A program made the translations under genes and the position numbers. A stretch of 64,000 bases of DNA from Candidatus Latescibacterota bacterium (GTDB lineage: Bacteria > Latescibacterota > UBA2968): contig OZ242320.1 in assembly GCA_965208125.1 (NCBI GenBank), forward strand, positions 4,384,001 through 4,448,000, given 5' to 3'. The notes under the pieces were generated by a model that was given only the letters and a program-made list of their open reading frames with translations, searched no databases and had not been told where the DNA came from. This document shows positions 1-64,000 of this stretch, one piece after another; position 1 is the stretch's first letter; each line of letters begins with the position of its first letter.

Positions 1-495
1 CGCGGTCCCGTGGTTGCCAATGGCTACCTCAACCAGCCCGAAGATACTGCCGAAGTTTTTTGCAATGGGTGGTTCCGCAGTGGCGACATGGGGTATTATC
101 GCGATATGTATAGTCATCGTTTCTACTTTATGCACAGCCGAAAAAAAGAGATCATTATCAAAGGCGGTGTCAATATATCACCTATCGCCGTTGAAAATGC
201 CCTGCTCGACGCATGTCCAGAACTCGACGCTGTTTATGTGATTGGCCTTCGTCATGACCGGTGGGGGGAAGACGTTTGTGCAGCCGCTATTTTTAGATCT
301 GGGATCAACGGGGTCAAATCAGCTCGAGATATTCTCAGACGCGGACAAAGCGGCCAAATTCCGGGCCTGAGTACTTACGAAGCCCCTTCTCGCATTATCC
401 CAATTACATTTGAAGACCGCCCGTTAACCTCTACGGGTAAAGTTCAGCGCAGTGCCCTGCAAGAGATTATCCAAAATCAGATTGACAACGCCTGA
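1..495 (+). CDS. AMP-dependent synthetase/acyl-CoA ligase, C-terminal part (5' truncated by window)
   Basis: Frame open from base 1 (RGPVVANGY). Contains GWFRSGD, RKKEIIIKGGVNISP and PLTSTGKVQR adenylate-forming motifs. Confidence 0.85.
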   Translation, partial: RGPVVANGYLNQPEDTAEVFCNGWFRSGDMGYYRDMYSHRFYFMHSRKKEIIIKGGVNISPIAVENALLDACPELDAVYVIGLRHDRWGEDVCAAAIFRSGINGVKSARDILRRGQSGQIPGLSTYEAPSRIIPITFEDRPLTSTGKVQRSALQEIIQNQIDNA

Positions 496-586
496 ACCCC
501 TGTCTGCGATTGACACAATTTGTCTGGTGTATTATATACCTGATACATTGATTGCTCGGTGGGGGAACTGACGATTGGCTGCTGAC

Positions 587-611
587 GTACGGGCGGGTTT
601 GAAACCCGCCC
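587..611. repeat. REP-like palindrome GTAC-GGGCGGGTTT-G-AAACCCGCCC
   Basis: Perfect 10-bp inverted repeat (591-600/602-611) preceded by a GTAC tetranucleotide, intergenic. Confidence 0.65.
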
Positions 612-639
612 TTTCACTGACCACTTTCCGGTGATTGTC

Positions 640-960
640 ATGGTGCGTATTCTTCTCCTTCTATTTCGTCTCTTGCGCGTACGCGGTGTTTTATCAATCA
701 TCTCTCGACTCCCAAAATACTTGCGTCTTACCTGGCGACTTTTATGGGATTCCCGCATACCCTTATTGCCCAAAGTGTTTGTCGTTTTAACCATTTTATA
801 CGGGCTTTCTCCTTTTGATATTATCCCAGAGGCGATTCTTCCGCATATCGGATTGGGAGATGACATCGTGTTTGTTATCCTGTCTATTCGCAATTTGATC
901 GCGGCCAGCCCGCAGAATATCGTTCAGGAGCACGCCCGCAAGATTGCAGAGAAGTCGTGA
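640..960 (+). CDS. DUF1232 (YkvA-like) small membrane protein
   Basis: YGLSPFDIIPE..PHIGLGDD motif, hydrophobic. ATG at 640 chosen over GTG at 631. Confidence 0.8.
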   Translation: MVRILLLLFRLLRVRGVLSIISRLPKYLRLTWRLLWDSRIPLLPKVFVVLTILYGLSPFDIIPEAILPHIGLGDDIVFVILSIRNLIAASPQNIVQEHARKIAEKS

Positions 961-963
961 TTT

Positions 964-2058
964 ATGTCCCGCATGGATTTCAAAACTCAGATCGCTGCCG
1001 ATCTTCTGACCTGGTATCGCGAGCACAAACGCGATTTGCCATGGCGACAGACAGACGATCCCTATCGCATTCTGCTGTCCGAATTTATGCTCCAGCAAAC
1101 GCAGGTCGATACTGTTATTCCCTATTACCATCGCTTTCTCGACCGATTTCCCACGGTTTTCGACCTCGCCAATGCCTCACTGGATGATGTCCTCAAAGCC
1201 TGGGAGGGATTGGGCTATTACGCTCGCGCCCGCAATTTGCACAAAGCCGCGCATTCTATTGCCACAGATTTTGGCGGTACAGTGCCCGATACTTACGACG
1301 AACTCAAATCCCTGCCCGGGTTTGGACCTTATACCACAGCCGCAGTTTTGAGCATTGCTTATGATCGCGACCATGCCGTGCTCGATGGCAATGTTATTCG
1401 CGTTGTCACGCGTCTCTTTGATATTGGTGACGACGTCACGCAAACCCGCGTCAAAAATCAATTGTGGAACCTCGCCCAGACCATGTTGCCAAAAGGTGAA
1501 GCAGGTATCTATAATCAGGCGATTATGGAACTCGGTGCAATGGTCTGTACTGCCAAAAACCCGGTGTGCGATCAGTGCCCTGTGCAAGAATACTGTGCAG
1601 CGTACAGAGCGGGCAATCCTCAGCGTCTGCCCGTCAAAGCTAAAAAGAAACCACGCCCCCATCATACGCTGTGCGCGGGTATTGTGTGGCACAATGGCAA
1701 AGTGCTCATTACCCAACGCCCACAAAACGGCTTGCTCGGCGGGCTTTGGGAATTTCCCGCAGGAACGCAACGGGATGGGGAATCTTTGCAAGATACTTGC
1801 AGGCGCAGTATAAGAGAAACCGCGGGTATCGACGTCAAAATTGACGATCGGTACCGCACCGTCAAGCACGCTTTTACGCACTTCAGTATCACCTTGCACA
1901 CTTTCCAGTGTCATTATGTCAAGGGCAGGGCGCGTCCACTCCTGTGTGACAATCTCGCATGGATTATGCGTGCCGATTTCAACGCTTATGCTTTTTCTCG
2001 CACCAGCCGCAAACTTATTGAATATCTACAACAAGATGTCCAAACCAGCCTTTTTTGA
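964..2058 (+). CDS. mutY: A/G-specific adenine glycosylase
   Basis: RDLPWR, SEFMLQQTQV, WEGLGYYARARNL, HhH LPGFGPYT, 4Fe-4S C-x6-C-x2-C-x5-C, C-terminal NUDIX-like domain (GLWEFP). Confidence 0.97.
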   Translation: MSRMDFKTQIAADLLTWYREHKRDLPWRQTDDPYRILLSEFMLQQTQVDTVIPYYHRFLDRFPTVFDLANASLDDVLKAWEGLGYYARARNLHKAAHSIATDFGGTVPDTYDELKSLPGFGPYTTAAVLSIAYDRDHAVLDGNVIRVVTRLFDIGDDVTQTRVKNQLWNLAQTMLPKGEAGIYNQAIMELGAMVCTAKNPVCDQCPVQEYCAAYRAGNPQRLPVKAKKKPRPHHTLCAGIVWHNGKVLITQRPQNGLLGGLWEFPAGTQRDGESLQDTCRRSIRETAGIDVKIDDRYRTVKHAFTHFSITLHTFQCHYVKGRARPLLCDNLAWIMRADFNAYAFSRTSRKLIEYLQQDVQTSLF

Positions 2059-2085
2059 TTTGAACACAGTCTCTGGGAGGGTTTC

Positions 2086-2904
2086 ATGAAACTCGAAAAC
2101 AAAATCGCGCTCATCACGGGTGCCGGATCGGGCATTGGCAAAGCCATTGCGCTCGAAATGGGCAATGAAGGCGCGCATATTGCCGTTAACGATCTCACTG
2201 CCGAAACAGCCGAGACCACTGCGCACCAGATCGAAGATCTCGGACGCGAGGCTCTCGTCATCCCCGCAGATGTGGCTGACTCGGAGCAGGTCGAGAATAT
2301 GGTTCAGCAGACGCTCAATCGATTTGGACGCATCGATATTCTGGTCAATAATGCCGGTGTGTACATTCCTCAAGATGGCGGTGTTACAGCTATTACAGAC
2401 GAAGCGTGGCAGCGCATTCTCGATGTCAATCTCAATGGGCCTTTTTATTGTAGTCGCGCTGTTGTCAAAGACATGATAGCGCGCAAGCAGGGCGGCAAAA
2501 TTATCAATATTTCGTCTGTGCAGGCCGAAGTCGCGCATTTTGACGCTTCTGCCTATCAGCCTTCTAAAGCCGCCGTGGTTATGCTCACGAGAACCCTTGC
2601 GGTGGAACTCGCTCCTTACAAAATTAATGTCAATGCCATTGGTCCGGGTGCTATTGCATCCGAAGGTATGGGCGCTTCACTCGGTCCTGAAGTTATCGAA
2701 GCCTACCGCAAACGCATCCCCTGGGGTGCTCGAGGATATACCCGCGATATTGGCACTGTCGCCGCCTTTCTCGCTTCGGAAGATGCGCGCTATATCACGG
2801 GCCAAAACATCTATGTCGATGGCGGTTATTTGTCTGACAGCACACCGACGGAGCTAAAATCGCAAGATCATCCCGTTTCACCAGACGACCCGGATCCGAA
2901 ATAA
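2086..2904 (+). CDS. SDR family NAD(P)-dependent oxidoreductase
   Basis: TGAGSGIG, NNAG, YQPSK catalytic motif. Confidence 0.92.
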   Translation: MKLENKIALITGAGSGIGKAIALEMGNEGAHIAVNDLTAETAETTAHQIEDLGREALVIPADVADSEQVENMVQQTLNRFGRIDILVNNAGVYIPQDGGVTAITDEAWQRILDVNLNGPFYCSRAVVKDMIARKQGGKIINISSVQAEVAHFDASAYQPSKAAVVMLTRTLAVELAPYKINVNAIGPGAIASEGMGASLGPEVIEAYRKRIPWGARGYTRDIGTVAAFLASEDARYITGQNIYVDGGYLSDSTPTELKSQDHPVSPDDPDPK

Positions 2905-2905
2905 T

Positions 2906-3652
2906 ATGATTCCCAAAAATCTCACCAATAGAACGGCCATTATCACCGGTGCCGCACAGGGTATTGGAAAAGCGATTGCTATACGCCTTGCTGGAGCCGG
3001 TGCAACTGTGGCGATTGTCGATCTCAATCTGGACAGCGCGCGCAAAACAGCTCGAGAAATCGGGGCAGATGCATTGGCTTTACCGCTCGATGTTGCAAAT
3101 GCCGAGCGTGTGCAGAATACCATTGATGAATGTCTCAATACATGGGGACGTATTGATATTCTCGTCAACAACGCGGGCATTGTGGGGCGCGATGTGCCTG
3201 TCAAAGATCTCACAGAAGGGGACTGGGACCAGGTTCTCGATATCAATCTCAAGGGAACTTTTTTGTGCTCGCGCGCCGTAATCGCGCCTATGCTCAACCA
3301 AAAAAAAGGCGCTATCGTCTCGGTTGCCTCCATAGCAGGCAAAGAAGGCAATCCCAGCATGGCACCCTATTCGGTCTCTAAAGCGGGTATTATATGTTTT
3401 ACCAAGGTCTTGGCTAAAGAACATCTCCAGGACAATATTCGCGTCAATTGCGTCTCGCCAGCTCTGATCGAAACCCCACTTTTGGCAGATGTGGAGCCAG
3501 AGCAACTCGATTACATGACTTCCAAAATTCCCCTCGGTCGCCTCGGCCAGCCAGAAGAAGTCGCCGCTGTTGTTCACTTTCTCGCATCCGACGATGCTTC
3601 TTTTGTGACCGGGCAGTGTTATGATGTCAGCGGTGGCAGGGCGACGTATTGA
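2906..3652 (+). CDS. SDR family oxidoreductase (FabG-like)
   Basis: TGAAQGIG, NNAG, YSVSK, C-terminal DVSGGRATY. Confidence 0.92.
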   Translation: MIPKNLTNRTAIITGAAQGIGKAIAIRLAGAGATVAIVDLNLDSARKTAREIGADALALPLDVANAERVQNTIDECLNTWGRIDILVNNAGIVGRDVPVKDLTEGDWDQVLDINLKGTFLCSRAVIAPMLNQKKGAIVSVASIAGKEGNPSMAPYSVSKAGIICFTKVLAKEHLQDNIRVNCVSPALIETPLLADVEPEQLDYMTSKIPLGRLGQPEEVAAVVHFLASDDASFVTGQCYDVSGGRATY

Positions 3653-3658
3653 TAGGAT

Positions 3659-3823
3659 TTACCCGAGAGGTCGCGCGCTGAATACTTCTCTCAAATAGAG
3701 AACGACCCACCCGATAGCCGTCACTGCTATCGCAACGCCCACGGCAATCAGACACAGCAGCCACCCCGGAGTTCGGGCATCTGGATCGTGATAGGGGTTT
3801 CGTCGGGAATCGTCCCAGCGCAT
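3659..3823 (-). CDS. Small single-pass membrane protein, 54 aa (not in ORF track)
   Basis: Hand translation MRWDDSRRNPYHDPDARTPGWLLCLIAVGVAIAVTAIGWVVLYLREVFSARPLG*. AGGA 7 nt upstream of ATG. Fills the gap downstream of the VOC gene on the same strand. Confidence 0.6.
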   Translation of the reverse strand: MRWDDSRRNPYHDPDARTPGWLLCLIAVGVAIAVTAIGWVVLYLREVFSARPLG

Positions 3824-3850
3824 GGTCGTGTCCTGAGTTGTATCAGCAAT

Positions 3851-4291
3851 TTATTGATTTAAATCTTCTGAAAATTCAGTGCCTTCAGGTACGTCTGTAT
3901 CGCTTTCAAAGCAGATACTAAATCCATCCGGGTCGTTCAATGAAACAACCCACGTTCCGTTTCCCACAAAGGGATTCGATACCTCGATACCTCGATGCTT
4001 GATTCTGCGATAGATCGTCAGGGCATCTTCGCACATGAATACAATCGATACGCCTTCGCCCACTTTTCCTTCGGGCATCCATGAATTGCGTCCCTCCTTT
4101 CGGTATTCTTGTAACATCAGCGCAGCGCCCCCGCATTGGAGCCAGCACCAGCGCAGCTTCCCATCCGGTGCCCATTTATGGATCATTTCAAATCCGAGAC
4201 CATCGACATAGAAGCGGACAGACGCTTTGATGTTTGATACCGAAAAGAATGGGATCGCCTGTTTGACATTTGGTTTTGCTTCAACGGTCAT
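3851..4291 (-). CDS. VOC/glyoxalase/bleomycin-resistance family protein
   Basis: SVRFYVDGLGFE and DPDGFSICF motifs; AAGGAG RBS. Confidence 0.85.
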   Translation of the reverse strand: MTVEAKPNVKQAIPFFSVSNIKASVRFYVDGLGFEMIHKWAPDGKLRWCWLQCGGAALMLQEYRKEGRNSWMPEGKVGEGVSIVFMCEDALTIYRRIKHRGIEVSNPFVGNGTWVVSLNDPDGFSICFESDTDVPEGTEFSEDLNQ

Positions 4292-4321
4292 TATTTGCTC
4301 CTTATGTTTTCCGGAGTGTAG

Positions 4322-4480
4322 TTATTGGAAGATGTAAAATTCCGCAATGTCGGGATCAATGCCGCGCACATAGAGCAATAAAATTATTGCGAGAATAATA
4401 AAGATAGCGACGCAGAGGAGGACAAATCCATGTTTTTGATACCACCATTTGGGGCGGGGGGGAATGTCGGGATCATTCAT
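4322..4480 (-). CDS. Small single-pass membrane protein, 52 aa (not in ORF track)
   Basis: Hand translation MNDPDIPPRPKWWYQKHGFVLLCVAIFIILAIILLLYVRGIDPDIAEFYIFQ*. ATG overlaps the rdgB TGA (ATGA coupling). Confidence 0.65.
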   Translation of the reverse strand: MNDPDIPPRPKWWYQKHGFVLLCVAIFIILAIILLLYVRGIDPDIAEFYIFQ

Positions 4481-5082
4481 GGTATAGGTGCTCTAAAGAG
4501 GTCGAGGATGAGAGGCAAGATGGCGCGCAAAGCCTGGCCCCGGTGGCTGATGCGATTTTTTTCGTCAGAAGATAGTTCGGCGGAAGTACAGTTGTGGGTG
4601 GGGATGAAAAAGAGCGGGTCGTAACCAAAGCCATTCTCGCCCCGGGGTGTTGTGAGGATGCGGCCCTTCCAGATAGCTTCGGAGGTCTGTACGCGGCCAT
4701 CAGGTGAGGCGAGAGCCATCGCACAGCAGAAGTGTGCGGTGCGATGGCTCTCGGGAATGTCGCGCAGGTTTTCGATGAGTTTGGCATTATTTGCTTCATC
4801 TGTGGCATTTTCCCCAGAGTAACGCGCAGAATACACGCCGGGTGCGCCGTTTAAGGCGTCAACCACAAGGCCAGAGTCATCAGCCAAAGCAGGCAAGCCC
4901 GTGTATTTTGCAATTTCACGGGCTTTTTTTTGGGCATTGGCTTCAAAGGTGTCTCCGTCTTCGGTCACTTCGGGCGCATTGGGAAATGCATCGAGCGATA
5001 CGACCTGAATATCAGAGCCGAGCATGTCCTGGATTTCCCTGCGTTTGCCCTGATTGCGGGTGGCGAGTATGAGGGTAGGCAT
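4477..5082 (-). CDS. rdgB: XTP/dITP diphosphatase (non-canonical purine NTP pyrophosphatase)
   Basis: ATRNQGK, ADDSGL, APGVYSARY, GFGYDPLF, KNRISHRG; downstream of rph. Confidence 0.96.
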   Translation of the reverse strand: MPTLILATRNQGKRREIQDMLGSDIQVVSLDAFPNAPEVTEDGDTFEANAQKKAREIAKYTGLPALADDSGLVVDALNGAPGVYSARYSGENATDEANNAKLIENLRDIPESHRTAHFCCAMALASPDGRVQTSEAIWKGRILTTPRGENGFGYDPLFFIPTHNCTSAELSSDEKNRISHRGQALRAILPLILDLFRAPIP

Positions 5083-5084
5083 GG

Positions 5085-5112
5085 GTTTGAAGTGTGAAGT
5101 TTGAAGTGTGAA
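5085..5112. repeat. Heptamer tandem repeat (GTKTGAA)x4
   Basis: GTTTGAA GTGTGAA GTTTGAA GTGTGAA, 2 nt from the rdgB start codon. Confidence 0.8.
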
Positions 5113-5159
5113 GGAAGAAGGGAGAAATTCACCCGGCTTTGTAGGGTAACTGACTACTA

Positions 5160-5873
5160 TTATGCCAAAACATCACGCTGGAGTTGCGTGATTTCGGAGA
5201 TGCCCTTTTGGGCGAGGGCGACCAGGTGTTGCATCTGGTCGAATGTGAAGGGGTTTCCTTCGGCTGTGCCCTGTACCTCGACAAAGTTGCCCTGACCGGT
5301 CATGACGATATTCATATCCACTTCTGCAGTTGCATCTTCGGCATAACACAAATCGAGCATGGGGGTATTGCCAATGATGCCCACGCTAACGGCGGCAACG
5401 GAATCCCCAAGAGGATTTTTGGTAATACTACCCTCATTTTTGAGCTTGTTAATCGCATCGATGACTGCAACATAAGCTCCCGAGATTGAGGCTGTGCGGG
5501 TGCCGCCGTCGGCCTGTAACACATCGCAGTCGATCCAGAGGGTGCGCGAGCCGAGTTTTTTCAGATCGATCACGGCGCGCAGTGCGCGGCCAATTAAGCG
5601 TTGAATTTCTTGGGTTCGGCCCTTAGTACCGCGCGTTTCGCGCTCGCTACGCGTATGGGTTGAACGGGGCAACATGGCGTATTCCGCCGTGATCCAACCC
5701 GTGTTTTTACCCACGAGAAAATGGGGTACGCGGTTTTCAACACTCACTGTGCATATAACGTGTGTGTCACCCATTTTGATCAGTGCCGATCCCTCGGCGT
5801 GTTTCATAAATCCGCGTTCAATACTCACGGGACGCAATTGATCTGGGTGGCGTCCATCAATGCGCTGGGTCAT
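5160..5873 (-). CDS. rph: Ribonuclease PH
   Basis: [36 protein letters not shown]. Start reassigned to ATG 5873 after AAAGGAG. Confidence 0.97.
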
Positions 5874-5886
5874 AAATGCTCCTTTG

Positions 5887-6738
5887 TTACTGCGAACCGA
5901 TCCATCTTTCTTCGGGGTTGCCCAATTCTCGGAAGTCGTATCCGTCAACGTGAATGATATGACACATTTCGAGGAAGCGAGAATAGATGCGCCCCTGCGC
6001 GAGTTCTTTTAATTCGTCGGCTTTCTGATTTGTGGTCACAAATGTCAGGCGTCGATTGGCATAGCGGGCATCAATGAGGTTGTAGAGGATTTCCATTTCC
6101 CATTCGGTATTGCGCTGCACGCCAAAGTCGTCAATGACGAGATAGGGCACATTGCTCAATACTTCAATCATGGGCATGGCCTGCCCATGCGTGTCACTGC
6201 TTTCGTCAAATGTATGTCTGAGTTCTTGAAAGCTCTTTGAAAGTGAGATGAATTTGCCGGGTTTTACAAATCGAAAAATGAGTTCGTTGAGCAAGATATA
6301 TGCAAAATAAGTTTTTCCACGGCCTGGCTCGCCCCATAAATAGAAGCCTTTGATCGATTCTTTGTTGCCGTAAAGATTATCGACCAGGGTGCTGAAATAG
6401 GACTTGAGGAGTATGGCTTCCCGGTTGGGCTGACCATTGTCGTACTGCTCCTTAAAGTCCTGTAAGAACTTAAAGCGAAAAGGCGCGGGAATGCCCGATT
6501 TCTGGATGTACCTGTCAACGTGGTGTCTCTTCATCCTAAAGGAATAACACGAGCACCAGGTGGGTTCGCCGCTCTTTGTATCAAGGACCATAAAAGGCGA
6601 CTTGCCGCCGCATCGACAGTGCTCGAGGACTTTTGGAGAAAGTTTGATTTCGCCGTGAAGCCCCGCTTTGACATGAGGGTCATAGTAATAGCCCAGATCA
6701 TTGGGGGGGAGGTCAATGCCTGTTATTTGTGTAGATAT
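5887..6738 (-). CDS. DnaC/DnaI/IstB-like AAA+ ATPase with N-terminal Cys (Zn) motif; start uncertain (first ATG 6591, proposed ATA 6738)
   Basis: Walker A GEPGRGKT, Walker B LVIDDFG, TTN and RIYSR motifs. Frame stays open upstream of ATG 6591 through HCRCGG to the smpB stop. Confidence 0.8.
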
Positions 6739-6744
6739 GATAAC

Positions 6745-7215
6745 TTACCTCCCACTTCGGATGCGTACCTTCAGCGCTTGTTCGACTTCGCGTTGGGCAT
6801 CTCGACGGGCAATATCACGCCGCTTGTCAAATTGTTTTTTGCCGCGTGCCACGCCGAGTTCGACTTTGGCTTTGCCGCGTTTGAAATAGAGTTTGAGGGG
6901 AATTAGTGTATGGCCTCTTTCATTGATATATCCCCTCAGGCGGTTGATTTCATGGCGGTGGAGCAGCAATTTTCGTTTGCGCTCGGTGTCATGGTTAAAC
7001 TGGTTGCCCTGTGCATATTCGCTGATATGCGTGTTGTGCAAATAGGCTTCCCCGCCCTCAATACGCGCATAGCCATCTTTCAAATTGGCCCGGCCTTCGC
7101 GCAGGGCTTTGACTTCTGTGCCTCGCAATTGCAAGCCGGCTTCATAAGTGCTGAGGATGTGATAATCGCGCCGTGCTTTTCGGTTTTGCGCGATGATTTT
7201 GATGTTTTCTGGCAT
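6745..7215 (-). CDS. smpB: SsrA-binding protein
   Basis: [37 protein letters not shown]. Confidence 0.98.
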
Positions 7216-7226
7216 TAGACCTCCGC

Positions 7227-8057
7227 TTATATATCAGGCTGAAGGATTTGCATGAGATCTTCGAGTTTTTTTGCGCGGTTTGGGTCGTCCAGGTTTAGAT
7301 ACGTATATCTGAGGTTGTTCATCATGCGAAAGAGCGTGAAGCGGTTGCTGGCTTGAGAAAAGAGATCTTTTGGAATTTCTTTCCCAATGAGGTCGGCGCA
7401 TTCATTTGCCGTGAGGATCTGCCCCCGATTGTGCGGGTCAATATAAATATGTTGATCGTTTTGGGTGTATTTGACGATGTAGTGGCTGGGTAGTGCAACG
7501 CCTGAGATGGGCAATTCCAGGCGCTGTGCGAGAATGAGATAGACCGCTGAAAGCGTGATCGGCCAGCCGCGCCTGCGATCGATTACGCGGTTGAAATACG
7601 TGTCGTCGGGATCATAGCGGGTCGATGCGTGAAACCCTTGCTCGTCAAAGAGATAATGATTGAGTGTGCGAATGATGCGGATGGGATGATCGTCGGGAGC
7701 AATCCTGGGCGCGAGTTCAAAGGCCATGTATCCCAGGCGCGTTTTGTAAGCACTTTCATCGAGGTCGGGATATCCGAATCGCGCCAGTGCAAAGACGCCT
7801 TCTTCGAGGGCAATATCGCCGTGTTGGTCGCGTGTGAGATTGCGAAACCGCATGTCGAGAGACGGTTCTCTAAATCGCCTGAGTACGCGGCTGACTTCTC
7901 GATGTGCGCGTGAGTCTTCGGCGCAGGCACTGTGAATTTCGCGTGTGGCCTTCTCGCCTAAATCATACAGTTTTTGGCGCAGGCGATCCGCAATGTCGGG
8001 GGAGGCGTCCGACAGAAGCGATACAATGGCGCAGATTTGTTTGGGGTGGAGTTTCAT
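7227..8057 (-). CDS. SirB1/transglutaminase-like family protein
   Basis: [46 protein letters not shown] pattern. Confidence 0.8.
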
Positions 8058-9931
8058 ACAGGAGTACCGCGTTTTTTTAGCATGATCATAAGCAGAGCAA
8101 TATCCGCAGGCGAAATGCCGGGAATGCGAGATGCCTGCCCCAGTGACCGAGGTCTAATGCGGGTAAATTTTTCAATAGCTTCATTTCGCAAAGCTGCAAT
8201 GGCAGCATAGTTAAAGTTTTCGGGAATATATTTTTTTTCCAGATTGTGAAAGCGTTGCACCTGCTCTTCTTGTCGATCGAGATAACCTTCGTATTTGAGT
8301 TCAATTTCGACCGATTCGCACACATCCTCGGGCAGGGTTTCAGAAGCAGGTGACAGTTGTGTGACAATGTCGTAAGACAATTCTGGGCGCCGCAAAAGTT
8401 CGGCGAGTGTCACCGCGCGTTTCAACGGGGAAGAATGCGACGCTTTGAGGGCTGTTTGAACGTTGTCGGTTGGGGTGAAGCGCGTGGACCGCAGCCGTTC
8501 GACTTCTTCATCGATTTGTCGTTTGCGCTTGCAAAAACGGTTATACGCCTCGTCGGAAAGCAGGCCAATTTTTCGTCCGAGTTCGCACAGGCGCAAATCC
8601 GCGTTGTCTTGTCGCAAGAGCAAGCGGTATTCGGCCAGCGAGGTAAACATGCGATAGGGTTCTTCTGTGCCTTTGGTCACGAGGTCGTCAATCAGTACGC
8701 CGATATAAGCCTGCGAGCGATCCAGGATTATGGGATCGTCACCTCGGGCTGTTAAGGCGGCGTTGATGCCCGCCATAATTCCCTGTCCAGCAGCTTCCTC
8801 ATATCCAGTGGTGCCGTTGATTTGCCCCGCGAAAAATAGACCGGCGATAGGTTTTGTCTCCAGGGTAGGATGGATTTGCGTCGGGGGCACATAGTCGTAT
8901 TCGACGGCATAGGCCGGGCGCATGATCTCTGCCCGTTCAAGGCCGGGAATGCTGCGCACAACTTCGACCTGTACATCTTCGGGCAGGCTCATCGATAGGC
9001 CGTTGAGATAGACTTCAAGGGTGTGATATCCCTCGGGCTCGAGAAAAATTTGATGCCCTTCCTTGTCGGGAAAACGCACAATTTTGTCCTCTACCGAAGG
9101 GCAATACCGCGGTCCCACACCCTGGATACGCCCGCTGTACATGGCAGAGCGATCCAGATTGCTGCGAATAATATCGTGCGTTTTTGGCACGGTCATTGTG
9201 AGATGACAACTGAGTTGCTCTTGCTCAATGCAGTCGGTATGATAGGAAAAAGGCCGGGGGTCTGTATCGCCGGGTTGTTCTTCGCAGGTGCCAAAGTCGA
9301 TGCTGCGCGCATTGACGCGCGGAGGGGTGCCGGTTTTGAGCCGCCCGAGTTCAAAACCGAGTTGTGAGAGGCCATCGGATGCTTTGTCAGCGGCTTGTTC
9401 ACCTGCGCGCCCTGCACTATAGGAAAAATCGCCCACATGAATGAGGCCCTTGAGGAAGGTGCCCGTGGTCAGGATTACGGTCCTGGCGGCAAAAACCGTT
9501 TTGGCTTTGGTGACCACGCCCTCAATACGTCTGTTTTTGACTACGAGGTCTTCGAGCAAACCCTGTTTGACGTCAAGGTGCGGCTGGTTTTCGATTACTT
9601 CTTTCATGCGAAATTGATATGCTTTTTTATCAGCTTGCGCCCGGGGGGCCTGTACGGCGGGTCCTCTACGCCGATTGAGCATGCGAAATTGCAAACCTGT
9701 GGCATCAATATTACGCGCCATTTCACCGCCCAGAGCATCAATTTCGCGCACCATATGGCCTTTTGCAATGCCTCCGATGGCCGGGTTGCACGACATCTGT
9801 GCGATAGTGTCGAGGTTCATGGTCAGCAGTAGTGTTTTACAGCCCATACGTGCAGAGGCCAGAGCGGCTTCTGCTCCCGCATGTCCACCGCCGACAACAA
9901 TGACGTCATATTTTTTTTCGTATGTCCACAT
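8054..9931 (-). CDS. mnmG: tRNA uridine-5-carboxymethylaminomethyl(34) synthesis enzyme
   Basis: VVGGGHAG, MSCNPAIGG, RLKTGTPPR, GPRYCPSVEDK, AGQINGTTGYEEA. Confidence 0.98.
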   Translation of the reverse strand: MWTYEKKYDVIVVGGGHAGAEAALASARMGCKTLLLTMNLDTIAQMSCNPAIGGIAKGHMVREIDALGGEMARNIDATGLQFRMLNRRRGPAVQAPRAQADKKAYQFRMKEVIENQPHLDVKQGLLEDLVVKNRRIEGVVTKAKTVFAARTVILTTGTFLKGLIHVGDFSYSAGRAGEQAADKASDGLSQLGFELGRLKTGTPPRVNARSIDFGTCEEQPGDTDPRPFSYHTDCIEQEQLSCHLTMTVPKTHDIIRSNLDRSAMYSGRIQGVGPRYCPSVEDKIVRFPDKEGHQIFLEPEGYHTLEVYLNGLSMSLPEDVQVEVVRSIPGLERAEIMRPAYAVEYDYVPPTQIHPTLETKPIAGLFFAGQINGTTGYEEAAGQGIMAGINAALTARGDDPIILDRSQAYIGVLIDDLVTKGTEEPYRMFTSLAEYRLLLRQDNADLRLCELGRKIGLLSDEAYNRFCKRKRQIDEEVERLRSTRFTPTDNVQTALKASHSSPLKRAVTLAELLRRPELSYDIVTQLSPASETLPEDVCESVEIELKYEGYLDRQEEQVQRFHNLEKKYIPENFNYAAIAALRNEAIEKFTRIRPRSLGQASRIPGISPADIALLMIMLKKRGTPV

Positions 9932-9937
9932 ATTTTT

Positions 9938-10966
9938 TTATAGCTGAGCGTGTACTGGTGTGCCAATCGATAGAAGATGATCGTTCTGCGATTCGCTTTG
10001 TATCGTTTCGACTTCAAATCCCAGATCGGTAATCATCTGGTGTGTATCTTCTACATCCAGGCCGCCTGTGGTCAAATATCCTTCCATAAAGAGCGAATTG
10101 GCGGGATAAAGCGCCAGAGGTTGGAGGGATCGGAGATTTTTTTCTCGACCACCCGCCACGCGAATTTCGGTTGATGGGTTGACAAATCGGAACAGACACA
10201 ATGCGCGCAGACAATCGTGAGGAGTTAAGGAATTTTGATTCGACAGGGGCGTGCCAGCGATGGGGTGTAAGAAATTGACGGGAATGGAGTTGACGCCGAG
10301 GTCGCGTAAAGACACTGCCATATCAATTATGTCGTTGTGGGTTTCTCCCATACCAATAATGCCGCCGCTGCACGTATCCAGACCCGCTTTTTGGATATTG
10401 TACAGAGTTTCTAATCGGTCTCCATAGGTATGTGTAGATACAATATGCGGCGTGTGCGCTTTGCTGGTGTTGAGGTTGTGATTGACGCGATCGACGCCCG
10501 CGTCTTTTAATCGCTGTGCTTTTTCGCCCGTCAGTAAGCCCAAACAACAACAGATGTCGATATCTACTTCCCGTTTGATCTGGCGAACTACACCTGTAAT
10601 GGCATCAACTTCATTGTCGGTGGGTGCGCGTCCACTCGTAACAATGCAGTAGCGATATGCGCCGTTTTCTTTGGCTTTGCGGGCTGCATCTATCATTTCA
10701 CGGGCTGGTCGCAGGGGATATTTATCAATTGGTGCGTTTGAGACAGCCGATTGCGAGCAATAGGCACAGTCTTCGGGACACAAGCCACTTTTGGCATTCA
10801 TCAGCACATGGATGTGTACTTTGCGCCCAAAATAATGATGACGCACCTGGTATGCCGCGTGCAAAAGCGGTAGAATATCGCGGTCAGGCATTTGAAGGAC
10901 AGCGTGCATTTCAGCGTTTGATAAGTCGGTTCCAGAGAGGATTTTTTGGGCATAAGAGGTGTACAT
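9938..10966 (-). CDS. bioB: Biotin synthase
   Basis: CPEDCAYCSQS radical-SAM motif, NHNLNT, SIPVNFL, RVAGGRE, ANSLF..YLTT. Start reassigned to ATG 10966. Confidence 0.96.
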   Translation of the reverse strand: MYTSYAQKILSGTDLSNAEMHAVLQMPDRDILPLLHAAYQVRHHYFGRKVHIHVLMNAKSGLCPEDCAYCSQSAVSNAPIDKYPLRPAREMIDAARKAKENGAYRYCIVTSGRAPTDNEVDAITGVVRQIKREVDIDICCCLGLLTGEKAQRLKDAGVDRVNHNLNTSKAHTPHIVSTHTYGDRLETLYNIQKAGLDTCSGGIIGMGETHNDIIDMAVSLRDLGVNSIPVNFLHPIAGTPLSNQNSLTPHDCLRALCLFRFVNPSTEIRVAGGREKNLRSLQPLALYPANSLFMEGYLTTGGLDVEDTHQMITDLGFEVETIQSESQNDHLLSIGTPVHAQL

Positions 10967-10998
10967 AGTATGTCCTGAATGTCTATACTTTTTTGTGG

Positions 10999-11520
10999 TT
11001 ATCGATAAAATGCAAGGCCGAGAGCTGCGGTTACAACAATGGCCAGAGCGGGATGAAGATTGAGAAAGTTGATGGCTGCAAAAGCAGCGACCGCAATGAG
11101 GGCCGTGTGCCAGGAAGTAACAGATTTGGGACACATTTCCCAGACCACGACGATTAAAAGCCCGACTACTGCCGGACGCACGGCTTTGAGCATGGCCTGT
11201 ACGAGCGGCGTATCTTTATAGTTCATAAAAAACAGACCGAGGATCATCATCATGAGCAATGAGGGGAATACCGTACCAAAGAGCGCGATCAAAAGGCCAG
11301 GTGTGTCGGCGACCTGGTATCCTATATACGCAGCCATTTTAGTGGCAATAGGCCCTGGAAGTGCATAGCCCATTGCAAGGGCGTCTGTAAATTCTTCTAT
11401 GGTCATCCAATCATTGCGATCGACGACTTCTTCTTGAATGAGGGGGATCATCGAAGGACCACCGCCATAGGCAAAGATGCCGACTTTGGTGAATGAAACA
11501 AACAGGTCCCATAGCTTCAT
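10999..11520 (-). CDS. Short-chain chromate transporter (CHR family)
   Basis: FAYGGG and ALPGPIA motifs, hydrophobic, 173 aa. Confidence 0.9.
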   Translation of the reverse strand: MKLWDLFVSFTKVGIFAYGGGPSMIPLIQEEVVDRNDWMTIEEFTDALAMGYALPGPIATKMAAYIGYQVADTPGLLIALFGTVFPSLLMMMILGLFFMNYKDTPLVQAMLKAVRPAVVGLLIVVVWEMCPKSVTSWHTALIAVAAFAAINFLNLHPALAIVVTAALGLAFYR

Positions 11521-11800
11521 TAAAACGCTCCTTGTAAGCGTAACAGATTGTTAAACATCAATGTTATGAATAAAATCGCTTCTTGTAACGAAATGGAAAT
11601 ATATCCATTTCACGCTTATGAAACAAGGTAAATCACATCGGGAATCGTCGAAATTACTGCCTGATTTTGCATTGGATTTTTTGCTGAGATTTTTTACATT
11701 TGAGCACGATTTTGTTGCGCGTTAATCTATTTTTGTGTAATTGTTCGGAAAGACGGCGCAATAGAAATGGAATAAGATCTGGTTTAATTTCTATTTATCG

Positions 11801-11829
11801 TTGACAATCCCGGACCTTTTTCCTATTAT
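11801..11829 (+). promoter_or_regulatory. Sigma70-type promoter
   Basis: TTGACA (11801-11806), 17 nt, TATTAT (11824-11829), about 30 nt upstream of ATG 11861. Confidence 0.7.
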
Positions 11830-11860
11830 GCCCGCTCTTTTTTGGTGGCGATTTACTCCT

Positions 11861-12586
11861 ATGTCGGCATTAAAAAAACTCCAAAAAATTTGTGATCAAA
11901 ATCCGACGTCCATTTTATTTGCACGTCTGGCAGATGGGTTGTTGCAGCAAGGAGAGGTCGCACGCGCAATTGAGGTTTGCCGCCGCGGTTTGCGCTATCG
12001 GCCTTCATATACGGCAGGCCATGTGGTGATGGGCAAGTGCTATCATGCGGCCGGGCATTATGAAGAAGCGCGTCTGGAGTTTCAAACGGTATTGCAATTA
12101 GATCCCGGTCATCTTGTCGCACACTGGTATATGGGCAAAATCGCATTGCAATTGGGCCGTGATGACCTCGCGCTCAAATATTTTGAACAGGCTCATGTGC
12201 GCGATCCATTTAGTCCCGAACTCATAGAGCAGATTCGCAAACTCAAAGGCGAGGAGCTTGAAGAGGAGCAGGACAACAGTCCTGAGTCTGACGGTCCTGG
12301 AGTCGTATCTGGAAGCGAAGCATTTGCTCAGGCGCTTTTAGAAGAAGATGACGAAGACGATTTGGATACGCTGGTTATGTCTCTTAAACGCGAGCCAAAA
12401 TCCGGGAGAGAGGCTCCTGTTATAGCAACGACCACGCTGGCCGAGCTATACGCGAGTCAGGGCCTTATTCCGGAGGCCATCGCAGTTTTGGAACAGGTGC
12501 TTGCCCGAGAACCCGACAATGAGCATCTTATTGCCCGTTTGAAAGCATTGCGGAATTTACCGAAACGAGAGGGACCGGAATCATGA
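11861..12586 (+). CDS. Tetratricopeptide repeat protein
   Basis: N-terminal TPRs (FARLAD..AIEVC..GL..P.Y..GH), acidic linker, C-terminal TTTLAELYASQG TPR. Start moved downstream of the promoter. Confidence 0.85.
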   Translation: MSALKKLQKICDQNPTSILFARLADGLLQQGEVARAIEVCRRGLRYRPSYTAGHVVMGKCYHAAGHYEEARLEFQTVLQLDPGHLVAHWYMGKIALQLGRDDLALKYFEQAHVRDPFSPELIEQIRKLKGEELEEEQDNSPESDGPGVVSGSEAFAQALLEEDDEDDLDTLVMSLKREPKSGREAPVIATTTLAELYASQGLIPEAIAVLEQVLAREPDNEHLIARLKALRNLPKREGPES

Positions 12587-13317
12587 ATCCTGAGTATGAC
12601 GGAATTGCGGAAGCGTATAGGGATTCCAAGCAACTCTCATTTCGAAAATATATTGAAGAATATACTTTTTTTGAGATATTGGGAGATATCCGAGGGGCAA
12701 TGGTCGTAGATCTGGCTTGTGGTGAGGGATTTTACACGCGCAAGATCAAGCGAGCCGGAGCAGCAGAAGTCACAGGCGTCGATCTTTCCGCAGAAATGAT
12801 CAAGTTGGCAGAAGAAGAAGAACGCATCCGTCCTCTGGGATGCAAGTACCTGAATCGAGATGTGACACAGCTCGATATGGTCGAATCTGTCGATGTTGTG
12901 GTGGCGATGTATCTTTTAAATTATGCCAGGACAAAAGAGGAACTTCTCAATTTCGTCCAAGTGGCTTATAATAGACTGCGACTGGGGGGGCGATTTATCG
13001 GATTTAATGATAATGTCCAGCATGTTCCCAGGGGAATTATTTCCTTTGCCCAATACGGATTTGACAAAGTGTGTACCCCTTCTCCTGAAGAAGGCGATAT
13101 TATTTTATATCAAATGATCAATGAAGATGGCACGCAGTTTGAGTTTAAGAATTATTTCCTCAAACCAGAAACGTATCAGTGGGCTTTTCAGAAAGCTGGT
13201 TTTTCCAATTTTCAATGGGTGGGGCCTTTTATACATCCATCTCAGCAGCACAACCCTTTTTGGGATGCTTTTATGTCTCATCCCCCGCTCATTGGCTTTA
13301 GCGCGTCAAAACAATAA
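12583..13317 (+). CDS. Class I SAM-dependent methyltransferase (ToxA-like small-molecule MTase)
   Basis: VVDLACGEGFY, GVDLSAEMI, YLLNYA. Confidence 0.85.
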   Translation: MNPEYDGIAEAYRDSKQLSFRKYIEEYTFFEILGDIRGAMVVDLACGEGFYTRKIKRAGAAEVTGVDLSAEMIKLAEEEERIRPLGCKYLNRDVTQLDMVESVDVVVAMYLLNYARTKEELLNFVQVAYNRLRLGGRFIGFNDNVQHVPRGIISFAQYGFDKVCTPSPEEGDIILYQMINEDGTQFEFKNYFLKPETYQWAFQKAGFSNFQWVGPFIHPSQQHNPFWDAFMSHPPLIGFSASKQ

Positions 13318-13362
13318 GTTCATATCCCGGCAGGGATGACCGTTGAAAACAAAGGATTGTTT

Positions 13363-13920
13363 ATGGTTTCTACTTCTGACTTTCGCAATGGTATGGTTAT
13401 TCGCCTGGATGGGCAGCTTTTTTTTATGACCGAGTTTGAGCATTTTAAGCCCGGCAAAGGTGCTGCGGTCGTGCGCACCAAGCTCAAGAGTGTAAAGTCG
13501 GGGGCTGTGATTGATCGCACATTCCGGTCGGGCGACAAAGTAGATGATGTCCGCCTGGAAAAACGAAAGAGCCAATACTTATATAAGCAGGATGCGTTTT
13601 ACATTTTTATGGATACCCGCACTTACGACCAATACGAAGTGTCCAGGGAGATAGTGGGCGATGCGCAAAAGCTGTTGCAGGAAAATGAGATTGTCGATGT
13701 ACTGATTGCCGAGGGAAATGCTCTGGGTGTGGAACTGCCCATTTTTGTGGAATTGAAAGTCGATCAAACCGATCCCGGCTTGCGAGGCGATACGGCCACT
13801 GGTGGCACAAAGCCCGCGCGCGTAGAAACCGGGGCGACAGTGCAGGTTCCGCTATTTGTCGAGATTGGCGATGTGTTGAAAATCGATACGCGCACCCAAT
13901 CTTATGTCGAACGGGTTTAG
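13363..13920 (+). CDS. efp: Elongation factor P
   Basis: KPGKG loop, PGLRGDTA, VQVPLFV, IDTR. Start set to ATG 13363. Confidence 0.97.
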   Translation: MVSTSDFRNGMVIRLDGQLFFMTEFEHFKPGKGAAVVRTKLKSVKSGAVIDRTFRSGDKVDDVRLEKRKSQYLYKQDAFYIFMDTRTYDQYEVSREIVGDAQKLLQENEIVDVLIAEGNALGVELPIFVELKVDQTDPGLRGDTATGGTKPARVETGATVQVPLFVEIGDVLKIDTRTQSYVERV

Positions 13921-13929
13921 GAGATTACT

Positions 13930-14415
13930 GTGAAAATTTCCAAGCAGATAATAGCGAGTGCGAAAGAACTCATCGATCTGATTGGTGCCGATGATGTGCA
14001 GGAAGTTGAAATTGAACGCAAGCTCTTTGGACGCGGACGCATTCGCATTGTGCGCGCCAGCCAACAAGCTCCCATAGTGCAAACGCTGGCCGCACCGCCC
14101 GCGTCAGCATCTGCACCTGTTGATGCACCTGAGTCTTCGGCTGAAGATGCAGTAAGTGAAGACGATGGCCGCTATCACACTTTGCGGTCGCCTATGGTGG
14201 GTATGTTTTACCAATCGCCAAACCCCGACGCGCCGCCTTATGCAACAGAAGGCGATGAGGTGGCGAGAGGACAGACACTGTGTATTATTGAAGCCATGAA
14301 AATTATGAATGAAATCGAGTGTGACGTGAATGGTCGGGTAGTGCGCGTACTGGTTGAAAATGCCGCGCCCGTCGAATACAATACGCCCTTGTTTTTGATT
14401 GATCCAGAAAAGTAG
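13930..14415 (+). CDS. accB: Acetyl-CoA carboxylase biotin carboxyl carrier protein
   Basis: SPMVGMFY, EAMKIMNEI biotinylation motif, Pro/Ala linker; GTG start after AGGAG. Confidence 0.95.
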   Translation: MKISKQIIASAKELIDLIGADDVQEVEIERKLFGRGRIRIVRASQQAPIVQTLAAPPASASAPVDAPESSAEDAVSEDDGRYHTLRSPMVGMFYQSPNPDAPPYATEGDEVARGQTLCIIEAMKIMNEIECDVNGRVVRVLVENAAPVEYNTPLFLIDPEK

Positions 14416-14516
14416 CCCCTCGGGGATGCCCATTCGCCGATTGTTGCTTGCCCTTCCCCTGCGAATGAGCAGGCCCTATTGACCTTTCCTTTGTACACCG
14501 TTACGAGATCATACCT

Positions 14517-15860
14517 TTGTTTGAGAAAGTTCTCATTGCTGACCGCGGCGAAATTGCGCTGCGCATTATCCGAGCCTGTAAAGAGTTAGGCCTGAAAACA
14601 GTGGCCGTTTACTCCGAAGCGGATAGCAATTCGCTGCATGTCGGTATGGCCGATGAAGATGTTTGTATTGGTCCACCTCCCGGCGAGCAAAGCTATCGAA
14701 ATATTCCGCGCATCTTAAGTGCTGCCGAAGTGACCAATGCCGATGCGATTCATCCGGGCTATGGCCCGCTGGCCGAGAATGCCGAGTTTGCCGAAATTTG
14801 CGGCACCTGCGGCATTGTTTTTATTGGTCCATCCGCAGAATCGATACGCAAGATGGGCGATAAGGCTATCGCACGAGAGACCATGCAAGGAGCCGGTGTG
14901 CCCGTTGCGCCAGGTACGGGAGTTTTGGAAAGCTATGAGGCGGCCCAACAAGCTGCGCGTAGCATTGGATACCCCGTGCGCCTCAAGGCCGTGGCAGGTG
15001 GAGGCGGACGGGGGATGCGCACTGTATTTTCAGAGCGCGAGTTAGAACGCGCGTGGCAAATGGCACAGGCCGAGGCACAGGCGGCGTTTACATCTGGCGC
15101 GCTCTATTTGGAAAAAGAGATTGTGCAGCCCCGGCATGTGGAGATTCAAGTGTTGGGAGATCTGGCTGGGCGTATTGTGCATTTGGGGGAACGCGAGTGT
15201 TCGGTTCAGCGTCGGCACCAAAAGCTTATTGAAGAGTCGCCTTCACCTGTAGTTGATGACGCCATGCGCCAGCGCATGGGAGAGGCAGCTATCAAAGGTG
15301 CGCTCGCGGTCGGGTATGCCAGTGCTGGCACGGTTGAGTTTTTGCTCGACACTTCCGGTGATTTTTATTTTTTGGAAATGAACACGCGCATTCAGGTCGA
15401 GCATCCGGTTACAGAGATGGTGGCAAGGCTCGATCTGGTCAAATGGCAGATCCGTATCGCAGCCGGTGCGTCTCTTTCTCAGTCTCAAGATCTGTTTGAT
15501 TTCAAAGGGCATGCTATTGAATGTCGAATCAATGCCGAAGACCCCGAGCATAATTTCAGGCCCTCGCCCGGCACAATTACTTCTTTTCATATGCCGGGAG
15601 GCCCGGGCATTCGCATTGATTCACACGTATATACGGGATATACGGTTCCTCCGCAGTACGATTCTCTTTTGGCCAAGCTCATCGGATATGGGGACACGCG
15701 CGACGAGGCAATTGCACGGGTGATACGCGCGCTCGAAGAGTTTGTGATCGAAGGCGTGCCAACGACCATTCCCTTTCACCTCCATGCTTTGCAACACGAG
15801 GATTTTAGGACGGGACGAGCAACAACGGAATTTGTGAATAAGTTGGGCTATGGGGGATGA
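14517..15860 (+). CDS. accC: Biotin carboxylase
   Basis: [49 protein letters not shown]; TTG start. Confidence 0.95.
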
Positions 15861-15902
15861 AGCCCATTCTCACCCATAGGCAAAGGTATAAAGGAGCAGA
15901 AA

Positions 15903-16286
15903 ATGTCGGATATTCCAGAAGATTTACTTTTTAATAGCGATCACGACTGGGTTCGAATTGAGGGTGATACGGGCACATGCGGGATTACGGATTACGCGCA
16001 GGGCGAGTTGGGCGATATTGTATTTTTAGAATTGCCAGAGCCTGGCGATTTTGTTACTCAGGGAGAATCTTATGGCACAATTGAGGCGGTTAAGACTGTG
16101 TCCGATCTCATTGCACCAGTTTCGGGTGAGGTGGTGGATGTCAATACCCAGTTGACAGATGATGCTGCTCTGGTCAATGATGAGCCTTATGGAGAGGGAT
16201 GGATGATTCAAGTGCGCCTTTCAGATCCTTCAGAGACAGAGTATTTAATGGATGCTCACGCCTATGCAGGCCTGGTTGATGAATAG
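15903..16286 (+). CDS. gcvH: Glycine cleavage system H protein
   Basis: HDWV, GITDYAQGELGD, IEAVKTVS lipoyl-Lys, PYGEGW. Confidence 0.95.
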   Translation: MSDIPEDLLFNSDHDWVRIEGDTGTCGITDYAQGELGDIVFLELPEPGDFVTQGESYGTIEAVKTVSDLIAPVSGEVVDVNTQLTDDAALVNDEPYGEGWMIQVRLSDPSETEYLMDAHAYAGLVDE

Positions 16287-16302
16287 ATAGAGTGAATAAG
16301 GC

Positions 16303-16331
16303 TTGACACCTTGTAGTCAATACAATATATC
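16303..16331 (+). promoter_or_regulatory. Probable promoter with overlapping palindrome TTGAC-N8-GTCAA
   Basis: TTGACA at 16303 with AT-rich TATATC 17 nt later; inverted repeat spans 16303-16320. Confidence 0.45.
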
Positions 16332-16394
16332 ATGAAGATTTATATTAGAGAGTGGATGGGGAGAGGCTAATCGTTATTTTTGAGGTATTTGATC

Positions 16395-16922
16395 ATGCCC
16401 GTGACAATGCCCACAGTACTCAATCAGTCTGTGCTGGTGCTCAATCAGAGTTACGAACCTCTGCATGTGTGTTCTGTGCGCAGGGCTATTGTGCTGGTTT
16501 TTCGAGGTCGCGCCGAAGTTGTTGAAGCGTGCGATTCTCGCATCCATACGGTGAGCAATTCATTCCCCGTGCCGAGCGTGGTGCGTCTGGCCGTATATGT
16601 GCGCGTGCCTCCCAAACCGCTCGCCTTGACCAAGCGCAATATCTTAAAACGCGATGGGTTTCAGTGCCAGTATTGTGGCATTCGCCGCGGTCCGTTTACC
16701 ATTGATCACGTGGTGCCGCGGTCTCACAATGGGCGCAATTCATGGGATAACCTGGTGTGCGCCTGTCATCGGTGCAACAACCGCAAGGGCGACAATACGC
16801 CTGCGGAAGTCGGTTTGTCATTATTGCGCAAGCCGCAGTCTCCCAATCGGGTGACCTTTATTCGACATCATATTGGGGTGCCAGACCGTCGCTGGCGTCC
16901 CTATCTTTTTATGGATGATTAA
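16395..16922 (+). CDS. HNH endonuclease family protein
   Basis: VLVLNQSYEPL, RDGFQCQYCG, TIDHVVPRS, WDNLVCACHRCNNRKG. Confidence 0.92.
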   Translation: MPVTMPTVLNQSVLVLNQSYEPLHVCSVRRAIVLVFRGRAEVVEACDSRIHTVSNSFPVPSVVRLAVYVRVPPKPLALTKRNILKRDGFQCQYCGIRRGPFTIDHVVPRSHNGRNSWDNLVCACHRCNNRKGDNTPAEVGLSLLRKPQSPNRVTFIRHHIGVPDRRWRPYLFMDD

Positions 16923-16934
16923 AAGCGGGAACTG

Positions 16935-18002
16935 ATGGACAAAAAGCGAATTTTGACAGGTGATCGGCCCACGGGGCGTTTGCATCTCGGGCACTATGTC
17001 GGGTCTTTGAAAAACCGCGTGGCCTTGCAAGATGATTACGAGAGCTATTTTTTAGTGGCCGACCTGCACATGTTGACTACACAGCCTCAAAAAGAACACA
17101 TCGATGCATTGCGTGAAAATATCTATGAGATGGTATTGGATTATTTGGCCGTGGGTATAGATCCTCAAAAATCGACCATCTATTTGCAATCGGCTATTCA
17201 CGCTGTGTACGAGATGAATCTGTTTTTTGAGATGCTCGTGACTTTGCCCCGCGTGGCGCGGTTACCCAGTGTGAAAGATATGGCACGCGCGGCGAATATG
17301 ACCGAAGAGGCAATTCCATTTGGCCTGATCGGGTATCCCGTGCTTCAAAGTGCCGATATTTTGATGCCGCGCGCGCATGTTGTGCCCGTGGGGAAAGACA
17401 ATGAGGCGCACGTTGAAGTGACGCGGGAAATTGCGCGTCGGTTCAACGCGTATTACGGCGATGTATTTCCCATTCCCGAACTCCTCATGGGCGATGTGCC
17501 TACTCTGGTGGGAACCGATGGGCAGGCCAAGATGAGCAAAAGTCTCGACAATGCAATTTTTTTGTCTGATGATGAAAAGACAGTAGAAAAAAAAGTGCGC
17601 GGTATGTACACGGATCCCAATCGCGTTCGCGCAGATATTCCGGGGACGGTTGAAGGCAATCCCGTATTTATGTATCACGATGCGTTTAATCCCAATGTCG
17701 CTGAGGTTGAAGATCTCAAAACCCGCTATCGCCAGGGCCGCGTGGGCGATGTTGAAGTGAAAGATAAATTGGCACGCGCTCTCAATGTGTTTCTCGCCCC
17801 TATCCGCCAGCGCAGAGCATATTTTGCGGCGCAGTCGGGTTATGTCGAGCAAGTGATTTACGAAGGTACGCTCAAAACGCAAGTACTCGCACACGAAACT
17901 CTCGTGGCTATGAAAAAGGCGATGGGTTTTACTGGCGTATGGAATCGGATTTCTCGCAAAGCGCGAGATAGAATGAAAAAACAAGAGAAGGAGGCGCGAT
18001 GA
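16935..18002 (+). CDS. trpS: Tryptophan--tRNA ligase
   Basis: [34 protein letters not shown]. Confidence 0.97.
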
Positions 18003-18802
18003 TTGCATCCAATTTGACAGCTCGATTCGATCCGGATGCCGCGCCTTATGGCGTGAAGCTCGATTTGTTTGAAGGTCCGCTGGATCTGTTGCTCTTTCTC
18101 ATTCAAAAAAACGAGATTGATATCTACGATATTCCCATCGCCAATATTACGCGGCAATTTTTAGAATACGTCGAGATCATCCAGCGGTTAAACTTAGAGG
18201 TTGCCGGCGATTTTGTCGTGATGGCCGCCACATTGATGCGTATCAAATCGCGCATGTTGTTGCCCTCTGATCCAGAGGCTGAAGAGGAAGAAGGAGATCC
18301 GCGTGAGGAATTGGTGCGCCGCTTGTTGGAATACCAGCAATTCAGAGAAGTAGCCTCGTGGATGGATGAGCAGCAGACGGAGTACCGCGATGTTTTTTAT
18401 CGGGGGGCTTCGATGGATTTGGAAGATATTCGAAAGCAACACGCAGATGAAGTCGGGGAATTTCGTCCCGTGAGTCTGTTCGAATTGCTTCGCGCCTTTA
18501 AGCAAGCGATGGATGCGGCACCAAAAGTCGATTTTCACGAGGTGACGCGGGTTGATGTGACCACAGAGGAGCGCGCCGAATACGTGCTCGATGTACTTGA
18601 ACGACGACATCAGATTCCATTTAGTGAACTGATTGCCAGTGCATATCGCATTGTGGTGGTAGTGACATTTATCGCTTTGCTGGAATTGATGAAAGAGGGA
18701 AAAGTCCGCGTTCAACAGGCTGATATCGATGGAGAACTCTGGGTTTATCGCCGCGATGCTTTAGACACGGCGTCTTTCGAGGAGGGCACAACCGATGTCT
18801 GA
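17999..18802 (+). CDS. scpA: Segregation/condensation protein A
   Basis: [41 protein letters not shown]. Confidence 0.95.
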
Positions 18803-19541
18803 AAGAGATGACGCACGCGTCGCCATTCTGGCTACCGATGAAGATGCACGCAACAAAGGCGTAGTTGAAGCGTTGTTGATTGCAGCCGATGATCCTCTGG
18901 GAGCATCGCGCCTGTCATCGGTTTTGGGACAGCAGACTGGCGCAAAAGAAATTCGCGCTTATGTCAATGATCTCAATGAAGAATACGCACAGACGGGTCG
19001 CAGTTTCAGGGTTGTCGAAGTCGCAGGGGGCTTTCAGTTGGCTGTACACAGCGAATTTGCGCCCTGGATTCGGCAACTGATGCGCGAGAAAGTCGCACCC
19101 CGGCTTTCTCAAGCTTCTCTGGAAACCCTCGCTATTCTGGCTTTTAAGCAGCCGATTACCAAAGCCGAAGTCGAGCATATTCGCGGCGTGTCTGTCGATG
19201 GCGTTTTGCGACAGTTAATGGAAAAGGGACTGATCCGTATTTCCGGGCGGTCAGACGCACCTGGACGGCCCCTGTTATACGGAACGACACGCGATTTTTT
19301 AAAGCATTTTGGTCTCAAAACCCTGTCTGATTTGCCCAGGATTCGCGAGTTGGAAGAATTGCTTCGAGAAGAGGAGCAACGAGTGGCCGAAGGCAAGGAC
19401 AGCCCGTTATCGGGTGTGATCAATACCGATGGGAATAGCGAACGGGATACCCATGACAGAGCGCCTGAACCGGTTTCTGGCCCGCGCGGGAGTGGCTTCG
19501 CGGCGAGCGAGCGAGCGGTTGATTCAAACGGGCAGCGTTAA
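18795..19541 (+). CDS. scpB: SMC-Scp complex subunit ScpB
   Basis: VEALL, LSQASLETLAILAFKQPIT, IRGV, PGRPLLYGTT..FL. Confidence 0.95.
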   Translation: MSERDDARVAILATDEDARNKGVVEALLIAADDPLGASRLSSVLGQQTGAKEIRAYVNDLNEEYAQTGRSFRVVEVAGGFQLAVHSEFAPWIRQLMREKVAPRLSQASLETLAILAFKQPITKAEVEHIRGVSVDGVLRQLMEKGLIRISGRSDAPGRPLLYGTTRDFLKHFGLKTLSDLPRIRELEELLREEEQRVAEGKDSPLSGVINTDGNSERDTHDRAPEPVSGPRGSGFAASERAVDSNGQR

Positions 19542-20184
19542 AATAAATGGCGCTGTTGTGACACATCCGGGCACGCGAATCAACCCGCGTAGCGATCAGG
19601 TATGTGTCAATGGTCGGGCGATCCAATCGGTTGATAAACAAACTTATATTTTATTGCACAAACCCCCGGGATATCTGGTATCGGCGCGCGACCCGCATCA
19701 TGCCCAAACAATTTACAAATTGTTGCGCGGCATCGATGCTCGGGTTTTTCCCGTCGGACGGCTCGATCTGGATACGCAAGGGGTTTTGTTGTTGATGGAC
19801 GATGGCGATCTGGCATTTCGATTGACCCATCCGCGATATGGGGTCAAGAAAGTCTATTGCGCCTGGGTGCGCGGGCATCCTGGCGAGGCGGTATTGAGAA
19901 CACTGCGAGAGGGAATAAAGCTCAATGATGGTATTTCTGCTCCTGCACATATTCGGGTTATGCGCGCAAGAGGTGGAGATACAGAATTGGAATTGGTGCT
20001 TCACGAGGGGCGCAAAAGACAGGTGAAGCGGATGTGCGAGGCGGCAGGACATGGGGTGCAATCTTTAATACGCACGCACTTTGCTGGTCTTACAACGCGT
20101 CACCTCGAGCCAGGTCAATGGCGGCATCTGACCCAAGCAGAAGTAAAGAGGCTCCGAGAACTGGTCGGGCTGAATCATGAATGA
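19453..20184 (+). CDS. rluB: rRNA pseudouridine synthase (RluB/RsuA family)
   Basis: S4 domain ERLNRFLARAGVASRR, VGRLD, EGRKRQVKRM; ATG 19453. Confidence 0.9.
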   Translation: MTERLNRFLARAGVASRRASERLIQTGSVKINGAVVTHPGTRINPRSDQVCVNGRAIQSVDKQTYILLHKPPGYLVSARDPHHAQTIYKLLRGIDARVFPVGRLDLDTQGVLLLMDDGDLAFRLTHPRYGVKKVYCAWVRGHPGEAVLRTLREGIKLNDGISAPAHIRVMRARGGDTELELVLHEGRKRQVKRMCEAAGHGVQSLIRTHFAGLTTRHLEPGQWRHLTQAEVKRLRELVGLNHE

Positions 20185-20875
20185 GCGATTTATGCGCGAA
20201 AATGGCATTGTTATTGCGATTGATGGCCCGGCAGGTGCCGGCAAGAGTACAACTGCACGGCTCGTAGCAGAGCAAATGGGGTACCTCTATCTGGATACCG
20301 GAGCCATGTATCGCGCCGTGGGCCTGGCAGCTTTGCAACAGGGCGTTGACCCCGATGATGCCGATGGCGTAACTGCATTGTGTAGCGCGCTCCATCTCGC
20401 ATTTCAAATGCGAGATGGGCAGTTGCAAACCCTGCTTAATGGGAAAAATATATCCGATGCGATTCGCACATCTGAAATATCTCAGGCTGCGTCTCGCGTA
20501 GCTGTCCATCCAGGGGTGCGTGATGTGCTCGTTGCATTACAGCGGGTCATGGGACGGGATGGGGGTATTGTTTTAGAAGGTCGAGATACTGGTACTGCTA
20601 TTTTTCCAGATGCGGAATTGAAAATTTTTCTCGTTGCCGATCCCGCCGAACGCGCGCGACGACGACTCAGAGATTTAAAAAAAAGGGGTGAATCTGCCGT
20701 GTTTGAGTCGCTGTTGGACGAAATTCGCATTCGGGATATTCGCGACCGTCAAACGCAGTTGCAACGCGGCGCGTGGCCCGCATCTGATGCCGTGTGTATA
20801 GATACCACAGAATTGTCAATCGCAGAACAAGTGGGTCGGATTGTTGCACTTGCCCAACGGCAAAACAGGGCGTGA
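20177..20875 (+). CDS. cmk: Cytidylate kinase
   Basis: IAIDGPAGAGKST, DTGAMYRA, EGRDTGT. Confidence 0.96.
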   Translation: MNERFMRENGIVIAIDGPAGAGKSTTARLVAEQMGYLYLDTGAMYRAVGLAALQQGVDPDDADGVTALCSALHLAFQMRDGQLQTLLNGKNISDAIRTSEISQAASRVAVHPGVRDVLVALQRVMGRDGGIVLEGRDTGTAIFPDAELKIFLVADPAERARRRLRDLKKRGESAVFESLLDEIRIRDIRDRQTQLQRGAWPASDAVCIDTTELSIAEQVGRIVALAQRQNRA

Positions 20876-20895
20876 ATGGTAAATGGATGGTATCG

Positions 20896-21540
20896 ATGAC
20901 ATTTTATCGCTTTTGCTGGTGGCTGGCCTACGGGCTGGCCGTTTTACTATTTCGGTTACGGGTCGAAGGGCGGCGTCACATACCCCAGTCGGGTGCTTTG
21001 ATTTTAGCTGCTAACCACTGTTCTTACGTCGATCCCGTTATTATTGGAGTTGCGGCAGGACGCGAACTTTGGTATCTTGCTAAGGCTGAACTCTTTCCTA
21101 TTCCGTTGTTGGGAAAGTTGATCCACAGGTTACACGCGATGCCCGTTGATAGAAGCCGAGGAGACCGCAGCGCATTTTTGGCCTGGACAAAGACTTTGCA
21201 GGCAGGCAATCCCGTGCTCATTTTTCCAGAAGGCACGCGCAATAAGCGCCCCGGTTTCCTGCGTCCCCGATCAGGGGTGGGCATGCTGGTTTATCGCACT
21301 CGAGCACCTGTGGTACCCGTATATATTTCGGGCACGGTCAATATCTGGAAGACGATGATTGGGCTGGATCGGTTGCAGGTGCGGTTTGGCGAGCCCATTT
21401 TTCGCTCCCCAGAACAATTGCCCGACAGGCGTCGCGACGCCTACAATTTTATCACTCATGAGGTGATGCGTCATCTCGCGGTTCTCAAGCGGATGCGGCG
21501 GAAAGCCGGCACGGTTGCACCCGCTTCCCGCAATGGTTAA
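20896..21540 (+). CDS. plsC: 1-acyl-sn-glycerol-3-phosphate acyltransferase
   Basis: NHCSYVD (HX4D), FPEGTR. Start uncertain between 20872 and 20896. Confidence 0.88.
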   Translation: MTFYRFCWWLAYGLAVLLFRLRVEGRRHIPQSGALILAANHCSYVDPVIIGVAAGRELWYLAKAELFPIPLLGKLIHRLHAMPVDRSRGDRSAFLAWTKTLQAGNPVLIFPEGTRNKRPGFLRPRSGVGMLVYRTRAPVVPVYISGTVNIWKTMIGLDRLQVRFGEPIFRSPEQLPDRRRDAYNFITHEVMRHLAVLKRMRRKAGTVAPASRNG

Positions 21541-21632
21541 CGATAAGGTGTCGGCACGGTTTGATCGACGTTGTTTGTCGTTCTTTTTTTATTTTTTTGC
21601 GCGATTTTTTAGCGTGAAAGGAATTATCTGGT

Positions 21633-23525
21633 ATGTCCGTTAATACCCTTCCCAAACCCACCCCTGAAGAAGCACTGGCCGCGCTGGATGAAAGCGAATA
21701 TAGCGAGGCAGAATTTAATGAAATGATGGAACTCTACGAAGAGACATTAGAGACCATTAAGCAGGGCGAGATTGTTATGGGCACTGTGAGGTCCATCCAT
21801 GATGGAATCGTAGTGGTAGATATTGGTTTCAAGTCTGAAGGCGCGATTCCCCTCTCTGAATTTGGCGACCCGCCAGCTATAGAGGAAGGCGATGAAATCG
21901 AGGTTTTTTTAGAGAGCATTGAGGATCAAGAAGGCCAGGTGGTGCTGTCCAAGACCAAAGCTGACTTTATGCGGGTGTGGGATCGCATTAAGGACGCGTA
22001 TGATAGTGATCAGATTGTCGAAGGTCGTTTGATGCGGCGAATCAAGGGTGGCATAGTGGTCGATCTTTTCGGCGTCGATGCTTTCTTGCCCGGCTCCCAA
22101 ATTGACATCAAACAGGTCAAAAATTTTGATCAATTTCTCGGTAATGTGTACCCGTTCCGGATCATAAAGCTCAACAAGAATCGCCGAAATATTGTCATTT
22201 CTCGCCGCGTCGTTCTCGAAGAAGAACGCTCCAGGCTGCGCAAACAGATTCTCGCCACGTTGGAAGTGGGGCAAGTACGTCAGGGGTCGGTCAAAAATAT
22301 AACCGATTTTGGTGCGTTTATCGATCTGGGCGGCTTAGACGGATTGTTGCATATTACAGATATTGCCTGGGGCCGCGTTGGACATCCATCAGAAGTCTTG
22401 TCCATTGGCGAAGAAGTAGAAGTCAAGGTGCTCAATTACGATGAGAAACGCGAGCGCATTTCGCTGGGCATGAAGCAATTACAAGATCACCCCTGGAAAG
22501 ATGTTGAGGAAAAATATCCGGTTGATAGCAAGGTGATAGGTAAGGTTGTCAGCATTACGGATTACGGAGCTTTTGTCGAGTTGGAACAGGGTGTCGAAGG
22601 ATTGGTCCACATTTCTGAAATGTCGTGGACTCAGCATATTCGCCATCCCTCCAAGCTGGTCTCAATTGGTGATGAAGTTGAGGTTATGGTCCTGCGCGTG
22701 GATCAGGAAGGTCAAAAAATTTCGTTGGGTCTCAAGCAGGTGCAGCCCGATCCCTGGGAAGATCTCGACCAGAAATATCCCTCAGGCACACCTCTTCGAG
22801 GCATTGTACGCAATTTGACCAATTTTGGAGCCTTTGTCGAAATCGAAGAGGGGATCGACGGGCTGGTGCATATTTCCGATATGTCCTGGACCAAGCGCAT
22901 TCGCCATCCGAGTGAGGTAATAAAAAAAGGCCAGGAATTGGATATTGTTGTGCTCAATATCGATAAAGAGCGGCGGCGCATCTCACTGGGGCACAAACAG
23001 ACTATTGAAAATCCCTGGGCAAAACTGGCCGTTACTTATGCTGTGGGTAATGCCGTAGAAGGTACTATTTCACGCATTCTCGAACGCGGGGTGGTCGTTG
23101 ACCTGGAAGGGCATGTAGAAGGATTTGTGCCGGTCTCGCAACTGGGTATTGACGACCTTCAACGTCCCGATGAATATTTCGAGGAAGGCGATGAGTTGCC
23201 GCTGAAAGTCGTGGAGTTTGACGAAGACCAAAAGAAAATTGTGTTGAGCGTGCGAGAGCGTTTGCGCGATGCCGATCAAGATGAAATCGACGCTTTTCTG
23301 GAGGCACATCCTCGACGGGAAAGCGCAGAAGATAAAGCAGAGAAAGAAGTGGCAGAAGCTGAGGCCGAGGTAGAGGTGGAAGCAGAGACAGAGGATAAAG
23401 TTGAAGATACTGTGGAAGAGGTAGAGGCTGAAACTGAAGTAGAAGATGCGGTGGAAGCAGAGGCTGAAGCAGAGGTGGTAGCAGAAGCGGAAGCAGCTAA
23501 ATCGCAGAGCAGCAAAGAGGAATAA
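21633..23525 (+). CDS. rpsA: 30S ribosomal protein S1 with acidic C-terminal tail
   Basis: Six S1 repeats (FGAFVE..GLVHISE) in cmk-plsC-rpsA context. Confidence 0.97.
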   Translation: MSVNTLPKPTPEEALAALDESEYSEAEFNEMMELYEETLETIKQGEIVMGTVRSIHDGIVVVDIGFKSEGAIPLSEFGDPPAIEEGDEIEVFLESIEDQEGQVVLSKTKADFMRVWDRIKDAYDSDQIVEGRLMRRIKGGIVVDLFGVDAFLPGSQIDIKQVKNFDQFLGNVYPFRIIKLNKNRRNIVISRRVVLEEERSRLRKQILATLEVGQVRQGSVKNITDFGAFIDLGGLDGLLHITDIAWGRVGHPSEVLSIGEEVEVKVLNYDEKRERISLGMKQLQDHPWKDVEEKYPVDSKVIGKVVSITDYGAFVELEQGVEGLVHISEMSWTQHIRHPSKLVSIGDEVEVMVLRVDQEGQKISLGLKQVQPDPWEDLDQKYPSGTPLRGIVRNLTNFGAFVEIEEGIDGLVHISDMSWTKRIRHPSEVIKKGQELDIVVLNIDKERRRISLGHKQTIENPWAKLAVTYAVGNAVEGTISRILERGVVVDLEGHVEGFVPVSQLGIDDLQRPDEYFEEGDELPLKVVEFDEDQKKIVLSVRERLRDADQDEIDAFLEAHPRRESAEDKAEKEVAEAEAEVEVEAETEDKVEDTVEEVEAETEVEDAVEAEAEAEVVAEAEAAKSQSSKEE

Positions 23526-23550
23526 GATTGCTCAGATTTATCAGGCGGTT

Positions 23551-23590
23551 GCAAAGCGTTGGGGCATATCGTCTCAACGCTTTGTTTTTT
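23551..23590 (+). terminator. Intrinsic terminator after rpsA
   Basis: CAAAGCGTTGGGGC-ATATC-GTCTCAACGCTTTG stem followed by a T run. Confidence 0.8.
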
Positions 23591-23606
23591 CAAATGACTG
23601 ATTTTT

Positions 23607-24950
23607 ATGCGAGATCAAAAGACGGTTGCGTTTTATACGCTTGGTTGTAAGCTCAATACCTATGACACACAGTGGTATGCCGAGCAGTTTGTGGCGCAGG
23701 GTTATCGCGAGGTGCCATTTGGCGAGTTCGCAGATGTTACTGTGGTCAATACCTGCACTGTGACTGGTCAAGGGGATGCGCAGTCGCGTAAGGCATTGCG
23801 CAAAGCGCATCGGATTTCGCCTGCGGGTACCGTGGTCGCGGTGGGGTGTTATGCACAAACCGATCCAGATGCCCTATCTGCAATGCCCGAAGTCGATCTG
23901 GTGGTCGGAACAGCGGAGCGGACGCAACTCCTGGATTTGGTAAATAATACCTGTTCTTTGGGGCGCACATTCGTGACGCGCAGTCGCACGGCTGATTTTC
24001 AGGATATGGATATTTACAATTTCGGCGAGCGCGCTCGGGCTTTTGTCAAAATTCAGGAAGGGTGCAACGAATTTTGCTCGTTTTGCATTATTCCGTTTGC
24101 GCGTGGGCGCAGTCGCAGTCGCACGCTTGAGAGTACCGTATTGCAGGTCGAGAAATTGGTAGCAGCGGGCTATCGAGAGGTGGTGCTGACGGGGGTGCAT
24201 ATTGGCGATTACGGCGTGGATTTGGAGGCGCGCGATTTGTTGCAGGTGCTGGAGGCTATTGAGGGGATCAACGGGTTGGAACGCTTCCGCGTGAGTTCAA
24301 TCGAAGCGACTTATGTGACCGATGCCATGATCGATTTTTTTGCGTCGAGCCAGAAGTTTTGCAGACATTTGCACATCCCATTGCAAAGCGGTGACAATGG
24401 CGTGTTGAAGGCAATGCGTCGTCCCTATACGCGGGATCAGTATATCGCGCTGGTTGAAAAACTCGCGGATCGGATTCCCGATGTGGGGATTGGTGGCGAT
24501 GTGATGGTGGGGTTCCCCGGTGAGTCGGATGAGGCATTTCAAAATACGCGCGATTTGATTGCCAATCACCCCATGACGTATTTGCACGTATTTCCGTATT
24601 CGCCTCGGGGGAAAACGCCTGCAGCGCGCATGACAAATCAGGTTGATCCCCAGGTGAAAAAGCAACGCGGCGCAATACTTCGCAGATTGGGGCAGCAAAA
24701 GGTAGCGGCATTTCAAGCGCGGTTTATTGGGCGCACGTTGCCCGTGCTTTTTGAAAACCGCCGCAATGGGCAGCTTTTACAGGGGTTGACCGATAATTAT
24801 ATCCGGGTGGTTGCGCCTGCTCCAGATGCCGCGTGCGAAGAGATTGTCGATGTGCGCTTGCAGCGGATTGATGACGATGTGGTCGTCGGAGAATTGGTGG
24901 GTTTCGAGGGGCATCACACGCGGGAATTATTACAGGTGCAAAGTGCATAA
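23607..24950 (+). CDS. mtaB: tRNA t6A37 methylthiotransferase
   Basis: TLGCKLN, VNTCTVT, KIQEGCNEFCSFC, VGFPGE, HVFPYSPR, GLTDNY. Confidence 0.93.
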   Translation: MRDQKTVAFYTLGCKLNTYDTQWYAEQFVAQGYREVPFGEFADVTVVNTCTVTGQGDAQSRKALRKAHRISPAGTVVAVGCYAQTDPDALSAMPEVDLVVGTAERTQLLDLVNNTCSLGRTFVTRSRTADFQDMDIYNFGERARAFVKIQEGCNEFCSFCIIPFARGRSRSRTLESTVLQVEKLVAAGYREVVLTGVHIGDYGVDLEARDLLQVLEAIEGINGLERFRVSSIEATYVTDAMIDFFASSQKFCRHLHIPLQSGDNGVLKAMRRPYTRDQYIALVEKLADRIPDVGIGGDVMVGFPGESDEAFQNTRDLIANHPMTYLHVFPYSPRGKTPAARMTNQVDPQVKKQRGAILRRLGQQKVAAFQARFIGRTLPVLFENRRNGQLLQGLTDNYIRVVAPAPDAACEEIVDVRLQRIDDDVVVGELVGFEGHHTRELLQVQSA

Positions 24951-24970
24951 GGCGAGATCTGGACAGAATA

Positions 24971-25005
24971 GGCCGATTCCGAAGGGAATTGGTCTTTTTT
25001 TTTTT
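24971..25005 (+). terminator. Intrinsic terminator after mtaB
   Basis: GGCCGATTCC-GAAG-GGAATTGGTC followed by T11. Confidence 0.85.
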
Positions 25006-25084
25006 GAAATTCTGAGTATATTCCCGAAGAGAGAGAATTTTTGCGTTTTTTACAGGCGATTTTACAAAATAAAGGAGTGAGATT

Positions 25085-25651
25085 ATGTCTTTTGACGCAG
25101 GTGCTTATGGCGGCGTTTTTGCAGAATTGATTTCCGAAAAGCGATTGAATCCACTGGATGGTGGCGAAGAGAACGCCGCGGCGAAAAGCGCGCTCGACGC
25201 GCTGACAGTGGGGTCTGCTTTTGCTGGCAAAACAGTGGTGGATAGAGATATGGCACAGGGCTGCATTTCTGGCATGTGGTTGTATCACAACTTTTTAGAT
25301 GCGTCTCATACCATCAGTCAGGGCATTCATACGGCGACTGGAAGTTATTGGCACGGCATCATGCACCGCCGCGAACCCGATTTTTCCAATTCAAAATACT
25401 GGTTTGGCAAAGTGGGCAACCACGCCATTTTTGACGATTTGTGCAAGGCTGCTGCTCGCGTTGCGGGTGGCGTTTCCGGCGCGCCAGACTTTTTGACGAC
25501 GCAAGCACATTGGGATGCGTTTGCTTATGTTGATTTGTGTGCCGGTGCACTCGAAGGGCGTTCTGCACACGACGCACTTTGCCGCGAGATTCAACTGTGC
25601 GAATGGGAGTTGTTATTTGATTATTCGTATCGAAAAGCGATTGGAGAATGA
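25085..25651 (+). CDS. Conserved hypothetical protein (HxxxQ / YWHxxxHRRE.D..N..YW family)
   Basis: AAGGAG RBS; motif [26 protein letters not shown]. Confidence 0.8.
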
Positions 25652-25672
25652 GAAGTCTTTAGAGGATTGGGA

Positions 25673-28297
25673 ATGGCGACGCAATTGACACCGGCAATGG
25701 AACAGTACGCGCGTTTTAAGGAGCAGCATCCGGATGCGATTTTGCTGTTTCGGATGGGCGATTTTTACGAGACATTTTACGACGACGCCGTTGTTGCATC
25801 TCAGCTTTTGGGATTGACGTTGACATCGCGTAACAATGGGCGTGCAGACCGCATCCCGCTGGCAGGTGTGCCACATCACGCGCTGGATACCTATCTCGCA
25901 AGGCTTATCAAAGCCGGAAAAAAGGTGGCGATTTGCGAGCAGATGGAGCCGCCACAAAAGGGCAAGAAAGTGGTGCGCCGAGAGGTGGTGCAGGTCGTGT
26001 CGCCGGGAACGGTAATGTCCGATGATTTGCTCGATCAAAAGCGCAATAATTATCTCATAGGCATTTTTGTTTCTGGCGATCAATTGGGTATGGCAACAGC
26101 GGATCTATCAACGGGTATGTTCAGAGCATCGGAACGCGCGGCAGATGATTTGTGGGAGATATTGGAGCGCGTGGCTCCCGCAGAGGTGCTGGCGCCCGAG
26201 GCGTGGGTCAAAGACAACGAAGCCGAGTTTGAAGCGCGGATGCCGGGTGCATTGCTCACGCATATAGAAGATTGGCACTTTGGACAGCATTATGCGTACG
26301 ATGCACTGAAGGAGCATTTCAAGGTGGCGTCTCTCAAGGGCTTTGGGTGCGATGATCTCACCGTTGGGATATGCGCTGCGGGCGGGGTGCTGTGTTATTT
26401 GCGCGAAAATCAGAAGGGGGCCGTATCCCATATTACGCGATTGGCACGCGAACACACCGAATCGGTAATGGAACTGGATCTGGTGACACAGCGCAATCTG
26501 GAACTGGTTACAACTATTCAAGAGGGACGGCGCGAGGGTACGTTGTTTGGGGTTTTAGATCAGACGTGTACGCCGCAGGGCGCGCGAACACTGCGTACAT
26601 GGCTATCACAGCCGCTTGTAGATGTCGGTCGCATTGAAGCACGCTTAGATGCAGTGCAAGCATTTGTCGAATCTGCAGCGTATCGGGACGAGGCGCGAGA
26701 GGCCCTGCGCGGTGTTGGAGATCTGGAGCGATTGATGTCCCGAATCTGTTGCAATCGGGCCAATCCGCGTGAACTTGTGGCTCTCCAGCGATCTTTGGAA
26801 GCGGTTGTTCCTCTGCGAGAAGCCCTGCGAGAATTTCGCGCGGATTTGCTGGTGCGGGCGCGCGATCAGGGCATGCCGGACCTGACAGAGCTGATTGATT
26901 TGATCGCTCATACGCTTGAAGACGACCCACCTGCCCAGATTAGCGATGGCGGATATATCAGAACGGGCTATCACAAAGAGCTGGATGAATTGCGGGAAAT
27001 CGCATCGGGCGGGCGCGATTGGGTTGCCAACTTGCAGGCAGATGAACGCGAGAAAACGGGTATCGCGTCGTTGAAGGTGGGGTATAATAAGGCATTTGGA
27101 TATTATATTGAGGTCACCAAGGCCAATCAGGATAAGGTGCCCGCGTATTTTGTGCGCAAGCAAACGCTGGTCAATGCCGAGCGGTATATCACGCCGGAAT
27201 TGAAGGATTGGGAGGCGAAAATTTTGGGCGCAGATGAGCGGGCCAGGGACCTCGAGCGCGATTTGTTTGCCGCGTTGCGCGAAGAGGTGGCCGGTTGGGT
27301 AGAACCCGTGCAGCGCACAGCGCTATCCGTGGCTACAGTAGATGTGTTGAGCACGCTGGCCGAGGTGGCGTCGTCCAGTGATTATGTGCGTCCCCAGGTG
27401 GATGATAGCGTGCGTATTGATGTGAAAGAAGGCCGACATCCCGCGGTTGAGCAGTTGCTTCCGGGCGGTAATTTTGTGCCCAATGACCTGAAGATTGATG
27501 GTGAGACCGATCAAATTTTGCTGATTACTGGCCCGAATATGTCGGGTAAATCGACGGTTTTGCGCCAGACCGGGTTGATTGTGCTTTTGGCGCAGGTCGG
27601 CAGTTTTGTGCCTGCGCGCGAGGCGCGTATTGGGGTGGTGGATCGCATTTTTACACGGGTGGGTGCATCCGATAATCTGGCGCGGGGCGAGAGTACGTTT
27701 TTGGTGGAGATGAATGAGGCGGCGAATATTTTGAATAATGCGACGCCGAAGAGTCTTGTGCTTTTGGACGAGATCGGGCGCGGAACGAGTACGTTTGATG
27801 GGTTGAGTATTGCCTGGGCTATGACGGAGTATTTACACAATGCCGAACAGATTCAGCCGCGGACGTTGTTTGCGACGCATTATCACGAGTTGACAGAATT
27901 GGAGGATTTGCTGCCTCGGGTGGTGAATTACAGCGTTGCCGTGCGCGAGGCGGGCGATACCATCGCGTTTTTGCACAAGCTGGTGCCGGGCGGGTGCGAC
28001 CATAGCTACGGCATTGAAGTGGCGCGTCTGGCCGGGATGCCGGCAGAGATGATTGCGCGGGCAAAGGAGATTTTGAACCGGCTGGAGCAAAACGATCTGT
28101 CGGTGGGATCAAAGTCCCAACCCGATCGCGTGAAGGAGAATGGGCAGATGCCGCTGTTTGCTCCGGTAGCAGAAGTGAAGGTTGAGCGGGAAGATCATCC
28201 GATGTTGTCTGAGTTGCGCGATTTAGACATCGCACATCTCACACCTGTTGAAGCGCTGGTAAAATTAGATGCGTGGAAGCGGGCGTTGGAAGAATGA
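25673..28297 (+). CDS. mutS: DNA mismatch repair protein MutS
   Basis: TPAMEQY, FRMGDFYE, TGPNMSGKST, STFLVEM, DEIGRGTST, FATHYHEL, SYGIEVA. Confidence 0.98.
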   Translation: MATQLTPAMEQYARFKEQHPDAILLFRMGDFYETFYDDAVVASQLLGLTLTSRNNGRADRIPLAGVPHHALDTYLARLIKAGKKVAICEQMEPPQKGKKVVRREVVQVVSPGTVMSDDLLDQKRNNYLIGIFVSGDQLGMATADLSTGMFRASERAADDLWEILERVAPAEVLAPEAWVKDNEAEFEARMPGALLTHIEDWHFGQHYAYDALKEHFKVASLKGFGCDDLTVGICAAGGVLCYLRENQKGAVSHITRLAREHTESVMELDLVTQRNLELVTTIQEGRREGTLFGVLDQTCTPQGARTLRTWLSQPLVDVGRIEARLDAVQAFVESAAYRDEAREALRGVGDLERLMSRICCNRANPRELVALQRSLEAVVPLREALREFRADLLVRARDQGMPDLTELIDLIAHTLEDDPPAQISDGGYIRTGYHKELDELREIASGGRDWVANLQADEREKTGIASLKVGYNKAFGYYIEVTKANQDKVPAYFVRKQTLVNAERYITPELKDWEAKILGADERARDLERDLFAALREEVAGWVEPVQRTALSVATVDVLSTLAEVASSSDYVRPQVDDSVRIDVKEGRHPAVEQLLPGGNFVPNDLKIDGETDQILLITGPNMSGKSTVLRQTGLIVLLAQVGSFVPAREARIGVVDRIFTRVGASDNLARGESTFLVEMNEAANILNNATPKSLVLLDEIGRGTSTFDGLSIAWAMTEYLHNAEQIQPRTLFATHYHELTELEDLLPRVVNYSVAVREAGDTIAFLHKLVPGGCDHSYGIEVARLAGMPAEMIARAKEILNRLEQNDLSVGSKSQPDRVKENGQMPLFAPVAEVKVEREDHPMLSELRDLDIAHLTPVEALVKLDAWKRALEE

Positions 28298-28305
28298 GTT
28301 AGAGA

Positions 28306-28345
28306 TAAACAAAAAAAGCCGATATATCTCGGCTTTTTTTGTTTA
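28306..28345. terminator. Bidirectional intrinsic terminator
   Basis: TAAACAAAAAAAGCCGA-TATATC-TCGGCTTTTTTTGTTTA between convergent genes. Confidence 0.88.
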
Positions 28346-28350
28346 GGTGA

Positions 28351-29196
28351 CTATTCACAGCTCATCCCGTGTTCGTCGAGCCAGGTTTTGAGGGGCGCGT
28401 CTTCGGGCGTGGGGGAGGTGTAGCCGCGACCGCCGGAGTAGCTGACGCCGAGGAGTTGTTTTTGGATGGGCGTGCAGTGGTCAAGGTAGTGTTCGACGCG
28501 CATGTCGTCGCGGGGGCGAAGCCAGCGATAGGAGTAGCCGTAGAAGAGTACGCGGCGAGGTTCCTTCCAGTAGTTGGTACTGGCCGAGTGCCATAAGCGG
28601 CGGTCAAAAAATACGGCTGAGCCGGGTGGTACGAGCACCGGGATAGCGTCTTTGTGCGGCGCGTTGCGATTTTCTCCGGGAAATGTGTTTTGAGTTTGGC
28701 TTTTGGGAAGGACGTAGAAATTGCCGCGGCCGGGTTGGGTTGTGTCGGTGAGAAAAAAGCCGATTTTGAGGGAGATCATGGGACGCGGGTTCATATCAAA
28801 GTCTTGATTGATGCGCCCGCTGTCTTGATGGAAGCCGAGGCCAGGTCCGTCTTTTTCGAGTGTTTTTTTCGGTTCTGCTGGGGGTGTCACGGTCATATGG
28901 GTGTGGTAGAGCTGGATGTGCCAGCCCAGGATGCCCCACACTTTGGGAAATGTTTTGTACCAGTCGAGCAGGGGCAAGAAGCGGTCGTCCTTGCCTATGA
29001 AGTCGTAGTGGTTGATGCGCGCTGTGGCACTTTTGCCCATCCGAGTGCGTTCTTCTTTATCTACGCGATCTACTGCGACGACGAGATCGCTGACCATGTC
29101 GGATGGCAGGGCGTCTGGAACGATGAAGTAGCCATCCCGTTTGAATTTGCGCGCTTCTTCTTCTGTCAGACAATAATCGAGACATTTGGGGTGCAT
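28351..29196 (-). CDS. Phytanoyl-CoA dioxygenase (PhyH) family Fe/2OG oxygenase
   Basis: F..DGYFIV, FHQDSG (HxD), GSAVFFDRRLWHSA, RRVLFYGY. Confidence 0.88.
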   Translation of the reverse strand: MHPKCLDYCLTEEEARKFKRDGYFIVPDALPSDMVSDLVVAVDRVDKEERTRMGKSATARINHYDFIGKDDRFLPLLDWYKTFPKVWGILGWHIQLYHTHMTVTPPAEPKKTLEKDGPGLGFHQDSGRINQDFDMNPRPMISLKIGFFLTDTTQPGRGNFYVLPKSQTQNTFPGENRNAPHKDAIPVLVPPGSAVFFDRRLWHSASTNYWKEPRRVLFYGYSYRWLRPRDDMRVEHYLDHCTPIQKQLLGVSYSGGRGYTSPTPEDAPLKTWLDEHGMSCE

Positions 29197-29212
29197 TGTT
29201 TGGCTCCTTATC

Positions 29213-29674
29213 TCACGTTTTTGTTTTGCAGCGTCGCGTCAGTACATACCGATCTTCTGCGGCGCGATAATAACCTTTCACAAAGTTTCTCTCGCTAAAT
29301 CCCCATTTTTCGTACAGGGAACTAGCACTTTCATTTTCGGGATCTACGGTCAAAAAACAATCCACACCGATTTGATCGCATGCAGCCAAAACTGCGTCGA
29401 ACAGAGCAGAACCAATGCCTTTGCCGCGAAAGGGATGATCCACAAATACTTTGTGTAAACAATACAGCCTGTCTGTCATTGTGGGAAATGCCAGCACAGC
29501 ACCGATCAGTTTTTCGCGTTCCCATGCACAAAATACCAGCGCGTGCTCTGTCCACAATCGCCAGACGTGTTCTCCATCGGGAATGTACTCAGAATTCCGG
29601 TTTTGTGCCCATGCTTCGCGGTCCAATTTTGCGATTTCCAAAAAGTCGCGCGTCTCGGCACGCTGAATATGCAT
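29213..29674 (-). CDS. GNAT family N-acetyltransferase
   Basis: VFVDHPFRGKGIGSAL, N..A..LYEKWGF. Confidence 0.9.
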   Translation of the reverse strand: MHIQRAETRDFLEIAKLDREAWAQNRNSEYIPDGEHVWRLWTEHALVFCAWEREKLIGAVLAFPTMTDRLYCLHKVFVDHPFRGKGIGSALFDAVLAACDQIGVDCFLTVDPENESASSLYEKWGFSERNFVKGYYRAAEDRYVLTRRCKTKT

Positions 29675-29779
29675 CTCAAATACTCCTGCGAATAGCGGTT
29701 TGTACCTGTGTAGATATGTAGAAATGTTTGATGTGCGTCAAGTCATTTTCTATGTCTTATGGGAGATACTTCAAAGGCA

Positions 29780-29807
29780 TTGACATTCTGATTGCAAGTC
29801 CTATCTT
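29780..29807 (+). promoter_or_regulatory. Probable sigma70 promoter
   Basis: TTGACA, 16 nt, TATCTT in a divergent spacer. Confidence 0.5.
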
Positions 29808-29905
29808 CAGATGCGGTCGGCAACTACAAGTTCATCCACTTTCAGCTTTTGGCCCTTTGTTTTGCCGACCGATAGCGGCTGAGAGCTACCAATTGGGAGA
29901 TAAAA

Positions 29906-30667
29906 ATGAAGTTGGGTATTGTCACGTATCAAATCGCCGCGGACTGGGATGTTGCCACTATTATCGAAACCTGTGCGAAGCTCGGTTATGGCGGTGCCGA
30001 GTTGCGTACCACGCATGCTCACGGCGTTGAAACAGACCTTTCGGCGGGACAACGGCAGGATATCCGCAAACAATTTGAAGATGGTGGGGTCGAAATCGCG
30101 GGTTTGGGCTCGGCATTTGAATATCATTCGGATGATCCCGGCGTTGTGCGCGAAAATATTGATGGCACGATTGAATATGCCAAACTCGCCGCGGACCTGG
30201 GTTGCCCGGGCGTTAAGGTGCGGCCCAATGGCCTGCAAACCGGCAAAGGTATTCCGGTGGAGCAAACACTCGAACAAATTGGCAAATCTGTGCGTGAATG
30301 CGCGATTGCCGCTGCTGATCTGGGGGTGCAAATTCGTGTGGAAGTACACGGGCAAGAAACACAAAAGCCAGCACATATGCGCACTATTATGGATTGGGCA
30401 GATCACGACAATGCAAAGATATGCTGGAATTCGAATTTGGGTGAAGTGGAAGACGGTTCTATCAAAGCTAATTTTGATCTGCTCAAACACAAGATCGGTC
30501 TGGTACACATCACCGAATTGTGCAATCCGGCCTATCCATGGCGCGAACTCTTCTCTCTTCTTAAAGCCGAAGGCTATGCGGGATATACGCTGGCTGAAAT
30601 CCCCGGTAGCTCAGATGCCGAGCGTCTGCTCCAATATTACAAGGCATTGTGGGAAGCGTATCAGTAG
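29906..30667 (+). CDS. Sugar phosphate isomerase/epimerase (xylose-isomerase-like TIM barrel)
   Basis: LGYGGAELR, IRVEVHG, VHITEL, GYAGYTLAE; GGGAG RBS. Confidence 0.85.
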   Translation: MKLGIVTYQIAADWDVATIIETCAKLGYGGAELRTTHAHGVETDLSAGQRQDIRKQFEDGGVEIAGLGSAFEYHSDDPGVVRENIDGTIEYAKLAADLGCPGVKVRPNGLQTGKGIPVEQTLEQIGKSVRECAIAAADLGVQIRVEVHGQETQKPAHMRTIMDWADHDNAKICWNSNLGEVEDGSIKANFDLLKHKIGLVHITELCNPAYPWRELFSLLKAEGYAGYTLAEIPGSSDAERLLQYYKALWEAYQ

Positions 30668-30686
30668 GTAGGCTCCGTTCCCTTTG

Positions 30687-31370
30687 ATGAGTGTACAAAA
30701 AGAAATTTACGCCCTCAAACGCGAACTCGCCGCACGTTATCAACTCGGCGAAGAACACCACAATATTTGTGGGCGCAAAATAGGTGTGACTTGTGTTGAA
30801 GATGCCGAAGCACTCTTTGACAAAATGCAAATGGCCGATCCCGATAGCATTGAGATTCAGGATGAACGCCTGCCATATTGGGCAACGCTTTGGGATTCTG
30901 CGCTTGTTTTGTCCGATGTTCTGCTCGCGGATAATCTGATTGCGCCGGGCGAATCTGTGCTTGAACTCGGCTGTGGGTTGGGCCTTGTCTCATCTATTGC
31001 CTGTCTCAAACACGCGCGTGTCACGGCTACGGATTACCAGCCCGACGCACTCAAATTCGCGCAACTCAATGGGTTGCAAATTGCGGGTGTCGCTCCCAGG
31101 ACAATGCTCATCGACTGGCGCGCCCCGCCGCAAGGTCAACACTATGCCACCTTGTTGGGCGCAGATCTCGTGTACGAACTGCGTTTTTTCGATCCTCTCA
31201 TCGCCACATTTGACGCCCTTCTCGCACCGGGAGGGCGCGTTTTATTTTCTGAACCCAATCGCATTTTAGGCAGACCTTTTTTTGACCGTCTGCGCAATGC
31301 GGGCTGGGCGTTTTCCACTATAACTGAGCGGGAAGGTGCGACAGTGTATGAGATCGTGAGAGGTGATTAA
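30687..31370 (+). CDS. Family-16 (METTL21-like) SAM methyltransferase
   Basis: PYWATLWDSA, VLELGCGLGL, ATDY, GADLVYE. Confidence 0.85.
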   Translation: MSVQKEIYALKRELAARYQLGEEHHNICGRKIGVTCVEDAEALFDKMQMADPDSIEIQDERLPYWATLWDSALVLSDVLLADNLIAPGESVLELGCGLGLVSSIACLKHARVTATDYQPDALKFAQLNGLQIAGVAPRTMLIDWRAPPQGQHYATLLGADLVYELRFFDPLIATFDALLAPGGRVLFSEPNRILGRPFFDRLRNAGWAFSTITEREGATVYEIVRGD

Positions 31371-32257
31371 AATATATCCAAATCCGCTGCTTCGATTTCT
31401 TTTCGCAATACTTTCTCTTCTTCCTCATCGAGCGGACGTGTTGGCTTGATGGGGGCACCGCACTCAATTCCCTGCCAGCGCAATACGGCGCGCACGCTAC
31501 CGTGTCCACCGTATTTTTGACAAATCCGAATCAGTTCATTTACGTCTGCTTGCAATGTGCGTGCTGTATCTAAATCGCGCTTGTTCACCGCCTCGTAAAT
31601 GCCCACAAAATGCGCGGGCATCACGTTGTAAAATGTGCCAATACCCCCCTGAGCACCTGCTGCAATGCCCGATAGGGCCACTTCGTCATGTCCGTTAAAA
31701 ATATGCGGTTTATGCGGCCCATTGAGTACGCGTTCCATTAAGAACAAGTTGAAATTTGTGAATTTAATGCCCACCACGCCCTCGAGTGCGAGCATCTGGT
31801 TGATTTGTTCAAACGAATATTCCTGATGCGTGACCACGGGGATGTAATACACAAAGACCGGCAAGTTTGCCGCCGAACTCAACGCGCTGTAATACGCCAA
31901 TATGTCGTCAAAACGATATCCCTGGACATAAGGAGGCAAACTCGAAATGCCATCGGCTCCTGCAGCTGCGGCGTGTTTGGCGAGTTCAACAGCATCTCGC
32001 TCGGAGGGTGCGCCAACGTGTACTACTACTCGTCCACGTCCTTTTGATGCTTTGACGGCAATTTCTGTGGCCAACTTGCGTTCGGCAATTGTCATCAAAT
32101 AGCCTTCGCCCGTGTTGCCTGCCACGTACACGCCGTGCGATCCCTGTTCGTAAATACGCGCTATGAGTTTTTCGAAGGCTGAGGTGCTGAATGTACCTGT
32201 CCCATCCCTGGGGCTGACCAGTGCGGGATACATGCCCTTAAAACCGTCGAGTATCAC
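31367..32257 (-). CDS. Dihydrodipicolinate synthase family aldolase (N-acetylneuraminate lyase-like)
   Basis: GNTGE, VHVG, YYIP, GIKFT Schiff-base Lys, GHDE, GIGTFYN. Confidence 0.88.
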   Translation of the reverse strand: MILDGFKGMYPALVSPRDGTGTFSTSAFEKLIARIYEQGSHGVYVAGNTGEGYLMTIAERKLATEIAVKASKGRGRVVVHVGAPSERDAVELAKHAAAAGADGISSLPPYVQGYRFDDILAYYSALSSAANLPVFVYYIPVVTHQEYSFEQINQMLALEGVVGIKFTNFNLFLMERVLNGPHKPHIFNGHDEVALSGIAAGAQGGIGTFYNVMPAHFVGIYEAVNKRDLDTARTLQADVNELIRICQKYGGHGSVRAVLRWQGIECGAPIKPTRPLDEEEEKVLRKEIEAADLDIF

Positions 32258-33261
32258 AGGGCGCCTCCTGTTTTTTCGTAGAGCGCGCGGGATAGTGATT
32301 CGATTTGTGTGCGTTCAACCAGTGTTTCTATGAGATGTTGCGGCAAACCCGCTGTTCCGTGATACAGCCCGCTCAATGTGCCGGCAATGGCTGCAAATGT
32401 ATCTACATCTCCACCCGTGAGCAGCGCGCGTTCAACCGTGGGAATAAATTCTCCTTCTGAGCGCAAAAATGCCTCTAAAGCTACGACGATCGTGGCCTGG
32501 GCTTCGCTCGGGATGGCATTTTCTCGCGCAGCTTCGGGCATTTTTACCATGGTTGCCCACGCATCTTCTTCGTTCATTGTCAGCAATGTCCCCACCTGTG
32601 CGATCAACTCGCCTGTGGATTCGCAAATCGGTCTGGCCGACCACTCGGCTACGTCCAGCACCTCATTCCCATCCAGCGGGCGATGTGTTACCAGATGCCC
32701 CACCACATGGGCCATTGCGACTGCAGGTGCAACTGCGCGTGGGTCCTGGTGCGTCACATGGCTCGCTGCAATTGCATCTTCCAGGATATTTTCACCGGTT
32801 GCCCAGTGCCACAAGCCCACTGGCGCGATTTTCATAACTGCCCCATTGGAGGGGTGGTCTTTCGATGCGGCATCGGACCACGCCAGACCCTGATCAAGGC
32901 GTTCCAGAGTCTCCTTAAAAGCCCTGCCATACATTTGCAGGAGTCCCTCGCGCCACATCGCCAAAAATCGATTGCTCAGGTCTTCGGGATCTACCTTTTC
33001 ACACGCTATAATTGACTCAACCAAGACGAGGGTCTGCTGGGTATCGTCTGTGTATTCTCCTGCTGGTCGGGTCACTACGCCTTCCCGATTGACCCGCCCT
33101 CGATAGTGGTCTGTCAATCCCTCTACCGCTTTGATCCGACCCCGGTCCCATCCCTCGCAAAAACAGCCCAGGGAATCGCCTATTGCGCCGCCCAGTAGCG
33201 CGCCTACAAACATATCCTCAACCTCGATGTCCTCTATTTCGGCTTCCCAATAATCAGCCAT
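32254..33261 (-). CDS. ADP-ribosylglycohydrolase family protein
   Basis: GGAIGDSLG, YTDDTQ, SNGAVMK, TH, GGDVDT. Confidence 0.92.
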   Translation of the reverse strand: MADYWEAEIEDIEVEDMFVGALLGGAIGDSLGCFCEGWDRGRIKAVEGLTDHYRGRVNREGVVTRPAGEYTDDTQQTLVLVESIIACEKVDPEDLSNRFLAMWREGLLQMYGRAFKETLERLDQGLAWSDAASKDHPSNGAVMKIAPVGLWHWATGENILEDAIAASHVTHQDPRAVAPAVAMAHVVGHLVTHRPLDGNEVLDVAEWSARPICESTGELIAQVGTLLTMNEEDAWATMVKMPEAARENAIPSEAQATIVVALEAFLRSEGEFIPTVERALLTGGDVDTFAAIAGTLSGLYHGTAGLPQHLIETLVERTQIESLSRALYEKTGGAL

Positions 33262-33304
33262 AATTCAAACCTCAAGTTTAATCGGTGAAAAAATACAAGA
33301 GCCT

Positions 33305-34303
33305 CTATTGTGCATCTACGATATTGCGAAATGCTCGAATGTGCTCGGGTGTTGTGCCGCAACATCCGCCTATCAAGAATCCACCGGCGTCCAATAAGTC
33401 TTCGACGTGTTGGGCCATGTCTTCTGGTCCTTGCGAATACGATGCCTGTTTGGTGACTTTGTCCAGGGTGGGTAAGCCCGCATTGGGATAGGCCATCAAG
33501 CGCTTGTTTTCAATGCCGCGATCCCCAAGTGCTTTTTGCATCTGCACTGTGCCCTCAATTGCATAGGGCATGCCCGTGTGATCTGTATTGCGCGTTTCTG
33601 CGCCACAGTTCAAGCCCAGGAGTTGCACATCGCCGAGTAGATTATCGCCGTCTGAAAATTCGCCACTTGCCAAAATGTCCAGTAGGTCGCTGGGTGAAAC
33701 CCCCCAGTCCGTGCGATAGATCAATTCGCCCGTTTTGCGATCCTTTGTGAATTTATACGTCATATTCACGGCGATGGGTAAGCCCGTTTGCCGTGCAATG
33801 TCAACGGCGATTGCCGCTTCTTTGGCGGAAAATTGCGTTTCTATGACAAAAAAATCGACGCCGCCTTTGACCATGGCAGAGATCACGCGCTCGTGGGCCG
33901 ATCGCACATCTACATTGGGGATGCCAAAAACCGTATCGCCGGCATCGGCTTCGATAGCACCGGGGGAGGGACCGATGGAGCCACCCACATAAACATCCTT
34001 TCCGCTTTCTTCAACAGCTTGCCGCGCGTGTTGGACAGCCAATTCTGTCAAGCGCTCGGCATCATCTTCATCGGCGTCGGCCATCTCGAGATGCAGGGGT
34101 GATACCACAAATGTGTTCGTGCCGATGGCGTTTGCACCCGCATCGATATACGCGCGATGCACTGCTACAACCTCGTCGGGATGCGATAGATTGGCGATGG
34201 AACTGTTTGCCAGATTTACCCCGTGTGCAAATAATTGAGATCCAAACCCGCCGTCGTACACCATAGGTTGATCGTCTGCGAGGCGTTCTGCAAAAGACTT
34301 CAT
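33305..34303 (-). CDS. Stand-alone homocysteine S-methyltransferase domain protein (MetH N-terminal-like)
   Basis: DGGFGS, H..YIDAGA..I.TNTF, GSIGP, IET, Zn ligands GLNCG and GGCCGT, YPNAGLP. Confidence 0.92.
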   Translation of the reverse strand: MKSFAERLADDQPMVYDGGFGSQLFAHGVNLANSSIANLSHPDEVVAVHRAYIDAGANAIGTNTFVVSPLHLEMADADEDDAERLTELAVQHARQAVEESGKDVYVGGSIGPSPGAIEADAGDTVFGIPNVDVRSAHERVISAMVKGGVDFFVIETQFSAKEAAIAVDIARQTGLPIAVNMTYKFTKDRKTGELIYRTDWGVSPSDLLDILASGEFSDGDNLLGDVQLLGLNCGAETRNTDHTGMPYAIEGTVQMQKALGDRGIENKRLMAYPNAGLPTLDKVTKQASYSQGPEDMAQHVEDLLDAGGFLIGGCCGTTPEHIRAFRNIVDAQ

Positions 34304-36228
34304 ACTGTCATCCTTTTAAACTGACACCCTTCGACAAATACGTCAAAAAAGTCTGGCTTTGTCTCCAGTTCCACATGCTCAATCCGTTTCACAAGGTGCT
34401 CTAACTCATCGCGTCGTTTCCGCGAGAGGAGGGTTGTTCTCGCGCCCAATATCGCGGCATTTCCCACCTTTTCGATACGCTCTTTTGGCACAGGTGCGAG
34501 AAAACCAATATCAATCGCATTTTGCACATTTACGTAATTGGCAAAACCGCCGGATAGATAAAGCCGATGGATCTGATCGGGGGCGATGCCAAACTCGCGC
34601 ATGACAAGTAACTGCCCACAATAATTTGCGGCCTTGGCCTGAGCCAGATTGCTTGCGTCTTCACGCGACAGCGCAATGCCGTGTTCGGGCACCACCATCA
34701 TTTCATATTGTTTGCGGTCGGCAAATACGCCCTTTTCCGTCATCAAATCATGCCGCCCAAGCTCGGCCAACAAATCGATCAGGCCAGAGCCGCACAATCC
34801 CTGAGGGGCGCCGCCGCCAATTACGCGATAATTGAACTGACCATTTTTCCATACCATCGATTCAATCGCCCCATCTTGCCCGGGCATGCCACAGGCGATG
34901 CCGCCGCCTTCAAATGCCGGTCCCGCCGGACAAGATGCTGCGACCAACCGGTCTCGATTACCCACGACGACCTCGGTATTGGTGCCCACATCGACAAGCA
35001 TAAATATCTCGTCTTGGTCACCCATTTCTACGGCCAGCATGTCCGCCGCGACATCGCCGCCTACATGGCTTGCAATAAGGGGCATGCCATATACCCGCGC
35101 TTTGGGATTTGCGCGAATGCCCAACCGCCTGCTGCTTTCATAAAGGGCGGTTGTTTTTCGCTCTCCGGTCAGATATTCGTGTTCTATTTGAGATTTATAG
35201 GGCTTTTGCCCGATACTCTGCACATCGAGCCTGAAGAACATATCCCGCATGGTGGCATTGCCAGCGACGACAATTTCGTAAATTTCTTGTCGCTCAAACT
35301 CCAATTTTTCACATAGTACGAGAATTTCGTGGTTGATCGCATTTACCAGTGCCTTCCACAGTTCATTTGGATATTCGCCATCATAGGAAATGCGATACAT
35401 GATATCGCTGCCGCCAAAGCGCTGGGGATTTTCGTAAGATGCAATTGCAATACTTTCGCCAGATTCCAGATCTACGAGATCCATCACAATTGTCGTGGTG
35501 CCCACATCAATTGCCAGTCCGTAGATGTGTCCCCGAAACCGATCGATGTCTTCTCCGTCATAGAATACCCGGTCTCCGTTACGCGTTACCACGGGATCGA
35601 GATCGATTTCTTTTTTTTGGCTCAAGGTCAAAATTTGAGGCGCGCGGCGCAGGGGCACAAATTCAACTTCTGCATTCAGATCTACGACTTCGGCCTGACA
35701 CGCCAGGCGGTAATTGTCTTTTAAGAAGGCTTCAGCTTCGGTTTTGGGGCACAGGCTCTCTTCACCTTTTGCAATTTCTACCACGCATTCATGGCATATC
35801 CCCGACCGGAAACACGATGTTGGAACCTGAACGGCCAGATCATCGGCATAATCAAATATTGTCTTTCGCGCTTCGAGTTGTTGCACCTTGCCCATGTGTG
35901 TAATTGTGCCCGTTCCCTTTTTTCGACGACGGTTTTTTTGTTTTTTGAGCGTGGTCTTCATCTCACGATAGGCATTTGGCTCTGTTTCCCAGGCTGTGCG
36001 ATAGTCGAGGTTATCGTTGCTGGCACATTGAAAAAGCGCCCGGTTGGGCGCTGGTTTACGCTGAAATTTACATCCGAATTTGGCGGTGCATTCGTCATCC
36101 TTGTTTTTGTAGGGACAGCGCATTTGCGCCTGTTCGTCGGCATGCTGGACAATATCTGAAAAAATTTCAGACATGCGATCCAGCCGCTTTTGATAGGCTT
36201 CTCGATCTATTTTTTCACGCTCACTCAT
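34300..36228 (-). CDS. Reductive activator of corrinoid proteins (RACo/RamA-like; 2Fe-2S + ASKHA ATPase)
   Basis: SCFRSGICHEC..RLACQ ferredoxin, AIDVGTTT, NPQRFGGSDIM.RI, DVGTNTE, AGPAFEG, GLCGSG, GNAA. Confidence 0.92.
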   Translation of the reverse strand: MSEREKIDREAYQKRLDRMSEIFSDIVQHADEQAQMRCPYKNKDDECTAKFGCKFQRKPAPNRALFQCASNDNLDYRTAWETEPNAYREMKTTLKKQKNRRRKKGTGTITHMGKVQQLEARKTIFDYADDLAVQVPTSCFRSGICHECVVEIAKGEESLCPKTEAEAFLKDNYRLACQAEVVDLNAEVEFVPLRRAPQILTLSQKKEIDLDPVVTRNGDRVFYDGEDIDRFRGHIYGLAIDVGTTTIVMDLVDLESGESIAIASYENPQRFGGSDIMYRISYDGEYPNELWKALVNAINHEILVLCEKLEFERQEIYEIVVAGNATMRDMFFRLDVQSIGQKPYKSQIEHEYLTGERKTTALYESSRRLGIRANPKARVYGMPLIASHVGGDVAADMLAVEMGDQDEIFMLVDVGTNTEVVVGNRDRLVAASCPAGPAFEGGGIACGMPGQDGAIESMVWKNGQFNYRVIGGGAPQGLCGSGLIDLLAELGRHDLMTEKGVFADRKQYEMMVVPEHGIALSREDASNLAQAKAANYCGQLLVMREFGIAPDQIHRLYLSGGFANYVNVQNAIDIGFLAPVPKERIEKVGNAAILGARTTLLSRKRRDELEHLVKRIEHVELETKPDFFDVFVEGCQFKRMTV

Positions 36229-36982
36229 TCTCCTCCTCCCACTCCTTCAACAATTGTACAGCCAGTTCCACGCAGTCCAGGGCGTTTTCACCGTATCCAT
36301 CCGCACCCATGTCGTCGGCAAATTCCTGTGTTACAGGGGCACCACCCACCATAATTTTTACATCGTCTCGCAAGTCTTCGTCGATAAATGCCTCAATTGT
36401 CTTGCCCATATTCGGCATTGTCGTGGTCAATAGTGCCGACATGCCGAGCAAATTGGCTTCGTGTTCTTCGACGGCATCCATAAATTCGTCTTCGGATGTA
36501 TCCACGCCGAGGTCGTGGACGACAAACCCGGCACCGCGCAACATCATGATACACAAATTTTTGCCAATATCGTGCAAATCGCCTTTCACCGTGCCCATAA
36601 TGACCGTACCTACTGGCTCGACGCCCGAGGCTGACAGGATGGGTTCAATATGCGCCATCCCCGCTTTCATCGCGCGGGCACAGGCGAGGACTTCAGGTAC
36701 AAAAATAAAATTCTCTCTAAACTTAATTCCCACAATGCCCATGCCAGCGATCAATCCATCGTCCATAATTTCCAGCGCACCCACGCCTGCATTCAGGGCT
36801 TCGCGCGTCAATTGATCGACATCGTGATGCGCGCCATCGATCAATGCGGCGGCGATTGCCTGCATCTCGGGACTTGCATTTGCGAACAGGTCGATATTGC
36901 GTTGGATCTCATCGGGGCGTTCTAAAAATTCTTCTATTTCCTCTTTGATAAACTCATTTTGAATATCGGATAATTCAGCCAT
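36221..36982 (-). CDS. Corrinoid (B12-binding) protein
   Basis: Cap domain (GLIAGM..VG..F....FVPEVL) plus GDLHDIGKN, SALLT, VGGAP. Confidence 0.95.
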   Translation of the reverse strand: MAELSDIQNEFIKEEIEEFLERPDEIQRNIDLFANASPEMQAIAAALIDGAHHDVDQLTREALNAGVGALEIMDDGLIAGMGIVGIKFRENFIFVPEVLACARAMKAGMAHIEPILSASGVEPVGTVIMGTVKGDLHDIGKNLCIMMLRGAGFVVHDLGVDTSEDEFMDAVEEHEANLLGMSALLTTTMPNMGKTIEAFIDEDLRDDVKIMVGGAPVTQEFADDMGADGYGENALDCVELAVQLLKEWEEENE

Positions 36983-38027
36983 GAACGCTCACTGCCTCCG
37001 CATGCCAATCCACGACCGCTTTTGGGATTTCTTTCAGGTTTTCGATGGATGTCTGCAATGGAATCGCACATTCAGGCCCCACCAGATGTACTCCTGCATT
37101 CAGGTTTTTATACACTTCTTCTTTTACGGTTTCAGGCTCTTTTGAAAATAGCGTTTCCGGATTATTGATATTGCCGACCAGCGCGATTCGCTCTTTCATG
37201 ATATCAATAGATTCATTTGGATCGTTTTTGGAGTCGTAGTGAAATGCCGCCATGCCCGTTTGCGCGATGTATTCCATCCGATCAACGGTGCGCCCGCATA
37301 TATGCAAAATCAGTGGAATGGGTATGCGGTCGGCAAATTCGATGTGCAATTCGCGCAAATACCGGTCGTAATAATCGCCGCTGACCAGATCGCCTGTTGC
37401 GTGATCGGGCAGGGTCAAGGCATCGGCGCCTGCTTCGATTTGCGCTACGCCAAATTCGACGGTTACTTCTTTTAATTTGTCCAGAATTTGCCGTGTGTGA
37501 TCCGGGTCGTCCAGTGATAGGAGCAAAAAATCCTCTACGCCAAAGCAGTGATACGCGAGAGACCAGGGTCCCATTGTTTTGCCGATAATCGCCACTTCGT
37601 CGCCGTATTCTTTTCGCAATATGCCAATCGCGTCCAGCACGCATTTTGTATCGGGATGGGTCAATAAGTTAGACGGGATCTCGATATCATCTACCTTGTG
37701 CCAGATCGGTTCTTTCATTTTTACTGTTGGCCAGTTGTCTTTTTGTTCCCACTGAATTTTGCATCCGAGTGCGGACGATTCTTGAATAATTGTAAATACG
37801 GGCATGATGGTGTCAAAACCGAGTTCGGTATAGCCCGTTGCCGCCAGGCGTGCCATGAGTTCTGGCTCGCGATTCGCCTGCGGAAATGGCGCATCGACGA
37901 GATCCATCAATTCTACGGTTGCAACCGAAGTCGGGTTACAGGTTGGTGTGCGATCCACAGGTGCCCGATTGAGTGCGGCCAATACGCGATCGCGCGGTTT
38001 CATTGGTTTTATTGTCTGGTCGTGCAT
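36975..38027 (-). CDS. MtaA/CmuA-family corrinoid methyltransferase (URO-D fold)
   Basis: ESSALGC, GPWSLA, AGADAL, LHICG and GPECAIP Zn ligands, LVGNIN. Confidence 0.88.
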   Translation of the reverse strand: MHDQTIKPMKPRDRVLAALNRAPVDRTPTCNPTSVATVELMDLVDAPFPQANREPELMARLAATGYTELGFDTIMPVFTIIQESSALGCKIQWEQKDNWPTVKMKEPIWHKVDDIEIPSNLLTHPDTKCVLDAIGILRKEYGDEVAIIGKTMGPWSLAYHCFGVEDFLLLSLDDPDHTRQILDKLKEVTVEFGVAQIEAGADALTLPDHATGDLVSGDYYDRYLRELHIEFADRIPIPLILHICGRTVDRMEYIAQTGMAAFHYDSKNDPNESIDIMKERIALVGNINNPETLFSKEPETVKEEVYKNLNAGVHLVGPECAIPLQTSIENLKEIPKAVVDWHAEAVSVHG

Positions 38028-38042
38028 ACGTGACTCCAGTTT

Positions 38043-38672
38043 CTAATTCTGCGCGCTCGGGGCTGCGAGTACGCCCCGGCTGGCAGCCTGTTCCAATTCT
38101 CGCATGACGGATCGCACATTGGGGGCGCGTACGAGAAGGACACCTATGAGGGGATCGTGCGTAATACCGCAATCAAAGCGCACCTGATCTTCTTCCACTT
38201 GTTCCAATTCGCCCAGTTTTGCAAGCCCTCCGGCTACCAATCGAATGCGCCGGTCTGCGCCTTTTTCATCGCTGTCAGCCGTGATTTTGTACGCGCCATT
38301 AGATTGGGGCGTTGCGGAAATATGCAATCCCGATTTTTTGTCCAGAATGGTCAACGGACGCATAGATACATCGTCATTCATGCCGAGTTTGCACGCTTCC
38401 AAAAATAGTCGCTTCACAGATAGCAGGTGTGTGGTTCCGCACGCAAAGCGCAGCAATCCCTCACCTGTGTCTTCCATTCCCCCCAGGACCCGCATCGCGT
38501 GGTTTACGGAGTCAATTCGCGCTTGCGCCCCGTCTATCTGGCTATATGTGTGAACGCGAAAAGTTGTACCCTGCGCGTTTTCTTGGCGATATAGCCCTAT
38601 TGTGATGTCGTGAAAATGGACATCCATTGGCACCAATTCGATTCGCCGACCTATGTCTAATGTCTGTCCCAT
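38043..38672 (-). CDS. Hypothetical protein associated with the corrinoid module
   Basis: 209-aa ORF overlapping the HAD gene end and 15 nt before the methyltransferase. No motif recognised. Confidence 0.75.
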   Translation of the reverse strand: MGQTLDIGRRIELVPMDVHFHDITIGLYRQENAQGTTFRVHTYSQIDGAQARIDSVNHAMRVLGGMEDTGEGLLRFACGTTHLLSVKRLFLEACKLGMNDDVSMRPLTILDKKSGLHISATPQSNGAYKITADSDEKGADRRIRLVAGGLAKLGELEQVEEDQVRFDCGITHDPLIGVLLVRAPNVRSVMRELEQAASRGVLAAPSAQN

Positions 38673-39550
38673 GAGTATTCTTCCCCTTGCCTGTCAAGCA
38701 CATATCGACGCACGGCTTTGGCAAATCCATCGTTTTCAATGTGGTCGGTTTGTAGAATATTTTCCCCGGCCACTGCGCGATGGGTTGCCGCATCTGCATT
38801 GTGCATTAACACACCGGTTCCGGCTGCGCGCAACATGGGGAGATCATTATTGCCATCGCCCACAGCCATCACTTCATCGAGGCTGCTGCCAATGTGGTTG
38901 GCTATCGCTGTGAGTGCCGCGCCTTTGTTCACATCCGGGTGCATGATTTCGATGCGACCCGCCACAGCCCATGCCATGTAAATTTGATCGCCAAATAGGT
39001 CTTTTAATTCTTCAACCGTCTCATCGGCATGCCCAGGTTTGGGCAAGAGCATTATTTTGGGGGGCGAGGCCAATTCTTTTGCGCGTATTCGTTGCGCGAG
39101 GTCGGCATCGACTTCATAGACCATATTGGTCATTGTGGCTACCGCGCGGCTCATTTTTGTCGTGCGGTCGGTGATATAAACTTCGCAGGGGCCTTCGCTA
39201 TTCATGTCGCAGCGACAATATACAAAATTCATGAGCCTGTCATTGGCATATTGGATCAGCGATAAAAATATGTCATCGGGCAAACGCTGTTCGTGCATGA
39301 GTTGGCGTGTGCCATTCTTTTTGGGTGCAAAAACCATCGCGCCATTATAACATCCGGCGTAGAGCGCGTCGGCCACGCTGGGATTGCGTACAAATGGAAT
39401 TTGATTGCGTTCGAAATTGCGCCCACTCATAGACGCTACAGCCACGCCGCGATCCAATAATTCGCAAATCGCCGCCATCGAAGCATCCGATGGGGTGTTG
39501 TTGTGATTTAAGATCGTTCCATCCAGATCAAATGCCACAAGTCTGATCAC
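38657..39550 (-). CDS. Cof-type HAD-IIB phosphatase
   Basis: FDLDGT, SGR, NGA, KG.AL, GDGNNDLPML. GTG 39550 after AGGAG. Confidence 0.9.
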   Translation of the reverse strand: MIRLVAFDLDGTILNHNNTPSDASMAAICELLDRGVAVASMSGRNFERNQIPFVRNPSVADALYAGCYNGAMVFAPKKNGTRQLMHEQRLPDDIFLSLIQYANDRLMNFVYCRCDMNSEGPCEVYITDRTTKMSRAVATMTNMVYEVDADLAQRIRAKELASPPKIMLLPKPGHADETVEELKDLFGDQIYMAWAVAGRIEIMHPDVNKGAALTAIANHIGSSLDEVMAVGDGNNDLPMLRAAGTGVLMHNADAATHRAVAGENILQTDHIENDGFAKAVRRYVLDRQGEEYSWDRH

Positions 39551-39560
39551 TGCATCTCCT

Positions 39561-40598
39561 CTAATCAACCAGAGGCAACCGAACGGTTCCGCCGCGCTCT
39601 GCCGAGCGGTGAACCGCTTCGGTAAATTCCATATATCTCATGCCTTCGTAAAAGCTGGTATCGCCCTGAGGCCCACCCTTGATGGCATTGATGAAATCGG
39701 CTTCGACAGCCCATTCGGCGGCTTCATCTTCGGGGATGGGTATTTCTTGCGGTCGTCGATCACCCGTTTTTGCACCGCGAATTTGCGTTCCCATGTCGTA
39801 GGTCAATGTGCCGTCACTGCCATAAGCTTCCACGACGGAGCTTCCGCCAAATTGCGCGACGCCCGAAAACAGAAATGCCGCACGCGCACCATTTTCCATT
39901 TTGCCTATGATATGCGCCATATCAGGTGTTTCAACCGGTCCAGTGCCAGACCCATCGGGTAGTGGTCGCTCTCTGGTAAAAATGTCAGTTTCAGCCGTTA
40001 TGGTTGACATATAGCCAAATACGCGCGCTACGCGCTCAATGGTAATGCCCATTCCCAGGATATTCAGCCCCGAATACCGGCCCATTTGTCGCCAGTGCAA
40101 TGGCTCTTCAGTATCCCAATAGCGCCCACCCAGATCGCGGACATAGACGTGGAAGATATCGCCCAAATACCCTTCATCTATGAGCCGCCGCAAGAAACGC
40201 CCACCTTTCCACGGCGGTGCTGGACAAATTTGGGTTACGAGATTTGTTTCTCGACTTCTGGCATACATCAATCGGGCTTCTCGCAAGTTCATCGCCATGC
40301 GCGCCTGTACAAAGGTGTGTTTGCCCGCGTCTAAGGATGCGAGGACGAATTCACAGTGTTTGTACGGCCAGGTGCCGATCATTACGGCGTCGATGTCGTC
40401 CCGGTGTAACAGGGCCTGTGGGTCTGTCATGGCTTCGGCTGATAAGTCCTGCTCAGCTATTACTTTTTCGCCGCTTTCTATACTGCGGTTGCATATTGCC
40501 ACGACTTCGGCATCGTCAATTTTTGCCAGTCCCGGAAAATGCCGGCTCCGAAAAATACCACCCGCACCAATAATGCCAATGCGAATTTTATCTGCCAT
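39561..40598 (-). CDS. Gfo/Idh/MocA oxidoreductase (paralog A)
   Basis: IGIIGAGG Rossmann fold, DAVMIGTWP..H, QARMA in place of EKP. Confidence 0.9.
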   Translation of the reverse strand: MADKIRIGIIGAGGIFRSRHFPGLAKIDDAEVVAICNRSIESGEKVIAEQDLSAEAMTDPQALLHRDDIDAVMIGTWPYKHCEFVLASLDAGKHTFVQARMAMNLREARLMYARSRETNLVTQICPAPPWKGGRFLRRLIDEGYLGDIFHVYVRDLGGRYWDTEEPLHWRQMGRYSGLNILGMGITIERVARVFGYMSTITAETDIFTRERPLPDGSGTGPVETPDMAHIIGKMENGARAAFLFSGVAQFGGSSVVEAYGSDGTLTYDMGTQIRGAKTGDRRPQEIPIPEDEAAEWAVEADFINAIKGGPQGDTSFYEGMRYMEFTEAVHRSAERGGTVRLPLVD

Positions 40599-40716
40599 TT
40601 TTTACCTCATTATGTTGTCGTTGTTATTCTTTCCAATGTTAAGGGGATAGAACTACATGCGAATGTATCATAGTTTTTGTCAATTAGCAAATAAATCGGC
40701 CACGGCAGCGCTGCCA

Positions 40717-42027
40717 TTAATCATTCCTGTTTTCGCTTTTCGCCAAACTGGCACAAACCAGTTCTTTATCATTGCGAGCGAACACATGTTTATAGGCAAA
40801 CGCAGGATGCGCCCACGTGACACCCCCTCTGCGGTTCAACTGGTCGCGCGTCGGTTCGATCAGTTTCGCGCGGCTGATGATATTCAGCCCGTCCGGCGAA
40901 AGCGTTGTAATCAGGAGTTCTCCGCGCTCATTGAACATCCAGACCTTATCGCCATTTTTGATAAAATGGATGTTGCTCCAGCGCGCTTTTGGAACCGCGG
41001 TGAGGTCTTCCCAAATCCGATCGCCGTTGCGGGCATCGAGACAGCGGAGTTCCCCATAGCTATCCACACCGTAAATATAATCGCCGAGTCGAATCGGGGT
41101 TGACATCGTGGAATGGAGCGCGTCTGTGTTCCGTTCATTTATTCCCTTACGGTGCCAACCGAATTGCATCATCGGCTTATCTGGATCCAGTTTCAGCAGC
41201 AATGAGCCTTCAAAGAAATCAGTGATAAACAACTCGTTTTGATAAAAAACGGGACTTGCGATCCCGATCTCCATGCGAGTCGGTGGAAACGGATGGCGCC
41301 AATGCGTGCTGCCTGTCTGCGGGTTGAGCCCAGCGATATTTCTACCTGTCCAACAGACGAGCACCCGCTCGCCACCCTGTGTAATCACAATTGGAGCTGA
41401 GTAAGATGCGTTGTCTTCAAGGGCTTTCCATTTTTCGGCTCCGGTTTTGCGATCGAAAGCGACGATGCACGCTCCGGGCGTGCCGCCGATTTGTACGATG
41501 AGGTGTGAACCCTCGACAATCGGGGCGCTCGCAATCCCCCAGGTTGGCATCTCAATATTGTATTCGGCGTTGAGGTCTTTTTCCCACTTCAACGTGCCGG
41601 TTGCAGCATCAAAGCAGTGGAGATGCCCCATCGCTCCTAAGGCGTAAGCGAGGCCGTCATGAATGATAACATTGGCTCGGGGCCCGGCGGTATAGTCAAT
41701 TCGGTATTCACACTCGTAGGTGAAGGACCAAATCAATTCCCCTGTTTCCCAGTCGAAACAGTGAACCCGTTCGACCTGTTTCGGTTTCGCGAGACGGTCA
41801 GTAACGTAAACGCGCCCGTCAGCGACGCTCGGGCCGCTATAGCCGCTGCCGATTGGCACTCGCCAACGAATCGGAATCTCCGGTCCGTCAAATGCCTCCA
41901 ATATCCCGGTTTCGCTCCAAACACCGTCCCGGTGCGGTCCCCGCCACTGCGGCCATTCATCGGCCAAAACCGAAGACGTGGGGACAAGCACAGCGAGCAG
42001 CATTAGTTTCAATAGGATTCGGTTCAT
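40717..42027 (-). CDS. Secreted PQQ-binding-like beta-propeller protein
   Basis: Signal peptide, DEWPQWRGPHRDG, repeated D..TG...W blades, WAHPA. Confidence 0.88.
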   Translation of the reverse strand: MNRILLKLMLLAVLVPTSSVLADEWPQWRGPHRDGVWSETGILEAFDGPEIPIRWRVPIGSGYSGPSVADGRVYVTDRLAKPKQVERVHCFDWETGELIWSFTYECEYRIDYTAGPRANVIIHDGLAYALGAMGHLHCFDAATGTLKWEKDLNAEYNIEMPTWGIASAPIVEGSHLIVQIGGTPGACIVAFDRKTGAEKWKALEDNASYSAPIVITQGGERVLVCWTGRNIAGLNPQTGSTHWRHPFPPTRMEIGIASPVFYQNELFITDFFEGSLLLKLDPDKPMMQFGWHRKGINERNTDALHSTMSTPIRLGDYIYGVDSYGELRCLDARNGDRIWEDLTAVPKARWSNIHFIKNGDKVWMFNERGELLITTLSPDGLNIISRAKLIEPTRDQLNRRGGVTWAHPAFAYKHVFARNDKELVCASLAKSENRND

Positions 42028-42029
42028 GG

Positions 42030-43382
42030 TTACTCTTGTCTTTTTTTAAAACGCAAATTTTTGACCCGGTTTCCCGTCAGCCTGAACCCTGTAACTTGTC
42101 CCGTATTGTCTCGCGTAAAATAAACTTCCGGGAAAAACCACGCATCTCCGACGAAATGACCGTCGGCACAGGTTAGCGATATGTCGTCATGCCGTCTGTG
42201 TTGCGCCACAAGCCGGTCCCTTTGTACACCAATGGTATAGGTGGTATCGAGTTCTTCGGTGTAATAATCGCCTTCGAATTCTGACAACTGTTCTGGTGAT
42301 AGGGGTTCGGTCTCGTTGCTTTCAGAGGGTTGCTTATCCGGCTCAGGTGCCTCGGGCGCAAGGACATCAGCGAGATAGATATCAGCGATCTTTTTCGCCA
42401 GATTAAGTGGGGTGAAGGTGTCCAGATTGCACAGTATGACAACGCCAAATTTCTGAGCTGGAAAACGTATGAGATGGCTGCGAAACCCCCGCCATGATCC
42501 GCCGTGTCCGACCGTTTTCAGTGCTCTGTACTCGCCGATATCCAATCCGAAGGCGTAACTGATCTGTTTCCCATTATTGAGAACCCCTCGCTGATGAATC
42601 TGCTCAATCACTACCTGTCCGCCTATCCGCGCATCGTCAAAGTTCAGAACCCACTTTGCCAGATCTTCCACGGTTGAATAGAGCGAACTCGAACCGAGAG
42701 CGGTTAAATTGTTCACGGCATTCTTGAACCCGTTATCTTTCACGGACAAATAGGAATACGCCCGGTTCTTCACAATCATCTCGTGGTCATCGTGAAAGTG
42801 GGTGTTGGTCATGGCGAGGGGCTTAAAGATGTTGGCGTCCGTCCATTCGCGAAATGAATCTCCCGTTATTGTTTCAACGATTTCTGCCAGCAGATTATAC
42901 CCCGTATTTGAGTATAAAAACGCTGTTCCAGGCTCGAAGTTGAGTTCTTTTTGACGCCTTGCCATTTTCAAAATATGTTTAAACGAGATCACGTCATCCA
43001 TCTCTCCGCCTGCGATGACGAGTGCCTGTACCCAATCCCGCAAGCCACTCGTGTGATGCACCAGATGTCGAATTGTTATTTTTGTTCCAAAATCCGGGAC
43101 ATCGGGCAAGTGCATCCGAATATCGTCATCCAGCGCGAGTTTCCCTTCATCCAACAACGTGGCGATGGCAAAGCCCGCAAATTGCTTGGAGACCGAAGCA
43201 ATGTCGAAGATGGTTGTCGGCGCAATCGGGATGTCGTATTCCAGATTCGCCATACCGTATCCGCGTTTGTAGATAATTTCGCCGTCTTTGATAACCGATA
43301 GGGCCGCGCCAGGGGTATCTGGCTTGTCCCATTCCGCGAATACACGATCGACTTTTGCCTCAAGTGACTCGTGATTTGTCAT
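42030..43382 (-). CDS. Serine hydrolase, beta-lactamase class C/AmpC-like family
   Basis: ASVSK (SxxK), HHTSGL, YSN, HGG. Confidence 0.9.
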   Translation of the reverse strand: MTNHESLEAKVDRVFAEWDKPDTPGAALSVIKDGEIIYKRGYGMANLEYDIPIAPTTIFDIASVSKQFAGFAIATLLDEGKLALDDDIRMHLPDVPDFGTKITIRHLVHHTSGLRDWVQALVIAGGEMDDVISFKHILKMARRQKELNFEPGTAFLYSNTGYNLLAEIVETITGDSFREWTDANIFKPLAMTNTHFHDDHEMIVKNRAYSYLSVKDNGFKNAVNNLTALGSSSLYSTVEDLAKWVLNFDDARIGGQVVIEQIHQRGVLNNGKQISYAFGLDIGEYRALKTVGHGGSWRGFRSHLIRFPAQKFGVVILCNLDTFTPLNLAKKIADIYLADVLAPEAPEPDKQPSESNETEPLSPEQLSEFEGDYYTEELDTTYTIGVQRDRLVAQHRRHDDISLTCADGHFVGDAWFFPEVYFTRDNTGQVTGFRLTGNRVKNLRFKKRQE

Positions 43383-44188
43383 TGATCACCTTCTCCTGAG
43401 ATCAGGCCCGTCACTTGCATCGCGGTCCTGGCAATCTCTGAGAGCGCGCATTCGCCGGTGACGCGATCGCCGAGTTCCCGGCTGTAGAGCGCAATCACCA
43501 TCGTCCCGACAGAGGATTCGACGAAGCCGACATCATTGATTACACCCCGATTCGAGCCGGTTTTGGAACCCCAGCGATAGGTCCTGGAGGTCGGCACATA
43601 TCGGCCGATGCGGCGACCATTCTGTTGCTGGGTCAAGGTGGTGAGCATGGCTTGACAGGATGCGGGGGATGCGGCCTGGTCGTCAAGGATTGTCTTGACG
43701 ACGGCAGTGTAGTTATTCGGTGTAGCCCAATTTTCCTGTTCCCCTTCAACCGCGAGACGCCCGCGCATGGGACGTCCGAGAGTGGAGGCGGTCATACCGA
43801 GTTCTCGCATTGTCTCGTTGATGCGATCCATTCCGGCCACTTCAATCAATATGTTGGTGGCGGTGTTGTCGCTGATGGACATCATCAAGTACAGAAGATC
43901 TCCAAACGACAGTTGCAGTCCGGTATGCATGTGTCGCAGCACACCACTGCCGGGGGATTTATCCACAGAGCGGATGATATATGTGTCGTCGAGTGCCAGT
44001 GTGCCGCGATCAATAGCTCTGTAGATCTCGATCATGATCGGAATTTTAACTGTGCTGGCCGCTGGAAACTGATGATCACCCCGTGATGCCCAACTCTCTC
44101 CGTGAGGCGAAATCACACTGACGCCGATCGTGCCGGGCGATTCGTACTCTTTAACCGTTTGTTCCAGCCTGCTCCAGTCTGTGGTCAT
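43379..44188 (-). CDS. Serine hydrolase, class A beta-lactamase-like fold
   Basis: ASTVK, SDN, KTG. ATG 44188 after GAGG. Confidence 0.88.
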   Translation of the reverse strand: MTTDWSRLEQTVKEYESPGTIGVSVISPHGESWASRGDHQFPAASTVKIPIMIEIYRAIDRGTLALDDTYIIRSVDKSPGSGVLRHMHTGLQLSFGDLLYLMMSISDNTATNILIEVAGMDRINETMRELGMTASTLGRPMRGRLAVEGEQENWATPNNYTAVVKTILDDQAASPASCQAMLTTLTQQQNGRRIGRYVPTSRTYRWGSKTGSNRGVINDVGFVESSVGTMVIALYSRELGDRVTGECALSEIARTAMQVTGLISGEGDQ

Positions 44189-44196
44189 GTGGCCTC

Positions 44197-45246
44197 TCAA
44201 TCAACAATGGGCAGATGAACCGTTGCGCCGCGTTCGACAGAGCGGAATACTGCTTCGGTGAATTCCATGTATTTCACGCCCTGATAGAAGGTCGATTCGG
44301 CGGGTTTGCCGGTTTTGATCATGTCGATAAAATCTGCCTCAACTGTCCACTCGCGCATGTCGGATGCGGGGACATCCAATTCCTGCAATGCGCCATCATT
44401 CGCTTTGGCACCCAATATCCGTTGCTCGTCCAAAACGGGTGAGGTTTCGTAAATGAGTGTGCCGTCCGTGCCGTAAATTTCAATGGATTCACCCGGCGCG
44501 TGATGCGCGGTACCTGAGAAGAGATAGGCCGCAGTTGCGCCGCTTTCCATTTGTGCCAAAATATTTACGGTGTCTGGGCGGTCAACTGGTCCCGTGCCGT
44601 CCTCTGTAGAGCGTTCGGTGATGTATGTTTCTGCGTGTGCGGATACGGATTTGGTGTAGCCACACCAGCGGTGTACAAATTCCACCAGCATGCCCACGCT
44701 CATGGTGTTTAAGCCGGAGAAGCGACCGATCTGTCGCCAGTGTAGCGGCGTATTGGGATCAATCCCACCGGGCGTCATTGAACGCACGACAATGTTGCGA
44801 ATATCGCCAACATATCCTTCGGCGATCAACCGCTGCATAAACCAGTCGCCTTTTAATGCGTGCGGCGGCTGGCATATCTGGTGCGCGAGTTCAGATTCCA
44901 TTGCTGCCGCATACATGATTTTTGCCTCGCGCAAATTCATTGCCATGCGCGCCTGCACAAATGCATGCTTGCCAGCCTTGAGGGATTCGAGTACAAACTC
45001 GCAGTGTTTATAAGGCCAGGTGCCAATCATCACGGCATCGATGTCATCTCGCGCAATGAGCGCGTAGGGATCGGTCATGAGGTCGGTGCTCAATCCAAAT
45101 TCAGCCGCAATTTTGCCGCCACTCTCTTCACTGCGGTTGCAAATTGCCACGACCTCAGCATCGTCAATTTGGGCCAATCCCGGAAAGTGGCGAGTGCGAA
45201 AAATACCGCCAGCACCAATAATACCAATGCGAATTTTATCTGCCAT
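44197..45246 (-). CDS. Gfo/Idh/MocA oxidoreductase (paralog B)
   Basis: N-terminus nearly identical to 39561-40598; GGAGG RBS before ATG 45246. Confidence 0.9.
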   Translation of the reverse strand: MADKIRIGIIGAGGIFRTRHFPGLAQIDDAEVVAICNRSEESGGKIAAEFGLSTDLMTDPYALIARDDIDAVMIGTWPYKHCEFVLESLKAGKHAFVQARMAMNLREAKIMYAAAMESELAHQICQPPHALKGDWFMQRLIAEGYVGDIRNIVVRSMTPGGIDPNTPLHWRQIGRFSGLNTMSVGMLVEFVHRWCGYTKSVSAHAETYITERSTEDGTGPVDRPDTVNILAQMESGATAAYLFSGTAHHAPGESIEIYGTDGTLIYETSPVLDEQRILGAKANDGALQELDVPASDMREWTVEADFIDMIKTGKPAESTFYQGVKYMEFTEAVFRSVERGATVHLPIVD

Positions 45247-45259
45247 TACAACCTCCATT

Positions 45260-46255
45260 TTACGGCATAGTCAAATCTTCGTAGCCCGTCAGGTGATATT
45301 CATATCCCAGATAGTCGAGCAAATTGCACAGGGCGCGGAATGCCACGCCAAAACCATCAATACCACTGAATCCGCCGAATTGTCCACCGCCCTTTACGTG
45401 GGGTTCCAGATCGATAAATACACCCGGTACACCCAGTTCCTGAAATTGGCGTTGCAGGCGCGGCACGAGTGTCTTAAAATCCCGCAGGACCACTTCATGC
45501 CCGGCATCGCCCTGATCTACGGGAATAAACCGCGTCAACCCTCTCTCTGTTGCGCGGTCCAGCATCGGCTGATTGGCCGGTGCGTTGAATCCTTTAATGT
45601 GGATCCATCCCAATCCGGGCTTTGTTTTTTCATATTCGGCAAAAACGCTGTCCGGGCTGTGTCCCATGCTTTCCATATTGCCCACATCCATGATGATGCA
45701 GGTGTTAGGGCTGTCGATCTTTTCGTGCAATGCGATCAGTGTTTCGCCATCTCCACCGATTAAATGCGATTCCACTTCAGAGCCGTAGATCAGCCCCTCG
45801 CTCGCACACAGAGCCACAATTTCTGAGAGTTGGTCAGCCGCTTGATTTAGATGCGGCCAGGGATCGGTCCCATGCGGGTGGTAATAGCTAAAGCCGCGGA
45901 TGAGTTTTGTGTCGAATGCATGGGCGAGTTCGATGGCGCGTTTGACATCTGTCTCCAGATATTCCTTAAACGGCACATAGCGATTTTCAGTCCCGTCATC
46001 TACGTCCAGCAATTTCACTTTTCCAAGTGGAGAACCAATGCTCGATACCGAAATACCAAATTCACCGTGCAATTTTTGGAGTTGTACAATCTCCTGCGCG
46101 GTCAATTCCATTGCGTTTTTTACTCCATTGCCCACGTCGATAAACCGGATTGTGTAATAAGACAAGCCGAGCGCGCGCATCATGGTAAATTGCTCTTCGG
46201 CGCGTTTGCTAACCGGTCCTTCGTCGGCAAAACCCGATAAAATCACCTCTGCCAC
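45260..46255 (-). CDS. Sugar phosphate isomerase/epimerase (TIM barrel)
   Basis: SGFADE, SIGSPLGK, EVE, DVGN, IHIKG, LEPH. Confidence 0.85.
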   Translation of the reverse strand: MAEVILSGFADEGPVSKRAEEQFTMMRALGLSYYTIRFIDVGNGVKNAMELTAQEIVQLQKLHGEFGISVSSIGSPLGKVKLLDVDDGTENRYVPFKEYLETDVKRAIELAHAFDTKLIRGFSYYHPHGTDPWPHLNQAADQLSEIVALCASEGLIYGSEVESHLIGGDGETLIALHEKIDSPNTCIIMDVGNMESMGHSPDSVFAEYEKTKPGLGWIHIKGFNAPANQPMLDRATERGLTRFIPVDQGDAGHEVVLRDFKTLVPRLQRQFQELGVPGVFIDLEPHVKGGGQFGGFSGIDGFGVAFRALCNLLDYLGYEYHLTGYEDLTMP

Positions 46256-46269
46256 AATAATACTCCTTT

Positions 46270-46725
46270 CTATGAATCAGGCCAGTTCACCGGAATCAAT
46301 CGCAGTGTGCCATTACCCCGATTGCAACCTGGTGTAATCTCGATTGTTTGACTCGTCTTGTAATCCGCAGTGTCCAATGTAACGGATATTGCAAAAGTAC
46401 ACGACCCTCCGGCAGCTATTAAAGCAGGTGAACACACCTCTTCGCCCATCCCCAACAGGGCGCCGTTTTCACCCAACACACGTACGAACACTCTAAGGTC
46501 CCCGAGGTCCAAATTTGATTGACTGTCAACCGTACCCCTTATATGGATAACACTGAGAGTTACAGGCGCACCTGTATCGCCCGCAGGCATAGTAACAGTC
46601 TCGCCCGTAATAATTGTACTCAAAACAACTAAATCTTCGGACATAAAGACCTGGGATCCGGTAGTGTCGTCTTTGGAACATCCGAACAAAAAAAAGACAG
46701 ATAAAAAACTAATGATGTATTTCAT
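46270..46725 (-). CDS. Putative lipoprotein
   Basis: MKYIISFLSVFFLFG-C lipobox; AAAGGAG RBS before ATG 46725. Confidence 0.75.
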   Translation of the reverse strand: MKYIISFLSVFFLFGCSKDDTTGSQVFMSEDLVVLSTIITGETVTMPAGDTGAPVTLSVIHIRGTVDSQSNLDLGDLRVFVRVLGENGALLGMGEEVCSPALIAAGGSCTFAISVTLDTADYKTSQTIEITPGCNRGNGTLRLIPVNWPDS

Positions 46726-46819
46726 CGCAGTCTCCTTTCTTTTTTGATACGCCGCGTTTGACGCAACAATATACACGCCAAAACCGTATCGAGCAAGGGA
46801 GCTATCAGTTATCAGTTGG

Positions 46820-47200
46820 CTACTGACTGATTTCCTCAAAATCAAACGTCACTGCATCCTGCACACCAGACAGACTCGAACGTGGGGCAAATGCCATTGT
46901 CAATGCAATTTTTTGTACCTGTCCCGCGTCAAATCTGGTAAAGCGATGGGTTGCGCGGGCAATTTCTGCGCGGTTTGGGCCGCGCAATCTCCAGGTCATG
47001 ATAAACGGACTGATAATCGGTACTGGTCCCGTATTGACGACATCGGCTGAGATATTGACCCCCACAATATCACCCGCTGGATTGTGGATCGGCGCGCGGC
47101 GCACGTTGGCAATGGACATAAAATTCGAAAGTATTTCATTTTCAGGCGATATGGGAACGCTACCGCAGCCGAGTAAAAGGCATATAATCAGCCACCTCAT
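46820..47200 (-). CDS. Putative lipoprotein
   Basis: MRWLIICLLLG-C lipobox; beta-rich body (V.NTG). Confidence 0.7.
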   Translation of the reverse strand: MRWLIICLLLGCGSVPISPENEILSNFMSIANVRRAPIHNPAGDIVGVNISADVVNTGPVPIISPFIMTWRLRGPNRAEIARATHRFTRFDAGQVQKIALTMAFAPRSSLSGVQDAVTFDFEEISQ

Positions 47201-47207
47201 AGATTAT

Positions 47208-47987
47208 TTAACCTCCAAAATATGCCAGGCCTATCAGGCCGATGAGCCAGCAATAGTAGGCAAATTGGGCAAAATACCCGCCACTGAGCAAGCCCAGGAG
47301 CCATCGAATGGCAAATACCCCGGACACATAAGCGACAACAGCACCAACCAGCAGGGGCCATAGCGCGTTCATTTGCGGGGGATGGGCGAGAAAATCGCCA
47401 ATTTCTAATGCGGTTGCGCCCAAAATAATGGGAATGGATAATAAAAAAGAAAATGTTGCGGCTTCGCGACCATCCAGCCCACGCCACAGGCCCATGCCAA
47501 TGGTTGAACCCGATCTGGAAATTCCCGGCAATACGGCGAGTGCCTGTGCAGAGCCGATTAAAATGGCGTCTAAAAATGTAATTTTTACGCGGCCGCCTCG
47601 CGCAAACCGCGTGCTCCACAAAATACAGCCGGTCGCGATTAAGAATCCGCACACGGCGATTGGACTGGCAAAAGTCGCTTTGAGCATGTCTTTGAATAAG
47701 ATTCCCACGACGCCAGCGGGAATGGAGCCTGCGACCAACAGGTAGATTGTGTGCCAGGACGTGCTATCGCGTTTTAAACACCCGGTGATCAAATGGGTGA
47801 TTCGCTTTCGCAATGCGGTCACTACGGCCAGCAATGTTCCAAAGTGTACAATTACTTCAAAGGTGACATTACCTGTTTGAATGCCCCAGGCCGCTTGTCC
47901 CAATGCGAGATGTCCCGAACTGCTTACGGGCAAAAATTCGGTTAGCCCTTGCAATAGTCCCAAGAGCATGGCTTCATAAGGTGTCAA
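47208..47987 (-). CDS. uppP: Undecaprenyl-diphosphate phosphatase
   Basis: QGLTEFLPVSSSGH, HFGT, PGISRSGST, FSFLLSIP. Confidence 0.96.
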   Translation of the reverse strand: MTPYEAMLLGLLQGLTEFLPVSSSGHLALGQAAWGIQTGNVTFEVIVHFGTLLAVVTALRKRITHLITGCLKRDSTSWHTIYLLVAGSIPAGVVGILFKDMLKATFASPIAVCGFLIATGCILWSTRFARGGRVKITFLDAILIGSAQALAVLPGISRSGSTIGMGLWRGLDGREAATFSFLLSIPIILGATALEIGDFLAHPPQMNALWPLLVGAVVAYVSGVFAIRWLLGLLSGGYFAQFAYYCWLIGLIGLAYFGG

Positions 47988-48798
47988 GAGGTCTCCTCAA
48001 CAATTCTATCACGGGTGTCATAGATGCGTCGTTGCAGATTACGATATCGTAAGCGCGTAGATATGCAGCACTGTTTTCTTCGACTGCTTCGTTTAAAAAT
48101 CCCACGCGAATGACGCAGGCAGCATCGGCGTCGTTCACCATCTGTGCATCTTCTATGGTGTCTCCCAGGAGGAGGACGCAGTCCTGTGGGGCACTTGCAT
48201 GACGCGCTTTGTTAAAGCTGTGGATTACCGGCTCGCAAAATCCCGCTACTGCGCCATGTGTATCGAATATCAATTTGTTTGCCGTTATTGTCACATTTGA
48301 GGTGAGCAATGATCTAACTTTTAAGAATTTTGAGATTACGTTGCCAATACCCGCGGATAAAATTAACAGGGGTATATCTCTGTCTGCCAATATGTTAAAG
48401 AAATCGATGGCACCATCGCGCAGGCGCATGAAATCACGGATAGCAATGTCTTCTATTATATCTTCAGTAAGGCCGTATTTCTGCATCATCGCAAGTGCCG
48501 CTGCCCACCAGTCGCGCATGGCGTTTTGTTTTTCTCGGTGCGAGATTGTCTGCGATATTTCAATGGGGCGATACCGCGCGTACAGACGATCCATTTCAAC
48601 GCGATATGCCTCTCCCAAATAGGCTCCGTGCGCAATTGCCGAATAGGAGGTCGCATCTTGCCCATCTTCTGTTCGCGCTTTTGTCAATGTGCGGTCCCAA
48701 TCGCTGACCACATACAGTTGTTCGGTTTTCGTATGGCTGTTCAATTGCGCGATTTTGCCCTGCAGGGCTACCTCATCAGCAATTAATACATGGTCCAT
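47974..48798 (-). CDS. Pyrimidine 5'-nucleotidase (NT5C3/UMPH-1-like HAD)
   Basis: VVSDWDRTLT, Y.PIE, M.DWW, LRDG, ILSAGIG, IHSFNK, LLGDTIEDAQM, GFLN, YDIV. Confidence 0.85.
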   Translation of the reverse strand: MDHVLIADEVALQGKIAQLNSHTKTEQLYVVSDWDRTLTKARTEDGQDATSYSAIAHGAYLGEAYRVEMDRLYARYRPIEISQTISHREKQNAMRDWWAAALAMMQKYGLTEDIIEDIAIRDFMRLRDGAIDFFNILADRDIPLLILSAGIGNVISKFLKVRSLLTSNVTITANKLIFDTHGAVAGFCEPVIHSFNKARHASAPQDCVLLLGDTIEDAQMVNDADAACVIRVGFLNEAVEENSAAYLRAYDIVICNDASMTPVIELLRRPLDTL

Positions 48799-48800
48799 AG

Positions 48801-49997
48801 TTATTGTTCGATCCGCTCGCTAATTTCACCTGTTTCTCTGTCTTTCACAATTCGTTTCAAGCGCCCATCGGGCATGCGTTCGGTTTTCAGGGTGACAAAT
48901 TGCGCGTCTGTTTCTGTCGATGCGGTTTCCCGATCTATTTCACCACCGCGCCATTCCATTTCTATTGGCTCCCATTGCTTTGTTTTTGCCGATTTGTAAC
49001 ACGCATCTATAATTGCATTGACAACATAGCCATCGTACAGGGTCTCCATTGGTTCGCGTCCTTCATCCCAGGCGTTGAACATATCCACGAACATGTCCGA
49101 ATACCCCAGTTCGGCGACTTCGTCTCCCACAGGGAAGAGCCATCCCGTATCGCCTTCGGCTTTTTCCGCCACATAACCTCCTTGTCCCACAGCAGTGAAC
49201 ATGTCAAACCCGGTGCGCAACCAGTGGTTGAGCCAGATTGTTCCTTCTGTGCCCGCGACTTCGTCCCGAAGGTCCATGCCTCCGCGAAATGCCCATCCGA
49301 CTTCAAATTGGCCCATGGATCCATTTTCAAATTTGATTAATCCAATCCCGTGATCCTCTGCTTCGACTGGATGTACGAGTGTGTCGGACCAGCACATCGC
49401 TTCTACTGGGCGAATGCCTTTGCCGATGAAGTTGCGAATGATTTCGATGCAGTGACATCCCATATCGACAATCGCGCCGCCACCTGCTTTGTTTATGTCC
49501 CAGAACCAATCGCTGTGGGGACCGGGATGTGTTTCGCGCGACCGCACCCACAAGATGCGGCCCAATGCGCCGTTTTTCACGGATTCAAGGGCTTTTAAGG
49601 TTTTTGGGGGATATACCAGGTCTTCGAGATATCCGCCAAATACGCCTGCCTCTTCTACTGCATTCAGAATTTGCTGGGCTTCATCAGCAGTGCGTCCGAG
49701 GGGTTTGGTACACAATACGGCTTTGCCAGCCTGTGCCGCGAGTTTTGCAGCTTTGAGGTGTAGATCATTGGGTAAGCCGATTACCACACCGTCGGTTTCC
49801 TCGTCTTCAATTGCGGCTTTGAGGTCCGTTGTCCATCTGGGGATGTCCCATTCTTCCGCAAATGTTCTGGCGCGTTCTTCGGTCCGTGAATACACGGCTT
49901 GCACCCGATCAATGCCCCGATGCCTGTGCAAGGTCATGGTATAAAACATTCCGATCAATCCGGTTCCCAACATGGTCAATTTATGTCCTTCAGCCAT
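48801..49997 (-). CDS. Gfo/Idh/MocA oxidoreductase
   Basis: [31 protein letters not shown] 49997 after AAGGAG. Confidence 0.9.
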
Positions 49998-50026
49998 TTT
50001 AAACTCCTTGAAAAAGTTATCAGCAA

Positions 50027-50557
50027 TCACCCAAACAACGTCGGTTGAATCACACCTTCATGCGTTAAGAGAAATTTTTTCTTGTCCATTCCCCCGGCAT
50101 ATCCCGTTAGATGACCGGATGCGCCGATTACGCGGTGACACGGTACCACTATTGCCACGGGATTTTTGCCATTGGCCGCACCCACGGCTTGCGATGCACC
50201 CGCATTGCCCAATGCGCGGGCGAGGTCGCCATAGGTTCGCGTCTCTCCAAAGGGGATATCCAGCAGTAATTTCCATACCCGCTTCTGAAAATCCGTTCCT
50301 CGTAAATCCAACGGCAAATCGAAAACTTTCAGTGTTCCATCAAAATACATCGCGAGTTGTTCGGCCGTCGCATTTATGATCGGATGATTCACTGCGCGAG
50401 GCAAATTTATCTTTGCCTGTTCGGTTTGATCACCTTCAAATGCAACCGCATGTACGCCATTATCTGAGGCCAATACGGTCAACGGGCCCAGTGGACTTGC
50501 CATATCTTCCCATAAGGTCTCTCGCGGCAATTGCTTTAAGATTTGTAAATCTAACAC
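50027..50557 (-). CDS. ogt: Methylated-DNA--protein-cysteine methyltransferase
   Basis: [30 protein letters not shown] active site. Confidence 0.93.
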
Positions 50558-50663
50558 AGTGACCTCCGTGAAAGCGAGATATATCTTATCTTACATTATA
50601 CAAAAAAACGGGACGTATGCTCAAAAGAACATACATCCCGTTAGGGGAGAAAGATGGATTGGC

Positions 50664-50798
50664 TTACTCAATCGGCTTAAAACAGTATCCCACGCCTCTC
50701 ACTGTGCGGATCATTTCCTGTGCTGTGCCCAGTTTTATGCGCCTGCGACGAATGTGTGCATCGACCATCCGTCCATTGCCCAGATGGTTGTACCTCAT
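50664..50798 (-). pseudogene. Remnant of an OmpR/PhoB-family winged-helix DNA-binding domain
   Basis: Hand translation MRYNHLGNGRMVDAHIRRRRIKLGTAQEMIRTVRGVGYCFKPIE*. Matches the VD.HI..LR.KL...I.TVRGVGY pattern; no receiver domain, in-frame stop shortly upstream. Confidence 0.75.
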
Positions 50799-50949
50799 CT
50801 CCAATCTCGTTCTTGAATCCCCTCGTATTCCGTGTTATATTGAGCGGTCAAGTTATTTACCTCTTACCATCTACATGGGCTGCGGTGTCACTGACTACGG
50901 TCCCATTAACCCAAAGTTCTGATTCACTGAGTCTGACCTACGGGGTTTT

Positions 50950-50990
50950 ATCCTGATCATCCTTTCATCCTGCTTATCCTAATTCTGACA
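50950..50990. repeat. Degenerate 8-9-mer tandem repeat (ATCCT core x4)
   Basis: ATCCTGATC ATCCTTTC ATCCTGCTT ATCCTAATT CTGACA just upstream of ATG 50997. Confidence 0.6.
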
Positions 50991-50996
50991 GTGTTC

Positions 50997-52952
50997 ATGG
51001 CTCTTTCGTCTGAAATACAAGCTGAAACATCTCCTGCGCCGGATACGATAACGTTTCGGTCTATTTTGTTGGGGCTGGTGACCATTGCGGTTGCGACGTG
51101 GTATATGAGCTATTTTGCGGGGAATCTGGTCAAGAGCTATTTGCCCGTGGCTGCTTTGATTCCCTTTGTGATGTGGGTGGGGATCAATGTGGGGCTGATT
51201 CATTTCGCGCCGCGATTTGCATTGTCCCGCATTGAGTTGCTCACGATTTTTTCGATGATGTGGATTGTCGGCAGTTTGCCAGCGGTGGGGTGGGGGTTTT
51301 ATGCGGTGAGTCTGATTCCGTCGCCCGAGTTTTTCGCCTCGCCGGAAAATCGCTTGCGAGATACAGTCATTCCTTTTTTGCCCAGGTGGTTCTTTTTGGA
51401 CGCCAATATACCCGATGTACGGGCGGTGTACACCGGGCGTCATCGCGGCGATCCCGTGCCGTGGTTGCTGTGGGTGCGGCCTTTTTTCTGGTGGTTTGTC
51501 GGCTGTATCAGCGCGGTGATGGCGGGATTTTTCGGTAGCGTGCTTTTTTTTAAGCAGTGGCAGGAAAAAGAGCGTCTGGTCTTTCCCATGTCCGAATTTC
51601 CCGTGGCTTTGATCGAGGGCGCAGATGAGGGCCGCGTGCCCGCTGTGTTGCGAGACAAAATTTTCTGGATCGGGTTCTGGTGTGTGGGCGGTGTGATTTG
51701 CTGGAATATTGTGGGTTATTTTCAGCTAAATATGCCCCGGATTACGATTTTTGATCACTATCTCACCAAAGCTGTGGATTTGGGTCCGTATTTTCCTGCG
51801 TATTATTTGCGCGTGCAGCCACTGATTATGGGCCTGGCCTATCTTTGTCCGGCCGATATTTTGTTCAGTGTGTGGTTTTACAATGTGATCAATATTTTTA
51901 AGGTGGGGCTGCTGAATCGAACGGGCTTTACGGTGGGATTAGAGGGGCAGCCCGCCAAGGCCGGTGAGATTGCGATGCTCGAGATGCACGGCGCACTGGC
52001 TTGCCTGGTACTGTGGTCGGTGTGGGTTGCGCGGAAACACTTAAGGGAGACGGTGCAAAAGGCTTTGAACCGTTCCCGCGCCGTTGATGATGGCGTGCCC
52101 GTTACGTATCGCACGGCATGGGTTGGGCTGGGGTTGGCAACGGTTGGTGTCGGCGGCTGGATGATGTCCTCGGGAGTGGGGTTCTGGGCGATGGTGGGGC
52201 AACTCATTCTGATGTTTATGTGTTATTTCGGCATTGCGAAATACGCGGCCGCAACCGGATTTACCTATCTCAATCCCGCTGGCGGTAAGGGCGTGGCGCT
52301 GATTCACTCTGTGATTGGCACCTCGAGACTTTCGCCCACGTCGCAGTCGATGCTGATTTTGTTCAATCGCAATGTGTTTTTGGGAGCCTCAATCCGAACG
52401 ACCTGTCTGGCTGCTATTCCGCATATTTTTCGCATGTTTGGCAATTCGCTGCGCCGGCATCCGTGGATATGGGGGATGGTGCCGCTGGCGTATTTGGTCG
52501 GGTATATGAGTGCGGGTGGTTTTTATTTGTTTCGGTGTTATGACGAAGGCGGGTTGAATGGGCTGCTGGTGTCGTGGCCTATGGATTCACTCATTTCGCG
52601 GGTGCCCTATATTGAAGGCAGCAAAATATCGGTTTTTGATACGCAAAAGCTCGGTGTGTGGTTGTTTGGGTTTGCAGAAGCAGGTATTTTGACTTATTTG
52701 CGTTCGCAGTTTGCGTGGTGGCCTTTTCATCCGGTCGCTATTGCGTTTCCGCCCGGGCGATATGCGTTTTGTTTGTTGCTCGTGTGGCTGGTGAAGGTGG
52801 TTGTGTTGCGATTTGGTGGCGTGCAGCTTTACAGGCGGTCGCTGCCGTTCTGGTATGGCGCGATTGTCGGATATTTGTTTGGCATTGCGTTGTCGAGTGT
52901 TGTGGATGCGATCTGGTTTCCAGATAGCAGGCATTTTGTTCACGGTTGGTAA
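50997..52952 (+). CDS. Polytopic membrane protein, DUF6785/DUF6784-like (putative transporter)
   Basis: Many TM segments; ELLTIFSM, YFASPEN-like FFASPEN, QWQEKERLVFP, WWPFHPV motifs. Confidence 0.8.
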   Translation: MALSSEIQAETSPAPDTITFRSILLGLVTIAVATWYMSYFAGNLVKSYLPVAALIPFVMWVGINVGLIHFAPRFALSRIELLTIFSMMWIVGSLPAVGWGFYAVSLIPSPEFFASPENRLRDTVIPFLPRWFFLDANIPDVRAVYTGRHRGDPVPWLLWVRPFFWWFVGCISAVMAGFFGSVLFFKQWQEKERLVFPMSEFPVALIEGADEGRVPAVLRDKIFWIGFWCVGGVICWNIVGYFQLNMPRITIFDHYLTKAVDLGPYFPAYYLRVQPLIMGLAYLCPADILFSVWFYNVINIFKVGLLNRTGFTVGLEGQPAKAGEIAMLEMHGALACLVLWSVWVARKHLRETVQKALNRSRAVDDGVPVTYRTAWVGLGLATVGVGGWMMSSGVGFWAMVGQLILMFMCYFGIAKYAAATGFTYLNPAGGKGVALIHSVIGTSRLSPTSQSMLILFNRNVFLGASIRTTCLAAIPHIFRMFGNSLRRHPWIWGMVPLAYLVGYMSAGGFYLFRCYDEGGLNGLLVSWPMDSLISRVPYIEGSKISVFDTQKLGVWLFGFAEAGILTYLRSQFAWWPFHPVAIAFPPGRYAFCLLLVWLVKVVVLRFGGVQLYRRSLPFWYGAIVGYLFGIALSSVVDAIWFPDSRHFVHGW

Positions 52953-52966
52953 AGGGGAGTGCGATT

Positions 52967-55192
52967 ATGTCTGATGCAGAAGTAAAAAAGTTATATGGGA
53001 GTGCGACAGTGAGTCCGTCGGAAGATGTGGTGGCCGGGTCCTATGGCACATGGACGCTGACTTATACGGCAGGGGAAAAAGGGGTTGCAAGAGGAGGGAC
53101 GATTCGAATTTATACAGATGCGGATTCAGACCGTGCAACCCCTCAGATGGATGATCCCGCGGGGGCAGATTATTTGACGGTTGACGCGCCGAAAGAAGCG
53201 CGTGTGGGCGCTCTGGTGCAGAGTATGATGTCGCTTTTGCTGACTGTAAATGGACGTGCTCTGGCAGCGGGCAAGCAGGTCTCGGTGACTTATGGCGATA
53301 CGACAGGTGGCGGACCGGGGTTTCGGTCGCAGACTTTTGCCGAGGCGCAGCACTTTTTTTGGGTGGCTGTCGATGCGGGAGATGGAGAGGCTGCGATATT
53401 GCCCGATCCGCCGTTTTTGCGCATTGTGGGGGGCGAGGCTGTGAAGCTGGTGATCAATGCGCCGTCTATTGTCGAGTCTGGCAAACCGTTTCGCATTCAG
53501 GTTAAGGCGGAAGATGTCTGGGGGAATCCAGCGGTCTCTTATCGCGGGGATGTGGCACTCAATGGCAATGATGTGCGCGTGCCGCAAACTGTGAGTTTTG
53601 GCGATGCAGACGGGGGCGTGCGGTGGGTGGATGAATGTGTGGTCGATCGCGGGGGGATTCACCGTATTGATGCCGAAGATGGTACACTGGTTGCGCAGAG
53701 CAATCCGATTGCGTGCCGCAATGCAGCACCGCAATTCGCGCTGTATTGGGGAGACTCACACGGCGGTCAGGTGGCTATGGCGGAGAAGATTCCCGATTTT
53801 TTCAGGTATGCGCGAGATGTTGCAGCGATCCACTTTGCGGGGTATCAGCGCAATGATCACGTTTTGAGCAAACGCGATTGGGTGTTGCAGCAAGAGACAG
53901 AACGCGCGTATAATCAGCCGGGGCAATTTGTCGCTTTGCCGGGCTTTGAGTGGTCGGCGCAAACCACGCGGGGCGGGCATCACAACGTGTATTTTCGGCG
54001 GCACGATCAGCCGATCCGCCGATCTGGGCATGAGGGCCTGGCTGACAGGTCGGATGAAGATACGGATTTGAGGTATATTACAGAGGTCTATGAAGCGTAT
54101 CGCGGGACGGATACGGTGATTACGGCCCATGTGGGCGGCGAACATTCCGATTTGCAATATCACGATCCCTATCTGGAACCCGCTGTGGAAGTGACGTCGG
54201 ATCACGGGACATTTGAGTGGATTTTGCAGGAAACCTTTGAGCGCAATTATCGCATGGGATTTTTCGGCGGGAGCGATAGCCACAACGGGCGACCGGGCGG
54301 GGATACGCCGGGTTTTCAGCACCGCCGTTATGCCAAGGCGGGATTGGCTGCGGTTTACGCTCCCGAGTTGACGATTGAGAGTGTCCTGGACGCGTACAAA
54401 GCGCGGCGCATTTACGCGACGACAGGTGCGCGAATTTTGCTGCATACTTCGTGTGAGGACCATTGGATGGGGGAGGAGTTCACAACGGGAAATACACCGC
54501 GTATCTCGGCTTTTGTAGCGGGTACTGCGCCGTATGAATCTGTGGAATTGTATCGCGGATTGGAACGGATTTACAGCCATCCGATTGAAGGAGAAAAAGA
54601 CCGCAATCGCGTGCGTATTTTGTGGGAGGGCGCGAGTCGCAAGAGCAGTTATTCCGGTGTGATCTGGGAGGGGACTCTGAGGGTTTCGGGGCGCGCGATT
54701 GATGGTGTTGAAAAAATTCGATTTGACAGTCCGCGCTCTCGCGTTTTTGATGTGACCGATGAGGGGTTGCGCTGGTATTCTGTGGCGTGTGGATATCGTA
54801 GTGGTATAATTCTGGATCTACCGGGCGATGGCGATGTGGATATTGAATGCGTGGTGAATACTTCGGTTATTACCGGTCCTTTATTCGGTGATCAAGGGAT
54901 CAAACCGCCGAGGCGCATGTCTTATGCGCCGGCTGAAAAGGTCGGATTTCACGTTGGGTTAAGTGATCTGGAAAATGGTCCGGTGACAATGGAACTCGGT
55001 CCATTGAACCGGCGCGTGACCATTGATTTCGCGCCCGAGGCACAGACCGCGGGAGAAGTGTCGTTCGATTTTACCGATGAAGACGCAAAGCCGGGCATTA
55101 ATCCGTATTATGTTCGCGTGGTGCAAACCGATATGGAGATGGCCTGGAGCAGTCCAATTTTTGTGGATTATGCAGTGGATAAGGAGGGTTAA
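52967..55192 (+). CDS. DUF3604-like PHP-family metallohydrolase
   Basis: YWGDSHG, NDH, GFEWS, GHHNV, H, GGSDSH, RIYATTG, AWSSPI. ATG 52967 after GGGGAG. Confidence 0.82.
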   Translation: MSDAEVKKLYGSATVSPSEDVVAGSYGTWTLTYTAGEKGVARGGTIRIYTDADSDRATPQMDDPAGADYLTVDAPKEARVGALVQSMMSLLLTVNGRALAAGKQVSVTYGDTTGGGPGFRSQTFAEAQHFFWVAVDAGDGEAAILPDPPFLRIVGGEAVKLVINAPSIVESGKPFRIQVKAEDVWGNPAVSYRGDVALNGNDVRVPQTVSFGDADGGVRWVDECVVDRGGIHRIDAEDGTLVAQSNPIACRNAAPQFALYWGDSHGGQVAMAEKIPDFFRYARDVAAIHFAGYQRNDHVLSKRDWVLQQETERAYNQPGQFVALPGFEWSAQTTRGGHHNVYFRRHDQPIRRSGHEGLADRSDEDTDLRYITEVYEAYRGTDTVITAHVGGEHSDLQYHDPYLEPAVEVTSDHGTFEWILQETFERNYRMGFFGGSDSHNGRPGGDTPGFQHRRYAKAGLAAVYAPELTIESVLDAYKARRIYATTGARILLHTSCEDHWMGEEFTTGNTPRISAFVAGTAPYESVELYRGLERIYSHPIEGEKDRNRVRILWEGASRKSSYSGVIWEGTLRVSGRAIDGVEKIRFDSPRSRVFDVTDEGLRWYSVACGYRSGIILDLPGDGDVDIECVVNTSVITGPLFGDQGIKPPRRMSYAPAEKVGFHVGLSDLENGPVTMELGPLNRRVTIDFAPEAQTAGEVSFDFTDEDAKPGINPYYVRVVQTDMEMAWSSPIFVDYAVDKEG

Positions 55193-55193
55193 G

Positions 55194-55988
55194 ATGGATG
55201 TGACGCGCATTTCAGCGTGTAGTTTTCCGCTTCGGGAAAGGGATCTGGATTATACATTTAAGGTGATTTCCGAAGCGGGGTTTGACAAAATTGATCTGGT
55301 GGGACGCATGCCGCATTTTTCGGTGACTGATCCCGATTACGATATGGATGAACTGCGTCGGGTATGCGATAAGTACGGCGTGGTATTGGCAAATATCGGG
55401 TCGTACTGCGGGCGAGATTTTATTGCCGCTTCAGAGGCTGAGAGACAGGCGGCAATGGATGAGATGAAAAAGACGCTGGATGTGGGGAAGGCGTTTGGCT
55501 CAAAGTCTATTCGCATTATGCCGGGTGATGGCAAACGCGCTTCGATTGATACGATAGTGCCCTATTTTCAGAAATCTGCAGAATACGCCGAAAAATTGGG
55601 TATTTATATGGGGATTGAGAACCACGGTACTGAAATTTCTGGCAATCCAGAGGCTTGTCAGGAGATTTGTGAGAAGGTCGATTCAGAGTATTTTGGGATT
55701 TTGTACGAGCCGTGCAATTTGATGGCTGCAGGTGCAGATTACAAGTCCGCTTTTGAAGTATTTAAGGATTATATCGTGCATGTGCATATCAAGGATGGCG
55801 ATTACAACTCGGAAGGGAAGTGGGAACGTTGCATGCTCGGTGAGGGTATTATCGATTATCACTGGGTGTGGGATCAGGTGGAAGCACTGGGCTACGATCG
55901 GGACTATGCACTGGAGTTTGAGGTGGGCGATATCGAACCCGTTGAGACGGGGTACCGGAAGTGGTATGAGACGTGGGAGAGGACGTGA
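55194..55988 (+). CDS. Sugar phosphate isomerase/epimerase (TIM barrel)
   Basis: GIENHG, YEPCN, HVHIKD, LGEG.ID, ALEFE. ATG 55194 after AAGGAGG. Confidence 0.88.
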   Translation: MDVTRISACSFPLRERDLDYTFKVISEAGFDKIDLVGRMPHFSVTDPDYDMDELRRVCDKYGVVLANIGSYCGRDFIAASEAERQAAMDEMKKTLDVGKAFGSKSIRIMPGDGKRASIDTIVPYFQKSAEYAEKLGIYMGIENHGTEISGNPEACQEICEKVDSEYFGILYEPCNLMAAGADYKSAFEVFKDYIVHVHIKDGDYNSEGKWERCMLGEGIIDYHWVWDQVEALGYDRDYALEFEVGDIEPVETGYRKWYETWERT

Positions 55989-55998
55989 AAAGGTAGAA

Positions 55999-56212
55999 GT
56001 GTGAAGTGTGAAATGTAGGGGCAGTGCCTTGTGCCTGCCCGTTTGCGATCCGCAGATGGACGCAGATGGACGCAGATGATTGCAGGGCGAAAAATCTTTC
56101 GCCTGTACTGTGAAGTGTGAATAATTACGCCGTAGGAGCGGCATCCTTGCCGCGAATGCTACGACGAAGAGTGAAGGGGGCGGTGGGGGCTGAGGCTGAT
56201 CGCCGATAGCTG
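55999..56212. repeat. Composite repeat spacer: GTGTGAA heptamers, three different REP-like hairpins, CGCAGATGGA x3, GCTGATM-type heptamers
   Basis: Read directly from the sequence; see findings. Confidence 0.8.
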
Positions 56213-56214
56213 CT

Positions 56215-56889
56215 TCACAATAGCTCAATTGCCGCGTCGAGGCGGGGGAGTATGCGGTCGGCGTTGTCGTGATTTTGATGTGCGGTAAAGAAATTGGGGA
56301 CGGCGAAGACTGTCATGCCTGCGGCTTTTCCAGATTGTACGCCAGCGGCACTGTCTTCAAATACGACGCAGGTTTCGGGTGGTACATTGAGTGTTGCGGC
56401 GGTTTTGAGGTAGATTTCAGGGTCGGGTTTGGTGCGGGCGACGTCACTGCCCGAAAAAATAGCGCCAAAGATGTCGTGGAGTGCGTTGGCCTTTACGTGG
56501 GGCAAGACGCCATTTTGAAGTGTGGCGCGCATGCGCTGGCGCGGCGTGGATGATGCAATGCCGAGTTTGTAGTGTTTGTTTTGAAGGTGTGATAGCAGGT
56601 CGAGAAAGCCGGGCATGAGGTCGATTTGATCGGGGTTTGAGATCGCGTTTTCAAACCGGGTCATCCAGGCTTCGTGGAAGTCTTCGGGACGGATCGGCAA
56701 GTCGTAGCGTTCGACGGCGTCTGCGCTGTTGCTTTCCACGGGATGTCCAACACAGCGCACATAACCTTCGCGCGGTATGTCAATCCCCAGTTCGTTGAGT
56801 GTCTGGTTATAGGTGTTGTAATAAATATTTTCCGTATCGACAATCAGGCCGTCCATATCAAATATGACGGCCTGGTATGGTTTAGGCAT
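56215..56889 (-). CDS. HAD-IA family phosphatase (beta-PGM/CbbY-like)
   Basis: IFDMDGLIVDTE, ASS, KPDPEIY, FEDSAAGV..GKAAGM. Confidence 0.92.
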   Translation of the reverse strand: MPKPYQAVIFDMDGLIVDTENIYYNTYNQTLNELGIDIPREGYVRCVGHPVESNSADAVERYDLPIRPEDFHEAWMTRFENAISNPDQIDLMPGFLDLLSHLQNKHYKLGIASSTPRQRMRATLQNGVLPHVKANALHDIFGAIFSGSDVARTKPDPEIYLKTAATLNVPPETCVVFEDSAAGVQSGKAAGMTVFAVPNFFTAHQNHDNADRILPRLDAAIELL

Positions 56890-57121
56890 GATTGTCTCCG
56901 CAGTGATCCAGAGCTTTGGATGAGACTTCGAGATAAGACTCGACCTGCCAACGTGTGACAGTGGGAAAATCCTTTAGAAATTCTCCAATGTCATAACCCC
57001 CTTTGAGATAATCCACGAGCGTATCAACGGGAACCCGAGTGCCCGAAAATACCAAATCTCCGCTATGAATTTCAGGATCACGCGAGACAACACGCCCCAT
57101 TTCAGCCGTATTGTATTTCAT
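56882..57121 (-). CDS. DUF433 antitoxin-like protein
   Basis: DPEIHSG..VFSGTRVPV..L.DYL..G....EFL.DFP.V. Confidence 0.88.
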   Translation of the reverse strand: MKYNTAEMGRVVSRDPEIHSGDLVFSGTRVPVDTLVDYLKGGYDIGEFLKDFPTVTRWQVESYLEVSSKALDHCGDNHA

Positions 57122-57136
57122 TGTCGGTCTCTTTCG

Positions 57137-57505
57137 TTACGTTGTAGGTGAGTCTGTGCTAAGATCGTTCAAATTCAAGGTGAGAAGTGCATCTTCACTC
57201 TGATCGTCGAGAAAAGTAGCGATTCGGTCTTTGTTCCGCAACAATAAGTCGGCAACTTGGTTGGTCCCGGCATTTCCTACGACAAGCCATATTACCTTTG
57301 GCGGATAACCTCTTAAGAAACTGAGTTGACGCAGGTCTTCATCCTTTGACACGATTGCGAAACCCTGTTTAGCTGCGTAAGCCCAAATCGCTGGATCAGG
57401 TTGGCTATGAAGCCCCACTTGCTTGACACTGGCGGTGCCGGGAAAGGCTTCCTCAAGTCGCGCTACGAGCCGATGGCTGAGGTTCTCATCAAGGAGAAGT
57501 TTCAC
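57137..57505 (-). CDS. DUF5615 PIN-like toxin (VapC45-type)
   Basis: LLLDENLS, D..IW.YA, IVSKDEDL, PPKVIWL..GN; GTGA overlap with upstream gene. Confidence 0.9.
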   Translation of the reverse strand: MKLLLDENLSHRLVARLEEAFPGTASVKQVGLHSQPDPAIWAYAAKQGFAIVSKDEDLRQLSFLRGYPPKVIWLVVGNAGTNQVADLLLRNKDRIATFLDDQSEDALLTLNLNDLSTDSPTT

Positions 57506-58674
57506 GTTGTGGCACTGGATTCAAGTTGGAGGTTATGGAAATCGGAAAACTCCCGTGCAGCGCGGATGTGCTGCTGCGTCAGATCTGGAAAATCAGCTAA
57601 AAGTTCATCCTCAGTCATCCCTCCAGCCAGGTATTCCAATACGTCATATACGGTAATTCGGGTGCCTTTGAAGCATGGCTTACCACTACGGACAAAAGGT
57701 CGAGGCTCAATGTAGTCTTCAAAGCTCATTTTGCCATACTTCGCAACATCTCCCCTTAGACGATTCCTGTCTTTAGTCGATGCAACTTCACCGGATCCAT
57801 AGTTGCGTATTCTTCGGATGAAACCTGCGGTATTCGCAAGGTCAATCCACTTCTTCTCATTTGTGGCTACAACGTGGTCATTATCAGTTGAGTAGAGAAA
57901 GAAATCAATATCCCCGCTGTCATTTTTTTTGGGCAAAAGGCCTTCCGTCATCAGACGGATCAAATATTGCGTGTACATGTGGGTGTAGCACTCCATCTTG
58001 GAAATAGCAGCGGCAAGTTCATGTGCTCTCTGCTTGGAGAATAAACGGAGATCATTTTTGTCCGCTTTTGCAAAGGCACGCATCTGGCAGGCGGATATAA
58101 TCTGGGCACGCCACTCTTCTGACCGCATTCCGGCGAGGAATCTCTTCTTCTTCTCTCCTCGCAGTTTCGGCACAGATGAAGACCGCTTTTTTGGATCTTT
58201 GACGTACCACTTTTGAAATCCGGGGATATTCTCCTCCATCAGGAAGATGAGAGAATCTACCCATGCTTGCTCCCATTTCTCGCGCCAGGTCGCTACAAAT
58301 GGTACATTCAAGCTGCGGCGAACAAAAGCCTCGTAGTCCGGTACGCCTCTCCGAACCTTCTCAAGGCTTTGACCTTTAGCCAGAGCAAGGACAGCGTCGT
58401 AGTATGGGAGGGCTGGTTCCGCCAATTTGTAGCCAAATGCCTTAGTCAGATGCGATTCGGGGTCCGGAAGTTCGTCTATCCGGTGGTTGAGGATAACATT
58501 AGCCGCTGCCTTGCGATCTTCATAAGATCTGTCATTAAGTTTAGATACCAACTCGATGATTGAGATGGGAGAGTAGCAGAGGTGCTCTCCAGGTTGTCTG
58601 ACATCCTCAATGCGGATGCGATTCAGTCCTATGTCGTAAAGCACATTTGTCTCAAGAATCACTATCTTGGCCAT
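57502..58674 (-). CDS. PIN-like domain protein fused in frame to a C-terminal DUF433 domain
   Basis: N-terminal VILETNVLY, SIIEL, NDSGD..F, VATNEK; C-terminal RSGKPCFKGTRITVYDVLEYLAGGMT..ELLADFPDL. ATG 58674 after AAGGAG. Confidence 0.75.
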   Translation of the reverse strand: MAKIVILETNVLYDIGLNRIRIEDVRQPGEHLCYSPISIIELVSKLNDRSYEDRKAAANVILNHRIDELPDPESHLTKAFGYKLAEPALPYYDAVLALAKGQSLEKVRRGVPDYEAFVRRSLNVPFVATWREKWEQAWVDSLIFLMEENIPGFQKWYVKDPKKRSSSVPKLRGEKKKRFLAGMRSEEWRAQIISACQMRAFAKADKNDLRLFSKQRAHELAAAISKMECYTHMYTQYLIRLMTEGLLPKKNDSGDIDFFLYSTDNDHVVATNEKKWIDLANTAGFIRRIRNYGSGEVASTKDRNRLRGDVAKYGKMSFEDYIEPRPFVRSGKPCFKGTRITVYDVLEYLAGGMTEDELLADFPDLTQQHIRAAREFSDFHNLQLESSATT

Positions 58675-58864
58675 GTTGTGCTCCTTTTTGTTTTCCTTCA
58701 CGATGCAGGTTTTTGCGGGGAGATGTAGCACTTACCAAGCGATCGCGATCTTGTTTTTCAGCGGCTTTATAGCGGGCCACCAATTGGTTGAGATCGCCGC
58801 CGCACTCTTCCAAGAGTTTCTGCCCCGTCTGGTGAATTTCTTCAACAATGGGATCGCGTTTCAT
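58652..58864 (-). CDS. Small putative antitoxin (DPIVEEIH-type)
   Basis: MKRDPIVEEIH...L..CGGDL pattern of small partners of PIN toxins; GGAGGAG RBS. Confidence 0.65.
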   Translation of the reverse strand: MKRDPIVEEIHQTGQKLLEECGGDLNQLVARYKAAEKQDRDRLVSATSPRKNLHREGKQKGAQHGQDSDS

Positions 58865-58972
58865 AGCTCTCCTCCAGGCGTGTCTTGGAGTTTTCAGACG
58901 TAAATGATATGGGTAGATATGATGTAATTCTGGATTGATGTCTTTGAGCAGACGAATGGCTGCTCCATTACG
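58861..58972 (-). pseudogene. Frameshifted C-terminal remnant of a PIN-domain toxin gene
   Basis: Two frames read NGAAIRLLKDINPELH and ISTHIIYV*KLQDTPGGEL*. Final TGA overlaps the ATG of the small antitoxin. Confidence 0.5.
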
Positions 58973-58978
58973 CTCTCG

Positions 58979-60295
58979 TCAAGTAAGTTTAGCTTCCTCC
59001 ATCTGCTCCCACATCTCCTTCAATCCGTCTGCAATTCTATCCACAAACTTCTTCCTTTCTTTCTTTTTGGAGATTAGCTTCAAAGTCTTCCTGTTAGGTT
59101 CATTAAAGTTTAGATCCTCATCAGCATATTGCCACGAAGGAAACAACGGATCTAACCTACCATTTAGCGTGTTTTGTAGTTTATTGTATATGTCTAGGTA
59201 TTTATCTTTATCACATCGGACGCCAAAATAGATGTTATAACTACTGGCACTTCTATCTAATTCAACACCGAGATGAACTTGAGGTTTTATTTTACGATAT
59301 TGTGCCGGTCTTAGTTTAACTTGATAATATAGGAGGAGCTTCCCCTTCTTTCCTCTGACATATTTTTTAATCATTTTCTCCGAAATGTTTGAAAGCTCTT
59401 CATCTTTATTGGGAAAATTTCTGATTTGTTCCAAGGTGGATTCAATCTCGCACCAGAGTTTCCACAGCAATGAAATTTTTGTTCTGATCGCAGCTTCATT
59501 TAAATGGGCAAGACCAGGGTTGTCATCTTCGGAAATATTTTTAGTCAGATCATGGGCAAGAACAAAGTTATTATCTTCGGATAAAAGATCCTTTAGTTTG
59601 TTCCTGTCCTCATCTTGACACACATCAGCAGGAAATAGGGATGCGAATTCGAATAAAAGATCCTTTAGTTCCTTTCTGTACGCCTTATCGAAATCCGTAC
59701 CTGTCAATTTGAGAATGAGATGTATGTATTGTTTGATTGATTCGCTGAGTTCAGGTTCGTCATAGGCGTGCATCTGGCAACATTTCAACCAGGGGAGAAG
59801 ATCGTCTCTGTAGGAAATGGTTTGGTAAGACAGATCGCCGACACTACACTTAGAAGGATCACGTCCATCAGGCGTCAGGTACAGCAGATTTATGTCTCTG
59901 TCTCTATAACCCTCTTCCGTTAGTATGTCGTGGTATCTCTGAAGTTGCGCGGATTGATCCTTAGCATAGATCTTATTCTCAATAACGACTGCCTGTTTGG
60001 GGTTGGTGGCATCGTTGGAGATCAGGATGTCGATGTTTTTGTACTCTCGCCTGACTCTTGCACCGTCCAGTTTAAATTCTATCTCAATCTTCCGCAAGAA
60101 ATACTCCAAGTTCAAGTGCCTTTTATCAGGTGCCTGATGATCAAGCAGTGCGTGGAGAAAGCGGGAGTGGAGGTTCACTTCATCGCTTGCCTTACGCAGA
60201 ACAGTGAAGATGTTGAAAGGCTCTTTGCGTCCAGCTTCATGCATTTTGTAAATCCGAGCTGCCTGTTTCAACAATAAGCAATAATTGTCGATCAT
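58979..60295 (-). CDS. PD-(D/E)XK nuclease family protein (PDDEXK_4-like)
   Basis: FNIF..L...DEVNLHSRFL..LL, RE...IDILI, VVIENKIYAKDQ..QLQRY, YLTPDG; AT-rich. Confidence 0.88.
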   Translation of the reverse strand: MIDNYCLLLKQAARIYKMHEAGRKEPFNIFTVLRKASDEVNLHSRFLHALLDHQAPDKRHLNLEYFLRKIEIEFKLDGARVRREYKNIDILISNDATNPKQAVVIENKIYAKDQSAQLQRYHDILTEEGYRDRDINLLYLTPDGRDPSKCSVGDLSYQTISYRDDLLPWLKCCQMHAYDEPELSESIKQYIHLILKLTGTDFDKAYRKELKDLLFEFASLFPADVCQDEDRNKLKDLLSEDNNFVLAHDLTKNISEDDNPGLAHLNEAAIRTKISLLWKLWCEIESTLEQIRNFPNKDEELSNISEKMIKKYVRGKKGKLLLYYQVKLRPAQYRKIKPQVHLGVELDRSASSYNIYFGVRCDKDKYLDIYNKLQNTLNGRLDPLFPSWQYADEDLNFNEPNRKTLKLISKKKERKKFVDRIADGLKEMWEQMEEAKLT

Positions 60296-60404
60296 ACCAA
60301 AATCTCCGAGAGTTAAGAGGGAATAGGGGGTACGGAACTGCCCTTTTGCCGCACTTATGTTGCCAGGCTATGGTTAGCATATTGTGCCATGCTTCCCTGC
60401 ATGG

Positions 60405-63400
60405 TCATTCAGTGGGGATTATCACCAGATTTTTTTCCGTATCATTATACAATATATCAAGTTCTTGCTGAATCCCAATCGTGATCCCAATGGCTGTTAC
60501 CATTCGGCAGTAGATGCGGATATCGTTGAGATCAAGGCGGCGTTCTTTGCGGTCTTTTAGCCATTTGTCGCAGACTTGATAACCGCCGATGCGATATTCG
60601 TAAACGTCTGGAGAGATGGGGCCGAAATAGTGCGTTTTGTTGATATACATGCGGCACTCATCCGGGGCATAGTAAAAGCCCTGTGTTTTTGTCCGTGCGA
60701 CCATTGCGTCGCCTTCGCCCTCGAAGCGGCAGACAGGCGGATCGAGTTCTGGGGATGTGAGGAGATGAAGGTCGGATAGTCGTTTGCCGAGCGATGCTAC
60801 TTTGATAAACAAGGATTTGTCCGCTGTGAATGGGACGCGCGGGAAGTCGCTTCGCAAAAACTCTGCGTATTTCTCGCGGTAGGTCGGGGCATGGAGAATG
60901 GCGTAGATGTAATGGAAAATCGCCTCGGGCGATGGCTCGCTACCATGCGCGTTCTCCAGTGCTGCAAACAGATTCGGATTGAGGTTCGGTTGTCGCTCTG
61001 TTGGTTCGAGTTGCGCGAAGAGGTCATCGCGGTCAGCGGTGGGGTAGATGTAGAGAGGGAAGTTCACGTTTCCGCCACGATAAAACAGATTGAAGTCTTC
61101 TATTCTCTGTGAGCAGTAGATCAAATTCCATTCACCAGCACCGACAACATGCCCTTGGCGTCCAATACACAACGCGAGATTCTCTCCAGCCAGCATGTGT
61201 TGCATAACTTCAGGGCGAGGCATACATAAGAATCCGCGCGACCGTCCAGTATAATAGGTATGGCGCACGTCAAAGGGTCGGTAGAGGATCGGGACTGCGC
61301 TCTCACGGTTGGGACCAGACGAGAGCAAATCTTGTTGCGCCAGCGTCACTTTCCAGTCTCGTGCATCTTTGCCGAGTTCGTACGCCTGTCGCGCCAATTC
61401 CTCATCCATTTGCGAAAACGCACGTACGATGTCCCACGCTTCTTGCTCTGACCAGCGAATTGTCAGGCGGTCACGTGCGGTGACAATCCCGACACTGTTG
61501 ATTGGGAATATATCGGAAACAGAAGGGAACCGGCGATACTCGGCTTCGCGTGCGTCGTCGCGGGGGATGAACATATAGAATGGCGAGCGCGGGGTTATTT
61601 TTTGCCATTCTGTGCCGCCGAGGTCATGATCGTCCAAATAGTCATACTTGCTTTCGCGTGTGCCGTAGCGTTCGGCGTAATGTATTATTGCATCGCGCTT
61701 TTTCTTTTTGCCGCGCTTGACGAAAAAAGCGATTGCCACACCTTGACGGATATCGAAGACGTTTTTATCGGGGCTGCCGTCCGGAGCCGTCTCTTTTTTC
61801 AACGAATTGCCGTGCAGGTCGAGGATATAGATGTCGTCGAAGGTGTGCATCAGGCTTTGGCGCATGCCTCGAAAGGTGGGGTTGTCGAGGTAGCTGTGGT
61901 TGGTGATCATGCCAACGACGCCCCGCCCGGCTTGCTCAATTTTCCATTGGGCGAAACGGAGGAATTTGACGTAGTCGTCTTGAAGCCATTTCGGATTTTT
62001 CTCACCCAACGGCTCGCCATCTACCTGTTTGTACCCGCCGATCAATTCGCCTTCCACCATCTTGCCATCAATCAATTCTCGTATCCAAGTGCCGGTGTTG
62101 CTCGAATGCCCCGAGTAGGGTGGATTGCCCAGGATGAGGAGGATCGGGGTTTGCTTTTTGACAGCACCAGCCAGACGCGATTCCTCTGCCAGCGCGGAGA
62201 GGCCGGGCAAGCGGCTCTGTTCCAGTTCCTCTGTGTCGAGGGTGTTGGTGAGGTAGAAGGGCACGCGCTCGTTGTCGTCAAGGCGGTGGCCGAGTTCTTC
62301 GAGGAAAAAGCTCATTTTGAGATGGCCGACGGCATAAGGTGCCATCATCAGTTCAAGAGCATAGAAATTCTTGAGAATATGGGAGCGGATAAACTCCGTG
62401 CGCCCGCCGCTGCCGTATTTGGTCTCGAACTCTGCGACAGCTTGCTGGGCAGCTTGAGCCACAAAGGTCATGGTGCCGGCTGCGGGATCAAGCAAGGTGA
62501 CGCCATCGGAGGCGAGGCCATCGCGCTTGTCAAATTCCGTCTTGAGGAGACCGTGCAGGGATCGCACGATGTAGCCCACCACGGGTTCAGGCGTGTAATA
62601 AACGCCTCGTCGCTCACGCTCGTCAGGGTCGTATTGTGCCAGGAAGGTTTCGTAGAAATGCACGATGGGGTCGTTACCCTTGCCTTTGCGGTAGTAGCGT
62701 TCAAGAATACCGGGCGCGTCGGCCACGGCCAAAACTTCGGCGAGGTCATCTACGCACCAGGCGAGTTGATCGGGCAAGTCGTCGAGCGAGATGTAGCGGA
62801 ACAGGTCGCGCAAGACGCCGATGGTGTGCGGGATATTGTCGAATGCGATACGCCGATTGAAGCCATCGCCGGATCGGGTGCGTGCGGCGAACAGGCCGTA
62901 GGTGATGGTTTGTGCGAACAGATCAGCGAAATCGTCGGGTGTCAATGATCCGATGAGATAGGTCTGGAAGGCTTCAAAGAAACCAGCGATTCTGCTGTCC
63001 TGTTCATCGCGCAATTGCTCACCGATTACATCGCGGAGGAGGCGCGTGCGTTTTGCCAGTTCAACGGCGAGAGATTCAGCGGTAAACGTTTGGGGCAGCG
63101 CGAATTCCAGGAATCGGTTGAGGATAGTGTAGAGAGCATCTTGATTTTCGAGTGGTGGCGTTGTGCCCAGTTTATTGAGCACTATGGGACGGCCAGATAG
63201 GACGGTCTCGACGCGTTCACCATTTCGGTACAGGCGGAACTCGAGGAAGTTGGTGAGGATGAGATTTGGAAACGTGGCGCAATAGCGTTTGAGCTGTTCA
63301 GAATTTTCGATAATATCCAATCGTTCTTCGGTAGGTTTCTTGGCCTCTATATAACCGATGATGCGGTCTGTTCCATTCCAGAGTCGAAAATCGGGGTTGC

Positions 63401-63578
63401 CGCCTTCGGTGGGTCTGGGAAGAGTGGTGACGTGTACATGTGGCCTATCAGTCGCGTCAGCCATTTTCTTTAGCATATCTGCCAGTGCTGGGTAGAAGCT
63501 CTCCTCCCGTGCATCGCCTTGTTGGGCTACAGCGGTGAGATCTTTCAAATACGTTGAAAATATGGTTTTATTGTTCAT
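60405..63578 (-). CDS. Single-chain restriction-modification enzyme (nuclease + N6-adenine MTase + Type ISP-like target-recognition domain, no helicase)
   Basis: GNPDF..IGYIEAK nuclease motif, GVYYTP, LLDPAAGT, GNPPY, DDYVKF, YRPFD, DFPRVP, IGGYQV..KWLKDRK. Confidence 0.9.
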   Translation of the reverse strand: MNNKTIFSTYLKDLTAVAQQGDAREESFYPALADMLKKMADATDRPHVHVTTLPRPTEGGNPDFRLWNGTDRIIGYIEAKKPTEERLDIIENSEQLKRYCATFPNLILTNFLEFRLYRNGERVETVLSGRPIVLNKLGTTPPLENQDALYTILNRFLEFALPQTFTAESLAVELAKRTRLLRDVIGEQLRDEQDSRIAGFFEAFQTYLIGSLTPDDFADLFAQTITYGLFAARTRSGDGFNRRIAFDNIPHTIGVLRDLFRYISLDDLPDQLAWCVDDLAEVLAVADAPGILERYYRKGKGNDPIVHFYETFLAQYDPDERERRGVYYTPEPVVGYIVRSLHGLLKTEFDKRDGLASDGVTLLDPAAGTMTFVAQAAQQAVAEFETKYGSGGRTEFIRSHILKNFYALELMMAPYAVGHLKMSFFLEELGHRLDDNERVPFYLTNTLDTEELEQSRLPGLSALAEESRLAGAVKKQTPILLILGNPPYSGHSSNTGTWIRELIDGKMVEGELIGGYKQVDGEPLGEKNPKWLQDDYVKFLRFAQWKIEQAGRGVVGMITNHSYLDNPTFRGMRQSLMHTFDDIYILDLHGNSLKKETAPDGSPDKNVFDIRQGVAIAFFVKRGKKKKRDAIIHYAERYGTRESKYDYLDDHDLGGTEWQKITPRSPFYMFIPRDDAREAEYRRFPSVSDIFPINSVGIVTARDRLTIRWSEQEAWDIVRAFSQMDEELARQAYELGKDARDWKVTLAQQDLLSSGPNRESAVPILYRPFDVRHTYYTGRSRGFLCMPRPEVMQHMLAGENLALCIGRQGHVVGAGEWNLIYCSQRIEDFNLFYRGGNVNFPLYIYPTADRDDLFAQLEPTERQPNLNPNLFAALENAHGSEPSPEAIFHYIYAILHAPTYREKYAEFLRSDFPRVPFTADKSLFIKVASLGKRLSDLHLLTSPELDPPVCRFEGEGDAMVARTKTQGFYYAPDECRMYINKTHYFGPISPDVYEYRIGGYQVCDKWLKDRKERRLDLNDIRIYCRMVTAIGITIGIQQELDILYNDTEKNLVIIPTE

Positions 63579-63617
63579 AGAACTTGCTTTTGCTCTATCG
63601 ACGCGTTAAGTGCCTGG

Positions 63618-64000
63618 TTAGATATGTGATAGTCCAAGTCTTTGTTCCTCAACTGCCAACTCTGCTAAGGTTACTCTGGGATTCTTTAGAGCCATATCGA
63701 GAAACAAATCCGGGTTTTTCAGTATCAAAGACGCAAATGTCTTGCGGTCAATTCCCTTGTTTGAGAGACCCAAATCTTTTCGTACGGCAAGCACAAAGTC
63801 GCCCATCAAAAACATTGATTCGGCATTAGGCTCGCTGCTTTTTAAATGGCCCATCCATTTAATATAAGATCGGAGAACTTCCGATCCGCCCCACACTGTC
63901 ACTTTTCGATTCCACTCTTGAAAAAAGGAAACTAATCTGGAGTCATCCATATTGTTTTGGTTTTCAAATAGCTTGAAGAATTCCCCCAAGAACTCATCGT
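63618..64000 (-). CDS. Hypothetical protein, C-terminal part (5' end outside window)
   Basis: Frame open to window edge; helical, contains VRKDLG; AT-rich; co-oriented with the RM gene. Confidence 0.65.
   Translation of the reverse strand, partial: DEFLGEFFKLFENQNNMDDSRLVSFFQEWNRKVTVWGGSEVLRSYIKWMGHLKSSEPNAESMFLMGDFVLAVRKDLGLSNKGIDRKTFASLILKNPDLFLDMALKNPRVTLAELAVEEQRLGLSHI

Follow-up and report, generated by a model that had tools for sequence, protein, structure and literature searches.

The window analysed here, a 64,000-nt stretch of contig OZ242320.1 (positions 4,384,001 to 4,448,000, assembly GCA_965208125.1) from a Candidatus Latescibacterota bacterium, carries five closely packed minus-strand genes, encoding a 209-aa protein (g209), a URO-D-fold methyltransferase (URO-D), a corrinoid protein, a RACo-type activase and a homocysteine-type methyltransferase (Hcy module) (Table 1). 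The ORF coordinates leave a 15-nt gap between g209 and URO-D, while the URO-D/corrinoid protein and corrinoid protein/RACo junctions each overlap by 8 nt and the RACo/Hcy methyltransferase junction by 4 nt, in agreement with the co-oriented, slightly overlapping set described in the first-pass annotation. The g209 gene overlaps by 16 nt with an upstream HAD gene, which, like the GFO/IDH/MocA gene behind it, is a possible upstream member of the operon. These two genes still adjoin the cluster in more distant Latescibacterota (L028-L030 and L143-L145), but they are not kept beside it in the Poribacteria loci, and their linkage to the cluster was found in Latescibacterota only. The cluster is real gene content and not a chance pattern, because the set recurs in many genomes. 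Contigs from four RNA libraries of four studies also covered all five genes and bridged the four gene junctions, which counts as weak evidence, as such libraries can contain DNA.

Table 1. Features of the methyltransferase cluster and its surroundings (positions in the window).
Feature	Length (aa)	Position	Strand	Basis and assignment
g209	209	38043..38672	-	ORF; without assigned family
URO-D-fold zinc methyltransferase, MtaA/CmuA family	350	36975..38027	-	PF01208; putative MT I (donor:corrinoid)
Corrinoid (B12-binding) protein	253	36221..36982	-	PF02607 + PF02310; methyl carrier
RACo/RamA-type ATP-dependent reductive activase	642	34300..36228	-	Fer2, Raco_middle, RACo_C_ter
Stand-alone homocysteine-type zinc methyltransferase	332	33305..34303	-	PF02574; putative MT II (methylcorrinoid:homocysteine)
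Cof-type HAD phosphatase		38657..39568	-	Pfam; possible upstream operon member
GFO/IDH/MocA oxidoreductase		39561..40598	-	Pfam; possible upstream operon member
PhyH-family 2OG oxygenase		28351..29196		Pfam

The URO-D protein matched PF01208 (1.5e-65) and passed the NCBIfam cut-offs of the MtaA/CmuA subfamily (TIGR01463, 256 vs 235.4 bits; PRK06252, 267 vs 244), which upholds its earlier designation as an MtaA/CmuA-type enzyme, but it scored under the cut-offs of the MtaA and MtbA equivalog models. Its closest solved structure is MtaA (4ay7, 4e-50, residues 11-337 aligned), and LHICG and P-x-C are conserved in this alignment; in the translation the zinc-site motifs are LHICG (H242, C244) and PEC (C320).

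The corrinoid protein is composed of cap and Rossmann domains (B12-binding_2, 1.6e-19; B12-binding, 1.6e-27), carries the DxHxxG motif as DLHDIG (D135, H137, G140) and is 76-100% identical across related loci. RACo matched Fer2 (2.9e-07), Raco_middle (6.2e-42) and RACo_C_ter (1.1e-69), and combines a 2Fe-2S ferredoxin domain with a Cys-rich N-terminal extension (C38, C47, C53, C68). The Hcy methyltransferase (S-methyl_trans PF02574, 3.4e-52) contains GLNC (C233) and GGCC (C314, C315), with all three cysteines unchanged across 23 orthologues; thus, every motif quoted in the first-pass annotation (LHICG...PEC, DLHDIG, GLNC and GGCC) is present in the translations. Alignment to T. maritima MetH (1q7m) matches the protein to the Hcy barrel and shows DGGFGS, ETQFS (E155) and GGCCGTTPEH to be conserved, and in 63 of 80 loci its gene lies next to the corrinoid protein and RACo genes. 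Together, these three proteins make up the split-methionine-synthase hub known from roseobacters (MtgC/RamA/MtgE), a likeness of architecture, the corrinoid protein and Hcy module being compared with MtgC and MtgE by description.

No Pfam match was obtained for g209 even at E up to 10, and none was found in NCBIfam. The protein consists of two beta3-alpha-beta2-alpha repeats, an internal duplication, and H41, C78, H82, C94, C168 and H172 are invariant in an alignment of 11 orthologues. For the fold (AlphaFold2 model, pLDDT 85.8, pTM 0.82), Foldseek gave no match at E<=0.001, and the top VIA Z of 6.9 in structure comparison lies inside the noise band. Among 20 Poribacteria loci, g209 lies immediately upstream of URO-D in 19. 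In a phylum scan of 168 genomes, g209 and the URO-D orthologue occurred together in 124/124 genomes, with a g209 fragment at a contig end in one further genome; no genome of the scan had the URO-D orthologue without g209, and none of the 15 genomes with only a 42-47% URO-D paralogue had g209. Judged from this distribution, g209 is a constant partner of the URO-D enzyme and no bystander.

The host genome, a Latescibacterota MAG of 96.4% completeness assembled as one 5.75-Mb contig, encodes a haem-copper oxidase, and the bacterium is aerobic and probably sponge-associated. The 2OG dioxygenase noticed nearby, here a PhyH-family 2OG oxygenase, had led RACo to be called atypical for an oxygen-exposed organism; this view does not hold, given that RamA/RACo-type activation is known in aerobic marine bacteria, where Ruegeria pomeroyi (MtgBCDE) and Phaeobacter inhibens are described with a split methionine synthase and a RamA-like activase (PMC12478193; PMC5764234). 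Neither Pterin_bind nor Met_synt_B12 had a match among the 62 window ORFs scanned, in line with the earlier statement that the window has no pterin-binding gene and no MetH reactivation domain. Both families lie only outside it: a genome-wide six-frame search confined Pterin_bind to a FolP-like 306-aa ORF and a complete 1222-aa MetH, and Met_synt_B12 to MetH, which thus has its own activation domain, and this search found no stand-alone pterin-binding gene. The cluster holds the only RACo and the only stand-alone B12-binding protein of the genome, and the URO-D family of the genome comprises HemE and the cluster gene only. MetF and a BHMT-like gene are also encoded in the genome. Any relay formed by the cluster would therefore be an additional route to methionine and not the sole one.

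We compared 50 genomes holding the Hcy module, mostly Poribacteria and Latescibacterota. Exactly one URO-D orthologue (77-90% identity) was present in each of them (50/50), and in the phylum scan both genes occurred in 113/168 genomes, the Hcy module alone in 3/168 (all fragmentary MAGs) and the URO-D orthologue without the Hcy module in 11/168. Across genomes, g209-URO-D-corrinoid protein-RACo forms a constant core, while the acceptor arm differs (Hcy only, folate only or both). The Hcy module is the sole arm in the window and in 31/50 genomes; a pterin-binding protein and an MTHFR-like gene occur without a window-type Hcy module in L143, L144 and L145; and both arms are found in L051, L062, L063, L077, L088, L146 and L148. 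In L088, L143, L144 and L148, URO-D and a true pterin-binding protein share one operon. A pterin subunit that always accompanies the set was not found: among the 50 genomes with Hcy module and URO-D it is missing in 31 and accompanies the same hub in 17, and it is absent in 21/21 genomes of the host genus and 27/31 of the family. The first-pass proposal of a relay lacking a folate arm therefore stands for the host genome, where only FolP and MetH carry a pterin domain, but not for relatives whose core includes a pterin-binding protein and an MTHFR-like gene. Going by these gene contents, the hub is modular, and the folate-free form is one of its states.

Given that the acceptor arms vary around a constant core, URO-D is best read as the enzyme loading the methyl group onto the corrinoid protein, because only such a role would leave every genome type with a donor and an acceptor. 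Comparative genomics in this way favours the earlier suggestion that URO-D loads and the Hcy module unloads; the observations of the first-pass annotation were confirmed, and its interpretation is partly supported. We consider it reasonably probable that the five genes form a corrinoid-dependent, folate-independent methyl relay from a non-folate donor to homocysteine, for which we infer the following steps and direction of transfer. RACo, with ATP and a low-potential electron, would return the corrinoid protein to Co(I); URO-D with g209 would draw the methyl group from a small donor other than folate, leaving the corrinoid protein as methyl-Co(III); and the zinc site of the Hcy module would activate homocysteine, which would accept the methyl group to give methionine. 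The hub would thus be fed by URO-D/g209 in place of a pterin-binding subunit.

Several points count against this relay. MtaA, the nearest characterised URO-D relative, has the opposite role, unloading methyl-corrinoid onto a thiol, and thioether-to-thioether methyl transfer is about thermoneutral. The direction of transfer is not fixed by sequence alone, because both flanking enzymes carry thiol-activating zinc sites. With MetH, MetF and the BHMT-like gene in the genome there is no evident need for the relay, and since 17/50 genomes have a separate pterin subunit, transfer from methyl-folate to methionine may be the ancestral task of the hub, with URO-D serving something else. The donor cannot be read from gene context, because no transporter or donor-specific catabolic gene conserved beside g209-URO-D across phyla was found. 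If the relay model is correct, a compound with methylated sulfur or selenium (dimethylsulfide, methanethiol or a methylthio metabolite) is the foremost candidate, at somewhat less than an even chance; a methyl halide is considerably less likely, as is a donor outside the classes named here, and an O-methyl compound, e.g. a methylated sugar or cyclitol, is a little less likely again. Taken as a pair, methyl-sulfur compounds and methyl halides are the probable donors.

The opposite direction would have URO-D, like MtaA, unload methyl-corrinoid onto a thiol (a CoM-like cofactor, sulfide or selenide), while the PF02574 protein loads the corrinoid from methionine, S-methylmethionine or another sulfonium or thioether. 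The best characterised URO-D relative, MtaA, is indeed an MT II enzyme and the zinc triad is intact, and two related genomes have a greatly enlarged PF02574 family (26 and 32 matches), a hint that some members do not act on homocysteine. However, we know of no PF02574 enzyme that methylates Co(I), and the window protein retains the residues aligning with the MetH Hcy barrel and belongs to a one-per-genome orthologue group adjoining the corrinoid protein. Moreover, genomes in which URO-D occurs with the pterin arm and a Hcy module of the window type is missing would need B12-dependent thiol S-methylation from methyl-folate, which has no bacterial precedent. We regard this direction as unlikely, even though selenide methylation with methylcobalamin has been seen in vitro for an Mlp enzyme from anaerobes (PMC10418091).

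Slightly less likely still is an ordinary split methionine synthase in which methyl-tetrahydrofolate remains the donor, through folate binding by the URO-D barrel or through a pterin module in trans, supplied by the MetH barrel or by a protein that escaped detection, so that URO-D/g209 would amount to a non-orthologous replacement rather than a novel donor route. Within the 50 genomes, a stand-alone pterin subunit and a full MetH almost exclude each other (MetH only 31, pterin subunit only 14, both 3, neither 2), and the hub is therefore a methionine synthase in some lineages. In architecture, the corrinoid protein/RACo/Hcy trio agrees with split MetH (PMC5764234; PMC12478193), and Kountz and Balskus have raised the idea that a folate methyltransferase still awaits discovery among the homologues of URO-D (PMC10418091). 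Against this, URO-D would be redundant beside a true pterin-binding protein in the same operon, its conserved His-Cys-Cys zinc site has no role in methyl-folate activation, and a complete MetH, activation domain included, is already encoded by the host.

Least probable is a special case of the relay with the donor named, in which URO-D/g209 demethylates a methylated sugar, sugar acid or inositol, passes the methyl group to homocysteine and leaves the product to the adjoining GFO/IDH/MocA oxidoreductase, Cof-type phosphatase and a DHDPS-family aldolase: the first two abut the cluster in the window and are kept near it, with DHDPS-family paralogues and a GntR/FCD regulator, in two Latescibacterota families, but in Poribacteria g209-URO-D stands alone or by a PQQ_2 propeller and a beta-lactamase-fold gene, 80% identity across phyla better suits a small universal substrate, and OdmB and VdmB, the known O-demethylases of the URO-D superfamily, share only ~17% identity with MtaA-like enzymes (PMC10418091), to which the window protein clearly belongs.

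The proposed relay combines elements of several known systems. Like methanogen MtaABC, MtbA and MtsAB, it follows a three-component logic in which a corrinoid protein is served by an ATP-dependent activase, and URO-D aligns over its full length with MtaA (4ay7/4ay8), sharing the His-x-Cys...Cys zinc motif. It differs in scoring below the MtaA and MtbA equivalog cut-offs and in that coenzyme M is not the donor or acceptor; bacteria of this kind are not known to make coenzyme M. Within the family, MtsA can also load the corrinoid, with dimethylsulfide as donor. In the CmuA/CmuB/MetF2 chloromethane pathway of aerobic methylotrophs, which is corrinoid-dependent, the corrinoid receives its methyl group from a non-folate donor through an MtaA/CmuA-family domain; in CmuA this methyltransferase domain is fused to the corrinoid domain, and the acceptor is tetrahydrofolate through CmuB. 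L143, L144 and L088, with a pterin protein and an MTHFR-like gene, share this overall layout, whereas the window proteins are separate, RACo and g209 are present and the acceptor module is for homocysteine. MetH shares the Hcy barrel with its Cys3 zinc site and homologous B12 cap and Rossmann domains, but in the window the modules are separate proteins with neither pterin barrel nor AdoMet activation domain, and RACo would reactivate the corrinoid.

In MtgBCDE and the split synthase, too, the corrinoid protein and the PF02574 Hcy module are individual proteins and the RamA/RACo-type activase has a ferredoxin domain, and a MetF2-like gene lies by the pterin subunit in relatives of the window cluster. 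In contrast, the host genome, in which neither MttB nor DUF1638 was found, lacks the pterin-binding MtgD, the MttB-family MtgB and DUF1638; the window donor enzyme is an MtaA-like URO-D with g209, and the genes form one operon. One corrinoid protein common to a donor enzyme and a Hcy module has precedent in aerobes (PMC12478193; PMC5764234). Roseobacter MtgC has been placed near CmuA, and URO-D, uroporphyrinogen and MtaA had no occurrence in the searched text of that report (PMC12478193). Type 1 mlp clusters, as described in a preprint (Kountz and Balskus, bioRxiv, PMC10418091), are also proposed to feed methyl-sulfur or methyl-selenium metabolism into methionine, but they differ in having two or three paralogues of Mlp, in lacking a PF02574 module and in being reported from obligate anaerobes only, whereas the window cluster couples one URO-D gene with an explicit Hcy module and g209 in a genome with a haem-copper oxidase. 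Taken together, the corrinoid protein/RACo/Hcy hub is already known, and the donor side, URO-D with g209, is the undescribed part; if the relay is true, a methanogen-type zinc enzyme and g209 would replace the folate-binding part of methionine synthase.

The first-pass annotation had placed five tightly packed, co-oriented genes in the window, and all five open reading frames (ORFs) were found on the minus strand, exactly in place, with every motif it quoted (LHICG...PEC, DLHDIG, GLNC and GGCC) present in the translations. From g209, the gene of a 209-aa protein, the successive junctions are a 15-nt gap and overlaps of 8, 8 and 4 nt. A promoter and terminator scan of 30500-45500 gave counts of 14 against 16.0 +/- 4.2 and 24 against 17.7 +/- 4.0, which is the shuffle level, and the attempt to set an operon boundary from it was dropped for that reason.

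Positions of the five cluster genes and of other features discussed in the text
Feature	Sequence	Position	Strand	Length	Basis
g209	window	38043-38672	-	209 aa	ORF call
URO-D-fold protein	window	36975-38027	-	350 aa	ORF call, Pfam/NCBIfam
Corrinoid protein	window	36221-36982	-	253 aa	ORF call, Pfam/NCBIfam
RACo-type activase	window	34300-36228	-	642 aa	ORF call, Pfam/NCBIfam
PF02574 protein (Hcy module)	window	33305-34303	-	332 aa	ORF call, Pfam/NCBIfam
PhyH-family oxygenase	window	28351-29196	-
PhyH-family oxygenase	L088	3812-4633
PhyH-family oxygenase	L146	12154-13113
Run of ~20 genes	window	31367-50557	-
PQQ_2 and beta-lactamase-fold genes	window	40717-44200	-
PQQ_2 and beta-lactamase-fold genes	L134	4774-7296
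PQQ_2 and beta-lactamase-fold genes	L139	9709-12275
Restriction-modification region, 3' end	window	57137-63578	-
URO-D locus without adjacent g209	L132	9066-9854
Third PF02574 gene of the genome (L005 1381-3654)	G000:C1	5437542-5438402		363 aa
PF02574 arrays	G092:C1	840-893 kb; 5.258-5.313 Mb
PF02574 arrays	G111:C1	24-93 kb

Apart from g209, the domain calls of the cluster proteins were all upheld by Pfam and NCBIfam. The URO-D-fold protein (URO-D) scored above the cut-offs of the MtaA/CmuA family (TIGR01463, 256 bits against 235.4; PRK06252, 267 against 244) and below those of the MtaA and MtbA equivalogs (NF040654, 242 bits against 400; NF041608, 204 against 600), and does not classify as MtaA or MtbA proper. 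Its LHICG and PEC align with the zinc motif LHICG and PGC of MtaA (4ay7), and H242, C244 and C320 are invariant in an alignment of 18 orthologues. The corrinoid protein carries PF02607 and PF02310 with the DxHxxG residues D135, H137 and G140, as in methyltransferase-cognate corrinoid proteins, and lies under every named equivalog cut-off (for example MtgC NF047996, 197 against 370, and TIGR02370, 191 against 215). The RACo-type activase (RACo) shows the RACo/RamA architecture of ferredoxin (PF00111), RACo middle (PF17651) and ASKHA C-terminal (PF14574) domains and falls short of the AcsV (311 bits against 800) and RamA (TIGR04270, 122 against 500) cut-offs; it is predicted to be a reductive activase of the RACo/RamA type. 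Before its 2Fe-2S domain lies an N-terminal extension of ~100 residues with cysteines C38, C47, C53 and C68 and a Lys/Arg-rich stretch, and no Pfam family covers residues 1-100. The stand-alone PF02574 protein (Hcy module) scored 178.5 bits against a cut-off of 22, has the invariant zinc cysteines C233, C314 and C315, and stayed under the cut-offs of the BHMT, MmuM and MetH equivalogs. In an alignment to T. maritima MetH it matches the Hcy barrel, keeping DGGFGS, the ETQFS glutamate and GGCCGTTPEH, and the corrinoid protein and RACo genes adjoin the Hcy gene in 63 of 80 loci. From this alignment and adjacency we infer that homocysteine would be the acceptor, and methyl-corrinoid the donor, for the Hcy module.

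The gene set proved to be conserved, as the first-pass annotation required of a true relay. A database search with the Hcy-type protein returned 2725 proteins at E<=0.001, the best 120 of which are at least 61% identical, those with a name in their source being labelled Latescibacteria, Poribacteria or Gemmatimonadetes. With one genome taken per species, a pattern scan gave 283 confirmed loci, and the best 80 of these, mostly from Poribacteria and Latescibacterota MAGs, were scored for gene content within +/-9 kb of the Hcy gene. All five genes were present in 24 of the 80 loci and four at a contig edge in one; 38 carried the corrinoid protein, RACo and Hcy genes without URO-D, 16 the Hcy gene alone (several on short contigs), and one RACo and Hcy at a contig edge. 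When 50 of the 80 genomes were searched in full, exactly one URO-D orthologue (77-90% identity) was found in every one of these Hcy-holding genomes. Of 20 Poribacteria looked at, 19 have it elsewhere in the genome, with g209 directly upstream. The exception is L132, from Poribacteria genome G025, where a 262-aa thioredoxin-domain ORF adjoins URO-D and dockerin-domain ORFs stand on its other side. In a phylum scan of 168 genomes, Hcy orthologues occurred in 116, URO-D orthologues (at least 67% identity) in 124 and g209 in 125. Hcy and URO-D orthologues were found together in 113 genomes, Hcy only in three fragmentary MAGs and URO-D only in 11; g209 and the URO-D orthologue coincided in 124, the single extra g209 being a fragment where a contig ends. 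All 15 genomes having only a 42-47% URO-D paralogue lacked g209, and no corrinoid genes were found near such paralogues in three other Latescibacterota. The best 120 database matches of URO-D were all orthologues, at least 79% identical. Between the window genome and the organism of locus L048, identity was 82% for URO-D, 82% for the corrinoid protein, 65% for the Hcy module, 64% for the housekeeping protein MnmG, 58% for RACo and 49% for g209. The 82% of URO-D and the corrinoid protein (window 36221-38027) set against the 64% of MnmG (8054-9931) reflects either unusually strong, even extreme, constraint or lateral spread.

The g209 protein has an internal duplication, and H41, C78, H82, C94, C168 and H172 are invariant among orthologues; these His and Cys residues may form a metal site. 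Its AlphaFold2 model is confident (pLDDT 85.8, pTM 0.82) and consists of two beta3-alpha-beta2-alpha repeats. The protein matched no Pfam or NCBIfam family, also when E values up to 10 were allowed. For the model, Foldseek returned no PDB structure at E<=0.001, and the best Z in a wide VIA search was 6.9, over 88 residues of a urea carboxylase, which is inside the noise band. The ESM Atlas yielded no usable match and phmmer against PDB sequences nothing below E 1. The modelled structure is without a convincing neighbour and can be claimed neither for a known fold nor as a new one. The family has 1623 database members, every source-named one of which is called hypothetical, and a profile search of 1.84 billion representatives gave 270 clusters at 50% identity. 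In the best 150 of them, all members are short and stand-alone (longest 359 aa), with no fusion to URO-D or other domains. Judged solely by its perfect co-occurrence and adjacency with URO-D, g209 could be a subunit, substrate adaptor, or metal or cofactor helper of that enzyme.

The window belongs to a genome of one 5.75-Mb contig, 96.4% complete, and the public loci nearest to it carry the title Candidatus Latescibacterota MAG. The absence of pterin-binding and AdoMet-activation domains had been read from the window, where a scan of 62 ORFs bore it out, and six-frame family searches extended the question to the whole genome. Pterin_bind (PF00809) was detected in two ORFs only, a 306-aa FolP-like protein and a 1222-aa ORF with Pterin_bind, S-methyl_trans, B12-binding and Met_synt_B12, which is a complete MetH; there is no free pterin-binding gene. 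The genome further holds one canonical MTHFR, one RACo, one stand-alone corrinoid protein, a weak MetE-like ORF of 348 aa and, besides the window gene, one other URO-D family member (424 bits, HemE-like). MttB (PF06253) and DUF1638 (PF07796) gave no match in the six-frame search of this 96.4% complete genome. The genome also encodes a haem-copper oxidase subunit I (COX1, 478 bits), and the window a PhyH-family oxygenase. Given this six-frame inventory, no folate arm for the relay exists in the genome of this organism, which is capable of oxygen respiration, and because a complete MetH is present, the relay is not its sole methionine synthase. A third PF02574 gene lies directly upstream of an N-methyl-L-tryptophan/sarcosine oxidase-like gene (NF008425, 288 bits). 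We did not count it as part of the relay given its 24% identity to the window protein and this oxidase-like neighbour; it probably belongs to a betaine-type (BHMT-like) homocysteine methyltransferase pathway unrelated to the cluster.

We then compared the acceptor side across genomes. A PF00809 search of the 50 genomes, counted besides FolP, found full-length MetH without a free pterin protein in 31, a free pterin protein of 345-449 aa without MetH in 14, both in three and neither in two. The pterin subunit that would have refuted the first-pass annotation, one found in every case with the cluster, therefore does not exist in these genomes, and FolP and MetH are the sole pterin-binding proteins in all 21 genomes of the window's genus and in 27 of 31 of its family. 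Among the 11 genomes with URO-D and without the window-type Hcy module are three complete or near-complete Latescibacterota genomes (L143, L144 and L145). In L143 and L144 a divergent GntR gene is followed by g209, URO-D, the corrinoid protein, RACo, an MTHFR-like/DUF5981 gene (536-559 aa), a pterin-binding protein (345 aa) and a small PF13769 protein; L145 shows the same cluster, running into the locus edge. In L146 and L148, from another family, a different and compact PF02574 paralogue, which shares 30% identity with the window Hcy protein, stands between URO-D and the corrinoid protein, and the same folate arm follows. In the Poribacteria locus L088 the genes for URO-D, the corrinoid protein, RACo, PhyH, MTHFR-like, pterin-binding, PF13769 and Ldh_2 proteins are followed by the Hcy gene. 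Taken together, g209, URO-D, the corrinoid protein and RACo are the constant set, and the variable arm is the Hcy module, the folate module or both. Two complete relatives without the window-type Hcy module (G092 and G111) contain 32 and 26 PF02574 (S-methyl_trans) matches, mostly stand-alone ORFs of ~290-390 aa and many in tandem arrays; homocysteine-methyltransferase-like enzymes seem to have expanded greatly there, and their methyl donors possibly differ.

Methyl groups of methyl-Co(III) are classically accepted by tetrahydrofolate as well as by homocysteine. URO-D is read as the loading enzyme because each genome type then has one donor and at least one acceptor. In the proposed route, URO-D with g209 would take the methyl group from a methylated donor and pass it to the corrinoid protein, RACo would keep that protein active, and the Hcy module would move the methyl group to homocysteine to give methionine. 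The core of what the first-pass annotation had proposed, that URO-D would load and the Hcy module unload in a folate-free relay, is supported by comparative genomics only; it needs amending in that the hub of corrinoid protein, RACo and Hcy module was already known, relatives add a folate arm and a complete MetH is present. As for the donor, the full-length alignment with MtaA and the intact His-Cys-Cys zinc site suggest that the leaving group would be a thiolate (or selenolate), or a halide as for CmuA. Aromatic O-demethylases of the URO-D superfamily are much more distant, with ~17% identity to MtaA-like proteins (PMC10418091). No donor-specific gene beside the g209-URO-D pair was found to be kept across phyla in the loci compared, with which a small, common substrate fits. 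In Latescibacterota only, GFO/IDH/MocA, Cof-type HAD, DHDPS-family and GntR genes stay beside the cluster, and these conserved neighbours keep a methylated sugar or cyclitol in play as the donor. The reverse assignment, with URO-D unloading the corrinoid protein like its relative MtaA, would give window-type genomes two acceptors but nothing to supply the methyl group, unless Co(I) can be methylated by a PF02574 protein, for which we know of no precedent. We regard as evenly balanced the full proposal that URO-D and g209 would form a new two-protein methyl donor:corrinoid methyltransferase, by which aerobic sponge-symbiont and marine bacteria would use an abundant methyl compound other than folate as the direct source for methionine (e.g. 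dimethylsulfide, methanethiol, a methylthio metabolite or a methyl halide) through a folate-independent, B12-dependent methionine synthase route, a swap of the acceptor arm feeding tetrahydrofolate in relatives.

Several further observations concern the surroundings of the cluster. It lies in a run of ~20 consecutive minus-strand genes with short gaps or overlaps, which leads from an MGMT-like gene by way of GFO/IDH/MocA, AP_endonuc_2, BacA and beta-lactamase-fold genes and the cluster itself to an ADP-ribosylglycohydrolase and a DHDPS/NAL-family gene. PQQ_2 beta-propeller and beta-lactamase-fold genes stand upstream of g209-URO-D in the window, L134 and L139, and PQQ_2 matches do so in 14 of 20 Poribacteria loci. 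The propellers of the window and of Poribacteria are homologous (25% identity, 6e-43), a functional link being doubtful since, on our reading of the alignment, the window copy appears to begin with a signal-like hydrophobic stretch; the beta-lactamase-fold genes were dropped as a shared partner of both phyla, having no detectable homology (E 0.03). A PhyH-family 2OG/Fe(II) oxygenase gene lies near the corrinoid cluster in three distant genomes; in L088 it is flanked by RACo and the MTHFR-like gene. At its 3' end the window encodes a Type ISP restriction-modification enzyme of 1057 aa (Type_ISP_C and N6_Mtase), a PD-(D/E)XK nuclease and a DUF433/DUF5615 gene pair. Contigs from four RNA libraries of four studies, three labelled sponge metagenome, were mapped on window 31000-40700 at >=90% likeness and gave depth in 30, 30, 29 and 23 of 30 bins; runs with just small shares of the words were left out of the evidence. 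The junctions RACo/corrinoid, corrinoid/URO-D, URO-D/g209 and g209/HAD are each spanned by single contigs. As RNA libraries can contain DNA and contigs do not prove a transcript, this hints only weakly at expression of the cluster in close relatives.

In the chloromethane (cmu) system, CmuA is a methyltransferase-corrinoid fusion and CmuB a folate methyltransferase. The window differs from this definition in that its methyltransferase and corrinoid protein are separate ORFs and the genome has no free pterin-type protein, whereas the folate-arm variants of its relatives resemble the chloromethane pathway. Of the systems described so far, the split methionine synthase found in Phaeobacter (PMC5764234) and extended in Ruegeria as MtgBCDE (PMC12478193) comes closest. 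In the available part of the latter, one corrinoid protein serves an MttB-family glycine-betaine methyltransferase, a bidirectional pterin-binding subunit and an Hcy module, with RamA and DUF1638 present (PMC12478193). The window likewise has a separate corrinoid protein, a separate Hcy module and a RamA-like activase; however, its genome is without MtgB (MttB family), MtgD (the pterin subunit) and DUF1638, and its donor enzyme comes from another superfamily, which that part of the paper does not mention (PMC12478193). Type 1 mlp clusters combine MtaA-like enzymes, a corrinoid protein and an activase without a folate methyltransferase, and are described in the available part of PMC10418091 as having several Mlp paralogues and no Hcy module and as reported only from obligate anaerobes. 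In contrast, the window cluster has one URO-D gene rather than two or more Mlp paralogues (Mlp2, Mlp3), and its genome, with COX1 and the PhyH oxygenase, does not fit an obligate anaerobe. In the literature searched, including the available part of PMC9999580 and other candidates judged by title and the start of the abstract, neither the pair of URO-D and g209 nor its connection with the Hcy module was found described, and neither was a corrinoid protein together with a homocysteine S-methyltransferase and MtaA.

If the proposed relay is true, methionine synthesis in many uncultured marine and sponge-associated bacteria would be wired to a methylated environmental or salvage compound, bypassing folate. 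The hub, demonstrated not long ago in roseobacters with glycine betaine, would gain a second, unrelated class of donor enzyme. The MtaA-type class has been regarded as typical of methanogens and strict anaerobes. The conserved, unannotated g209 family (1623 proteins, 270 clusters at 50% identity, no recognisable fold) would receive its first functional context. The identity of the donor would matter for marine sulfur or halocarbon cycling and for explaining the cobalamin requirement of these symbionts.
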